DNA of 64,000 nucleotides, from assembly GCF_036971445.1 (NCBI RefSeq), contig NC_091481.1, positions 12,524,001 through 12,588,000 of the forward strand. Direction: 5' to 3'. The position numbers and the translations under genes were made by a program. This DNA comes from Narcine bancroftii. Lineage: Eukaryota. Of this stretch, positions 1 through 64,000 are shown piece after piece. Numbering within the stretch: position 1 is the stretch's first letter; every line of letters starts with the position of its first letter. Under the pieces are notes generated by a model. That model was not told the DNA's origin. It saw nothing but the letters and a program-made list of their open reading frames with translations, and did no database searches.

Positions 1-282
1 GAGGATTTGAACTCCTGATGAAAAGCCTCTGACTTTGATGACCACCTTTGCCCCAAATTATAGGTACATTCCCCCCAAATCTTCCCCAAGGGTTGGACAC
101 ACAAGTGCTACTGATCTAGTAGGCTTTGGTAACTGTGCAAATACTCCTTCAAAGAAACTAGATTGTCTGCTCTTTGCAGTGTTAGAGTTTGATGCATCAC
201 ATTGGCAGACTATATTTCAAAGTTACACAAAATTACTTTTGAATTTCTCCCCACTCTCACAAAAACAGGGTTCTATCCTGAC

Positions 283-364
283 CTGATGAAGATCGTTCGC
301 CCTTCATGCACATCCACTGGAAGAATGGACTTCCGTGACTTTTTTTTCTTCACAGACTTTTCAC
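283..364 (-). CDS. RBM28: RBM28 coding exon 9 (RRM3 start); gene continues beyond the left edge
   Basis: Acceptor CCTTCCAG|; GEKSVKKKKSRKSILPVDVHEGRTIFIR, resembling the LPxDVxEGxTxFIR entry to RRM3; donor CAG|GTCAGG; 82 nt. Confidence 0.9.
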
Positions 365-505
365 CTGGAAGGATAAAGATAGAATCACATAAATCTCTTG
401 TCCCTTAGAGGTACAGATTCTGCTCAACCTTCTTTTCCGCCATTTACAAAGGTCCCAAATTTCAAATACATGTCTGAAAGAGGCTTTAGCTAGCACATCA
501 CTCAC

Positions 506-642
506 CATCTTTCTCCTCTAATTCCAGATCACTATCCTCTGAACATCCATCAATGGACACATCACTATCATCATCAGTCTCAGCATCTGACCCTCCCATT
601 TCATCATCTGATGCCATGGCTTCCTCCTCCTCCTCCTCTGAT
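506..642 (-). CDS. RBM28: RBM28 coding exon 8 (acidic region)
   Basis: Acceptor GTGTTTCAG|; RSEEEEEEAMASDDEMGGSDAETDDDSDVSIDGCSEDSDLELEEKD; donor ATG|GTGAGT; 137 nt, phase 2-1. Confidence 0.85.
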
Positions 643-1079
643 CTGAAACACAATGTATTCTGATCATGGTCAAATTGGGCCAACCAATTGGTTCCTGTGA
701 CATAGTTACAATATAATCCATAATCCAGTACATCTCATAAGCCAAAGTCTTCGCAATCAGATTTATCAGACTGTAGCATCAATTGTTGGCTGTCGTGGCA
801 ATCTCATCTTGGAGTCAGAAAAATCTGAGCACAATAAGAATAAAGTTTTGTGCAGCTGCCATTGTTCTCTCCAAGACAGGTTAGAGGTGAGATTTAAGAA
901 AATTGCTTAGAATTATTTAATGTGTTGAAAAAGTGGACAAAAATAAAATAGTTGAACATTAGTGATAAGTGCTAGAAAGAACTAGAACTGAATACTTATC
1001 TGAAATCACAGTTAAAAAGTTTGTCTTCAAAAGCCATGAACTCTCAATTATTCTCGTTGCTTTCCACTGGAGAGCAGCA

Positions 1080-1425
1080 CCCAACACACACTCTGTTCTC
1101 ACTGCTACCATCAGGAAGAGGTGTAGATGCCAGAAGACTTGCACCATCAGATTCAACAACAGTTGCTACATCTCTACCATCTGACTCCTCAACGATAAAC
1201 TCAATCAGGGATTCAGTTAAGGGCTCTTATTTTTACCCTTTATTGTTATCTTTCCTCTCTGTATTGCATAATTTGGTTACATTTATATTTCATTTGTTTA
1301 ATTATGTATGTTGTGCATGTTTTGCATTGGCACTACCCATAAGTGGCAATTCTGCCTTACCCGCAGGAAAAAGAATCTCAGGGTGGCATGTCTCTGACGA
1401 TAAATCTGTAATTAGAATCAGATTA
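1080..1425 (+). mobile_element. Rex1/Babar-type LINE 3' fragment
   Basis: Encodes HPTHTLFSLLPSGR..., the C-terminal motif of Rex1-type ORFs, followed by a 3' UTR shared with copies at 4610, 41770 and 48670. Confidence 0.7.
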
Positions 1426-1976
1426 AAACCGAAAGGCAGGTTAATATGTACCCAGTTACAGGAGCGAGGGTTTTCTCGAACCACTGGGAATAGTGGTGGA
1501 CCAGTCAAGTCAGACGGCATTCTTTTCAGTTGGACTGAGACCAATGTCATAATTTTGTACACCTTAATTAACCTCCCCCACTCTGTGGAAATCCCCCCCA
1601 CCCCCCCCCCCCCCCCCACCCTGTTGTCTTTCCTATAGCTCAGAAACTCCATCCCAGGCACAAAATGATAAATCTTCTCTACATCCTACCCAGTCTAGTC
1701 TGTGATCCGAATGAGGTGGCAGAAGGATACAAGAATCAGCTTTTAGAGTGTGGATGTGGAAGCAGGGGTCATAGGAAATTAATTCAAGGTTTTCTGTTTC
1801 TGAATATTTCTTGCTGTAAAGTTAACAATGAACACAACTAACTAAACTGTTCATTTCCTTTGGTTCATTTTCTTGTGACACCAATGATGGGACGGTCTCT
1901 TTTTGAAGGACAGGAGATCCTAGAGGCATGGATAGGGAATCAATCCTTGGAACAATTAACATATATGCTCATTTAC

Positions 1977-2097
1977 CTTTTCATGGGTGCTGTTTTCTGA
2001 TTTACATTGGGTTTCTGCTCCATTACAGGCTCAGTCTCTTTGTTGTCACCCACATTCTCATCATCCTCTTCTTCATCCTCGATCTCATTCCTAGCTC
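1977..2097 (-). CDS. RBM28: RBM28 coding exon 7 (acidic region)
   Basis: Acceptor TTATTTACAG|; GARNEIEDEEEDDENVGDNKETEPVMEQKPNVNQKTAPMK; donor AAG|GTAAAT; 121 nt, phase 1-2. Confidence 0.82.
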
Positions 2098-2421
2098 CTG
2101 TAAATAATAACCACATACAGCACTGAGAATTCCAAAAGGCACCCACCACAAGAGGAAAACAATTGCTTGACTTGGCACATTGGCAAGTAATTCAGCAAGG
2201 CCTAGTTTTTAAAAAAAAATTTCACTGCTTTCAAATACCTCCATGCCCTTGCCTTTCCAATTTCCATCAACTGTAAATCCTATAACTCTTTGACATCACT
2301 CCATTTCTTCATATTTGGGCCCTTGGATATTCTGAAATCATCTCACCTCTGTTAACCCTGTCTTCAGCTGTCCTAGCACCAAATGTGAAAACCCTCCCCA
2401 AACTCTGCTCTCTTGCATTTA

Positions 2422-3052
2422 CAGTAAAAATCTCCGGTGTCTGGCACCTATGGGGATTGCTGATGCCAGATATGCAAATTTTCGGTTGCCTGAGACACAC
2501 TCTAACAATGCCTAACTAATACAGCTGCTTTAAGAATAAACAGTTTAAAAAAAAAGACAGTGAAAAATTTAAAATAATCTGAAAAAAATTAGTATTATAG
2601 TCCTTAATTATGTAAAATTCACTTTAATCAGATAATTCCTGTAACTTACAAAATTTAAATTCAAACCCCAGTCGCTGGCACTATAACAGCATTGTGCTAA
2701 CCATGCCACCATCATAATTAGCTCACCTTCTCCAAATTTTACAGAAAAAAATCCTAATAGACTTAATTTTAGCTCTTCATTCTGGGTGCTGCATTTTATT
2801 CAAACACAACCTTATTCAAACTTTGTTCAAACAGCTGCTGTGGCCAAGGCACAACCAGAGCACTCCACTGGCTGAATGTTTGCTCCCATCTTGTGTGTGC
2901 TGCTCTGGAGAATATTTACTTTTACAATTTTAAACTTTTATTCAAATTTTTATTTATTCATTTTTAGTTCCATTGATTTACTTATTTCCTCAAAAAAAAT
3001 TTCTTTGCCAACTGCTTAGGTTGCCGGTTGCTTGCATTTGGGAATTTTACTG
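2422..3052. mobile_element. Tc1/mariner (Tigger-like) non-autonomous element
   Basis: TA|CAGTAAAA ... TTTTACTG|TA termini; related ends at about 42162-42385 and 43180-43405. Confidence 0.65.
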
Positions 3053-3305
3053 TATTAGATTTCTAAAACTTCCCATTTTCCTATCCTCTTTGTTTGATGA
3101 TACTCTTGTGAATTACCTTGACCTACTTTTCTATGTTATGTAAACTTCATAAATCTCATTAGTGTCACAGTAAAGGTGGGCAACAAAACCCAAGAAAAGT
3201 AGTCAAAAAGGAAAATACTAGAAAATCTTCCAGAACCTCCTACTTCCTATCTACTTTGTCAATTGGAAAGCTACCTGCAAACTGTAACATGTTGTTGTAT
3301 TTTAC

Positions 3306-3368
3306 CTGTATCCACTATCACTCGGTACTTGTCCTTTGCCACTGCCCAATCCACCGCAACAGGACGAC
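3306..3368 (-). CDS. RBM28: RBM28 coding exon 6
   Basis: Acceptor CATCCAG|; GRPVAVDWAVAKDKYRVIVDT (end of RRM2); donor CAG|GTAAA; 63 nt. Confidence 0.93.
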
Positions 3369-3842
3369 CTGGATGAATAACACAAGGTCAGACACAATCC
3401 ACTGCACACGCCATTTCTGCCACCAATCATTTCTTCTTTTGTTCCAGAGAAGTCCATTCTTATCTGACTCCTCTACTTCCATCTGTTCATCATTCCACCA
3501 ATAACCCCCACCACCCTTTATCTTACTGCCACCACCATCCCATTCTCACTCTTCTTCCTCCCCCAATCCTTCTTCCACCTTTCCTCTCTACTTTGTTTGT
3601 CTTCCACACCCACCACCATCTCAGCTGCCCTTCACCTATAGACACCCCTTCCCTCTCCTCTTCCACTTCCACTTTCTACAAATCATCACTGTTCCACCCA
3701 GCCCCCTCTGCCTCATCTCCACCCTGCACCCATCACATCATGATCACTCCCCTAATCCCTCCTGCTTCCTTCACCCCAAAATTACAGATCTCCCAGTGAC
3801 CCTGCACCCTTCAAACTTCCTTACCACAGCTTCCCCATGTCA

Positions 3843-4181
<339 letters not shown>

Positions 4182-4609
4182 TTACATGACAAAAAAATAA
4201 TCCTGAATAAGCCTACCTTAATTTGTTACTGAAAACAAAAAAATTTCAAATGCTTAAAATAAAAAGATAATGTTGGAAACCCTCACCATCCACATTTTAG
4301 GCTGAAGATGTTGCCTTGTGGAAACTACATCTTTAAAATTCTCCAACTCTGTTTCTTGTTCTGGTTATGGCCATTTGACGTGCTGAGTTCCAAGCATTTT
4401 CTGTTTTCATTTGTTACTTGTACTCAAGCAGTGAGAGACTATGCAATTAACCGGTGAGCTATCTAATGGGAGAGCACCACACAGCAACTCACAAACTGAT
4501 CCTCTGACTTTACTGAGGGTCCTGCCTGCCTGGGTCTCCTTTACCAATGCAACAGCCAGCTTGACAAACTCACACTGCTGACAGCTCGTGATAAAAAACA
4601 CACAATAGC

Positions 4610-4900
4610 TCATCATCAGGAAAGATGTATAGGTGCCACAAGACTCTCACCACCAGGTTCAGGAAGGAACAGCTGCTGCCCCTCCACCATCAGACTCCTC
4701 AACAACAAACTCAATCAAAGACTCACTTAAGGACTCTTACATTTCCACTTTATTGATCTTTTTCTCTCTCTCTGTACTGCACAATTTGTTTACACTTCTT
4801 TATTTACATGTGTATGTTTTTTCTTGCACTGATAATTCTTCCTCCTGCAAGAGAAAGAATCTCAGGAATGTCACGTACGTACTCTGACAATAAATCTAAA
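4610..4900 (+). mobile_element. Rex1/Babar-type LINE 3' fragment
   Basis: Visible similarity to 1080-1425 and 41770-42090 (CCATCAGACTCCTCAAC ... AAGAATCTCAGG ... TACTCTGACAATAAATCT). Confidence 0.7.
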
Positions 4901-5256
4901 AAATAATTATGGGAATTGTCAATCTCTGAAACTTCTCATCTCAGTTGAAAACAATTTTGTCATTTTGCTTTACTTTTTTCTCCCCAAAAAATATCTTTTA
5001 TTTGAGTGGGTCGTTGCCTTGCCCGAAACAAATATCCCAGTAAATAAAAAAATTTTAAAATGCAGATATTTGAAATCAGAAATAAGAATGGAAAATGCTG
5101 GAAACACTCATTAAGTTCAGCAGCATCTGTGGAAAGAGAAAAAGTTAACATTTCAGGTTCAGGACCCTTCAATCTTCCACTGGCAGCTATGCTCCAAAAG
5201 CAAACATTTCAACATCTAACTATTTAAAGCACTAGTTTTCCTCAATTAAAACTTGC

Positions 5257-5329
5257 CTTTTATAGGGATGTTAACCTCCAGTACAGTCCCATATTGTGAG
5301 AAAATATTCTTCAGGTCATCTTCTGAACA
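5257..5329 (-). CDS. RBM28: RBM28 coding exon 4 (GC donor)
   Basis: Acceptor CTCTCAG|; [24 protein letters not shown]; ends AAG|GCAAGT; 73 nt, phase 0-1, which matches the next exon. Confidence 0.9.
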
Positions 5330-5576
5330 CTGAGAGGAGAAAAAACATCATTAGACCAAATATTACGCTGTCTCAGGTGTAATATTTAAATATGGCAAAC
5401 AGAAGTCACAGATAATGGGGATGATCAATACTTCCACATTTTCATCTCTAATACTCCTTGCAAAAAAAAACTGATTATACAAAAAAAAGCTCATTTGCAA
5501 TCTTCCCGTTTTTACAAATCACAACTTCAGTTTCAATCTCTTTCTAAGGCAATTCTCTTAAAGAAGGCATCATCTC

Positions 5577-7990
5577 GAGGAGTCACGTGATGGAGTAGTG
5601 GCTGGTCGGGTGGAACCAGCCCTCTCCAGAGAAAATAAAAAAAGCTGGAAAAAACAGAGCTCAATCAACATAAAATACAGGAAGAAAAAGATAAAGTTGC
5701 AGAGGAGAGACAGAAGATGGCGCCAAAAAGAGAAAAAGTAAGATTAACAGAGAAAAGGGAAGAAGGAAAGTCACTGGAGAAGAAAGAAGGGCTTACCTGT
5801 CGGAGCAGAGTCACCGTGGAGAGGAGCGGCCAATCTCTGATGTTGGTGAGTCCCCAGAGGAGTGATGTCCTCCCGATTGGCAGACTTCAAAAGTGGCTCT
5901 CAGAGCCAAGAAGAGGTGTGTAACTGCGCATGCGCGAAGAGTTGCGCCAGTGGGAGGGGGACTCAGCTGAGGAGCGCCCAGCTGAGAGACGCCCAGTATC
6001 GGAAGCAAACAAGAAAGAAGAAGAGTGGTGAGAAAGAGAATGAAGGGCGGGAGGAGGATGAGCGGCAACAGGGCGACCGGCAAGGAGACGACCTGCGGCA
6101 GGAGGCCCAGCAGTGGGTCGGCCTGCACCGGGAGGCTCAACAACGGGTCGACCTGCAGCGGGAGGCTGAACAACGGGTCGACTTGCAGCAGGAGGCCCAA
6201 CAGCAGGAGACACAGCAACTGGAGGCCCAGCAAGGATACAGAAGCAGCTCAACAGAGAAGGATGAAGATACACAGATACAGAGAAGAGGACAACACAGAC
6301 ATAGATACAGACACAGAAGAAGAGGAGGAAGAAGATCACGAATTTCAAAGAAGGTAAAATAGAAGAACAAATGAGGTCATTAAAAGAATGGCTATCATTA
6401 GAATTTAGTTCAATCAAAAGAAAAATGAAAAGAGCTGAAGACTGAATGCAAAGCTTAGAGTTGGTCATGACTGAAATAGGGAAAAGAGTAGAAAATGTGG
6501 AGGAACAAGAAGCTGCTGTAGAAATGGAGATAAATGATTTAAGAGGGAAGTTGAAAGAGAGTGAAAAAATTTTTTTTGAAAAGAGACACAAGATTTATTG
6601 TCAGAAAAAAATTGACGTATTAGAAAACTACAATAGGCGAAACAACATAAAAATAGTGGGCCTGAAAGAAGGCAAAGGGTCAGAAAGGAAGAATTTATAA
6701 AAGGATGGATCCCGAAGGTGCTGGGAATGACAGATTCACATGAAGAAATAGAAATTGAAAGGGCAAATAGAGCACTAGTACCGAAACTGTCAAATCATCA
6801 AAAACCGAGATCCATATTGGTAAAACTTCTAAGATATACGACAAGAGAGAACATACTGGAGCAGGCAAGAAAGAAAGTTAGAGAAGACAATAAGCCGTTG
6901 GAATATAAGGGACAAAAAAATTTTTTTTTACCCAGACATAAGCTTCAAACTTTTAAAGAAGAGGAAGGAATTCAACACAGTGAAAATAATCTTATGGAAG
7001 AAAGGTTACAACTTTATATTAAGACATCCAGCAGTACTCAAAATATTAATTCCTGGGGAATGGAATAGACTGTTTTCCGACCCAAAGAAAGCCCAAGAAT
7101 TTGCTGAACAGTTGCAGGACAGGAGAAGAGAGGAGGAGGAATGACAAGAAGGAAGACTGGCAAGAAAATATACAAAAATATAAAGTAAAGATAATGTATA
7201 TGTAAAGATTTAAAGATGGCTAAGAGAAGGGGAAGAAGGGGAAAAAAAGAGAGGGAGCTTTGTTATATGTAAAGGAAAATAGTGTTCTTTGGGGGGGGCT
7301 GGGGGGGAGAATAAGGGTCACTGCGAAATCAGTTGACGTTTGTGAGTAAATTTGCAAACCGAATGGAAAGGGGAGTTGTGGTTGCCGTCAAGGGACAAAG
7401 GGCAATCCAAGGAGGGGAGGTTCATCTGGAGTCAAAGGGTTATTGCTTGTGGGGATTGTTGTGGTATTTCATGTCTTAAGTACATTGTCATATAGAGATT
7501 AAAAAGGAAAACTTAAAAAGCAGTAATGGAAAAAAGGGGATGGAGGTGGTGAAGAGGCGGAAAAGAAGTGAAAATGAAGATACAAGATGGCCACATTGGA
7601 CTATATGACTATAAACATTAATGGAATATATAACCAAGTTCAAGTGTATCCCATTGTAAAAAAAAATCACATATAATTTAAAAGACAAAGTTACAATGGT
7701 TGAAAAAACCTGGGAACCATAGATGGAACATAACAGAAAGAACAGGCCTCAGACCACCACCACCTAAAATGATAAGAAGATAAACACGAGCAGATTTAAT
7801 GTGTATAAGTAGATGATATATCTTTTTTGTTTGTTGTCTTTTTGAATAAAGATATTGTTTTATTGTGGGAAGGGGGAAGGCAGGGATGGGGAAAAAAAAG
7901 AGAAAATGTCACTGTGAATATTTAAAGAGATGCATCTGTAAATATATTGGTTGATATGGTTCATAGTGCGATAAATAAAGAATTACAAAA
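5577..7990 (+). mobile_element. L1-clade LINE, both ends present, ORF1 degraded, ORF2 almost wholly deleted
   Basis: ORF1 motifs LENYNRRNNIKIVGLKEG and IEIERANR...PRSILVKLLRY; ORF2 start MATLDYMTININGI at 7587 joined at about 7644 to the ORF2 C-terminus; AATAAA and A tail; near-identical flanks AAGAAGGCATCATCTC (5561-5576) and AAGCAAGGCACCATCTC (7991-8007). Confidence 0.85.
6091..6210 (+). repeat. Four 30-bp tandem units inside L1 ORF1
   Basis: ACCTGCAGCGGGAGGCTGAACAACGGGTCG-like units encoding DLxxEAQQRV. Confidence 0.85.
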
Positions 7991-8224
7991 AAGCAAGGCA
8001 CCATCTCCCAAATCTGTGCCTGTCTTTCTCCACTCATCCATTTTTTAATCTCTCTAAAGTTCATCACTTAAGTGGACCTGGTCAAATGACTTCTTCACGT
8101 GGCATTATCTTGCCCTCTCTATTCCCCCCACCTCATCACTTGTGCCTTCCACTGCTTGTGTTTGATACACAGCCCCATGGAGAATGCTAATGGAGAGCTG
8201 AACCAATATTTTAATTTTTTTTTT

Positions 8225-8470
8225 GTAATTTTAAACATGCAGCATGGTTATAGGCCCTTTCGGCCCACAATGCCATGATGCTCAACTACATCCAATTGAC
8301 CTACAACCCCTGTTATGTTTTTAATGGTGGGAAGAAACCTGGAGGAAACCCACACAGACACGGGGAGAACATACAAACTCCTTACAGACAGCATGAGTTT
8401 TGAACTCCAGTCCTGATCACTGGTGCTGTAGCAGCATTGGGATATTTACTACTCTCACCACGCCACCCAT
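8225..8470 (-). mobile_element. SINE (probably tRNA-derived family)
   Basis: Shares the core TGTCTGTAAGGAGTTTGTA...CTCCCCGTGTCTGTGTGGGTTTCCTC with copies at about 12790-13690, 31400, 36010, 40985 and 44695. Confidence 0.7.
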
Positions 8471-8697
8471 TACAGAAGGATGACTTACAGCAAAAAGGTT
8501 TGTATGTCGAGACCCATTTTTCTGTGGCCTCCTACACATAACGAGGCACAATACAATTTTGAGGAATGGCAACTCCTCCTCCATTTGGATACCTCGCAGC
8601 CTTCCAGAGTCAATATCAAATTCTCCAACTTCAAATGACTCATTTTTTCTGTCAGTAGAAAGATTGTCCATTTTTGTTTAAAGTCATCCATCTATGA

Positions 8698-9699
8698 CAC
8701 ACATGTCAAACTCTGGCCCGTGGGTCATATTTGGCCCGCAAGATCATTTCAAAAATGTATTAGAGGTGGCCCGCTGGCCGCCGCGCCAGTATAGCGTATG
8801 CACAGTAATACAACAAATCCCAGAATGCATTGGCGTCATCCCGCTAATCGCCCCCACCTCCTCTGTTTACGTTGCAGGGTCTCACCGTGGACTCTGGTTT
8901 TGGAGCCTGGCCGGTGTCAGGGGAAGCCAAGGCCGCTTCCCAGCGCCCGGAACCGGAGGCCTCAGGCCTGACCTCGCCAGGACCGTTGCCCACTCCCCCT
9001 CCCTGCCGCAGGCCGATCCGCAACTCATGGTGACGGGGCCGCTGATCCGCCGAGATGCCGCCCTGCAGCGAGAGCCGATGCCCCCGCACTGTCGTTGTCC
9101 AACCCGATCGCCCGCAAACCCCGCCCTCCCGCACACAGGCCTGAGTAAGTATTATGAACTTTAATCTCAGGATAAAACGATCTTCCAATAGTTTCATGTC
9201 ACAGTGATAAATATATTCCTGGTTAAAAATGGTCCTGCACCTGGATACAAGCTCATTAGGCATAAAACTTGAAAAGTGTGTAAATCAAAGGATATCTGTA
9301 CCAATGGAAAAAGGGCATGGCAAATAACCCTGTTAGAGTTCATGCCCACAATCAGTCACCCATTTGATTGTTTCAGGAATCATGTTATTCTCCCACATTC
9401 TCAATAGCCCTCACATTTTACTATTCGACAGCACACTAGCAACATTTGACAAATCGTCTATAGAGAAATATTATTTATTGAATATTTTATTTCTCATTTG
9501 TTAATGCTTCTGGAAAGAGTTTATCCAAAACTATTATTAAACATTTATTTTAATAAGAAAAAGTTTAACATTACATATGTTGAAAGAAGAGAAAACATGC
9601 GGATTTTGTTGAAAATTTTCAATAAATATTTAGTTCGGCCCTCGACTTAGTCCAAGTTTTTAATTTTGGCTCTCCGTGAATTTGAGTTTGACACCCCTG
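8698..9699. mobile_element. Non-autonomous hAT (Charlie-like) element, 1002 bp
   Basis: Termini CACACATGTCAAACTC ... GAGTTTGACACCCCTG; exact 8-bp TSD ATCTATGA at 8690-8697 and 9700-9707. Confidence 0.88.
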
Positions 9700-10122
9700 A
9701 TCTATGATATTGGCTTAGCTTTTTTTCTCCCTCTGTATTAGCACATCCTGACCTGCTATTTGCAAAACATCACATTTCTTTGTCACTCTCTAATTGTCCT
9801 TCTGGTAAATCGTGTGATTTACTGCAACCCTAGCCAGAAGCTCTAGCCTGAACCTCTTTTCATTTTATCCATTTCTTCCCCATCTTTTGGGTAACTTAAA
9901 CTTTTCCTTTGTCTTTCTCAGTTCCTGAAACATGAACTCTTTCTCTTTCCATGGTGTGTGACTAAACTGTTGAGTGTTTCCAGCACTTTTGATGTTTATG
10001 AAATCAGAGACTTGATCATCAAACCTATCATAATTAAGGGGCAAACAGATCAGTTCGGGGATAGTCAAACAGGAACGGATTACAACTAATATTAGACCAC
10101 AAAATAATTCCTAATTCCATAC

Positions 10123-10214
10123 CTTAAAGCTCAAGTTTCGAATAATCAACCTTGCTTTTCTCCGGTACTTCTGTATTTTCTTGTCTGTATTTACTTTGGG
10201 AGCTTCTTTAGTGG
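10123..10214 (-). CDS. RBM28: RBM28 coding exon 3 (linker and RRM2 start)
   Basis: Acceptor TTTCACAG|; ATKEAPKVNTDKKIQKYRRKARLIIRNLSFK; donor AAG|GTATGG; 92 nt, phase 1-0. Confidence 0.92.
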
Positions 10215-11098
10215 CTGTGAAATTAAAAAAATAATATTAACTGCATTTAAGTTCATGAAAAGTTCACACAATTACTGTGTGAAGAACATAAATCAATGAA
10301 ACAAAGCATTAATGGAGCACAAAGCTTTATGAAGTTGATATTGTTGCATGCAGTGGATAGTGTTCCTCTGGAAACACCTGAAAGTGCTAGTTCTTGCTGG
10401 AGAATAATTTCACCAATGAGACTTGTTCATTGTCTGCCAAGTCAGCAAGTGTGAACAGACTGTTCACAACAACAATTAAGCTACATCCCATTCTTCCTCC
10501 GTGTTTGTGCCCACATGCACAGACACACTCTCATTGCAAGGGATAGGAATGAATATTGGTCCAAAGCATTAACAATGGGTCCCATTCCTCTCCTCAGCCC
10601 AGTAATGCTGAAGTCCAAACATGCATGTATCAGAGCTGAGAGCACCTAACCAATCTGAATACCTTGGGATTGCATCAGATAATTTGATACACAAGTTATT
10701 AGAAAGCCAGCATCTTGTGCATTTCAATTATTTTGAGCAGGAAGTCTGCACTGTCATCACAATTCATCACTTCACAACATTTGGCATAACTGGTTTAAAG
10801 ACCCATAAAACTCTCTTTACACTGTGGGTTAGCACCATTCTCACATGGGTTGACTGACTGACTAAGATCTTTCACAGGAATTTCATTGTGATGCCATTCC
10901 CTTAAACAGGAGCACTGAAGCACACTCATTGATTAGCCATGAATCTACATTTTCTGCATAGACATGAATGTGGTCTGTTCTGTGGTACAGCAGAGGTCAA
11001 GCAGTTTTAAATCCATGATAACTACAACATGGATTAAGAGTGTCCAAAGCATTAACTTTCAGCTCACTTGTTCAAGGTTCTTTTGTGAAAATGTAACA

Positions 11099-12101
11099 TG
11101 TTATGAGCCCAGAGGACCCTAAAACCCAGCAGCAATAGATATTCACCAAGACAAATGATTAAACAAAAGTTGCTTTTAATTATCTTTAAACATGAAAACA
11201 GAATTGCACTTTAACTTATCACTATCGACTTAACTAACCTAACTAAAACCCCTTCCAATTCTAAGCGCACGTGTATGTGTGTAAAGTTCAGTAAAGTTCT
11301 TTGATTCACAGACCAATCTCACTTCTCATTCCTCCAAGTTTACTGTTTTCAGGCAATTCTTAGACTGTGCACAGAATTTAACATTTATGAAGTTCACCAG
11401 GTGCTTGAAAGGTAAATAGTTACCATTCAGGAAGGCTCTTGTCGGTTTTCAGAGAGAGATTTATTGTTCGCTGGACCCCCACAACTGATTCCTTGTAACC
11501 AGCTACTTCAGTGTCTTGCCAAAGAAACTTGCCCCCTCAGGGTTCTCCAGATGATAACCTCTTTTTTTCAGGTCACCACAGAGTTCCCTTTTTGTTTCTC
11601 TTATTTCAAGTGAAACATTAGGCAGCCAGTCCTCTCCTCTTGTATGAACCACAAAGGTTTTGTCCAGGTTGAACTAAGCACTCACAACCCGTCTTCCAAA
11701 TGGGGTTTTCCACAAGCTTGCCAGCTTGTCCTGTTCCAGTCCCAGATGCTGTTGCTGAACTGTAACACTACAGAACTGATCTCTCTCTTTCTCACAGAGA
11801 AAAAGCCAGTTTTTCTCTCTGCTTGCAAAACCATATGACCCTCTTAGACAAGCAAGTTCCACTCCAGACAGCCTGCAGCTCTGACGAGTTCTTTCACCTG
11901 TTGCCTTTTTGTAAACAATCCATTAGTGAAGACCCTTGGGCACTCTCCAAAGCTTTTGCAAAGGCTCTTGGAGCCAGCCTGTCTAGCATGAGCAGAGCCC
12001 CAGTATTTTAAATAAGATCGGTTTTAAAGTGTTTGTATGTGACCTACACTAAAAAACCTGCCCCAATTTATCTCCCAAAAACATATCTATAATCTATCAC
12101 A
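11099..12101 (-). mobile_element. Solo LTR, about 1 kb
   Basis: TGT...ACA termini; flanks AACA / AACG (4-bp TSD with one mismatch); no coding remnant. Orientation tentative. Confidence 0.65.
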
Positions 12102-12226
12102 AACGTTTGACTACCACACTACTAGTTACCCATGGTTTGAATTTAAAAGCTTATACAAATTCTCCTTAAACATGAAGCATTTTTTAAAAAGTACAGCCTT
12201 TCTGTCCTGGAAGCTATAGCACTCAC

Positions 12227-12370
12227 CATTTTTCAAGCCAATAAGTTTCTTCTTAGCAAGAGAAGCAAAGAGTTTCTGGCCATCATAGAACTTCACTTCT
12301 TTCAGAGCTTTCTTGGCATCTTCTGGTAGAGAATATGTCACATACCCAAAACCACGACAAATCTTGCTAC
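12227..12370 (-). CDS. RBM28: RBM28 coding exon 2
   Basis: Acceptor TTTTTTTTAG|; GSKICRGFGYVTYSLPEDAKKALKEVKFYDGQKLFASLAKKK with RNP1 RGFGYVTY; donor ATG|GTGAGT; 144 nt, phase 1-1. Confidence 0.93.
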
Positions 12371-12860
12371 CTAAAAAAAAGAATCTCAATTCACTCCACT
12401 GCATCAAACTGCTTGAAAAATTACATCACAACACTGTACACCTCCACTTGTACATCCAGGAATGTATAATGGAGCACACGATATTATTCCATCCAAATCA
12501 CAACTTCACAATCCTGGACTGAAAATTGAAGGACATGTATTAAATTGAACTATGTCAACTTGACTCAAATTCTGATATAAAACTCAAATCTAAAAGGTCC
12601 AGAAAAACAAAAAAATAAATCTTTGGGCCCAATATACGCTGTCTCCAACCTGTCGATGTGTCAACCTCCCCACTTGATGCTCTGCCCAACCCCACTCTCT
12701 CCATTTTGGTTCTATCTAGTCTCTCTTTATACCACCATTCTTGACTTGTCTTATCAGTTTCCAGATCTGGCGGCCTTTGCCTTAAATTTAATTTTTTTTT
12801 AGACATACAGTCCAGTAAAAGGCCAGTGTCACTCAATTACACCCAATTGATTTACAACCC

Positions 12861-13534
12861 TGTATTGGAGGATTTAAACCATGTTTTTGCTCCTGCAGGG
12901 TTGAGAATCAGTAACCTGCTTGAGACTCAGCAGACATAAGCTAAATTCCACCATGGGGCCCAGAGATGCAGTTATCTGGCAAAAAGACATCTGTGTACCA
13001 AGAGCATTTAATCTTCCTGCTTGTTTTGGTCGCAGTCTTTCAGGCAGAGACCTAACCTTGACGCAAAATAAACCACTGTATTCAAAGTGATAAGCTGAAA
13101 GTTGTGATTCGATAGAAGCCTAGGCATGCTAGCTTGCTCACTTGTCTTTCTTTTTGTGCTGGGAATAGGTGCTTGGGTAAGCAGTTTTTGGGGAATATAA
13201 GCCTTGGTCCCGCTGCTGAAGTTTGAGACTCTCCGAGAGGTGGCAACATCTCTCAGCAAGAAGACGACCTTCTAGAATCCAGCCAATGTCCCGGTCGGGG
13301 GAGGTGGAGGAGAAGGTGCTACCGGCGCCCCGGCAGTTAGGACCACTCCAGGCGTTGATAAGTATAATTGGGAAGGGCTTGCATACTATAGTTTGATATC
13401 AGCTTTAGAATTTGTAATAAAGATTTGTATAAACTGAAGTGCTCTCGGCGTGTGTGTCTATTTTCTTTCGGTAGCTCAAACACTGTGGCCAATCTAAAAC
13501 GAACAAAGTGAGAGGTACAAGTTTACCCAGGACA
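12861..13534 (+). mobile_element. Solo LTR (674 bp) inserted in a SINE
   Basis: TGT...ACA termini; exact 5-bp TSD AACCC at 12856-12860 and 13535-13539; AATAAA near 13416; SINE sequence resumes on both sides. Confidence 0.85.
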
Positions 13535-14399
13535 AACCCTGGCACGTTTTGAAGGGCAGGAGGAAACCAAAACACTCAGAGTAAACCTACACAGATGAGG
13601 AGAACGTACAAACTCCTTAGAGCCTTGGATTCGAAGCCCAGTCACTGGCGCTGTAAGACTGTTGCACTTACCGTTATGTTAACCGTTTGATAATTCCATC
13701 ACCTCTGACTCATCTTCCTCCACCTGACCCCTTGGTTTTTCTTATCCCTCCATTTGCCAAACAACTGCCCCTGTCGATTATGTTTCACCTCTACATGGTT
13801 CATCAAACCTCTCACCATGTGTTCTGTATACACACTTTTTAATCCCATATTTAACCAGTCTCAATAAGAGGTTTCAGCTTGAAATATCGACATTTTTTCT
13901 CCTACTGATACTACTTGAACTGCTGAATTCCTCCAGCAGATTCTGTTCAACAATGTTAATGACATAGATCAGCAGGCATATCACTAACCCCATTATAATT
14001 TAACTATCTTACTTTATCAATACATTAAATGGCATTAAATGTCTAATTCTCCCATTTTTGTCAATAGCCACACCACCGACTTCTCTCTCTCTCTCTCTGA
14101 ATGTTCAAGTACATCTTTTAAGATTTTGGGGATATGGGGTCGACATTTATCATCAAGGAACCTTTGTCGCTCGTGTTTTGCTGCCCGAGATTCACTGGAG
14201 CGTTGACATTTATAAGTTCCATTTTAAAGGGAGCTTGTGGCAGATAAAACACAGATGAGCGGGTAATCATAATAAGGGGTTAAGCTTTTTTTTCCCCTCC
14301 GGTGGGTGGATAATTCCGAGGATAATGGGGAGGGGAAAGGCCTGCAAAAACCTCAGTCACATCACCCTTCCAATGACACCAACCACTCCAAATCCGAAC

Positions 14400-14760
14400 C
14401 GCGACAGAACGGCCCCCATCAGCAACACGTTGTCAACTCCCCAACCTGTGCAGCCCCTTCTTCTCCTCCCTCACCTTTCTCGGTCACCACGAAGCAGTGT
14501 TTCACCGGCCCCAGCTCGCTGTAAATCTCTTCTAGCCGCTCGTTGTTAGCCAAAGTCGGCAGATTCCTCACGAATAGCGTTGTCAGATGGTCCCGAATCG
14601 CACCCTTGGCCTTCCCCGAGGGTGCAGCCATCTTTCGTGTGCTCCTTCCCAAGCGTTCCGACGGGAACACCAGTTCCACCAAATGGTCCGGGTGGAAACC
14701 AGAACCATCCTTGACCTCCACATATTTTAGCAGTCCTTTCTTCATTTAACTTGTAATGTT
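14400..14760 (-). promoter_or_regulatory. RBM28 promoter / first-exon CpG-rich region
   Basis: Local CpG enrichment around the start codon; YY1-like AAGATGGCTGC overlaps the ATG. Transcription start not determinable. Confidence 0.55.
14475..14631 (-). CDS. RBM28: RBM28 coding exon 1 (RRM1 start)
   Basis: AAGATGG start; encodes [52 protein letters not shown], resembling RBM28/Nop4 RRM1; donor AAG|GTGAGG, phase 1; CpG-rich context. Confidence 0.93.
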
Positions 14761-15152
14761 TAATTTCGCCACTCTAACTATTAGTAAAATGATCATTTAT
14801 ATTCATGCAGGAAATTCTATTGGGAACAGGACATTTATTTTGGATTTCAATATTACATCCAGAGATACAGAATTGTGACCAGCACCATCAGGCTGAGCAA
14901 GCTTCTTCCCACGAGCAGTGAGAATGGCTGAACTACAAAAGGAAACTGCTCACATTAACCAGCTCATATTCATGATACAATATTCATTTATTTGTATATA
15001 CTAATACTTCCTCTGCATATGTATTGTCCGTATGTGTGCTGTATCTGGTTGTGTGTCTGTTTGTTTTGCACCGAATACCAGAGAATGTTATTTTGTGCAA
15101 TCAGATGACAATAAACTTGAATTGACTACTGAAGTTAATCTGGAGTTATAAC

Positions 15153-15712
15153 TGTGATGATATGGAATTACACCACTAGGTCACCAGGGGTCATCCAGGT
15201 GACCTTGCCTATAAAGCAGTCCAGAGCTACAGTCTAGCCTTCCAGGTTGGTCTTGCAGAGAGACAAGACCTCTTAGTGTATATAGTAGCGAGCTCTCCAC
15301 TGGCCACCGTGACAGAGGTGCACCAAAGAAAAGGTACAAGGACTGCCTAAAGAAATCTCTTGGTGCCTGCCACATTGACCACCGCCAGTGGGCTGATAAC
15401 GCCTCAAACCGTGCATCTTGGCGCCTCACAGTTTGGCGGGCAGCAGCCTCCTTTGAAGAAGACCGCAGAGCCCACCTCACTGACAAAAGGCAAAGGAGGA
15501 AAAACCCAACACCCAACCCCAACCAACCAATTTTCCCTTGCAACCGCTGCAATCGTGTCTGCCTGTCCCGCATCGGACTGGTCAGCCACAAACGAGCCTG
15601 CAGCTGACGTGGACTTTTTACCCCCTCCATAAATCTTCGTCCGCGAAGCCAAGCCAAAGAAAAAAGAAAGCTGTCTTATACTCGCACTGCTGGTGTGGTT
15701 ATGGTCAGTACA
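15153..15712 (+). mobile_element. Short solo LTR interrupted by an RTE fragment
   Basis: TGT...ACA termini; exact 5-bp TSD ATAAC at 15148-15152 and 15713-15717; TATAAA at 15210. Confidence 0.8.
15288..15668 (+). mobile_element. RTE-clade LINE 3' fragment
   Basis: ELSTGHRDRGAPKKRYKDCLKKSL...FPCNRCNRVCLSRIGLVSHKRACS-stop, an RTE C-terminus with CxxC...H...C motif; A-rich tail. Confidence 0.88.
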
Positions 15713-16006
15713 ATAACAGCAGAAGTGTAACCTACAACTCTCAATAAATGATGCCTATGGACAGAGCGAATTGCTTCCCAGTTGCAGCTTCAAACCTGAT
15801 CCATAGCCCCCAGTTATGTGTCTGGAGTGTACCAACATGCATTTCCTCAGCGTGCTTATGTTTCCTTCTGTGGTCCAAAAACGTGTTTGTAAAGGATGAC
15901 ACTGGACAACAAAGATTTTGCTTCCTGAACACCTTTGGGTGCATTTTATGGATTTTGGGCTGGTGATCAAAACTATCACCTTAAAATGTTCCTATCACAT
16001 ACGAAT

Positions 16007-17295
16007 TGTGGTAAACTATGATTGGCTACTGCCGGCTGGACATGCCTCCTGAGATCGATTCTATCCATTACCCCTTACATGTTCCTCAGTCCTCCTGCCA
16101 TGATCAGTCAATGAAGTTGGTTGTTTCTCCAGCCTATAGTCAATAAAAAGCCTATCAGTTTCACAACAATCTTTTGTGGTGATTGATGGTGTTTCAATTT
16201 TATTGACTAAAAATTTTCAAATAAAATAGAGCAATGCCTGAAATCAGAGAGACTCAACAAAGACCCTCTATCCTCTGACTCCACAAACACGTTCAAACTC
16301 TGGCTACTTTGTTTTGAGGACTTCCTGAGAGCAGCCACGAACGTTGTTAATAGGGACAAAGACAGAACTTGAAACTCCTCTTCTCACGAGTCAGACCCCT
16401 GGTCTTCCCAATGACCAATAATACCAAATTGTATGCGGAGGCCTAAGTACACTGAAGGTTCAGTATCACACAAGGGTAAACGAGGCCTATGCATGACACC
16501 TCCTGGCCACTAGAAAGCAGTGACTCAGTGAGTCGAGCACCGAGTACCTACAGGGTCTCTGGGCTCTTTGCAGGGCAATGCAACAATAAAGCTGTGACAG
16601 CCACCCAGAACACAGAGGACCTATGTGGCTGGCATCCAGTCCAGATACATAAGACAGCGACTCAAGGAGCAGAAGGTACTTGACCTGCAAAGGGCAGATG
16701 AATTAACAGAGTTGCTGGAGGTGGCCCTCCAAAACTTGGACGACTACTTGGCCTCTTGGCCACCACAATCTTGGGACGGACGCTGTCTCGCACATCATCA
16801 CACTCCTTTAGCGACCTGATCTCAGCAGCCGAGGTGGGTAATTTCCCCAAATTTTATTTCTGTGGGCAGGGCAAGCACCCAAGGAAACACTGCCCTGCCA
16901 AGAAGGCAGTATAAGCTAGGGGTGGTAAAGGGGACATTACTCAAAAGTCTGTCAGTCTAACCCACCCGAGAAACCTAGCAGCGCCACATGCAGACAGCCA
17001 TCACCCCAGACAGCAAGATCAGCACCATCCCCTCTGCGGACCAGCGACGCCACTTGCGAGTCACGGGGGTCGCCATCTTAGGAACTCAGGCCCTCATCAG
17101 ACACGGATGGTAAGTCCATATTGGCCCCAAGAGAGACCACATGAACTCGCCAGGTCCATGATGGATGTTCATGAAAACGGGCATGTAATGAACTGTTTGC
17201 TTGATAGCAGGAGTATGGAAAACTTTATTCGCCCCGATACCGCTAAGTGCCTATCCCTTGAAGTACGGCTAGCCATAAGATATCATTCACGTCAT
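16007..17295 (+). mobile_element. Gypsy-type LTR retrotransposon 5' part (LTR, degraded gag, protease)
   Basis: TG...CA LTR at about 16007-16196 with AATAAA; zinc-knuckle remnants YFCGQGKHPRKHCPAK and GHYSKVCQS; protease-like LLDSRSMENFI; truncated at a CR1 fragment. Confidence 0.75.
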
Positions 17296-17296
17296 T

Positions 17297-17715
17297 CATA
17301 GAAGATAGGAGATAGGAGCAGGAGTAGGTCATTCGACCCTTCGAGCCTGCTCCGCCAGTCAACGAGATCATGGCTGATCTTAAAGTTCAGTACCCCGTCC
17401 CCGCCTTCTCTCTGTAACCTTTAATACCCTTATACTGAAGAAATAGATCTAATTCCCTCTTAAATAGATTTAATGAACCTGCCTCTATTGCCCTCTGTGG
17501 CGATGAATTCCACAGATTCACCACCCTCTGGGTAAAGAAATTCCTCCTCATGACCTATTATCCTCAAACCATGGCTCCAGGTTCTGGATTTTCCCATCAT
17601 TGGAAACATCCCATCCGCATCCACTCTGTCCAGTCCTGCCAGAATTTTATATGTCTCTATGAGATCCCCTCTCAATCTTCTAAACTCCAGCGAGTACAAT
17701 CCCAATTTGCGCAAT
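17297..17715 (-). mobile_element. CR1 LINE 3' fragment
   Basis: LRKLGLYSLEFRRLRGDLIETYKILAGLDRVD, the CR1 ORF2 C-terminus. Confidence 0.88.
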
Positions 17716-17829
17716 TTGGCATAACATTGAGGGCCTGTACTGTGCTGTAATGTTCTACGTTCTTTAAGGCCACAATAACTTAGTGTAAGATGTAGATAAT
17801 AACATTGGAAATCCATTGTCTACAATAGT

Positions 17830-18300
17830 TAATTAATCCCAGGAAAGCTCTCACTTGCTTTAGTGTGAGTTTGGACAATCAGAGTGATTCTGTCCTCAGT
17901 GAGTTTCCTGTCTGTTGCACTAAATATGATGCCAAGGAATTTTACTTCTTCTTTGCCCTGTTTTACTTTATGAGCAGGGATAGCATCGCCCAAAGAATAC
18001 AGAAAGTTCAGTAGAAATGGGCTGTCTGAGTTATTTGCAGCACAGGATGGACTAGCTAGTAGTAATCTTAAATTTGCAGACTTAGGTGTTTCACTCAGGG
18101 CAGAGAACAATCTGCAAGCAGTGCAAAATGGCCAGTAGGTGGAACTCGAGAGCTTCTCTAGTAAATAGACACGGAGACTGGAGTGTTAGGTAAGGAGTAC
18201 AGTACAATACTCGGTCAGATCAGATGCATAACCCGAGGGGTCATTATCCTGAGCTAGAATCTGCTTTTTTGCCTTCTTACTTGGGAGAGCCTTGGTTCAT
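17830..18300 (-). mobile_element. Degenerate retroviral-type pol (RT) fragment
   Basis: LLLASPS...LLNFLYSLG...HKVKQGKEEVKFLG...RKLTEDRITLI resembles the region after YxDD in retroviral RT; PNTPV lies upstream. Confidence 0.55.
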
Positions 18301-18519
18301 CCTGCAACTGTGTCAGCAACCTGATAGAGGGGAGTGGACTGTGGAGGAAGTTCCTCGCTATCTCTTCGAGGGATAATTAACTACGTTGGGATACTGTGGG
18401 GGAGGTACAGAAAGTTTAAGGTGCAGAAGAGGGACCAGGATGCACAGGTGCATCTTACAGGAGAGGTACAGAAGATACAGAGGGTGCAGAGGGGGTATAG
18501 TAATAACACAAAATACTGG

Positions 18520-18835
18520 GGACGTTCAGCAGGTCAAACAGTGGACTTTACATAGCAAAGGCAAAGATGCAAAGCCAACGTTTCAGGCTTGAGCCCTTCA
18601 CCAAGGCATGAGAAAATGCTGGCAAGCGTCCAAACAAAAGAGAAGGAGAGGGGAAGGAGTGGCAAAAGCAGGAGATGATGGGTGGAGAAAGGAGGGAGGG
18701 TACAGCAGCACTGGGGGCGGGCAGATGGTAGGGCTGTGTGGGTAAAAGAACTGGAAAGACAGGAAAGGGGGAGGGAAAAGAAAAGGCAATCAGGTTTAAT
18801 AGAAAGCAGTGAAGTCAAGGTTCATGCCGTGTGGA
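18520..18835 (-). mobile_element. Penelope-like terminal fragment
   Basis: The minus strand carries the GAAGGGCTCAAGCCTGAAACGTT terminal motif related to 22457-22761, 26590 and 37143. Confidence 0.55.
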
Positions 18836-19352
18836 ACTACTGGTAATTATTTTTGTTTCTATTATTATTTATTTTGACAATTTTATTTTTTTGGCTTAAG
18901 ATACAATGACTGCATTAAAAACAAAAAATGCAGTATAGAAAATGATAGCCCCAAATATGAAATTAGGGTTAGTTTTGTGAGCAGGTATGGCATGGTTGCG
19001 GCCTTGTGTGCAGTATTATGGTAGGTACCGGTAATGGTAATACAGTATACTGTAATCATGAGCTTTAAGTAGATTTCACTAAGCTCAAATGTTGGGTGTG
19101 ATGGAAACAAATAAAACAGCAAGCAGAGGAAAATATTTTTAAGAGCTACGACAACTTATTTATAGTTTTTGTTACTTGGTAGGACGTGTTTTGATGCGCA
19201 GATTCCAATTGTTACTTTAATTCATTGTGTTTTTATTCTTTATTCATTTAGAGATCAATTGAACTTCTGCTACTGACATGGTTTTTTGTGAATTTCAGCC
19301 TTTCAAAAGGTAATTTCCATGTAATAGATGACCCAATAAATTTAACATTAAA

Positions 19353-19647
19353 TTTAGTGGCCTGCTAACCGGGACACGACCCAGTACATAAGATGGCCGG
19401 CGAAGGCAGCATCCTGCAGACCCTGCGGGGGCCAACGACCTTTGTTCCAGGTGACAACCAACTCAGCGGGAAGCAACGAGCAACAGCGGGAATGCCAACC
19501 AATCCAAGTGTGGCGCTGCCATGACATCACTCCTGTTATCAGTGGTGGGGAGAGAATATAAGCCAAGTTGCCAATGCAATAAACCAGTCGTCGACTTCCT
19601 GGGTGTGTGTCATTCTTTCCACACTTTGTGGTAGCGGGCACGCTACA
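19353..19647 (+). mobile_element. Solo LTR, about 295 bp, upstream of the GARIN1-like gene
   Basis: CpG-rich block ending GCTACA, with CCAAT (19499), TATAA (19557) and AATAAA (19578) in LTR order; 5' end degenerate, no TSD seen. Confidence 0.65.
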
Positions 19648-20075
19648 CTCCAGAAATGTTTGACTTTTACATGAGTATGTGCGGTATTTAGCAAGAGTGG
19701 ATACAGCTGATCACTGATGAGTAGGCTCCATATTTCTGCTTTTCCCACTCTGCTGTACATTTATGATCTCACTGGGAAAGTGATGCCCTGACAACTATTA
19801 TGACACCACCATCAGCTGTCACCTCGTTAATTAACCCAATCTGGATAATACTTGACCTTCACTGGAATGGTGTCAGTTGAATAAAGCCTGATCCAATCAG
19901 AAAGTGTTTGATACCATTATAAATCCTTTTGTTTGTGAATCTCAGCTGTCAATTACTGGAATTATAGAGTTGAAATGGAATCTTTCGTGCAGAAACATGT
20001 CTTCAGGAGCAAAACTGAAGTGCAGTAATTTGGAAAAAAAACTGGCCTGAGAATTACAAGAAGGGCAGATTAAAG

Positions 20076-20267
20076 ATGGATCAATCAACTTCACATAGAC
20101 ATGATTTATTCACAGGTGTAACAGAAGCTGCAAATTCTGCCACTGGATCTCCAAGCCTCAGTCCTGCACAACTCGGTGTGGAAGGTGGATCACTACACAA
20201 GCTCCTTCGATCCCAAGAATATAACCTCTTTGCACAGTCTGCAGTTTTTGAAAGTGATTTTATTCAG
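20076..20267 (+). CDS. GARIN1/FAM71F-like gene, coding exon 1
   Basis: AAGATGG start; ends LGVEGGSLHKLLRSQEYNLFAQSAVFESDFIQ, the FESxFIQ motif of the FAM71/GARIN family; donor CAG|GTCAGA; 192 nt. Confidence 0.88.
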
Positions 20268-21092
20268 GTCAGAGATTCAGACCAGAATCTATTGTAAGTT
20301 GAGGAATCCTGGCCAACTTTGGCATAAAATGTGGGCTGCACTCCAAACCAGTTCTCTTTCAGATATCCCATTCTTTACAGAGATTCAAACTGATACTCTG
20401 CTAGTTTTATCTGGTTCACATTAAAAAAAAACCCACAATACTTCAAAAAAGAACAGATGATTTTCTTCCCTGAACTGGTCATTGTACATGTCTCAACTAA
20501 AACCACAGATTGTTGCCCATCAGGTTGTTTGTTATTGCTAATGCAGCACCTTGCCCAAGATGAGTACTTTAAGTTTATGACATTTTTTTAATGTAAAAGT
20601 CAGAAAATTTAGATGCCCCTAATATGAACAATCCAAAAATCCAGATTTCTTGAAAACTCTGCTTTTATGTGCACGTGTAACTGTGTGCATTGCGTAAGCA
20701 CCACAGATGGACAGCCTGAGAATCCAGAAAATCCAAACTGACCCAATCCCTGAGCAGTCCAATTTTAGGACTTCTTCTGTGCAATTAAATCAATTCTGAT
20801 TGTTAATAATGTCATGGTGACTATTATTGAGAATCATAATGCTTATGAATAAATTGTTGGGTATCTCAGGTCCTGGTGATTGAGGCATTCTTTGCCACAT
20901 CCATGGAATCAGGTGAAATTCCATTCATCTAAATGAAAACTTGGAGCAGAAACCTGTAAAATCCCTTCTAATCAACCCTCAATTGTTTCACCACGGACTG
21001 AAACCTTTCTAATAGTTCTGTCTTCAGCTGCCAATGCTAACTTCAAAAACTCTCTGAATCTCTCCAATATATTAACTTATATTTCCTTCTTT

Positions 21093-21510
21093 CTTCTTCT
21101 TTGGCTTGGCTTCGCGGACGAAGATTTATGGAGGGGGTAAAAAGTCCACATCAGCTGCAGGCTCGTTTGTGGCTGACAAGTCCGATGCGGGACAGGCAGA
21201 CACGGTTGCAGCGGTTGCAGGGGAAAATTGGTTGGTTGGGGTTGGGTGTTGGGTTTTTCCTCCTTTGCCTTTTGTCAGTGAGGTGGGCTCTGCGGTCTTC
21301 TTCAAAGGAGGTTGCTGCCCGCCAAACTGTGAGGTGCCAAGATGCACGGTTTGAGGTGTTATCAGCCCACTGGCGGTGGTCAATGTGGCAGGCACCAAGA
21401 GATTTCTTTAGGCAGTCCTTGTACCTTTTCTTTGGTGCACCTCTGTCATGGTGGCCAGTGGAGAGCTCGCCATATAACACGAGGACCATCGCCTTCCCAA
21501 GATCGTGTTA
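21093..21510 (-). mobile_element. RTE-clade LINE 3' fragment with short 5' inversion
   Basis: Near-identical to 15288-15668 in reverse; TSD TATTTCCTTCTTT at 21080-21092 and 21509-21521. Confidence 0.88.
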
Positions 21511-22456
21511 TTTCCTTCTTTAAGGTGCTCCTTAATACCAACCATTGGCCATGCTGTTGACAGGGATCTGTTTTTTTTTTAAAACTTAAAGATAGATAGA
21601 CTAGTCAATTGGTCATAAAATATAATTTAATCCAGGCAAATGACGTAATATAATTGAGCACATTCAGCAAAAAAATGCACAATAAATGGGAGGATATTAA
21701 GGTCTGGGATCTTTGAGTGCATATTCAGAGCTCTTTAAAGGTAGAAAGACAAGTTAATAAGGTGGTTAAAAAGGCAAACAAAATGCTTTACTAAATTACT
21801 ATACTATAGGAGGGAAGTTATGCAAAAACTGTTAACGTTTATTTGTTATGATGTTAACAGAGGTTGAACATTCTGTACAATTCTTGTTAGTATAGTAAAT
21901 ATATAAATGAGAAGCTACCAAGGAGATTTACAGGAAATGTTGCCAGGTGTGAAAAGTGTACCTACAAGGGTGAGATTGTTTTCTTTGGAAAAGAGAAGGG
22001 TGAGGAGATGCTTAACATTCCAACATGGAGAAAAAAAAACTATTTTCCTTGGTTGAGGATTAAACACCAAGAGACACAGATTTAAATTAATTGGTTAAAT
22101 GGAACATGACATCTTTGTTTTCCATCCAGAGGATAGCAAGGGTCAAAAACTCAATCTGAAAGGGTGCTAGAGGTAGAAATCCTGATCACTAGAGGGTTAT
22201 GAATAAAGAGTTGGAAGGTGAATTAGATTCATTTGTTGTTTTTCGATCAGCCCATCTCCGTACACATTATAAATATTGCATGATTCTTAGATCTTTAGCC
22301 AAAAACTCATCTATTTTGTGCACATCGGTGCCTTAATGTCAAATGTGGTAAATTATCAGATATTCTGCTTCAGTGAGAGTGGTAGAATCCAAATACAGTC
22401 ATTTATACCCATTTCAAATAAGACCTCAAGCACTACTGCAGTAATATTTTTATATT

Positions 22457-22761
22457 AAAAACACACAAAACTGATGGAGGAACTCAGCCAGTCTTGCAGC
22501 GTCCACAGGAGATAAAGATATATTACGGACATTTCAGGCCTGAGCCCTTCGTCAGGGAAGAAGCAAAGAACAAATAGGAAAGCATTAGGATAAAGTCATG
22601 TTCTTTGCTTCTTCCCTGACGAAGGGCTCAGGCCTGAAATGTCTGTAACATATCTTTACCTCCTATGGACTCTTAAGACCAGCTGTATTTCTCCAGCATT
22701 TCTATGTGTTTTTACTACATCTGTGTGTTTTCACAGCATCTGCAGACTTTCGTGTTTCACT
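22457..22761. mobile_element. Penelope-derived fold-back element with hammerhead-like cores
   Basis: Inverted arms of about 115 bp with a perfect 45-bp inner stem (22528-22572 / 22599-22643); flanking duplication CAGTAATATTTTTATATT (22439-22456) / CAGTAATATCTTTACATT (22762-22779). Confidence 0.75.
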
Positions 22762-23011
22762 CAGTAATATCTTTACATTTCTGAGGTTTCCAGTCCAGAA
22801 CTTATAATTGTGGAATTGTTATTATTGCAAGCTGATTACTCCTCCACGCTGTTTGAATGACAATTTATATTGAGGTTGAGCAGGGTTTACACCAGCTCTT
22901 TACTTGTCTCATTTCTACATCTTAGTGAACATATTACCTGTAGAGCTAATGGGTAGAAAGCTCTGCCAGAAAGATGTTATTTTGACTAATTAAAATGTAA
23001 TTCAAATTCAG

Positions 23012-23181
23012 GTGACTCGACGTGGAAACCTTGTGGACATCTACAATATCCCAACACTCCTGACTTTGGGAATAACTGCCTCTGTTCCATTCTTACCTCT
23101 TCCAAATATCTTGATCATTGCTAGCAGAGACAACAAATCCAAATGGACTGAGGGAGAAGAAGGATATATGAAGATAACCAG
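23012..23181 (+). CDS. GARIN1/FAM71F-like gene, coding exon 2
   Basis: Acceptor AATTCAG|; VTRRGNLVDIYNIPTLLTLGITASVPFLPLPNILIIAS...MKITR, with the family motif LGxTxSVPxLPLPNxL; donor CAG|GTGATT; 170 nt, phase 0-2. Confidence 0.88.
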
Positions 23182-23429
23182 GTGATTGTGAGAGAGATAG
23201 TTTTCCTAAATTGTTGATAGGATCTTTGATAAGTCGATGGTTACTCGATTGCTCAGAATAGATTTCCATTAATTCGCATGTTTCAACTCCTGAGGGAACA
23301 GAAATGTTAAAATTAGAATCAGAAAGCATAGAAACTGTCTCTTTCATCCTACTTTGCCCATGTTTACCATGACCCTTATCAATACTAATCCTATTTGATT
23401 TCATTAGACCTATCCCTCTATAGGTCTTT

Positions 23430-24270
23430 TTATGTCAGGTCTCCACCTTGAGGCTGGCCATCCATGGAGAAAAATATGGAGCAGCCCTAAAAGACTGCTC
23501 CTGTGTCGCTTTTATGAAGAGCGGCACCTTTTAGTGTACTCCGGAGCATATGGAGGCATGGCAAGTGGTGCAGTAGCGCCTCCCATTGCCATGAGGTCTA
23601 ACATATGTGCTGAGCAATGTTATCCATAATCTCCCACGCAGCTGGAACTACTCTGGGAAACACAGACAGCCATTGATCATTCTTCCAGCTCTTCTGCCTG
23701 GCACTGCCCTTCCAGCTCTTCACTCCATCAGACTCCTCGGCTCTGCTTCTCCATCTCCACTCCACAGCATCTGTCCTCCCTCCTCCTGGGCCATGGAGCT
23801 CAGCACCCAGGTCCCTTCGCCCTCTGGCCCCAGTGGGCTCTGACTCTACTTGCCCCAGCTGGGCCTCCAGCTTTCTCCGGCTCCTCACTGCCCTCCTGCT
23901 CCTCAGTCTCGACGGCCTTGGTGAAGGAGCAAGGGGCAGAGTGGTAATGAGAAGAGGACATTTCTGGGTGGCAGGAGGGAGCCCTAACCCCAGCACCAAT
24001 CACTGTTGGAGCCCTGGTGGTGGCTCCTGAGTCGTGGGCTGATGGTGTCATCGCAATGTCATCAGCCTGCCCCTAGCCAGTTGTTTGTAGCGACAGTACA
24101 TTTATGATGTGTGGCGGAGCACTCCGCTGCACCTCTGACAAGGTTGAAGAGGGATTGGATTTCCTGCCCACAGAGCATTTATGATGGTAAGTTCTGCGAT
24201 GCAAGGGCGGAGAATCTCCACCTTTACAGTCGCATTTTTTCACTCTATTAAAGGGCTTAAAACCTTTCCT
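23430..24270. mobile_element. Unclassified GC-rich insertion (possibly a DNA-transposon remnant) within a CR1 fragment
   Basis: Abrupt GC-rich block; minus-strand CR1-like sequence lies on both sides (about 23310-23430 and 24270-24720). Family not identified. Confidence 0.35.
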
Positions 24271-25489
24271 GTCCATGTATGGTATCTGTCCGAATGCCAT
24301 TTAAACACTGTAATTGTTTCTGCCTCCTCTGACAGCTCATTCTAGATATTCATCACCTTCTGTGTGGAAAAAAATACCCCTCAAATCTTCTTCACATTTC
24401 TTCCCTCTCACATTAATTTTTTTTGTTCTCTCATCTGGACTCCTCTGCCTTTGGAAAGAGATACGACTATTCACCCTTTATCTCAGCCCTTCATAAATAT
24501 ACAAGACTCTCTAACCCTTTAACCGCCTATATTCCAGAGAGAATAAATGCAATGTATCCAATCTTTCTTTATAACCACAGGCCTCTAATTCTTGCCATGT
24601 TCTTGTGAATCCCTTCTGTGCTCTTTATCACGACCATATCCTTCCTGTATTGTGGCTACCACAAATGCAGACAATACTCTAACCAATGTTTAGTATAGCT
24701 GCAACATGACATCCCAACTTTTATTTTCTTTTGCAGTTTTACAATAACTGGCTAAAAATGAAAATTACCTAAAAATGTTACAAAATAGTCTAAAGGACTG
24801 AAGTGGAACACACCACAAAGAAAATACATTCCTGCGAAAACACATTAGGCAAAATAAAATTGATTCCTCCTAATTGGTTACTAATGTGAACAAATTTCAC
24901 AAGTGTGATTGTTCAGAAATGTTGCTAAAAGCTTGAGTAAAATGACAGTTATCAACATGAATGGATGATTGAGGAGTGCTCTCATGCGACTATTTCAACA
25001 TGGACATTAACTGGTGATAGAAATATAGGAATAGGCTTCTTAGTTCCTGACATCAGTGCTACCATTTCATTAGATCATGACTGGTGCATACCTCAACATT
25101 TTTATTTCTTTATTGATTTATCATCCTTGCGTAAAAAGCCCAATCAAGCTTACTGTTTGAAATTTCCAACTTCACAAAAACAAAGGAAGATAATGTGGAT
25201 GATCGAAATCCAGAATAAAAATCGCTGGAAATAGTCTGGAGCTTGGCATCCTCCGTGTAGAGGAACAGAGATAAATTTTCAGTTAACAACTGGAAAATAC
25301 TTTCAGATTTAATACATTTTAAGATACAAATGATGGGAAGAGATAAATGAAAAAATCGTAGAAATTCTGTGCATAGCTAGAAAACAAGAGAAATAATATA
25401 TGGAAAAATGAACTTTCTATTGTGGAGTCTCAATAATATTTAGGTAATAGAATTCCAGATTTCTATATCACCTTTACAATGGGTTAATT

Positions 25490-26720
25490 GATTTCTCCAG
25501 CTATGGCTGCCTTTTTGTTGGTTATGTGGAGAGTCCACGCTACAAGCCTACACAGGCAAGGACCCTTAACTCTTCCTCCACTACATCGACAGTTAACTTT
25601 GGTGCTGCCTGAGCACCCATAATAAGCTCTTCACTTGGTCCATCTCTAGAAACACTGTTCCCTTTCTCAATCTGTCAGTCTTCATCTCAGGAGGCAAACT
25701 CTCAACAGTCATCATCTACAAATCCACCAACTCCAAAAGCTACCTCGACTACACCTCTTCACATCCAGTCCCCATGTGAGGATTCAATTTCTTTCTCTAA
25801 GTTCCTCCATCTCTGTCGCATCTGCTCCCAGGATGAGATTCATGCCAGATCATCGGAGGTGGCTTTCTTCAAACAACATGGCTTCCCCTCTATCACCATC
25901 AATTCAGCTCTCACCCGTATATCCTTCATTACCTGGACATCTGCTCTAGTCCCCTGAGCCCCCAAGCCCTCACCTAGCACTTCACCAGCCTCCACATCCA
26001 ACACATCATTCTCACCACCAGACACATCTTCCCTGCTTCGCCCCCCCCCCCCCCGTCTCCACTTTCTGCAGGGACCGCACCCTCCATAACTCAATCCACA
26101 CCTCCCTTCTGACCAGTCTCCCCCCCCACCTTGGAACGACACCACCTCCCTCACCACCATTCAGGGTCCCAAACCATTCCTCACTTGTGAATCTCCAGGG
26201 GTCATCTATTGCATCCGGTGCTCCTGTTGTGGTCTCCCCTATATCAGAGAGACTGGGTGCAGATAAGGAGATCGCTTTATTGAGCACCTCGGCTCTGTCT
26301 GCTGTAATTGTGAGGATCTTCATCCATTTCAATTCCCTGCCCCATTCCCTTACTGACATGTCTGTCCATGGTCTCATGCACTGCCAGACTGAGACTACCC
26401 ACAAAGTGGAGGAACAGCACCTTGTATTCTATTTGGCTCTGCATTCACAGAGCCAATCCCCTCCCCCAGTTACTTCTCACATTTCCTCTCTCTCTCCTGG
26501 CCTCCACCCCATATCAAATTAACTTTGTTGGTCTCTACTCCTTCTCCTGCTCTTTCTTTTAATTCAGATACCTGCCTGCTTTTTACTCATACCTTGAAGA
26601 ATGACTCAGGCCCCAAAAATTGGCTATATATCTTTACCTCCTATGGATGCTGTGAGACCTGTTGAGTCTCGCCAGCATTTCCGTTTTTTACTACAATCAC
26701 AGCATCTGCAGACTTCCTCT
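25490..26720 (+). mobile_element. Penelope-like element (degraded RT and GIY-YIG endonuclease)
   Basis: YKSTNSKSYLDYTSSHP; GVIYCIRCSCCGLPYIRETG...DRFIEHL; GLMHCQTETTHKVEEQHLVF; terminal-repeat motif at about 26590-26720. Confidence 0.8.
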
Positions 26721-27394
26721 ATTGATACAGAGGACAGGAAGGACATCATGTTACCTATCAAATAACTCAGAAATCATCCAGTAGCTTCACAAGAAATTCA
26801 ACTTGCACTTTTCACATAGTGGTGGCCCTGTCCCAGAAAGTGGTGATGGAACTGTGTAAATGATAAAGTCAGGGTACCAGAAGTCTGGATGGATAGAATT
26901 AAGAGTTTTCAGTATGTTCTTATAAGATTGCTAATCTATATGGCTTTGCTCTGCATAAAGTCCTGGTTTTGTCAAATAAATAAGGCATCAAAATGCCTGT
27001 CTCTAATGGTAATAAATCCCACACAGTTAAATTATTCAATTGCCATAGCTAATTAAGGGGGAACTGACAAGATTTCAAGTGTGATACAGATACTTTACTG
27101 CATTACTTTAATCAAATCAAATGAACTCTTGACTTCACTCAAGTGAAACACAAAAGTATGCATATGTTGTGATTGTAGTAATAACACAGAAATGCTGGAG
27201 GAACACATGCAGTCTCACGCTTCCATCGGAGGTAATACATCATCCCTTCTAACTTGGTAATGCTTCACCTTGGGACAAATTCCATCTATTAGATTAATGA
27301 GAAAAGCCTGGATTAAAAAACATGTATCAAAAAAATGTGTCAGAGAAAAGATTTTAGGATAAATTGTAGTTTTGTTTTTGTCTTCCATTGAAAG

Positions 27395-27862
27395 GATGCT
27401 CCCAATGAAGTTGGTCAAACTGAGTGTCCACGCAAAGGTCAATCACTGTTTAAAGCTGGTCTTAGCCAATCAAAGTACCTTCTATCTCCAACTCCAGGAT
27501 AAGTACCCTTACCACGTCTTCGAGCTGTGGGAAGAACTTATTCACATAATTTATACCGGACTCTCCATAACTTTCAAAGATGCCAATGTCAATCTCCCCA
27601 AGGTCTCCTTGTGTGACTCAAGAAGCTCTTCAACCTCAGTCATTAGCTCTGAAAAATTCGCTCAGGATGCTCAAAAATCTTGCTGGAACATTCCCATCAG
27701 GGGCAATATTACAGCCAATTGTAAGATGGGAGTTTGGAAAAGAAAAAAGGTGTTGGTTGGAAAGGAGACACATGAAGGCTCTGATGATGTTCTCAGCACT
27801 GGATATTTCAGAAACACAGCCAGATCGCTGTTAGTTCATGGAAAGAATATTGACAAAGATTG
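27395..27862 (+). CDS. GARIN1/FAM71F-like gene, coding exon 3 (rest of DUF3699-type domain)
   Basis: Acceptor TTGAAAG|; RMLPMKLVKLSVHAKVNHCLKLVLANQSTFYLQLQDKYPYHVFELWEELIHIIYTGLSITFKD; open to donor TG|GTAAGG. The 3' boundary is less certain than the 5' one. Confidence 0.8.
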
Positions 27863-28369
27863 GTAAGGAATCCAACAAAAGAATTAGGCCTTTTCCTGAT
27901 ATTTTCCTATATAAACCATCTACATTTCTACAGTGGATAACGTCTGATTTCAGATTCAAATACAAGGGGGAACCTAGACACTTCTGCATGTTGCTCTGGT
28001 CTAATGGTACAGACTCAGGTGTTAGAGCAGGTAACTTCCCAGGATCAGTGGAGTCAGTCACTCCATAAATAGCCTGAGCATTTTACAGTAGTGCCAGCTC
28101 GTGTGCAATTTTGTACAAACTATTAGGAAGACCATTCCTTTGTCCTTCTCACAAATTCTATTTTCTGGCCACAGAATATATTCCTTTTCATGGCAACATT
28201 TCAAAGCTAAACTTTGATATTATATTTGACCATGAGATGAAATTTCAATCTGAGAACATTATCACCACTCCACTTATTCCCACTTCCATAACTGTAACGA
28301 TTCTAGAAGATGGCTAATCATTATTTTCTCAATCCATATCACCTGCAAAACAAGTTAATTTTAAAAAAA

Positions 28370-29290
28370 ATGTTTGCCACTGTCTCAGCTCATTTGCTAT
28401 TGAAACCCTCATCTATTCAGTTTTAGATCTAGGTCTTACTTTTCTAGTACACTCCTGGATGCCCTTCCAAGTACTAGTTTCTGTAATGAGGTCACCTAGA
28501 ACTCCACTGCCCTAGTTCTAACTTGTGCCAAGCCCTGTTCACCCCTAATCTCCATTACTGTCAACTCTCAGTTAACCCACAAATTAATTTCAAAATTCTT
28601 ACCTTCATGTTCAAACTTTTTGAGGGCCTCTATCATCCCCATCAGTAATCTCCTATAGCCTTGTATACTCTGATATCCACATTCTTCTAATTATCTCTGA
28701 TTTTAATCAATTCTGCCAAACACTAAGCACTGGAATTTCATGTATAAATAACCATCTTTCTTTCTTTCCCTCTTTCTTAAGTCAAGAATCTTCCTCTTGA
28801 CTAAGCTTTTGGTCATCTTCCTAATATATCCTTATATAGCAGTGTCAAATTTTGTTTAAGAATGCCCAGGAATAATCCTTGGAATATTCTGCTACAGTAA
28901 ACAAATGCAAGTTGTTCTTGTTTACATCTGTGGGATAATACATTTCTGATGGTTACACCATCTGGGCTGGATACTTTTGTTTGCTATACAATGATCCTTC
29001 ATTCTCTTTCAAAGCAGAGAGAGTTGGCATATCAATAGATGGCAGACTCAAAGAAGGAAAATTATCCCAAAGTATTTAACAGAAGCATTTTCAAATAGTT
29101 GAAAGCTAGTTTGGAGAGATCCTCAGGAGAAACCAGAGATAATGATGTAGGCATAGAAGAGAAGCCATGGCTGGTGATTCTCAAGTTTTGACTCCATAGA
29201 TAAGAATATAACCAGGTAATTGCAGTTCCATACAGCTGGATAACAATGAAAGATTGATCGAAGAAAATGGTGTGGTCAACCACAATGACT
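28370..29290. mobile_element. Old L2-type LINE remnants in two orientations
   Basis: Plus-strand 3' region at about 28370-28920; minus-strand RT piece VDHTIF...GTAITWLYSYL at about 29040-29290. Confidence 0.55.
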
Positions 29291-30808
29291 ATATGTACTG
29301 TATGTCAAAATGAGATGCATTACTTTTGTCAATTTCACAAAGCTCATCAGTGCATTTCATCAGAGCTATTTTAAAACTTTGAAATTGGCATACATTGATT
29401 GGAATGATTTCAACAAAGAGTAGTGGGTAAAATGGGCATAAATTTAGTAGCCTGCAACTGTGATCTCTTTAATCTCTTTAATCCACTATAACATTAAGTG
29501 TTCAGAAAAAATAAAAATTTTAACTGTCTCTTTTTCCCAATGATTAACTATTTGAAAATACCATACTAGACTAGGATCCATTGGACTAGGAACAGAGTTA
29601 AAATCGCATGTGATCATAATGAATTTAAATTCAATTAATTAATTAAATCTGGGAGGAAAAAACCTGTTTTGTCACAACATTTATGACCATGAAGCTTGCT
29701 GATCATCAGAAAAATGCCCTTTATAAAAAGAATTGCTCTCCTTCTCACCTGGTCCCTATGTGATTCCAGACCTATAGAAATGTTCATTCCAGGACAAGTA
29801 AGAACTGGCAGTAAATGTTGGCTTGGTCAGTACCATCTATATCTTCTAAATGTATATTAAGATAACAACTTGTACAAGTTTTGGCCATTCCAATATTGAA
29901 CATTTCTGCTGGTTGATTTATCTGTGTTCTACAGCAGCTATTTTCAACAGGGACCCAATGGCACTCCCTGGGGACCACGGCACATTTAAGTAAAAAACCT
30001 TGTTTTGTTTTCAACTCATGTAATTTAAATATTTTAATTTTTTTATGTAATCAGTAGAAGTATCGCAGAAACCATAACTTGACAGCTTCACGGGGGAAGG
30101 AGACCTATTAACTTTAGCATAGTTCTGGGGGGGTAGTGGGGGGGGCATAGGCGAAAAAAGTTGAGAACTGGTGTCTTTGATGCTGTTTGCAGCCTGATTG
30201 AACAGGTCTTGCTTCAAGATGCTTGAGGGCTTCTTTGATGTTTCATGCATTATGTCAATAAAGGCTGTCCCTCACTTTTTTTGAGGGACATCGATCCTTC
30301 TTAGGATCTTTTAGAGTTCAAAACACTTCAGAATATTGTGAGAGGTAAACACAGTCAAGCCCATTGCAATATTTGGTCACACCTCTGTACTCTCCAATGT
30401 TTAGTATCTGTTTCTCCTTTTTTTTGTATGTTAAACATGTTTGTGTTAATAGCTGACATCCAATACTCAATGCCCCCTCTCTCACAGAACATCAGTCACC
30501 AGCATGCATGACAAATATCATTCATTGTATGTTGCTGTCAACCTAACAATGAAGCAAATGCTGCCAATCTGATGTACACTGCATCTGTGCCAAACTGATA
30601 TTTGCTGCAAATAATTATCCATCTAATAGACAGTACAAATAGTACCCAATCTTAAAATAATGGTAGGAGCTGCTATTAGGATTTGCCATTAGTATCAATG
30701 TTTTAATTTGAGAAAGCTTCACCAGACAAATGCTGGCAAACAAGAACATCTGCAGTTGAAATTTTCTTCAGTCAACATATCAGAATAATAATGGTGTATT
30801 TTCATCAG

Positions 30809-30888
30809 GGTCCCCAATAATCAGGAGCATCAAAGAATATGGACAAGAACTGAACGGTTACTAGATGGGAAAGAAGATAAAAGCCCAG
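30809..30888 (+). CDS. GARIN1/FAM71F-like gene, predicted coding exon 4
   Basis: Acceptor TTTTCATCAG|; WVPNNQEHQRIWTRTERLLDGKEDKSP; donor CAG|GTACCA. At 80 nt, phase 2-1, it bridges exons 3 and 5 exactly. Support is phase logic only. Confidence 0.5.
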
Positions 30889-31973
30889 GTACCAGAAAAG
30901 AAATCAATGTCAATCTCAACTCATTAATGAAGTTTGTTAATGAAGTCTGTGGGAAGCTAACAAATTGAAGAGCTGTGTGTCTGTGCACCAAATCGAGAGC
31001 TGAAGAATCCAGTGGGGAGATAGGGGAGGGGAAGAACCATCAAAGGAGGGGGGATTAGAATGCTGGTGGGCTTCGGTAAGGGTGGTTGGGAAGGGGGACA
31101 AAAGAGGAAGAAGGGGTACAGATGAAGAATAGAGAGGGTGGGGTCCATTACCTGAAATTGAAAATTGTATCTATACTCTTTTAAAACAGGCTTCTCTCAC
31201 CTCGAATCATCAGATTCCAGTTACTGACAGCCTTTGTCTTCCGATCACCCACTCCACTTTGTAAGACTTATCCCCTCATGGCCCCTCCCATGAATGAAGG
31301 CAAGTTCAAAATGCCATCTTCACTACTTTATGCAGCTGAATTACCACTTTAAGGGAATTATATACCTATACACCTATGACTCTCTTTTCCACAGTGCTGA
31401 CGGTGGTACAATTGGTGTGGTGGTTAGCACAACACTATTACAGTTTGAGTTCACTGTTGTCTGTAGGAATTTGTACATTCTCACCATTACCTGCAATGGT
31501 TTTCTCTGGGTGCTCCAGTTTTCTCCCACCCTCCAAAATGTACAGGGTTGGTTGGTTAATTGGGTGTAACTGATGGCACAGGTTTAATGGGCCAAAAGAG
31601 CTTTCTACCATCCTGCACCGTTTAAAACACTGTTCAAAGCTCTACCATTTACAGTCTAAGGCCTGCCCTAGTTTGACTCACCAAATGCAATATCTCATAT
31701 TTCATTATCCATTTCTTAGCCCACTTTCCCAATTGATCTATAATTCTGTTATAAATATAGATGTTCTCCTTCACTGGCCATAACAGCACCAAATTTGGTG
31801 CAATTGACAAATTTACTAATATTGTTAGGAAAGTCATGTTGTGAAACTCCAATGATCAAGATAATCTGTAAATTTTAATATATATTTGCAGTTGATAATA
31901 GTTTGGAAAGAACCAGGGCTCTGATATCTACCCTTGTATGTTTCACGATGACATCAATTCGCTTTGTACGTAG

Positions 31974-32254
31974 GAGACGAGTGGGAAGAGATTATTGAAA
32001 GATGTTCGTGTGACCACTGTAAGACATGCAATCAAGTTTTTACACTACACACCATGCCCTGTAAACAGAAGCAAATTGGGACTGAAGAACAAGAGGATGA
32101 AGAAGGAGAAGGTGGTGGAGGAGGAGAAGGAGAGATTAATAATGTTGAGGCAGAAGATGAAAGCTGCACATACTTTGGACTCTGGGAACGTGACAGACCA
32201 ACGTTGATGCCACTCTCTAGGCTAAGTAGCCTCGTAGCTGTTGGACTAAGATAG
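31974..32254 (+). CDS. GARIN1/FAM71F-like gene, predicted last coding exon
   Basis: Acceptor TTTGTACGTAG|; GDEWEEIIERCSCDHC...EEQEDEEGEGGGGGEGE...YFGLWERDRPTLMPLSRLSSLVAVGLR-stop. LWERD resembles the C-terminal LWEQE motif I recall for mammalian FAM71F. AATAAA follows at about 32423. Confidence 0.6.
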
Positions 32255-32577
32255 ATTTGAATTTACATTTTTTGGAAGGCAGATTCTGTTTGTGCTTTTA
32301 TAATCTTTAACTTGAATGTTTCCAGATATCATAATTATTTCTAATTGCATCTGAACAAATTCTGCACTGGAAACCTTTTTACCAACTTATCAAGCAATTC
32401 CATATCACTAAAATGATTGAGAAATAAAGTTTTTTTGCACCCTAACCTGGCAAACTCTCTGAGAGTAGAGATATTACTAACCAAATGAAAATATAGCTGA
32501 GTTTACACGTCCATTGAGTACTTCCAGGGCAGGAAAGGCACTATTTGATGCAACATAAAAAATAATTCCAAAATATG

Positions 32578-35400
32578 CCATCAAAAATCCAGTACAAAGA
32601 GGTGACATAAGATCGGAAGATATGGAATCATTGTGGGATGAGTTAAGAACTGGCAAGGGTAAAAAGACACAGTGGGCAGTTATATACAGATCTCCAAACA
32701 GTGAACAATTACAACAGCAAATGGAAAATGCTTGGGAGAAGGGCAATGTTATGGTCGTCATGTGGGATTTTAACATCCAAGTAAATTGGAAAAACCAGGT
32801 TGGAACTGGGTCTCAAGAGAGAACTGGTAGAAAGCCTATGAGATAGCTTTTTAAGGCAGCTTGTTATGAGCCTACTAGAGGATCAGCTATACTGGATTGG
32901 GTGTTAGACAGAACATAGGACATTACAGCATAGTACTGTTCCTTCAGCCCTTGAGGTTGTGCCGACCTACATATACCTAACAAAGAAAAATACAAAACCC
33001 TTCCTACATCGTAACCCTCCATTTTTCTTTCATCCATGTGCCTGTCTAAGATTCTCTAAATGCTGCTGATGTTTCAGCCTCCACCACCACCCCTGGCAAG
33101 GCATTCCAGGCACCCACAACTCTCTGTGTAAAAAAAAATTACCTAAAATGTCTTTGCTAAATATTCCTCCCTTCACTTTGTACAGATGACCTCTGGTATT
33201 TGCTATTCCTGCCCTGGGAAAAAGGCACTGACTATCCACCTTATCTGTCCCTCTAAGAATCTTATACACTGTTGTGCAATGCACCAAAGGTGATTAGAGA
33301 ACAGAGTAAAGGAACGATTAGAGGGCAATAATCTCAATATGATTAAGTTCAATTTGAGATTTAACAAGGAGTAACTAAAGTCAGCTGTGTCACTATTTCA
33401 GTGGAGTAAAGAGAAATACACTGGCATGAAAGAGGAACTGGCCAAAGTAGACTGGAAGGAGCTCTAGTAGGAAGATGGGAAAGCAGTAATGTATGGAGTT
33501 TCTGCAAGAAATAAGAAGGTGCAGGATATATACATTCCAAAAAAGAAGAAATATTTGAATGGAAAAATTGTCACAACTATGGCTGACTAAGGAAGTCAAA
33601 ACTAAGGAGGGAAAAGATGAAGTATGAAAGTAGGCTAGCAAATAATATCAAAGAGGATAACAAAGAGCTTCTTCAAGTTTATAAAGAGTAAAAGAGAGGT
33701 GAGAGTAGATATAGGACCATTAGAAAATGATGCTTGAAAAATAATAATGGGGGAGAAAAGGAGATGGCAAAAGGACTAAATAAATAATTTGCATTGGTGT
33801 TCACTATGGAAGATTTTATCAGTGTGCTAGATGTTGAAGAGTATCAGGGAAGGGAAATGAATGCAGTTACTATTTCAAGGGAGAATGTGCTCAGAAAGCT
33901 GAATGGTTTAATGGTGGATAAATCTCCTGGACTAGATGGATTGCACTCTCAGGTCCTGCAAGAGGTAGCGGTAGAGATTGTGGAGGCTTTGTAATAATCT
34001 TTCAGGAATCAATAGATTCCAGAGGACTGGAAAATCACAAATGTCACTCCACTATTCAAGAAGGGAGGGAGGCAGCAGAAAGGAAATTATAGACTGGTTA
34101 GCTTGACGTCAGTGGTTGGGAAGATGTTGAAGTTGATTGTCAAGGATGAAGTTACGGAGTATTTTGAGGCATATGACAAGATAGGCCAAAGCTAGCATAG
34201 TTTCCTTAAGGGAAAATCTTGCTTGACAAACCTGTTGGAATTCTAGAAGAAGTGACAAGCAGGCTAGATAAAGGAAATGCAGTGGATACTGTGTATTTGA
34301 ATTTGGATAAGGTGCTGCACAAGAGGCTACTTAACAGGAAACATACTAGTGTGGGTAGAGCATTGGCTGATTGGCAAGAAACAGAGCAGGGATCATATTC
34401 TGGTTGGCTGCCAGCTGCGAGTGGTGTTCCACAGGAGTCGGTGTTGAGGTCACTCTTTTAATGTTGTATATTCATGATTTGGATTACAGAATGAATGGCT
34501 TTTTGGCCAAATTTACAGATGATACAGTTAAGGAAACATGGAGATACCAAGGAGGAACAGGTAGTGTTGAGGAAACACAGAGGTTGCAGAAGGACTTAGA
34601 TTTGGAGAATGGGCAGAGAAGTGGCAAATGAAATACAATGTCAGAAAGTGTATGGTCATGCACTTTGGTAGAAAAAATAAACAGGCAGACTTGGGGAGAA
34701 AATTGAAAATACCCAGATGCAAAGGAACCTGGGAGTCCTCATTCAGGGTAGCCTGAAAGTAAACTTGCATGTTGAGTCAGTGGTGAAGAAGGCAAATGCA
34801 ATGCTGGCATTCATTTCAAGAGGTATATAATAGCAGAGATATGACAAGTACAGGCAGGGGTGTTTACAAGGCACTAGTGAAACCTTAAGGAGTATTGTGA
34901 GCAGTTTTAAACTCCTCAATTAGGAAAGGATGTGCTGATGTTGGAGAAGGTTCAGAGGAGATTCACAAGGATGATTCTGGGAATGAAAGGGTTATCATAT
35001 GAGGAATGTTTGAAAGCTCTTGGCCTTTACTCATTGGAATTTAGGAGAATGAGGGGAGATCTCATTGAAACATTTCAAATGTTGAAAGGCAAGGATAAAG
35101 TAGATGCAGAAAGGTTTTTTTCCCCATGGTGGAAGGATCTAGGACAAAGCAAGATTGAATGGCGCCCGCTTAGAACAAATGCAGAGGAATTTCTTCAGCC
35201 AGAGGCTGGTATGTTTGTGGAATTTGTTGTGGCGGCCAGGTCATTGGGTTTAAGGCAGAGATTGAATTGTTCTTGATTCGCCAGGGCATCAAAGGTTATA
35301 GGCAGTGGGGCTGAGTGGAAAATGGATCACCTCATGATTAAATGGCAGGGCAGACACAATGAGCTAAATAGCCTGTTTCTTCTCCAATGGCTTATGGTCA
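32578..35400 (+). mobile_element. CR1 LINE, degraded ORF2 (endonuclease and RT), with nested inverted CR1 3' end at about 32908-33268
   Basis: ESLWDELR...VIYRSPNS; DKSPGLDGLHSQVLQE; SGVPQESVL; FTDDT; LEKVQRRFTRMILGMKGLSYEECLKALGLYSLEFRRMRGDLIETF; many stops and frameshifts. Confidence 0.9.
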
Positions 35401-36009
35401 TACCCTTGGTGAAAGATCGTGGTTTATATGATATGGTCAGGGTATCAATGAAGTTACAACTGCCACATGGGAGAACAGAAGGAAATTCCTAGCAAAGCTC
35501 TTTCTACATAGTCTAAAAACATCTAGGATATGTACAAAATGTCACAGAAATATAATAAATCTTCCTCAATATTTCCTCATCAAGGATTTCCAAGGAAAAT
35601 GCAGCACTAATAAGACCACTTCTCATTCCGTATAATGATATACCCTGGTAATGTACAGCATGGAATAGTGAAAGATCATTTTGACATGAGGGAATATTGC
35701 TGTTTGCTCATCATCACTGGAATTAATCCTTAAACTTCCACCATTGTGGAAGTATCTTTTACATAAGACTGGAGCAGTTTAAAAAGATGATCATTACCTC
35801 TCAAGGGTGTTTGGGGATGATTTCTAAAGCCAGCCATTTTAAATTTAAAAGGAATTAAAAGACTAAAAAAACTCCTTCTAAAATTCAGATATTGTAAAAG
35901 TTTAAAGCAGATTAAAGCTGCAACTACATTGTTCCATTGAGCATTTATATATTAGCTCCAGCTAAGATATATGTGGACAAAGGATAAATGGGTGGCAAGG
36001 TTAGTGAAG

Positions 36010-36240
36010 GGGCGGCACAGTGAGCACACGCAGTTACAGCACTAATGACCTAGGTCCAATCTGGTGCTGTCTGTAAGGAGTTTGTACATTCCCCCCGTGT
36101 CTGTGTGGATTTCCTCTGGGTGCTCCGGTTTCCTTCCATGATTCAAAACGTACCGGGGATGTAGGTTAATTGGGCATCACAGGCTTGTGGGCCAAAAGGG
36201 TCTGTTACCATGCTGTATGTCTAAACTTTTAATTTAAATT
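36010..36240 (+). mobile_element. SINE copy
   Basis: Same family as 8225-8470; GGGGCGGCACAG head and A/T-rich tail. Confidence 0.7.
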
Positions 36241-37365
36241 TAATTTTTAAAAAAATATCATGTATAAAAGTTATAATGAATACTACACCTGTTTTTTAAA
36301 AATCTAACTTTAGACCAGTCAACCCTTGGATAAATTTCTTTCAGACAATGTCTAGTGTCTTGCCCTCATCCTGGTCACTTTTTCAAAAATGCAATCAAAT
36401 TCATGAAAAATTCACATGCAAATAGCCAAGCTAACTATCCAAAATTAGCCTTTGCTTTTTGAAATGTAAATACATCCTATCTCTCAGAATCTCCTCCTTT
36501 AACTTACTCACCATTGATATTAGACTCAGTGGTCTGTAATTTTCAGGCTTTTCCTTGCACCCTTTCTTAAATAAAGACACAAAACCAGCCATCCTCCACT
36601 CTTTTAGCACTTTACCTAAGATACAAAAATCTCTGCCGGGACTCCCACAATTCCTTGCCTAACTTCCCACAATTTCCTAGAATATAACTGATCATGAGCT
36701 GGGGATTTATCTATCCTTAAGACATCCAACAACTCACTTCTGTAACATAGATTCTCTTGAAAATATGTCAGTAATACAGTATACCTTTCCTCCATGGATG
36801 TTTTGAGACTGGCTGAGTTCCTCCAGAATTTAGTGTGTTTTTACATTTCAGCAAGTACAGGGACAGAAGAGTTTTAGAGGGATATAGGCCAAACACAGGC
36901 AAATGGAACAAACCTGTTCAGTATGCACAAAAGTTGGGCAGGAGGGTCTGTTTCCAAATTATTATACTTAAGAGAATGTACCAGATGTATTTCAATGCTA
37001 GAAATTGTGAGCAGAAAGGATGCAGCAAATAAATAACAAAAGTATACAGAGAATACAAGTCAAAGAAGACTGGACTCTAAGATGAAATAGTAAACACAGG
37101 ATAAATAGCGGGGTAATAGAATTAGAGAAAGTATAGTTAAGAACAATACTGGAGAAACTCAGCTGGTGTACTTTTTATAGGGCTTGAGCCCTTCATCAAG
37201 GTAAGCCGGAAACGTTGGTTACATTTTTATCTGAGCTTTTTAAAGTACAGTTTAACCTACTGAGTTTCTCCAGCATTGTGTTTTCAATTCAACCAGAGTA
37301 TTTGTGGACTTTTACTTTGGAGAAAGTAGAGGCATTTTGTACAGGAAAGTACAGGTTGTGGGGAA

Positions 37366-37574
37366 TGAATGGAGTAGGTTTGATCACTATCTATTGGGAG
37401 TGAATGGAGTAGGTTTGATCGATATCTATTGGAAGTGAATGGAGTAGGTTTGATCGATATCTATTGGGAGTGAATGGAGTAGGTTTGATCGATATCTATT
37501 GGGAGTGAATGGAGTAGGTTTGATCGATATCTATTGGGAGTGAATGGAGTAGGTTTGATCGATATCTATTGGGA
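37366..37574. repeat. Minisatellite, six copies of a 35-bp unit
   Basis: TGAATGGAGTAGGTTTGATCGATATCTATTGGGAG starting at 37366, 37401, 37436, 37471, 37506 and 37541; no spacers. Confidence 0.95.
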
Positions 37575-37679
37575 ACTCTGTGGCTCTCATATTCAAACCG
37601 TCTTTTACATTCCGTTTTAAACAAGAATAGTTCATTTGTTCAATGCTTGTGGCTCCTCCAAATGCGACATACAAACCAT

Positions 37680-37950
37680 AGCTCAGCCGTCACTTCCAGT
37701 CCAGACACTGAAGCATCGCGTTCATCTCCGACAGCCCAGCACTACATGGTGAAAAGACATGACGTCATCACGTCTACTGTCACCCCCGGAGCCCACGCAG
37801 CGAGTGAGAACAAGACAACGGGGCGCGCGACGTGGCGGTTTGCGACCAATCGTTTCTCGCGCGATAACGAACCAATGAAGAGCGGCAAACGTGACGTCAA
37901 AAGTGAGGCGGGAATTCTGGAGGCTTTCAGCGATTGGTTGTAACAAGGGT
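37680..37950 (+). promoter_or_regulatory. CALU promoter (CpG-rich; CRE, CCAAT and ACGT-core sites)
   Basis: Strong CpG enrichment; TGACGTCA at 37760-37767 and 37892-37899; GACGTGG at 37829-37835; CCAAT at 37846 and 37872; ATTGG at 37933. Confidence 0.8.
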
Positions 37951-38034
37951 CTTATTTCCGTTTGCTCAGGAGTGGGCTATTTCCGGTGGGTCTTATGAGA
38001 GTGAGCGCAGAAGCAATCTAAGAAGTGTGCAGAG
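37950..38034 (+). other. CALU: CALU predicted non-coding exon 1 (5' end approximate)
   Basis: Donor GAG|GTGGGT at 38034/38035 where the CpG-rich region gives way to T-rich intron; vertebrate CALU has its main ATG in exon 2. Confidence 0.6.
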
Positions 38035-38764
38035 GTGGGTATTAATGTTTATTGTTTTATTATATCAGAATCTGCATGATTTTTATTTATATTCTCTCCA
38101 AGAAATTATGGGGCTTGTGTTTGAGTAATTTTGTGTATTAAATATTCTTCAATAATGGTGACTTTTGTGAAAAAACTGTTTGATTTGCATTATGGTGATT
38201 TCTCTTTAAATTCGTTTTCGAATTGTAAAGTATTGCCATACCTACTCAATTTATTTCAAATTATTGGGCCATTAGACCAAATCCATCAAGGTATTTGACA
38301 ACTATCTATTTTCAGACTTGGGTTCTTTCACGTTTGATCCTTTTCCTGTAACCCCAGGCAATAGTTTATTTTTGCTATTAACAAAATAACGTTCTTTTTC
38401 CTTTATCTCTGGGAGTTCTTTCTTTAATTTTTGTTTTAATTTTTTATTACATATAAGGTGAACAGAGGCATAAAATTCAATAATTAAAACGATAACCTAA
38501 GTTATCTATTTCATTTATGTAGAATACATCTTGACAAAAATATTGGGAAATTACATTTGTGGGGTCTATTGTGGGTCATGCTGAAAATGTGTTGTAACAT
38601 TATGTTAACTGGGCTAAGGTGCCTCATGGCTTTGGAATGAGTCTAGAATCCACAACCTTTTGACTTATTAGTGATGAGTCCAGGCTTAAAATTGTAAATT
38701 TGGATTACAAAACGGTACTGATAATATCTGTTTGAAAAGGATTTAGATATTTAAGAAATAATAT

Positions 38765-39545
38765 TTCAAGTTTATTATCTGATTGCACAAGCTGAGAACA
38801 CTCTGGTCCTCAGGGCAAAATATGTAGGCACACAACCAGACATAATGTACATACAGACAAACAATACATATGCAGGACATATCTTCATATATAAAAATAA
38901 ATATTAATTAAAGATTAGAGTCTAAGATGGTTAGTGTGAGCAGTTCTTTTGGTCGTGCAGCATTCACACCGCCTGTGGGAAGAAACTGCATCTCAATCTG
39001 GTATTTCTGGCTCTGATACTCTCGTATCTCTTAATCAATGGGAATAGTTAAAAGGTGCAGGGTGGAAGGAGTCCTGAACAATTTTGCTTGCCCCCGTCAG
39101 ACGATCCTGGTAGATTCTGTCGATGAGGGAGGGAGATTCCAGTGATCCTCTCTGCCACTCTTATAATCCTGTAGATTGACCTCTGATCCATTTCTGTGCA
39201 CCAATCATACCACACTTGTGATGTAGCCAGCCAAGATGCTCTCAATAGAGTTCCTATAGGTTGACGTAATGGTGGCCAGTATCCTTGCCCACTTCAGCCT
39301 TCTCAGGAAGTGCATTTGCTTTTGTTCCTTTCTAACAAGTGAGGAGATATTGTGTGTCTATGATAGGTCACTTATTAAGTTGACTCCAAGGAACTTAATA
39401 TTGGAATTATTGATGTTCATGTGTTGGGTGATCATTCCTGGTCCTCCTGAAGTCCACTGTCATCTCCTTCATCTTGTCCATGTTGAGATTTGGGTGATTC
39501 TTACACCTTATGAGATTTTCCACCTCTTCTTTGTAGTGTGACTCA
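38765..39545 (-). mobile_element. Rex1/Babar-type LINE fragment
   Basis: Minus-strand VWYDWC...RIIRVAERITGISLP, typical of the Rex1 ORF C-terminal half. Confidence 0.7.
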
Positions 39546-40984
39546 TTATTGTTTTCTTGTTTAATTAAATTAAATGTTATTAAGTTTGTTCAGCAATGAT
39601 CCTATGCTATGTCAAAATTTGATTTTTTTTTTCTGGTTTTAACATGCTGGGGGAACTTGGGTCAGGGATCTTACATAGAAAACAAAAATTCTGAAGAGCT
39701 TTGGCCTGAAATGTTAACCTTCTAAGTTTCTCCAGCATTTTATGTGTTGCTCTAGTTTTCCAGCATTTAGTTATGTTTACCTGATTTTTCTGGCTTTAAT
39801 TTTTTTAAAATCCCTAAATAATTTGTATAGATTTGTTTTTAAGGTCTTGCATCATTTAAACATTTTACCTAAAAAGAAAACATAAAATTCTCCACTATGT
39901 GTGAAGACTTTGTTTGGGACTGAGACCAAACCATTTGTAGGATGTAAATTGGTGATTTTGCCCATTTGGATAGCAACTGGTCATCTTTAGATTACTTGCT
40001 TTTATATCTGAATATTCAGAATTAATTGTTTTCGGTTACCCCCTATTTTCTGGAGTGGATGTATTTTAATGGTGTTTTATGATCAGTTTGGTTTGAAAAA
40101 TTTGTTCCTGGTGCAGAATTGAGTGAGATAGACCAAGTTTGACTGGCTGGGTCTAGTAATTTCTTGGGGAAGTAAATATCAGTCAAGTGTGTGTATTTGT
40201 CATGTTTGTCCAATGCTAAGCTTGATTGTGTTAAATGATACTGTCACCTGCATTTAACATCATTAGATTCATCTCATGATGGAATGGCTATTTTTTAGGT
40301 GTTACATTTAATCCTTTCAACAGTGAAAAAATCTTTGTTCGCAATTGTCCCTCTTTGATATGTTTTGTGTGTGGAGGTGTAGGGGTTCCTGAAATATCAT
40401 GTGTGTGTGTATTTTCAAATGTGTGCTTAAAATGTAATTAAATGGCACCTTGAAAATTAAGTAAGATTTTGGGCCTTGCCCATAACTTTCATGTATGATT
40501 GTCATAATTTAATTCTGTAATATGAAAGGATCGTTATGACTGTTTGAGTTCCATAAGTTACAATGCTGGTGATTTCTTAATGGTTTGGAACAAAAGGTGG
40601 AATCCAAATACATGTGGCCCTGTTTTTAAAAACTTCTGAAGTATAGATATCTTTTTTCAGTTAACTACATTATAATCTAAAAAGAGATTGTTGCTTCAAA
40701 ATAAGAAATATCAAAGTTGACAATTTTAGCTTTTGTTGTTTCCATAGAAATTTAACCTCTTAATATTTGAAACCCAACATTATTATTTTAATTTGACCTG
40801 GAAAGTATTGTGATCTGTATGATAGAGGAATGAAAAGAATAACTGGAATGGAGGTTTAAGGATAAATCTGTAGGATAAGCTTTAAATGGTTGATGTTCCC
40901 TGTTTATTACAGTCTAAGCATTAGGAGTTATGGTAAACATTGTTAGTTCATTATAGAATGGGGTTGCATTTTTAAATTTGTATA

Positions 40985-41195
40985 TTTAAATTTAGACATT
41001 TCGGCCCACAAGTCCATGCCACCCAATTAACCTACACCCCCAGTACACTTTGAATGGTGGGAGCAAACCAGAGCCACTGGGGAAAACCCACGCAGATAAG
41101 GGGAGAAGGGACAGACAGCATGGGATTCAAACCCTAATCCTGAATGCTGGCACTGTAAAGATGTTGAACTAACTGCTAAATCAACCATGGTGCCC
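40985..41195 (-). mobile_element. SINE copy
   Basis: Same family as 8225-8470 and 36010-36240. Confidence 0.65.
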
Positions 41196-41769
41196 TGTGA
41201 TTGTTCAATAAACTTAAACAAATGTAGTATTTTGGGGGAAAATTGGTATCTATCTCAAGATGCTCTAATTGCTTTGCTTTCCTGTTTTTTTTTTGTTTTT
41301 TTTTTGCAGATATACAGAGACTAGATATGTAGTCATGCCCTTTGATATAAAGTTCTTATTTAGAGGGAACTAAGATCTATATAGAGCTGTCTTTTGGCCT
41401 GTTTATAGCAGGAATAGTTTAAATTTTGCATAGGCTAATTTGTAAGTTGACAAAACCAGTAGTTTGATGTCTAAATTTTGGCATTTAATTAACTATATTA
41501 AGGGTATTTCATATAGTTAAGCTCCACATGTGTAAATTGATTCAGTAAAGGTAGTACAGAAATACATTGGAGAATGTCCTGAAGTGGAATGTAAATCTAA
41601 AGTGTCTGTCCTGTATAGGAGTTGTATACAAGTGGCAGGGTTCTAGGAAGCTTAGATGTTGCAAACTGAGGAAGTAGTTTCTTTATGATGGAAGTAGTGA
41701 TCTGTATGGGGCTGAGAGCTTTTTTTAATGGAAATGACAATGAGCAAAAAAAAATCATTCCTCTAGTAA

Positions 41770-42090
41770 CCTGTAGCACTCTGTTCTCGCTGCTACTATC
41801 GGGAAAGAGGTATAGGTACCATAAGACTCACACCACCTGGTTCAGGAACAACTGCTACCTTTCCACCATCAGACTCCTCAATAACAAACTCTATCAGGGA
41901 CACATTAAAGGACTCTTACACTTTATAGATTTTTATTCTTTCTGTATTGCAGTCAGTTTGTTTCAATGTGTATGTTGAGTTGGTGTTTTTTTGCACTACC
42001 AACAAGTATTAATTCTGCTTTTTCTACAGAAATAAGAATCTCTGGGTTGGATGTGATGTCATATGTACTCTGACAATAAATCTGAAATCT
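41770..42090 (+). mobile_element. Rex1/Babar-type LINE 3' fragment
   Basis: TLFSLLLSGKRYRYHKTHTTWFRNNCYLSTIRLLN plus the shared 3' UTR. Confidence 0.75.
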
Positions 42091-43534
42091 AAATAGTTGT
42101 GAATGATTTCAAGATCATTGCTGTTAATATATCTGCATTTGGCAATAATGTTGAGCATATCACAGTAAAATCCCCAGCACCTATGGTGGTTGGTAGATCC
42201 CAGATCAGTAAATTTGCAGGTTGCTTGAGATTGCATTGTGTGATTGGTAACCTAACCACTAGGGGCACCAATTTTAAATGTTCTTTTTTTTTTAGCTATT
42301 TATTTGTTGCTATATTGCTTGAATTGGGATTTAGCTGCATATTGAATTCCTAGCAGTGTTAACTTGTGCTTTTTTTTTACTGTTTTAGTACAAGTTTGAG
42401 GAACTATTACAAATAAAGGTTTCTTGTTGGCATTGACAGTTTGTCTTGCATATCCAGTTGAGAAACATTGATCAGTACTGTGATGAAATACAAAATGTTA
42501 CATTAGTGCAACACAAAATCTGTCCAGAGAAAATCTGTAGGGTCAGATTATATTGGCACTTTGTCTCATCTTAAATAATTCTCGTAACTATAAAATAATT
42601 TTACAGCGAGATAACAGATTAGTGAGGTTTTTAAAATCAAGTAACAAGTAAATTTAGATTTTACCCTGCCAGATTGATAAGAAATTATTTGTAATTATAT
42701 ACATCCTTTTAAGGATATTACAATGCTTTAGATTCCTGCCACTTCAGCTCCCCTATCTGCCTAAGCTCTTTAAAGCGGCACTATAGGATCTTTTAAAATC
42801 CATCAGAGCAGACAGACCTCTGCTTCACTTGCTCTAAAAGAGCACAACAATCGATGGATCTGCTGATAGTGATTGAGTTTGATGCTTTTTTTCAGTCACT
42901 CATTGTTTGTAGGGTTCAATGCCTATATTAAGTGATCATCTTTATTAAAGAATATAAAACAGTGCACTAGAATGTATGCACTTGCTTTGTAGCAAGCATT
43001 ACCTTGTAGATGGGAATGTGGAGTTAGAATTGTTTCTAGAAAAGTTCCAGATTTTGTATTCTCATGATAAGTCGGTAAACCACTGACAGAGGTACCATGT
43101 ATGGCCACATTGCTGACAAAAATCAATAATCATGGAGAAGGCAAATACTAAAATAAAAGGCAATTGAACAAAGCTTGATACAATAAAATCCCCAGTATCT
43201 GGAATTCAAGCAGCCGCCAAAAATAAATCGCAGAAAATAAATAGGTTAAAAAATACAAAAATGTAAAATTAGGGCCCCCCTCCCCTCAACCACAGTGGTC
43301 AGTTTGCTGACCTACACAGCATGCAATCTCGAGCAACCAGAAAATTCACTTGCCTGATATTCACTAGTTTCCATGGGTGCCGGTTGCCAAGGATTTTGCT
43401 GTAATTTGTATTCCAAGCATGCTATGATCTATCCAAAAAATATATCGCCCAGTTTTGCATGTTACTTTCAAAATGTTATTCTCCCAAAACCAATCTTTTG
43501 TGTTTCCTTTGTCTTTTCAGAAAAAATTACAGGC

Positions 43535-43758
43535 ATGATGGGTTTGACAAAGCTGGTTTTATACCTCACCATGTGTGGTATTTATGCTCTGAGTAAACCC
43601 ACGGAAAAGAAAGATCGAACCTTCCATGACAAGGAGTTGAGTGACAAGGTACACGATGATGCAGAGAACTTCGATTATGACCATGATGCTTTCCTTGGAG
43701 CTGAAGAAGCAAAGACATTTGACCAGCTCACTCCTGAGGAGAGCAAAGAAAGGCTTGG
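43535..43758 (+). CDS. CALU: Calumenin first coding exon (signal peptide, N-terminus)
   Basis: Acceptor CTTTTCAG| at 43520; [28 protein letters not shown]...[28 protein letters not shown]; donor GG|GTGTGT; phase 2. Confidence 0.96.
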
Positions 43759-46700
43759 GTGTGTAAGAACGTGTCAAAAATGCTCAGCAATTTGTTTGTT
43801 TTGGAAATGTTGGATGGAGCTGAATGTGTTCTGTAATACTGCAAATCCAACTTTGTACTTTATGTGAAAGGGTGCAGGATTTGAGATACTGTAAATACTA
43901 ATGGCGAATTATGACCTGTGATTAAACAGAGGGGGATCCCAGTTAAATGTTCAGTTCTATATCACCAGTTAACAAAACATTTTTTCTTCTTGATGGAAGT
44001 TGTACACCACAGCCTTGATGATGGTATGGTAAATCCTTAAATGATTGTTAATTGCTTAACCATTACTGGCAAAATTGTTATCTCCTTGACAATTGAGCAT
44101 AGTATATCAAAGGGGTCTGGATCTACAAACTGGGCAGTGTAGTTAGTGTAGTGCAGTGGTTTCCTCTCACTCACTCACTCTCTTTTTTTCTCTCTCATAT
44201 GAAAGGGTAACTTTACATCTCACCCACCTATAACAAAATTGTCTTCAGTTTTCACACTATATTGCCTACACATTTTTTGTTTGCTGTGCTGCGGTCATAC
44301 TTTATTCTGCAATAAAAATATGCCAATCACAACAAAATGCAACAGAAAAAAAACATAAGAAAATATAATAGTATTGCAATTTCTAGGAAAAGTACATGAC
44401 ACAATAATACAAGTAAGAATGTGAAACCAAAAAATCAAATACTTAAAAACTACTTAACATTAGAAGGAAATTCAGGTATACCTCGTATAAACACCGTTTT
44501 GAACCGCGCATATTTTGTTATAACTTGGTCGGTCCCTGTCCTGGGCTAGTTACTGTCCCTGGCAGTTACTCCCACCCCATCCTCACCTGACAGATAGCAC
44601 ATGACGAGTGTTGCAGGCTGAGTTTGCCGGAAATGTTTGGTCTGCCCCTTTTTTCCACACCACCCCTCTGGATCCTTCCACCACCCACTTTGGGAGTGAC
44701 TGGTATAGTGGTTAGCACAAGACTAATATAGCACCATTGACCCAAGTTCTAATCTGAAGCTGCCAGTAAGGAGTTTGTACACTTCTCTGTGACCTGCCAT
44801 GGAATTGATGGGTTAATTGGGCTACACGGGGTTCATGGGCTAGGAGGACCTTCAGCCATGCTGTATTTTTAAAAAAATGAAGTTGTGGGAAATGTTAAAC
44901 TGTTGCATATTTGATCAATTTTTTTCTGCAAAAAAAGTTACTATCTGGGGTTTTTTTTAAAGTTTCTGCTGGGTTAGATCGATGTTGCTTTTCTCTGAAA
45001 TGTTTGGATCTCCCTGAGCCACAATTGGATAATGGCTGGTATTTGCTACAACTGTTTGGGCTGGTTGGTACTTCTGTCAGAATTTGTTTTTCTTGCCCTG
45101 AGCTGTATTTCCCATTGGGAAATTTGATCAAAATGTGCTGAATTATATTTGGGGATTTGACAGTTTTAATATGAACATTTATTGTAATGCCCTTTTTGAT
45201 TTTTTTTTTGTGACCAAAGGGTACTGTGGGGGGGAGGAAAGGAATGCTACATTCCCAGAATAAATGTTATTGCTGGATTAAACTGGAGCCAGGTAGGTTA
45301 GTCCATGGATAATCTCAAGTTATTAAAATGCTGCTTTTCAGTAGGAAGCAAAAGGCTTGGAGGTTAAGAACTAACAAACTTACTTTATTTATGGTGTCTT
45401 TTCTAGAGAAAGAATGGATGTTATTTGCTCTTAATTCCATGGAATGTTTTCACTTGCATTTTTATTGTGATTTGCTGTCTTTGACATTTAATTAACTTCT
45501 TTTCCACTCATCGTTTTCTCTGAACTAAATAGTCTACTGGACTGAACCCAAAGTGTACTTAAATTGCATCCTCTGTTTACTAATCTTGCTAATCCTGCTA
45601 CGTTGGCCAGACACTTGCCCTCTTAATATGAAAGTGGTCTTAAATGATCCAATGTACAATGTGCAGAGAAGGTGCCCGGATGTTGTGGGCACACAGTCGT
45701 AGTATTTTAATGTCAGTCAGGAGAGTGTTGGTTGGGGTGCGGTTTTCTTTTTCTAGAGGGTCTGGCAAAATATCTGGAAACAAATTTTAACAAACATGCA
45801 TGGTAATTCAGTGGATATTTTCTAATTTCAATGTACTGTACAAATCCAGTTCTTAGAGGATGCTCATTGTGATTTTATTTGCCAGCACATTAAAGCTTGG
45901 AGTTCGAGACATGGAACTTTCAACAGCATGGAAAAGGGCTCTTCGTCCCAACTTCTCCAAGTCTACCAAGTTGTTCACCAGCTAGCCCCATTTTCTTGCA
46001 TTTGGCCCATATCCCTCTAAATCTCTCCAACCCGTGTTCCTGTCTAAATAGTTTTTAAATGTTATGATTATATCCACCTCAACCACTTCCTCTGGCAATT
46101 TGTTCCATATGCCCTCCACCCTCTTTGTGGAAAAAGTACTCATCTGATCACTCTTTGGCTTTCCCTTCTCAAATTAAGAGAGTAATTTTGCACTTTAGGT
46201 AGCCCTGAAGTTCCCTGATAACAATCCAAACTATAAATATTAGGTAGATTTGCTCTGTCTCAGTATACTTGCACTGTGAAGAACCGTGATAACCTGTTGA
46301 TTGATGTCCACTATAAAGAGGTGTTGCTATGGAGCTTATCTGGTACTCTTAGATAAGATTTGGATTGTGTATATTTTTTTCCCCATCCATCATTCCCCAC
46401 AGCATTTCCAAATGGTTAGACTTGTAAAGATTGTCTGCTGGATGGGAGTCCTTCATATGCATGTCTGGGATGGGTGAAGTGGTGGGATGTTGGATGGGAG
46501 ACAGTATGTTGAGGGTTGACATGACCACTTAATACCAGAGAATGGCACTAACAACCTTTGCATTTTCTCTTGGATGCCATTTGTTTCCTTGACACCTGTT
46601 TGCCCCTAATACTATTAATTGCTTTAATCAAAGGAATTTTTACATGTATACGGATGCTCAAAATAGCAGAAATTCAGGAAAAACTGCTCTTTATAGTTCT

Positions 46701-46953
46701 CTAAATATCAAACATTTGGCCCACTAGATGTCCAATACCAAGATTTGTGGCCTTTAAGTTTGTAATCAGATTTTTGGTTGCTGTTTGCTTATTATTTGAA
46801 GTCACCAGGAGGAGAGTACATGGAAGTCAGTGGCATGTGAATCTGATGCTGTGTGATTCTGGAATTCCTTGGACCCCATGTAAAAGTGCCTCTCAATCAG
46901 CTTCTTTCAGCTTTCATCCTAACCTCTCCTGGGTTTTCTGACTCTCCCAACAG

Positions 46954-47147
46954 AAAAATTGTAGATAAAATCGATGGAGACAAGGATGGGTTTGTAACAG
47001 AGGAGGAACTTGAGAAATGGATTAAACATTCTCAAAAGCGTTGGATTTACGAGGATGTCTACCGTCAGTTGAAGGGTCATGATCTAGACAACGATGGTCT
47101 CGTCAGCTGGGAAGAGTACAAAAATGCGACCTATGGGTTCCTGTTGG
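46954..47147 (+). CDS. CALU: Calumenin mutually exclusive exon A (EF-hands 1-2)
   Basis: Acceptor CCCAACAG|; [64 protein letters not shown]; donor G|GTAGGT; 194 nt, phase 2-1. Confidence 0.95.
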
Positions 47148-47225
47148 GTAGGTTAATTTTGAAAACCCTTCAAGGTCCAGAGTCTGACCCTGCCATCTAC
47201 ACATTTTTTGTCTCTCTATTTATAG

Positions 47226-47419
47226 AATGATAGTAGTTAAAATAGATGAGGATAAGGACGGATTTGTGACGGAGGCAGAGCTGAAGGCCTGGATAAAGCG
47301 GGCTCAGAAGAGGTACATCTTCGAGAATGTTGGGCGCCAGTGGCCAGATTTCGACAGTAACCAGGATGGTCTTGTCTCCTGGGAGGAATACAGAAATGTA
47401 ACATACGGCTTCTACATGG
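47226..47419 (+). CDS. CALU: Calumenin mutually exclusive exon B (EF-hands 1-2)
   Basis: Acceptor TTTTATAG|; [64 protein letters not shown]; donor G|GTAAGG; 194 nt, phase 2-1. Confidence 0.95.
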
Positions 47420-47836
47420 GTAAGGAGCAGCAGGCAGGACAAAGAAAAGCATGCAAATAATTGCAGGACCTGGATTGATGGCTGTAAAACGGATGGTGGA
47501 ATTCTGGTGCTGATCTACCATACTGAATGAATGATTCAGTAAGAATTCCTTTGCTCTAGGAATATTAGAGTAGTTGACTTCAGTCAAATACACTTATGAA
47601 ATTGAGTAGTTTGGCGGTAAAAGTTCATATTCATCAGAAATTGTAGATGTATTTGCAACCTGTGCTGCTCTTCAAACGAGAGTTTTCCCTTTGGGTTTTC
47701 TTTTTTTTCTCTGTTCCTCTCCTATCTGAATAAGTGGTTATATTACTTTTATGAAGTTTCTTTGATTCAGTTGACTACATGACTATGGGCATTGGAATGA
47801 GTCGGCTGTTGATCCTGTTCCACCATCCATTTAGAT

Positions 47837-48207
47837 CAGTGGTTTTCAAACAGCCCCCCCCCAAACTCTCATTCCACCTTAAGCAATCCCTATGCCGTAG
47901 GTGCTCTCTGATTAGTAAGGGATTGCTTAAGGTGGTATGTGAGTGGAAGGAAAAAAGTTTGAAAACCACTGTTTAAATTGTATCTAATTGACTCGTTATG
48001 TGCACGGTTTCATAAGCAAAGGAAATGGGCCAATGACAATTTTTCTCAAGCAAAATATATCAATATCAATTGGGTCTAGGTTTTCAAACCTTTTTTCTTC
48101 CTCTCACATTCCACCTTAAGCAATCCCTTACCAATCACAGAGCTCTTGTGGCATGGGGATTGCTTTACATGGAATGTGAGTTTAGGGGGGCAGTTTGAAA
48201 ATCACTA
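47837..48207. mobile_element. Composite hAT MITE (two inverted MITE units plus spacer)
   Basis: Outer termini CAGTGGTTTTCAAAC ... GTTTGAAAATCACTA; flanks ATTTAGAT (47829-47836) / ATTCAGAT (48208-48215); internal termini at about 47971 and 48078. Confidence 0.8.
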
Positions 48208-48669
48208 ATTCAGATCATGACTGATCCATATCCTGCCTCCAATACTAACTATTGAACCATGCTCTGAATATCCTTCTCAGATGTGAGATTGCAGTATTCA
48301 TATTCTTTTGGACAGAATGAGTTTCAGAATGCTGTCACGTTTTAGTATTTGAGGGATAAAGTCTTGGTCTGACCTGTAAATTTTAGATCTATTTGATATT
48401 GTTCTCTAAAGTCAAATAAACTTCAAAGTGAATTTTTCTAGATAATAAAAATTTGTCCACACAACTTCAGGTACTGGGCACAATTTGCAAATTCCATTAA
48501 ACAAAGGTGTAATGAAGTGTGAGGACTTTGGGGAGAATGGGTGGAAAAGTGACAGCTGAAGTTTAAAAGCTGAGAAATGCAAAAGTATTCCATCTTGGTA
48601 GGAGGAAGGATGATGAGACAATATAAACAAAACCCTCCCCACTGTTGAGTAAATTTACTGGAACGCTGC

Positions 48670-49335
48670 AGTACACCCAGTACACGCTGCTGCCATCAGG
48701 AAAGAGGTATAGGTGCCACAAGACTTGCACCACCAGGTTCAGGAACAACTGCTACCCCTCCACCATCAGACTCAACAACAAACTCAGACTCATTTAAGGT
48801 AGCATCAGCCTCAGAATGAATGTTAGAGAGGGCATGGTGCAAAGCTCATAAACTTGGTCGGGGGAGGGGGATGCTTACCATCATCTGCCCCGCTCTGATA
48901 TAGGTGCCAAGAGTGCCACTTTTATGGCGTCAAGCATCATTAGCCCCTCGTGATGCTTGATGCATGCTAGTGATGCAGCTTGGGGTGGGTGGAGGGTCAC
49001 TAGTGTGCGTCAAACTAGACGTGGGTGGGGCGGTTATGACTGCGAGCAATAGCTGTGATTATGGGGGGGGACTGCACCTCATTTGGGATGCAGTGCCCGC
49101 AAATGCCCCCCCCAGCACTGGCTCTGATTTAAGGACTCTTGCACTTTTTCTTTTTGTTCTCCATTACACAATCAATTTGTTTACATTTTTCTGTTTACAG
49201 TTCTTTGTTTATATGTTTACACTGTGTATAGTTTATTTTTTGCACTACCAATTAGTGGTAATTCTGCCACACCTGCAGGAAAAAGGAATCTTGGGGTTAT
49301 ATGTGATATATGTACTCTGACAATAAATCTGAATC
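48670..49335 (+). mobile_element. Rex1-type 3' fragment split by a 327-bp insertion (48800-49126)
   Basis: The insertion is bounded by the exact 8-bp duplication ATTTAAGG (48792-48799, 49127-49134); other copies have a single site here. Confidence 0.75.
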
Positions 49336-50699
49336 TTAAAAGAAAGATCTTGGGATTCATGCACACTGTTCATTGAAAGTGCAGAGCCGGTTGAGAAAGT
49401 ATTTGGGGTGCAGGGCTTTCTAAATAGAAGAAAATGTTACAAGGGCAAAGAAGCCATGATTATTCTTTTGAAACTCTTGACAAGGTTAGAATATGACGTA
49501 GTTTAAAAAAAATCTAAAGGCTTTACAGAGGATACAGTAGGGGCACTTAATTTCTATATCTCTGCAATTATGTGGATGGATTACTTAAGTGGAAACTGGA
49601 GTTATTCTGGTGGAAGTTTTTAAAAAAGCATGGGAATGTGATGAAGGGCATAGAACAGATAAATAAAATATTCCTATAGACAGATCATGACCATGGGAAC
49701 ATAAAATAAGGTTGATTGTTGAAAACATTAAATGGCATAATGAAAATATTTTCATGCCGGAAATAGTTAGGTTCAAGAATGCACTTAAAGATTAGCTGCA
49801 GAGGCTGTTTCAATGGCAGCATTCAAAATGCTGCCACTAAAATGGTGATGGATCATTATCTGAAAGGTCAGAGTTGTGCAGAGGAGTGATTAGTTGCATA
49901 GAGCCAGTATGGACTCATTCTACGTGGTAACGATTGTAATTATTCTACTGCAGCCCCTGCTTCCTTGACACTTGTTATTGACCAATATTATTCTAAAACC
50001 TAAAGCAGACTGTCAAGGCCTTTTATTGATTTGTTTTGCTCAAGAAGTTTTGTTGAGCTGGCATACTCTTGATCAGTTAATAGGATTGGAAGAAACGAGA
50101 GTTGAAAATGAACATTGGTGCAGATCAATTGTGCCACATGGCATATTTCTGTTCTGCAAGTTTTGTGTAATCGGCATTAGCTTCAGTTAAGTTTGCTTTT
50201 AATTTTCGTTGGGATATGCTTTTAAGATTTTTCACCTCGCATTTGTATGGTCACTCAAGCAAGTGATTTGAGGTAGTGGATACAAACAATCATTGCACCT
50301 TTTCACAGACTTGAATGCATTTTCCCCACTCTGCATTCGTCTATGAAGAACAATTTGTACTATTCACCCCAGATGTTCTTAAATGTTATAAAGTATTAAT
50401 TAGTTGGGAATAACAATTTTTTTTAGTGCTGCAAGGTCCTGCCTAATTGTCATTGTCAAGAAGTAAATTTGGTATATATTGAGCCAATTCAAAATTTGCT
50501 TTAATTTTGGTCAATACTTGAAATTCCCTGCCTAGCATGTGAGAAAAGGTGGGGAAATCTTTTGACTAATTTTCTGTAACTGACTTGGTCAATCCATTAG
50601 TATGTTTTGCTTCTGGAAGAATGTTCCAGTTGATGAGCAGCTAGATGAGTCGTGTGAGGCATGTTGGGTCTTGAGGATGAAACAGGTGCACCAGCCATC

Positions 50700-51250
50700 A
50701 TGCCCACACCAAGCAAGTCTTCCTGAGCTGTCCCATTTTCTTGCAATTGGCCCATATCCCTCTAAACTTGTTTTATGCATACATCTCTCAAAGTTGCTTT
50801 CAAACATTATAATTGTATCTGCATCTACCACTATGTCTGGCAATTCCTTCAATATACTCACGACCCTGTGGGAAAAACTTGCTTCTTGGAACTCCTTTAA
50901 ATCTTTCCCCTCGCCTTTAAACCTATGCCCCTAGGTTTAGACTAGTCTTCCCAGAGAGAAGACTGACCGTCAACCTTGTGCCCCTTGTGATTTTTCTGAG
51001 GTTTAGAAGAAAAGTCTCAGCCTATCCATAACTCGAGGCCTTCAGTCTTGTGAATCTTTTCTGAACTGTGTATAGCTTAATAGCATCATTCCTATTGTAT
51101 GGCAACTGGAACTACACAATATTCCAGATGCAGTCTCACCAACATTTTGTACAGATGCAACATGATGTCCCAGCTCTTGTACTCGATGCCCCATCTGATG
51201 AAGGCAAGCATGGCACATGCCACCTTCACTGCCTTGACTGTAACTCTGTT
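50700..51250 (-). mobile_element. CR1 LINE 3' fragment
   Basis: Minus-strand LKELPDIVVDADTIIMFESNFERCM and upstream CR1-like remnants. Confidence 0.65.
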
Positions 51251-52220
51251 TGATCAGAGTTCTATGCAATATTTTAAAAACAAGCTTTTGTTTGATATCA
51301 CCTAAATATGAGAGGTGTGAGCAGATGCTGCAAGAATTTGATTGAATAAAATGTCCTTTCATTAGCTTGTCAATAAGAATTGTATGAAAAGTGATTATTG
51401 TAATTTAGTTATTTACTGGACAGTGAATCCTCTATTGTACAGAAATTTATGGACTGTCTGACCCAGTTTTCTGTACTAAATAGTTTACTAGAATTTAATT
51501 TTTTTGTACATTTTTTGGACAGATGAAGAGGCACTTTTTTATGTGCTGCTAAAAAGGATTGGATCTCTGACAGATGTTTCACTAAAGACCTTTGAGAAGA
51601 TGCTGGGATATTTAAATGATATAGTAAATTGGTAACATTTTTATCATAGTTAAATCTTTCCTACAATCTAAGCTTCTTCTCTGGGATGAATGATATTAGA
51701 AATAAGAACCTACACTTTTCATTGAACAGTTTCATAGTTCCCTTTTATTTGATATCCAGAGCTAATTTTGAGTCCTGATTTGAGGAGTGCAAAAGTGAAT
51801 TCCACTATCTTCCTGTTGAGTAGATTTTGAAAGTATATTTCGTAAGGCTCTTAAGTACATGAATCATAATGTTTTGACATTATAGGATACATGTATTATG
51901 GAAATACATCACATAGTCTCTTTAAAAGAATAACATTGTCTTTCCTGTAAAAGAATGACATGACATATTCTTGTTCAAGAAAGCTAAGAAATTGAGCTCT
52001 GTTTTGGTTATTCGGCAGGGCTAACAGCAAAGAAGTAACTTTAAAAATGGATGCATTAATGCAATGAATGTTTTGAAAGACACTACCATTTAAGAATCTT
52101 TTACTGTGGAATTATTTGTTTCTGAATGGTCTCTTTATCAATGTTGGATTATCTCTTTCCTTGGACTTTTCACCATCCTGATACACCCTTCTAAACAAAA
52201 ATGTGCTTCGATTTCCACAG

Positions 52221-52387
52221 AAGATGCAGATGCTGATGATGGTTACAACTACAAACAAATGATGTCGAGAGATGAGCGACGATTTAAAAAGGCTGATCAG
52301 AATGGTGACTTGTATGCTACGAAGGAGGAGTTCACTGCTTTCCTGCATCCAGAGGAGTATGACCACATGAAGGAGATTGTAGTGTTG
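52221..52387 (+). CDS. CALU: Calumenin coding exon (EF-hand 3)
   Basis: Acceptor TTTCCACAG|; [56 protein letters not shown]; donor TTG|GTCAGT; 167 nt. Confidence 0.96.
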
Positions 52388-53141
52388 GTCAGTACTTCTG
52401 CATAGCCATATTTAATTTTTTTTTTTTAAAAACACAGTACATATAATACTGCAGTAGAAAAATCATTCGGTGAGCCTGATTGTACCATGTCACTCTTTGT
52501 TGTATATTAATTTTCTTCCACTTTGATAGGTCATTCTTTTTTCTCTTGGTACCTAATTACTTTCTCAAATTCAATGCAAGGGATAAACATACTTGACTGT
52601 GCATCATGGAACAATATAATTTGTTAAACACTAAGAGATTTTTTAAGTGGAGATAAAAAAAAAGACCAGTGATCTGTTTATTGATTCAAAAACCATTCAC
52701 CCAGAATAATTTAATTTGTGCTGGTTATTGTCCAATTTTCCTAACTATTTTAAAAATTGTCCTTGCCCTCATCTTGTCCTAAAATATTCTGAGTACAATC
52801 ATTACACTGCATGATTAAATCTTGGTCTTTCTTCCAAGTATTCCATTGTTCCATTTGTATTATGGACACTTTTGTTTTTGAAAGATAATTTTCTCCTGAT
52901 TCATTCATTAACTAGGAGATCTTGCAACTGGTGTTTTTGTGTTTGATAGGAGGATATTGCTTGTGTAGATGTGCTGATTCTATCTAGGTCAGAACTTTCA
53001 ATATGAACAGGTCAAGTTAATTCTAACAATTTTGCTTGGCTATTCTCTGAGTCAAGCAGAACTCCTTTGCATTTGGTTTGCACCTTCAAAAAATCTACAA
53101 CTAGGTTTTTAAAAAAACAAAATGCCTTGCTTATCTGACAG

Positions 53142-53202
53142 GAAACCATGGAAGATATTGATAAAAATGGAGATGGCTTCATTGATCTGGAAGAATATAT
53201 TG
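53142..53202 (+). CDS. CALU: Calumenin coding exon (EF-hand 4)
   Basis: Acceptor CTGACAG|; ETMEDIDKNGDGFIDLEEYI; donor G|GTAAGT; 61 nt. Confidence 0.96.
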
Positions 53203-54280
53203 GTAAGTAGACCAGAATTGGAAGAATGAGGACTGCAGAATTAAATTGTATGATAGTTTTACCTAATCAAATGATGTCAGTTTGTACCACTGCTTTAGAA
53301 GCTTGGCTTCTCTAGAAGGGATAATGAACATGAACTGAGATTTGTGGTTGAAGCAGAAATCATGACAGAAACAAAGAATTTTGACATATTGGGTTACGTA
53401 GAAACAATTGGTGGAAGCTAAATTGCATAGGAATCAAAATCAGTAATTCTCAATAGGGCCCACCCCAGAAGGCAAAGCACAATAAAAGGTGTGTTTTCTT
53501 CTCAAGCAACTTAAATAGTCAAAAAAGAATTGAGAATGGCTGACCTAAATGATACATTAATTTCCTCCCAAGTACCAGAACCATAATATTACTGAAATGG
53601 GATATGTTATGAATCTGTAAGTACAGTGATAAATTCAAGTTACTTGAAGTTATGCTTGGTATCAAATTGTGCATTGGTTGAGCAATTGACAGAACACCTA
53701 TGTTTAGTTTGCAAGGTCAATCTTGGGTTTCCAGTTGCTGTCACTTTAATCTTCCATCCCTCTCCTGTTCAGATCTCTCCAATTCCATTCCCTTTGCATC
53801 TGTCTCAACCTTTTAGACTTCAGAACATTAGTGAATTTAATGAGTTACAGCTATCCAATTTTTATTTTCCTCTCCCAGATATGACTAATTTTTGTGTTTC
53901 CAACTGCAAGTTCTTAAATTGTTACCTTGTTAATTTTATTTGTGGCTAGCCATAGGCATTTGCTCTGTACTCTCTATCTCTCCCACTCTACAACTCAAAA
54001 CACACCAGTTTTCTTGATTCAAGTTCAGATGAAGAATTTGCAACCTAGATTTCTTCACTCTCTATACTGCCTCACCCACTAAGTTCTACCACCATTTTAT
54101 GTTTTTGATTTTCATCTTTGTAACTGGGAAAGAAGTCTGATTTGGAGTGGATAATGCATTGCAGACAGAATACATTGGCTTTTATAACCTTTAATAAGGA
54201 AGCAGAAATAATATTGCTAACTGGATTGGTGCACAAGCCAAAATTATGTTAATATATCTGACCTCTTTTGCTGGTTTCAG

Positions 54281-54480
54281 GTGATATGTATACTGCAGAC
54301 AGTGATGGCCATGAGCCCGAGTGGGTGAAAACTGAGCGTGAGCAGTTCACAGAGTTCAGAGACCGCAACAAAGATGGTAAAATGGACAAGGATGAAACCA
54401 AAGATTGGATCCTGCCAGCAGACTATGACCATGCTGAGGCTGAAGCCCGCCATCTAGTGTATGAATCTGATGAAAACAAG
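54281..54480 (+). CDS. CALU: Calumenin coding exon (EF-hand 5 and start of 6)
   Basis: Acceptor GTTTCAG|; [67 protein letters not shown]; donor AAG|GTAAGC; 200 nt. Confidence 0.96.
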
Positions 54481-55435
54481 GTAAGCTGTGCATGTGATCT
54501 ATCTCTGCTTGCTCACTGGACTTGGTGATGAGTCTATAGTTAGGCTGGCACTACTTTCATCACAGCTCAAGAGACTGTTCCTTCAGCTATATGTGACTAG
54601 GTACTCTCTAAACAGTTTTTGCCCATTTGAGACATGCCTTGAAGCAAATAGCTTTCTGTGTATAGGTAGCTTATAATTTTGTCATGTAAATAGGCTGTAG
54701 AGCTCTTGTCACTTTTTGACAACCACCTGTGTTTAGATAAGTTTCGTAAGACAGAATTCATTATGCACAAATAAAGACATTGAAACACAAGTAGTCACAA
54801 GTGGGGGGAAAAAAAGCTTGTCTTTCAAAGTATTTTATGGAATGTCCTGAGAAAATGATTCCAAAAAGCAAAATTCTGGAGATGATCAGAAAATTAGGCA
54901 GCATTTTTGAAGAGAAGTTAATGTTTCTGGTCACATCTTTCATCAGAAGTTAAAAGGTTTGTTTTAAAATTGGAGGAGGGGAGAGGTGGAGAGCACAAAT
55001 GTGTTGAATTACTGTGTAACCTGAGGATGACCAGGACACTTGCAATTGATGCCATTCTGAAAGAGGATGGTGAATGTCTGTTAATCATAGCTTAACAGTC
55101 TGGATGAATTAACTTGGGATGATGAATGCTAGAAATGAGGTGTAGAATTAGAAATCTGAAATACACAAGGTTTAGCAATATTTGGTGGATCAAACAGCAT
55201 TTGTGGAGAGGAATACAAGTTGGCCTTGCATCAGAGCTACCCTGGTAAAAAGATCTGTTCCCTGACCTTAAGTTGAGTTTTGGAACTGGGTAGCAGGCAG
55301 ACACTAGATTGCGAATGGGACAGAGGACTGAAGCGACAGATAGCTGAAAGTTTAATCACCAGAGTGAACTGGACGGGTATTTTGCAAAGCAATGTCCAAT
55401 TTAGGTTTCTCCAATGTGATCTTTTTGACATTTTT

Positions 55436-55539
55436 CTTTTACCCTATTCCTTCACACCATTGGAATCCAGACAAAGCTTCTGGATGACTTTTACCCTATT
55501 CCTTCACAACATTGGAATCCAGACAATGCTTCTGGATGA
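55436..55539. repeat. Tandem duplication, 2 x 52 bp
   Basis: CTTTTACCCTATTCCTTCACA(C/A)CATTGGAATCCAGACAA(A/T)GCTTCTGGATGA repeated with two mismatches. Confidence 0.85.
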
Positions 55540-56362
55540 AGGAACAATTGACTTGAACTTTTTCCAATGTATTGTATCCAGTGCTCTCGATGGGGATGTC
55601 TGTGTCAGAGGAACCAAATGTAAGCTGAGTAATCTGCATGGTGAACTTTTCAATTTACAAGAGCAACCAAGCTGGCACTTGCCTGCTACGTTCTCCATCT
55701 CATTCCTGATCTGACCATGTTTTGGTCAGCTACACTGTCCAAACAAAACAGTACTTGAGCTAGACTGCATTTCATCTTCTAAACAGGCATGTTTACAGCC
55801 TTCAGAACTCTATAGTAAATTCATTATCAGAAAACAAGTTTTTCCTGATCAGTTCTGATGCCAGGTCATCTATCTGTATTATTAACTCAGTTTTTCTCTC
55901 TCTCTCCACAGATTGAGTCAACGTTCTCTCATTTCAAAGTTCTGTAACTTGCTGTCCCAGTATTTGTTTTTTTTTCTCCTTCCACCATCCTTTCTTGTAT
56001 CTCTCAATTTGCATTCACCCAGATTGGCTGCATTATGCAGGCAATTTTGTTTTTGTATCCTGTAGGGATTTGATACAGTTTAACATTTCAGGTCTTCAAC
56101 ATCAGCAGATATCAATTCAAAACTTGTGAGGTCATAAAGTTAACATGAATGACAAGTTGCAATCATTCTCTCGAGGGAAAATTACTGTGGAATAATTTGA
56201 GGGAACCAATTAGAATTGCAGAAATAGAGACTAAGAATTGGAGACAATGGTTGGAATACTTTTTGGAGCAGGATTGTTTACTGATATTTTTGTGCTTTTG
56301 AGTTACTTTGCTCTCTTGTAACCTTTTTCTTTTTCCTGATCCTTCCTCAAAATCTTTTTCAG

Positions 56363-56467
56363 GATGGAAAACTCACAAAAGAAGAAATAGTCAAAAAGTA
56401 TGACCTGTTTGTGGGAAGCCAGGCGACAGACTTCGGGGAGGCCTTAGTAAGGCATGATGAGTTCTAA
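56363..56467 (+). CDS. CALU: Calumenin last coding exon
   Basis: Acceptor CTTTTTCAG|; [38 protein letters not shown]-terminal HDEF is characteristic of calumenin. Spliced CDS is 951 nt, 316 aa. Confidence 0.97.
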
Positions 56468-59400
56468 GTATAACCACTGCAGCGGGAACAAGAATCCATT
56501 CCATGAAGAGAGGATAATTTATTTTTTACAATGTGCTGTTTTCACTCATCACATTTTTCTGCCTATCACAGAGTTCGATTATGGAATAGATAAGGTGTTT
56601 ATTGGGGGGGGGGGGGGGGGGCGGGGCAGGGGATCCAATGATGCAGTCATCTTGTACCTAAAGATTAACATATAATTAGATGTTTACTTGCATTGTATTT
56701 TTACTTTGTACATTCCCCTCCTTTGGTCAAATGTTGTAGAAATAATCTGATAAACCCATTCAAAATCTCTATAATTTCCAGGGAACTCTGCTTGATTTCA
56801 AGCAATTCAGGACCTAACTGAAGTGTGTTTTGATCAGCTTTCTTGTTCATACCTGAGAAAGGAGGGATGAAGAGATTACAGTTGTTACTTTGGAAATGCT
56901 TAAGGCAGTATTGCTGCAACATTCAGCACTGAGCAAGATGCATCTTTAGTAAACTACCTTGGCTACCTTTTAGATTGTGTTCATATATTGATCTTTCTGT
57001 AATGTGCTGTCATGGTGACAATGGAATTGTCCTATTTTCATATGAAATTAATGGGCAGGAGGAGACCAACTGTTTCACAAAGCTTGAATGAACTGACTGA
57101 ATACAACCCAGATGTCATATTCTGAGGGTGGAGAAAGTACTTTGGCAAAGGTTTTTTTTCCTCCAATTTTCTCTGGTATTAGTGACTCCCAAGATCTCAT
57201 GTACTCAGTGTTTTCTACAATGTGACCTCTTTCTCCAAGTAGACAATTTATATGCTATAGATTACAATAACAATTGTATTTATCCCTTAGCTTTTCAGTG
57301 GTCTTGTGTTGCTGTAATAGTTTAGCAATGGAAATCTAGGTTTTTATTCCAACTTGCAAAAGTTTAATTGCCCTAGGATTAAAAATAGCTCTGTATTCTA
57401 CCAATCACTAGCTTTGAATACATATTTCTCAATCTAAATGTGTTCAACTCATTCAATATTTACCACCATCTTGTATTTGGAGAAAATGTATTAACGTACT
57501 TCATTAAGACCCTTGCAGCCATCTGCTGAATAAATTCAGTGTCACATTTGTACATAGGTTGAAGCATGTCATTATTTGTGGATGTCTTTCCACACTGTGT
57601 GGGCAATGTATCTTGCAATATCCTCTTGAATCAAAAAAGACCAAGGAACAGCAGATCAGCTATATTTGCTTTGAGAAACTGGACATTTTTGATCATCTTT
57701 CATTGAATTGGAAAACAAAAATAGGTTAGTAATGGTGTTTGACTAGATATGATGAAATCTTGGTAATTAAGGTGACATCTCCAAATGGGTCATTCAGCTA
57801 ATTTGGATTGTGCAGATTGAGGAATTGCAGAAAGTCTCTCAGATTACAACTGGATGGTATTTTGCTGAACACTATATATTGGCTTTTTGTTTCTTCTTCA
57901 ACTCAAGCACCAGATAAAACATTACAAATTGGATTAAGTTCTTTGCAGATCACTTAATTTTTGGTGTCCTGGTGGTCAGTTGACACTCTCAGTTGGTTGT
58001 GCCATTAAATGAGCAACTTGACACTGTTTAGAGTGATAACCTTGGGGCCTTACTGTACCTTTTATTTAATGTAAATGTTATCACAAAACCTTCAGTGTCT
58101 CTATTTTCCATCCTGCTGTACCACCTTAGATATAGAAGTATGCACCAAGCCTTCTCTCCTATAGTCTCGCCCTCGACAGACATTGGATTCTTCAAAAACA
58201 GTGACATTTCTTTATAGGCTGAAATCTAATGGGGAAAAGGTTGCTTTGAGAGGGTTGCAGACCAACAATCAAAGAATATTTGTAACTGTAACTTGTCCAT
58301 ACTGTGATTTTATTTTAAATTTTTTTTTTGCTTGTGACTGAAGGCTTTTGCTAATTTCTATGCCTACATTTCCCCAGATCCTGATTCCCAGCCTCCCTGC
58401 AATTTTTATTTGCATTAATTCCTTGTTGGAGGTGAATATGGCATTTAATTTTGACATTGCAAACAAGTTAAAAATAGATTTTTAATATTTGCAAGGAAAT
58501 GTTACAAAGTGGAGAGAATTAGTTGTTGCCCCTTTAATGACTTGCTGTTGAATTGCAAGTTGCAGTGAATTTGGTCTGTTCACTTAGTTCCTATATCTTA
58601 AGTAGCATTGCATTGCCATTTCCTCCTCCCCCCCCCCCCCCCCACGTAGAATTGTATTGGCCAACTTCCAGATTGCAGTAAGAGGTGTTTCAGTGGGCTT
58701 CGTAGAGGAAATGCTGCTAATGCGACATTGAAATATCCAGTGCATTTGACTTTAATTCTTTTGATGAATGAACATTATTGACAAGAGCAACATTTATTTT
58801 GAACTCTTCAAATTAACTGCTACCCAGTTTCAAATTCAACTATTCAATTGAATGGCTTGGTAGGGTATTAAGATAATAGAAGAAATGACCATATTCCCAT
58901 TAGTCTGGTCACCAAATCAAACCAGCACTGACAACTGATGTTTCCACAAAGTGACAAAAGCAATTTGGATTCTAGGAATATTAATTGTTCTTGGCTTTTT
59001 TTACAAAGTATAAAAATCCATCATTTACAAAATCAGTTTCTGGAAGATTCCTCAAATGCTGGCTTAATCTTGGGACAGGAATAATGCATTTGTTAAGAAG
59101 TTTTTGTACAAAATTTAACCAAACTAGTTTTCAAATATTAGAGTTCACCTAGTCAAAATATAGATGCATACTCGAGATGTTGACATTCTTTAAGGCTTTT
59201 TAGCTTGATTTTTCTTTTTGCAAATATAATAACTCAGTCATGTTAGCCCAAGTGTTTTGGGAGATTGAGGTTCAGGTTGTCTCTGTATTTTGAATAAGAA
59301 ATCTACATTTAAAAACAAATCAACTGAATCTGTTCAATAAAGGAGTGATTTTATGCGATTTGATTGCATAATGAGCAAATATAGTCATGGATCACTTAAT

Positions 59401-60060
59401 GTTCATGATGCATTTGTGAAATAGAATGCTATGTGATTCTGACATACCATATTATAGTAACAGGTGTTTATTATGACTATCAAGAAACTATTATAAACCT
59501 GGCCTTGTGTAAAAGAAACACGAGATATGTGTCATGAGTGGGAAGCTATGTCCCGTTCTTTGATCGGGATTTCTGAACTATTATAACCTGATTGGACCAC
59601 GGACGTATATGCAGTCAAACGTTGCTTGAACAGATGTTATGTGGTGCATGACTTGATTATGCAGACAGGGTATTGTAATAGGCAAATTACGTGAAGAACT
59701 TGCATATTATACAAAAAAAACATAAGTTTGGATTCATCTGGAATGTACCAATAATCGGTGTACAGAATGCAGTTTTCCCCCCCCGTTCCTAATTTCAAGT
59801 GGTGCATGTTTTTGTGAATTAAATTAAAATCATGTGACAAGAGTGACCTATTATAGGAGAATGGATGCAGTTCATCAGTTGAATATTCAGCATGTTGGTA
59901 CATTTTTTACCAATCCACTTAAACTGTTAATGGCCCATGATCAGAGTTATTTGCAATGTGCTTGAAGTTGTACTCTCAACGCTAGCACATTTTAATGTAA
60001 AATGTTTGCTTTAAGTTGAATTCTAATCTTCAATAAAGATTTTTTTTAAAAACATTGTGA
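56468..60060 (+). other. CALU: CALU long 3' UTR with several candidate poly(A) signals
   Basis: About 3.6 kb with no transposon I could recognise; AATAAA at 57529, 59336 and 60032, the last followed by T/GT-rich sequence, after which repeats resume. Confidence 0.55.
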
Positions 60061-60130
60061 ATTTTAAGCTTGTCTTGATTTTTTTGCAAATTTTTTAGAT
60101 CATTTCAAATCACAACTGTAACTTAGATTA

Positions 60131-60328
60131 CAGCCCTTCTCAACAAGGGGCCACAACACATTTAAGGAAGACCACAGACTGAAATCATAAAATATTTTTG
60201 TTTTTTTATGTAGTAGAGAAGTACGGAAGAAACTATCTAAACTTGATTACTGGTGGTGGTGGTGGGAGGCATAAACTTTGAGCAATGTCTTCAGGGGTCA
60301 TATCCCCAAAAAAAGCTGAGAATGGTTG
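60131..60328. mobile_element. hAT-type MITE
   Basis: Termini CAGCCCTTCTCAAC ... GCTGAGAATGGTTG. Confidence 0.55.
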
Positions 60329-61424
60329 CCCTAAAATATTGTGGTCTTTATTTCACACTATCTTATTTCATACTATTAATTATCAGTTAACAAATTATTT
60401 GAAGCTTATCAACTGAACACAAGTATAAAATGTAAATATATCATTGCAAAACAAGAGATTGCTGTTGAATAGGTCAGTGAATTAATCTGTTCACTTGGAA
60501 TTTTGCCAGTTTTTGAGAAACTTGTGCAGAGGAATATCAAGTACAGCTCTGCACATTATAGAAGACTTTTGTCCTACATTTATGCTGACTCCTAATGAAA
60601 ATATAATTAGTGATTCAATTAAAAGGCTGAATGTTGGAATTTATATTTAGGTGAAAAATGCATGAATGCAGAGTGAATAAAATTTGAAAACAAAGGTATA
60701 CTATAAATGACTGTTAATTGTCCACTAAGATGCTGTCTGGAACTCCACAAATAATGTTTTTGTCCTGGCTTGATCACTTGGGCTTGGGGCAACTTTTTAA
60801 AATTTGATTTTAAGTTTTCAACAGGTTTTACTTAATGCAACTGTTCAATAATTTATTTTTTCAAAAAACTTTAAATATCACCAGTGATCAAAAATACCAA
60901 ACCCTTTTGTGGTAAAAGTCTAAAGATTCACCAGCCTCTACAAGAAATTTAACTCCCACATCTGTTTTAAATAATGGTCCAGTATCCTTCAGTCTACCAT
61001 TACTATCCAGCCAGGAGAACATCTTCGTTCAATGAAGAATGCATATTGTTGCATGGTGGTTTTGTAGGAGATGGGAACTCCCAAAATATTCAGGAAGGGG
61101 TGTGTGTATTTTGCTGAAGTGAGATGGTGGAGAGCTTAAAGTTCTTTGGAATAAATTTTACCAACATGTCTGTCCAATTAAGTTGATGTCACAACTAAGA
61201 AAACACATCAAGACACTTAAAAACCTGAGGAAATTTGGTATGTCCTTGATATCTCCTAAATTTTACAGATGTGCCATTAAAATTAACTTGCAGTCTTGAT
61301 GCATCACAACTAGACAATAGAAACTGCTCTGCCCAAGATTGCTAGAAACAGCAGAGGGTTGTAAATGTAGCCCAAGCCATCATGTAAACCAATCTCCCTT
61401 CCATCAACTATATCTTCTGCTAAC

Positions 61425-62575
61425 CTTTCCTTTAGAGAATGGGAGAGAAAAGGGATCAAAAGAACAGAAAATTGTTTTTCGGGAAATAAATTATCTTTTG
61501 AACAAATGAAGGACAAATATGATATAACTCACGGTACAATGTTTGCAGACCACCAACTGAAAACCTACTTGAAGGACAAATTGGGAAGCAGGCTGAGGTT
61601 ACCAGAAGGAAGCAGTTCTGAATATGTGATTACAGACACAATGATAATTAAAAGATTTATAACAAACATGTATACCAAATTGCAAGAGAAAGAGAACGGG
61701 GAAACAAGCTGTAAACCCAAACAAAAATGGGAACAAGATCAAAACATAAAGATAAAGAATGAAACATGGGAAAAGTTATGCTCAGGAACTATGAGAAATA
61801 TAATAAACATGAAGTTATGCATGATACAATATAACTAGTTGCACAGGCTATATACCACGCCCCAAAAGTTAAATAAATGGGACCTAGCAGTATCAGATAG
61901 ATGATTTCGCTGTAAGGAAATGGGAACAGTACATGCAATTTGGCCACGTGAGAAAGTGAAAAAGTTTTGGGAAGATCTAAATCAGGTATTAAATAAAATC
62001 ACAAAAATCAACATACCAAAAAATCCAGAGATCTTCTAAGTAAAGAACTTGGCTTCGATTTGGATGAAGCACAAAAAAGATTTATTATGATAGCCTTAGC
62101 TGTAGCAAAAAAATGTATAACGTCAACCTGGAAATCAGAAGATAGCCTGAGAATACAGCAATGGTACATAGAAATGAATAAATGTATTCCATTGGAAAAA
62201 ATAACAATTTAAGAAATAATATCACAGTATTCGAACAAATTTGGGAACCGTTCATGGAACACAACAGAGAAGTCCTACCGCGGACCTCCACCACCTAAAA
62301 TGCTAGAATGAGAAGAAGTCGAAATGAACTGACCCAGTGTGTAAAAGTAGATGACACAATTTTCTTGTTTATTTTCATTGTGTCGTGACATTGTTTAATA
62401 GGTTTAATGTATCGTATATATTGAATGTTTAGTGGGTAGGGAGGGGGGCGGGAAGGAGGGAGGGAAAGGAGGGGAAAAGGGGAGAAAATGACACTGTATA
62501 TCCAAGAGGGAAATGTTTAAGTGTATTTTGGTCAATATGGTTCAAAGTTTGAAAAATAAAAAAAGCAAAAAAACA
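61425..62575 (+). mobile_element. L1-clade LINE 3' fragment (ORF2 C-terminus, 3' UTR, A tail)
   Basis: KWEQDQNIKIKNETWEKLC...IQYN, cysteine-rich remnant, CIPLEK...QIWEPFMEHNR; G-rich 3' UTR and AATAAA with A tail; related to the 3' end of the 5577-7990 element. Confidence 0.85.
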
Positions 62576-63369
62576 AACGATCTTAAGAAAATTGCTGACC
62601 TATTAAAGGAAACTCAAACCTCCAGACTCGAGGACTGTTTCTTTCCTTCTGTTATCAGACTCTGAAAATGGATCTTTCGCTGGGAACAGGTGATGCCTTG
62701 CATTGTTTTAACTACTTTGCTCTTTATTTTCACTACATTTTTGTACTTTATATCCTGACTTCTTGGAACACTACTACAAGCACTAATTTATGTGGGTTTT
62801 TGTTATTGTATTAGTTGTTGTATGAATTGGTTTGCTTGATACCAAGGTACTTGTAATAGTAAACAATGCAATTCAATTTAAATACAGGGAATTTATGTGA
62901 GCTGCTTTGCTCGATCAATAATGTTTGGAAAATTTTCTAATTAATTGACAACCTTGTGCCCAAGGGGCTTTGGAGAATAAATACCAATCTGGCATATTGA
63001 AAGATACAATTCTGTTGATACAATTATGTCGCTTGACTGTAGGAAAGGTCTCCTAATTTAGACACTCATCCCATATTTGTGAAGAGCATTTTATAAGGAC
63101 GACTAAAGTAGGAGTAATTTTGTCATGTCCAAACCAGTGCCTACATCAAAGCCAAGTACTCTGTCCAGCTTTATTTCTTTCTTTAAATGTTGTGGTACTA
63201 AATCTGAATGATTTACAAGGCTACTTAATTGCATGTCTTGGGTAAATAAGCTCCCATAATTGATGAGCTTCATGCTATGAATTACTTGACCCTGGTCTTT
63301 GGGATTATAAAGTATGCAAATAAAATTTAATGTTCAGTTTTGTTTCTGCCTAAATGACTATTGACCAGT

Positions 63370-64000
63370 GACATTCATGTCAACAGTGATGAAGTGTTTT
63401 TGAAAAGCTGGTGTTGAAGCTATCAGGTTCTGTCTGAGCAGTGACATGGATCAGTTCCAATTTGCTTACTGTAACAACGGGTCTGGTGGATGCCATCTCA
63501 CTGGCTCTGCACAAAGCTCCTGAAACACGTGGATAAGAAAGATACATACATCAAGATGCTCTTTATCGACTACAGTTCGGCATCAACACCATCGTCCCCC
63601 TCAAAACTGATCAGCATACTCCAAGACCTGGCACTCAACACCCTACTGTGTAATTGGATCCTGGATTTCCTCAACTCCAGACCAAAATCTGTGAGGATTG
63701 GTATGACATCTCTACAATCTCCATCAGTAATGGAGCAACACAGGGCTGTGATCTGTGTCCCCTGCTCTACTTGCCATACGCCTGACTGTGTGGCAACACC
63801 ATCTACAAATTTGATGACAATACCAGTCATTGGTTGTACAAAAAAAGGAATGGAGTCAGCATACAGGAGAGAAATTGAAAACTTGGTTAAATGATGCACC
63901 AACATCCAAAACCAAGGAACTGAATGTTGACCTCAGGAAGGGAAAACCAGATGATTATTGGGGTATCAGAGGTGGAGAGGGTAAGCAAATTTATGTTCTT
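63370..64000 (+). mobile_element. Rex1/Babar-type LINE RT fragment
   Basis: [21 protein letters not shown]...[13 protein letters not shown]...[12 protein letters not shown]. Confidence 0.85.

What the first reader, a model, noticed from the sequence alone, without database searches (positions are those of the whole stretch)
20076..32254. Intact multi-exon GARIN1/FAM71F-like gene beside CALU in a non-mammalian genome
Seen: five phase-compatible exons giving about 396 aa with no internal stop, including FESDFIQ-VTRRG, LGITASVPFLPLPNIL, RMLPMKLVKLSVH, FYLQL...VFELWEELI and GLSITFKD. Established: GARIN/FAM71 proteins are Golgi RAB2 interactors studied mainly in mammalian sperm-head and acrosome formation, and FAM71F1/F2 lie directly upstream of CALU in mammals. 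Inference: a single syntenic pro-orthologue, implying the RAB2-GARIN module dates to early jawed vertebrates. The cysteine cluster and acidic/glycine tract near the C-terminus look lineage-specific.
Basis: partly seen in the sequence, partly recalled or inferred. Interest (0 to 1): 0.7.

Follow-up and report, generated by a model that had tools for sequence, protein, structure and literature searches.

The report
Ray GARIN1 gene skipping its domain
This is a real, already-catalogued ray gene related to the mouse sperm-cap genes Garin1a/1b and likely does a similar Golgi job, but in the one RNA data set that covers it most transcripts appear to skip the exon carrying half of the predicted RAB2-binding domain.

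Summary
Five GT-AG exons give a 396-aa protein identical (396/396) to RefSeq XP_069765686.1, "GARIN1B-like" of an electric ray. All four junctions appear in run X1. It falls in the GARIN1 clade (100/100), outside the mammalian 1A/1B split, and lies between RBM28-like and CALU-like genes.

Novelty of the gene is low: orthologues are already auto-annotated in skates, sharks, chimaera, paddlefish, coelacanth and amphibians.

Two first-reader inferences fail. The genome holds two more multi-exon GARIN genes, so the family had already split in the jawed-vertebrate ancestor. The C-terminal features are mostly ancient: CxCxxCxxC recurs in paddlefish and amphibians, and a GxW…PLSxL end motif reaches primate GARIN1B.

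New here: (1) an in-frame exon-3 skip (23181→30809) at about four times the contig depth of the inclusion path in X1, giving 240 aa without the PF12480 half; (2) the N-terminal domain is predicted to be a PH-type fold that this skip would cut in two. The skip rests on one run's contigs. RAB2 binding and testis expression are inferred from mouse, not shown.

The parts
20076..20267 (+). GARIN1 coding exon 1 (aa 1-64): variable N-tail, predicted short helix 39-44 and first strand of the PH-like domain
   Evidence: X1 contig from 20065 joined to exon 2
23012..23181 (+). Exon 2 (aa 65-121): predicted strands 80-86, 97-103 and start of 117-124; its donor splices to exon 3 or directly to exon 4
27395..27862 (+). 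Exon 3 (468 nt, frame-preserving cassette; aa 121/122-277): second half of the PH-like domain (PF12480 match 27396-27581), the GARIN1-specific GLSITxKD motif, and a low-confidence linker. AAG (non-YAG) acceptor.
   Evidence: PF12480; included at depth 404.5, skipped at depth 1703.7 in X1; acceptor; fold
30809..30888 (+). Exon 4 (aa 277-304), linker; in both isoforms
31974..32254 (+). Exon 5 coding part (aa 304-396 and stop)
32003..32029 (+). CxCxxCxxC cluster (aa 314-322): shared with paddlefish, axolotl and caecilian; CxxC remnant in coelacanth; absent from the mammalian sequences examined
32084..32134 (+). Acidic/glycine tract (aa 341-357), variable, elasmobranch-type
32174..32251 (+). Conserved GARIN1 C-terminal motif (GLWERDxPxxMPLSRLSSLVA-type; aa 371-396), chimaera to primate GARIN1B
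32423..32428 (+). AATAAA, likely polyadenylation signal
   Evidence: X1 exon-5 contig ends at 32397
14475..14631 (-). First coding exon of the upstream head-to-head RRM gene, likely RBM28
   Evidence: RRM_1; best PDB hit yeast Nop4; the name RBM28 rests on recall
43534..47419 (+). Downstream EF-hand gene, likely CALU: exon ending at 43758 and two mutually exclusive 194-nt exons (46954-47147, 47226-47419)
   Evidence: EF-hands; both alternative joints in X1, X2 and X3; the name CALU rests on recall

Best explanation
The window holds a spliced, intact gene of the GARIN1 clade whose full-length product likely acts, like mouse GARIN1B, as an effector of GTP-bound RAB2 at the spermatid Golgi through a predicted PH-type N-terminal domain, while an in-frame exon-3-skipping transcript seen in one run would lack half of that domain and so likely limits the amount of RAB2-binding protein. 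Shown: gene structure, splicing, clade membership, the skip junction and its frame. Predicted: a PH-superfamily fold for aa ~30-180, with exon 3 giving the last strands and the C-terminal helix. Inferred from mouse: RAB2-GTP binding, Golgi location and a role in acrosome shaping. Inferred from the fold: the 240-aa form cannot complete the domain but keeps the Cys cluster and the conserved C-terminal motif, so it is either unstable or a non-binding competitor.
For: Identity with XP_069765686.1. PF12480 over cut-off. IQ-TREE on 44 rows: 19 GARIN1 rows form one side of a 100/100 branch that follows the species tree, with Aotus GARIN1B and marsupial GARIN1A nested among mammals; FastTree on 153 domains gives 0.979. 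All 4 invariant residues of alignment A3 (P95, P124, F163, W166) are present. AlphaFold blocks over aa 41-170 have pLDDT 80-97; top structural matches are PH domains: Sec3 Z 10.6 (rmsd 3.8, 136 aligned), Dbs Z 10.1, Exo84 Ral-binding domain Z 9.0. Mouse FAM71F1 binds active RAB2A/B, its Rab-binding region is proposed as aa 28-207, and its knockout is sterile (PMC8602946, passages). Skip: the GT..AG joint uses the same splice sites as the inclusion joints; depths add up (1703.7 + 404.5 = 2108 against 2113 upstream and 1930 downstream); 240 aa with no stop. Exon 3 has an AAG acceptor while both paralogues have CAG.
Against: The skip rests on one contig of one run of one study, with 26 letters on its short side; the tool warns that contig depth measures expression poorly, and the run is RNA only by guess, though it shows spliced joints. 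No skip-type protein among 185 family proteins held: only 2 have the N-half without the C-half, and both are truncated; all 16 hits cover 97% or more of aa 36-185. A skate Logan contig of 1446 nt encodes the full 396-aa form (P0013), which hints that skipping is not dominant there. Exon 3 stays open and keeps the invariant core; any extra divergence of exon 3 in this species is not significant against other species (p 0.35 and 0.14). GARIN paralogues differ in RAB2 nucleotide preference (PMC11236154, passages), so mouse function need not transfer exactly. A shared PH fold shows no function.
Confidence: 0.7

Rival explanations
1. An ordinary GARIN1 orthologue whose exon-3 skip is leaky splicing at a weak acceptor in this sample or species, without regulatory meaning; enough full-length protein is still made.
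For: AAG acceptor on a long 468-nt exon. No skip-type protein in the collections searched. Full-length skate contig. The RefSeq name of P0001 has no isoform number and its cluster has 1 member.
Against: The skip path has about four times the depth of the inclusion path and keeps the frame. The skate genomic ORF P0011 reads ...YER|M, which also forces a purine at -3 of the acceptor, so the weak site is probably old.
Confidence: 0.45
2. The 240-aa form is the main functional product in this ray: a RAB2-independent protein acting through the ancient Cys cluster and C-terminal motif, with the domain exon under relaxing selection.
For: Majority path in X1. The C-terminal 28 aa have 1 private change in this species, against 8 of 60 in the exon-3 domain half and 2 of 72 in the exon-1/2 half (Fisher p 0.043, post hoc, uncorrected). 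Mouse GARIN1B reaches the Golgi in COS-7 cells when expressed alone, whereas GARIN3 needed RAB2 co-expression (PMC8602946 and PMC11236154, passages).
Against: The excess is not significant against other elasmobranchs, and the whole protein evolves faster in this species. Exons 1-2, half a domain, remain strongly conserved, which fits selection on the intact fold. No protein evidence.
Confidence: 0.15
3. The full-length protein binds another small GTPase or a phosphoinositide rather than RAB2, as other PH domains do.
For: Nearest folds include Sec3 (membrane/Rho1), Exo84 (RalA) and CERT PH domains. Identity to marsupial GARIN1A over the domain is only about 40%.
Against: All seven mouse GARINs are reported to bind RAB2 (PMC11236154, abstract and passages). 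RAB2A exons 2-7 in this genome are 92-100% identical to other vertebrate RAB2A.
Confidence: 0.12

Closest known systems
RefSeq XP_069765686.1, Golgi-associated RAB2 interactor protein 1B-like (source label: Narcine bancroftii)
   Same: 396 of 396 residues, same length.
   Different: An automatic annotation. The exon-3-skipping form is not in its cluster (1 member) and did not appear.
Mouse/human GARIN1B (FAM71F1) and GARIN1A (FAM71F2)
   Same: GARIN1 clade; N-terminal RAB2-binding region; GLSITxKD motif; GARIN1B shares the C-terminal GxW...PLSxL motif; same gene neighbourhood as listed for sheep.
   Different: One gene here instead of two. It keeps a CxCxxCxxC cluster that the mammalian sequences examined lack, has an E/G tract, and has a frame-preserving cassette exon across the domain. 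For mouse Fam71f1 only one mRNA variant was seen by full-length RT-PCR of the mutant (PMC8602946, passage).
PH-superfamily small-GTPase effector domains (Exo84 Ral-binding domain, Sec3 PH, Dbs PH)
   Same: Predicted beta-sandwich plus C-terminal helix; Z 9-10.6.
   Different: 6-16% identity; no PDB sequence match to the GARIN alignment at E<=10. Fold likeness only.
Other GARINs (GARIN2-6; FAM71A-E)
   Same: PF12480; the two other loci in G000 share the intron positions in the domain.
   Different: They lack GLSITxKD, and the C-terminal motif hits only 1 of 109 proteins without that signature, weakly; separated from GARIN1 by a long 100/100 branch.

Membership tests
GARIN/FAM71 family | PF12480 GARIL_Rab2_bd above the curated cut-off | tested here: met
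   48.9 bits vs 22, profile positions 7-70 of 71, exon 3
GARIN/FAM71 family | N-terminal conserved region matching the proposed Rab-binding region (mouse aa 28-207) | tested here: met
   aa 36-185 hit 16 of 125 candidates incl. marsupial GARIN1A; 273 representatives at E<=1e-3; region from PMC8602946 passage
GARIN/FAM71 family | Binds RAB2A/B (GTP-bound form for GARIN1B) | not testable with these tools
   Needs a binding assay; inferred from PMC8602946
GARIN/FAM71 family | Testis-enriched expression | not testable with these tools
   Spliced in run X1, but tissues of the runs are not on record
GARIN1 (FAM71F) subfamily | Groups with mammalian GARIN1A/1B to the exclusion of GARIN2-6 | tested here: met
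   100/100, 0.979; anchors named; trees midpoint-rooted, no outside outgroup
GARIN1 (FAM71F) subfamily | Location beside CALU, in the RBM28 region | tested here: met
   RRM gene upstream and EF-hand gene with mutually exclusive exons downstream; CALU, FAM71F1, FAM71F2 and RBM28 share a 0.9-Mb sheep window (PMC11161479 table passage). Exact gene names and mammalian order are recalled.
GARIN2-6 subfamilies | Clade membership | tested here: not met
   P0001 lies outside all of them; loci A and B of G000 lie on that side
PH-domain superfamily fold | Beta-sandwich closed by a C-terminal helix | tested here: met
   Predicted model only; the top hits are PH-superfamily domains, best Z 10.6

The most novel reading that the evidence does not exclude
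Cartilaginous-fish GARIN1 uses a conserved weak-acceptor cassette exon to switch between a RAB2-binding PH-domain protein and a dominant domain-broken form that keeps an ancient Cys cluster and C-terminal motif. That motif, kept by the essential mammalian paralogue GARIN1B, would be a second, undescribed functional site in acrosome biogenesis.
Probability: 0.2. Interest if true: 0.55.

Novelty: already known. Interest (0 to 1): 0.3.

Why it matters
The gene itself is catalogued. The two main GARIN papers, as far as the passages read show, discuss only mammals, and searches for FAM71F1+shark and FAM71+acrosome+teleost found no paper. The comparison gives three cheap tests for work on globozoospermia genes: a PH-type model of the RAB2-binding region, which has no solved relative by sequence; a roughly 26-residue C-terminal motif kept from chimaera to primate GARIN1B, whose deletion in mouse could be assayed; and a natural splice form that splits the domain. 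It also shows that GARIN1 and at least one other GARIN lineage existed before cartilaginous and bony fishes parted.

Tried and rejected
1) Complex prediction, GARIN1 aa 28-192 with a salmon RAB2A gene model (non-canonical first strand), GTP and Mg: no verdict (0.04, mark 0.34; alignments not used). No evidence either way.
2) The run search listed no holder on record as RNA; 3 runs of one study, RNA by guess.
3) X2 has no cover and X3 only depth ~3 on the GARIN1 exons, while all three runs show the CALU-like joints. A hint of sample-restricted expression only: X1 was chosen with this gene, and lack of cover proves nothing.
4) C-terminal motif as an amphipathic membrane helix: hydrophobic moment 0.21-0.41, below the protein's own 90th percentile of 0.49. 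Not supported.
5) Relaxed selection on exon 3: not significant against other species.
6) Atlas search of aa 300-396: no usable hit.
7) PDB sequence search with the GARIN alignment: 0 hits.
8) Teleost survey: no teleost was identified in the GARIN1 clade, but only 150 of 273 hits were listed and only 18 proteins were looked up by name. Inconclusive.
9) Pre-vertebrate origin: Atlas shows an arthropod-rich cluster with PF12480 in 13% of members (score 0.88, under the 0.9 bar) and an arthropod RasGEF protein at TM 0.72. Leads only.
10) Literature: FAM71+pleckstrin+RAB2 gave 1 unrelated listing; none of the 15 listed papers contained the GARIN terms. Only open-access text was searched; Fukuda 2008 was not read; supplements were not opened and may hold wider alignments.
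11) Earlier scan findings: none.
Rows left out of the trees: 20 near-duplicates or isoforms and 10 partial domains; one search used 44 of those 153 rows.
Full report
Observation. A search with exon 3 returned 8 proteins from 19 candidates. The first, P0001, is RefSeq XP_069765686.1 'Golgi-associated RAB2 interactor protein 1B-like', labelled Narcine bancroftii, and matches the model at all 396 residues. The other seven are annotated orthologues in skate, five sharks and chimaera. Later searches add paddlefish, coelacanth, axolotl, caecilian and marsupials. The gene is real and already catalogued.

Splicing. One public run (X1; Logan contigs; RNA by guess; tissue not on record) holds exon 3. 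Laid on 19500-33000 it shows all four predicted junctions as GT..AG joints. It also shows a joint from the exon-2 donor (23181) to the exon-4 acceptor (30809) at depth 1703.7, against 404.5 for the path through exon 3. The two add to 2108, close to 2113 upstream and 1930 downstream. Read at face value about a fifth of the signal includes exon 3, but contig depth is a rough measure and this is one run. Exon 3 is 468 nt, so the skip keeps the frame and gives 240 aa without a stop. Its acceptor is AAG, whereas both paralogous genes use CAG there, and the skate genomic reading implies a purine at the same place. No skip-type protein was found among the 185 family proteins held, and a skate contig encodes the full-length form, so conservation of the skip is open.

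Orthology and age. A profile search found 273 representatives, of which 150 were listed. FastTree on 153 domain sequences (20 near-duplicates and 10 partials left out) and IQ-TREE on 44 of them place P0001 in one clade with paddlefish, coelacanth, amphibians, marsupial GARIN1A and owl-monkey GARIN1B (0.979; 100/100), with the 1A/1B split nested among mammals. All 44 sequences with a GLSIT-type motif after the domain fall in that clade. So it is a pro-orthologue of GARIN1A and 1B. The neighbours fit: an RRM gene whose best PDB match is Nop4 lies head-to-head upstream, and an EF-hand gene with two mutually exclusive exons lies downstream. A sheep table lists RBM28, FAM71F1, FAM71F2 and CALU in one 0.9-Mb window (PMC11161479, passage); the names RBM28 and CALU for the window's genes and their order in mammals are recalled. 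The gene is not alone, however. G000 has two more PF12480 loci on the same contig, each with three domain exons and the same intron positions. One is sister to an uncharacterised stingray protein (100/99), the other to a chimaera 'FAM71B-like' protein (99/99), both outside GARIN1. The family had therefore already split before cartilaginous and bony fishes parted; the trees have no outside root, and an older origin is only hinted at.

Anatomy. AlphaFold on a 105-sequence alignment gives a confident domain (blocks over aa 41-170 at pLDDT 80-97) and a low-confidence remainder. The domain matches PH-superfamily folds: Sec3 PH (Z 10.6, rmsd 3.8, 136 aligned), Dbs PH (Z 10.1), Exo84 Ral-binding domain (Z 9.0); the Atlas model agrees. 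No solved structure matches by sequence. Exons 1-2 give the first strands; exon 3 gives strands 128-134, 139-144 and 149-154 and helix 160-175. The skip would leave half a domain. In mouse the Rab-binding region of FAM71F1 is proposed as aa 28-207; the protein binds active but not inactive RAB2A/B, and knockout males are sterile, while Fam71f2 knockouts are subfertile (PMC8602946, passages). The C-terminus is not mainly lineage-specific. CxCxxCxxC occurs in chimaera, paddlefish, axolotl and caecilian, shrinks to CxxC in coelacanth and several unnamed tetrapod sequences, and is absent from the mammalian ones examined. A profile of the last 26 residues hits 31 of 76 proteins with the GARIN1 signature (many of the rest are partial or have other ends) and, weakly, 1 of 109 without it. 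It is intact in owl-monkey GARIN1B and degenerate in P0054, an unnamed protein that I take from its tree position to be placental GARIN1A. Only the E/G tract looks elasmobranch-specific.

Mechanism. Most likely the full-length protein is a RAB2-GTP effector at the spermatid Golgi, binding through the PH-type domain (inferred from orthology; not shown here), with the Cys cluster and end motif as a second, unknown contact site. The skip form would not bind RAB2 and would lower the active dose or compete through the tail. The main rival is leaky splicing at a weak acceptor with no regulatory meaning. A third reading, that the short form is the main product and exon 3 is decaying, has slight support: 8 of 60 private changes in the exon-3 half against 2 of 72 in the exon-1/2 half (p 0.043, post hoc), not significant against the other six elasmobranchs.

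Literature. Seen: find-passages and abstracts of PMC8602946 and PMC11236154, passages of PMC11161479 and PMC12361510, and listings for the rest. In those passages GARINs are compared only between mouse and human. Searches for FAM71F1+shark and FAM71+acrosome+teleost found 0 papers; FAM71+pleckstrin+RAB2 gave one unrelated listing. Subscription papers and supplements were not seen.

Verdict. What remains of interest is the unannotated majority skip form in one run, the PH-type model, and the conserved GARIN1 tail. Interest 0.3.

Noticed in passing
G000:C27:65433286-65444300 (L005-L006): Second GARIN gene (locus A): three domain exons with canonical sites; sister to an uncharacterised stingray protein XP_072890230.1; outside GARIN1.
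   Followed up: partly
G000:C27:72873536-72883193 (L011-L012): Third GARIN gene (locus B): sister to chimaera FAM71B-like XP_007910719.1; flanked by a sacsin-like ORF upstream and Tubby-family exons on the opposite strand downstream (101 of 1291 ORFs scanned). A Tubby gene near human GARIN5A on 19q13 is recalled, not tested.
   Followed up: partly
window 46954-47147 and 47226-47419: Mutually exclusive duplicated EF-hand exons of the CALU-like gene, both used in all three runs at a similar ratio of about 0.4-0.65.
   Followed up: partly
window 19605-20040: An unspliced X1 contig at depth 507 upstream of the start codon, between the RBM28-like and GARIN1 genes; possibly a longer 5' UTR or a separate transcript.
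   Followed up: no
L010:3-8015 (+): An open frame of at least 2671 codons with Sacsin and HEPN domains.
   Followed up: no
window 5639-7144, 15181-15754, 21041-21523: LINE-like remnants; the stretch near 21100-21500 draws contig depths in the hundreds of thousands in all three runs, so a very abundant repeat.
   Followed up: no
protein searches: No GARIN1 from a stingray or manta ray appeared as a cluster representative, although a stingray GARIN paralogue is in the collection; may be clustering, annotation or loss.
   Followed up: no
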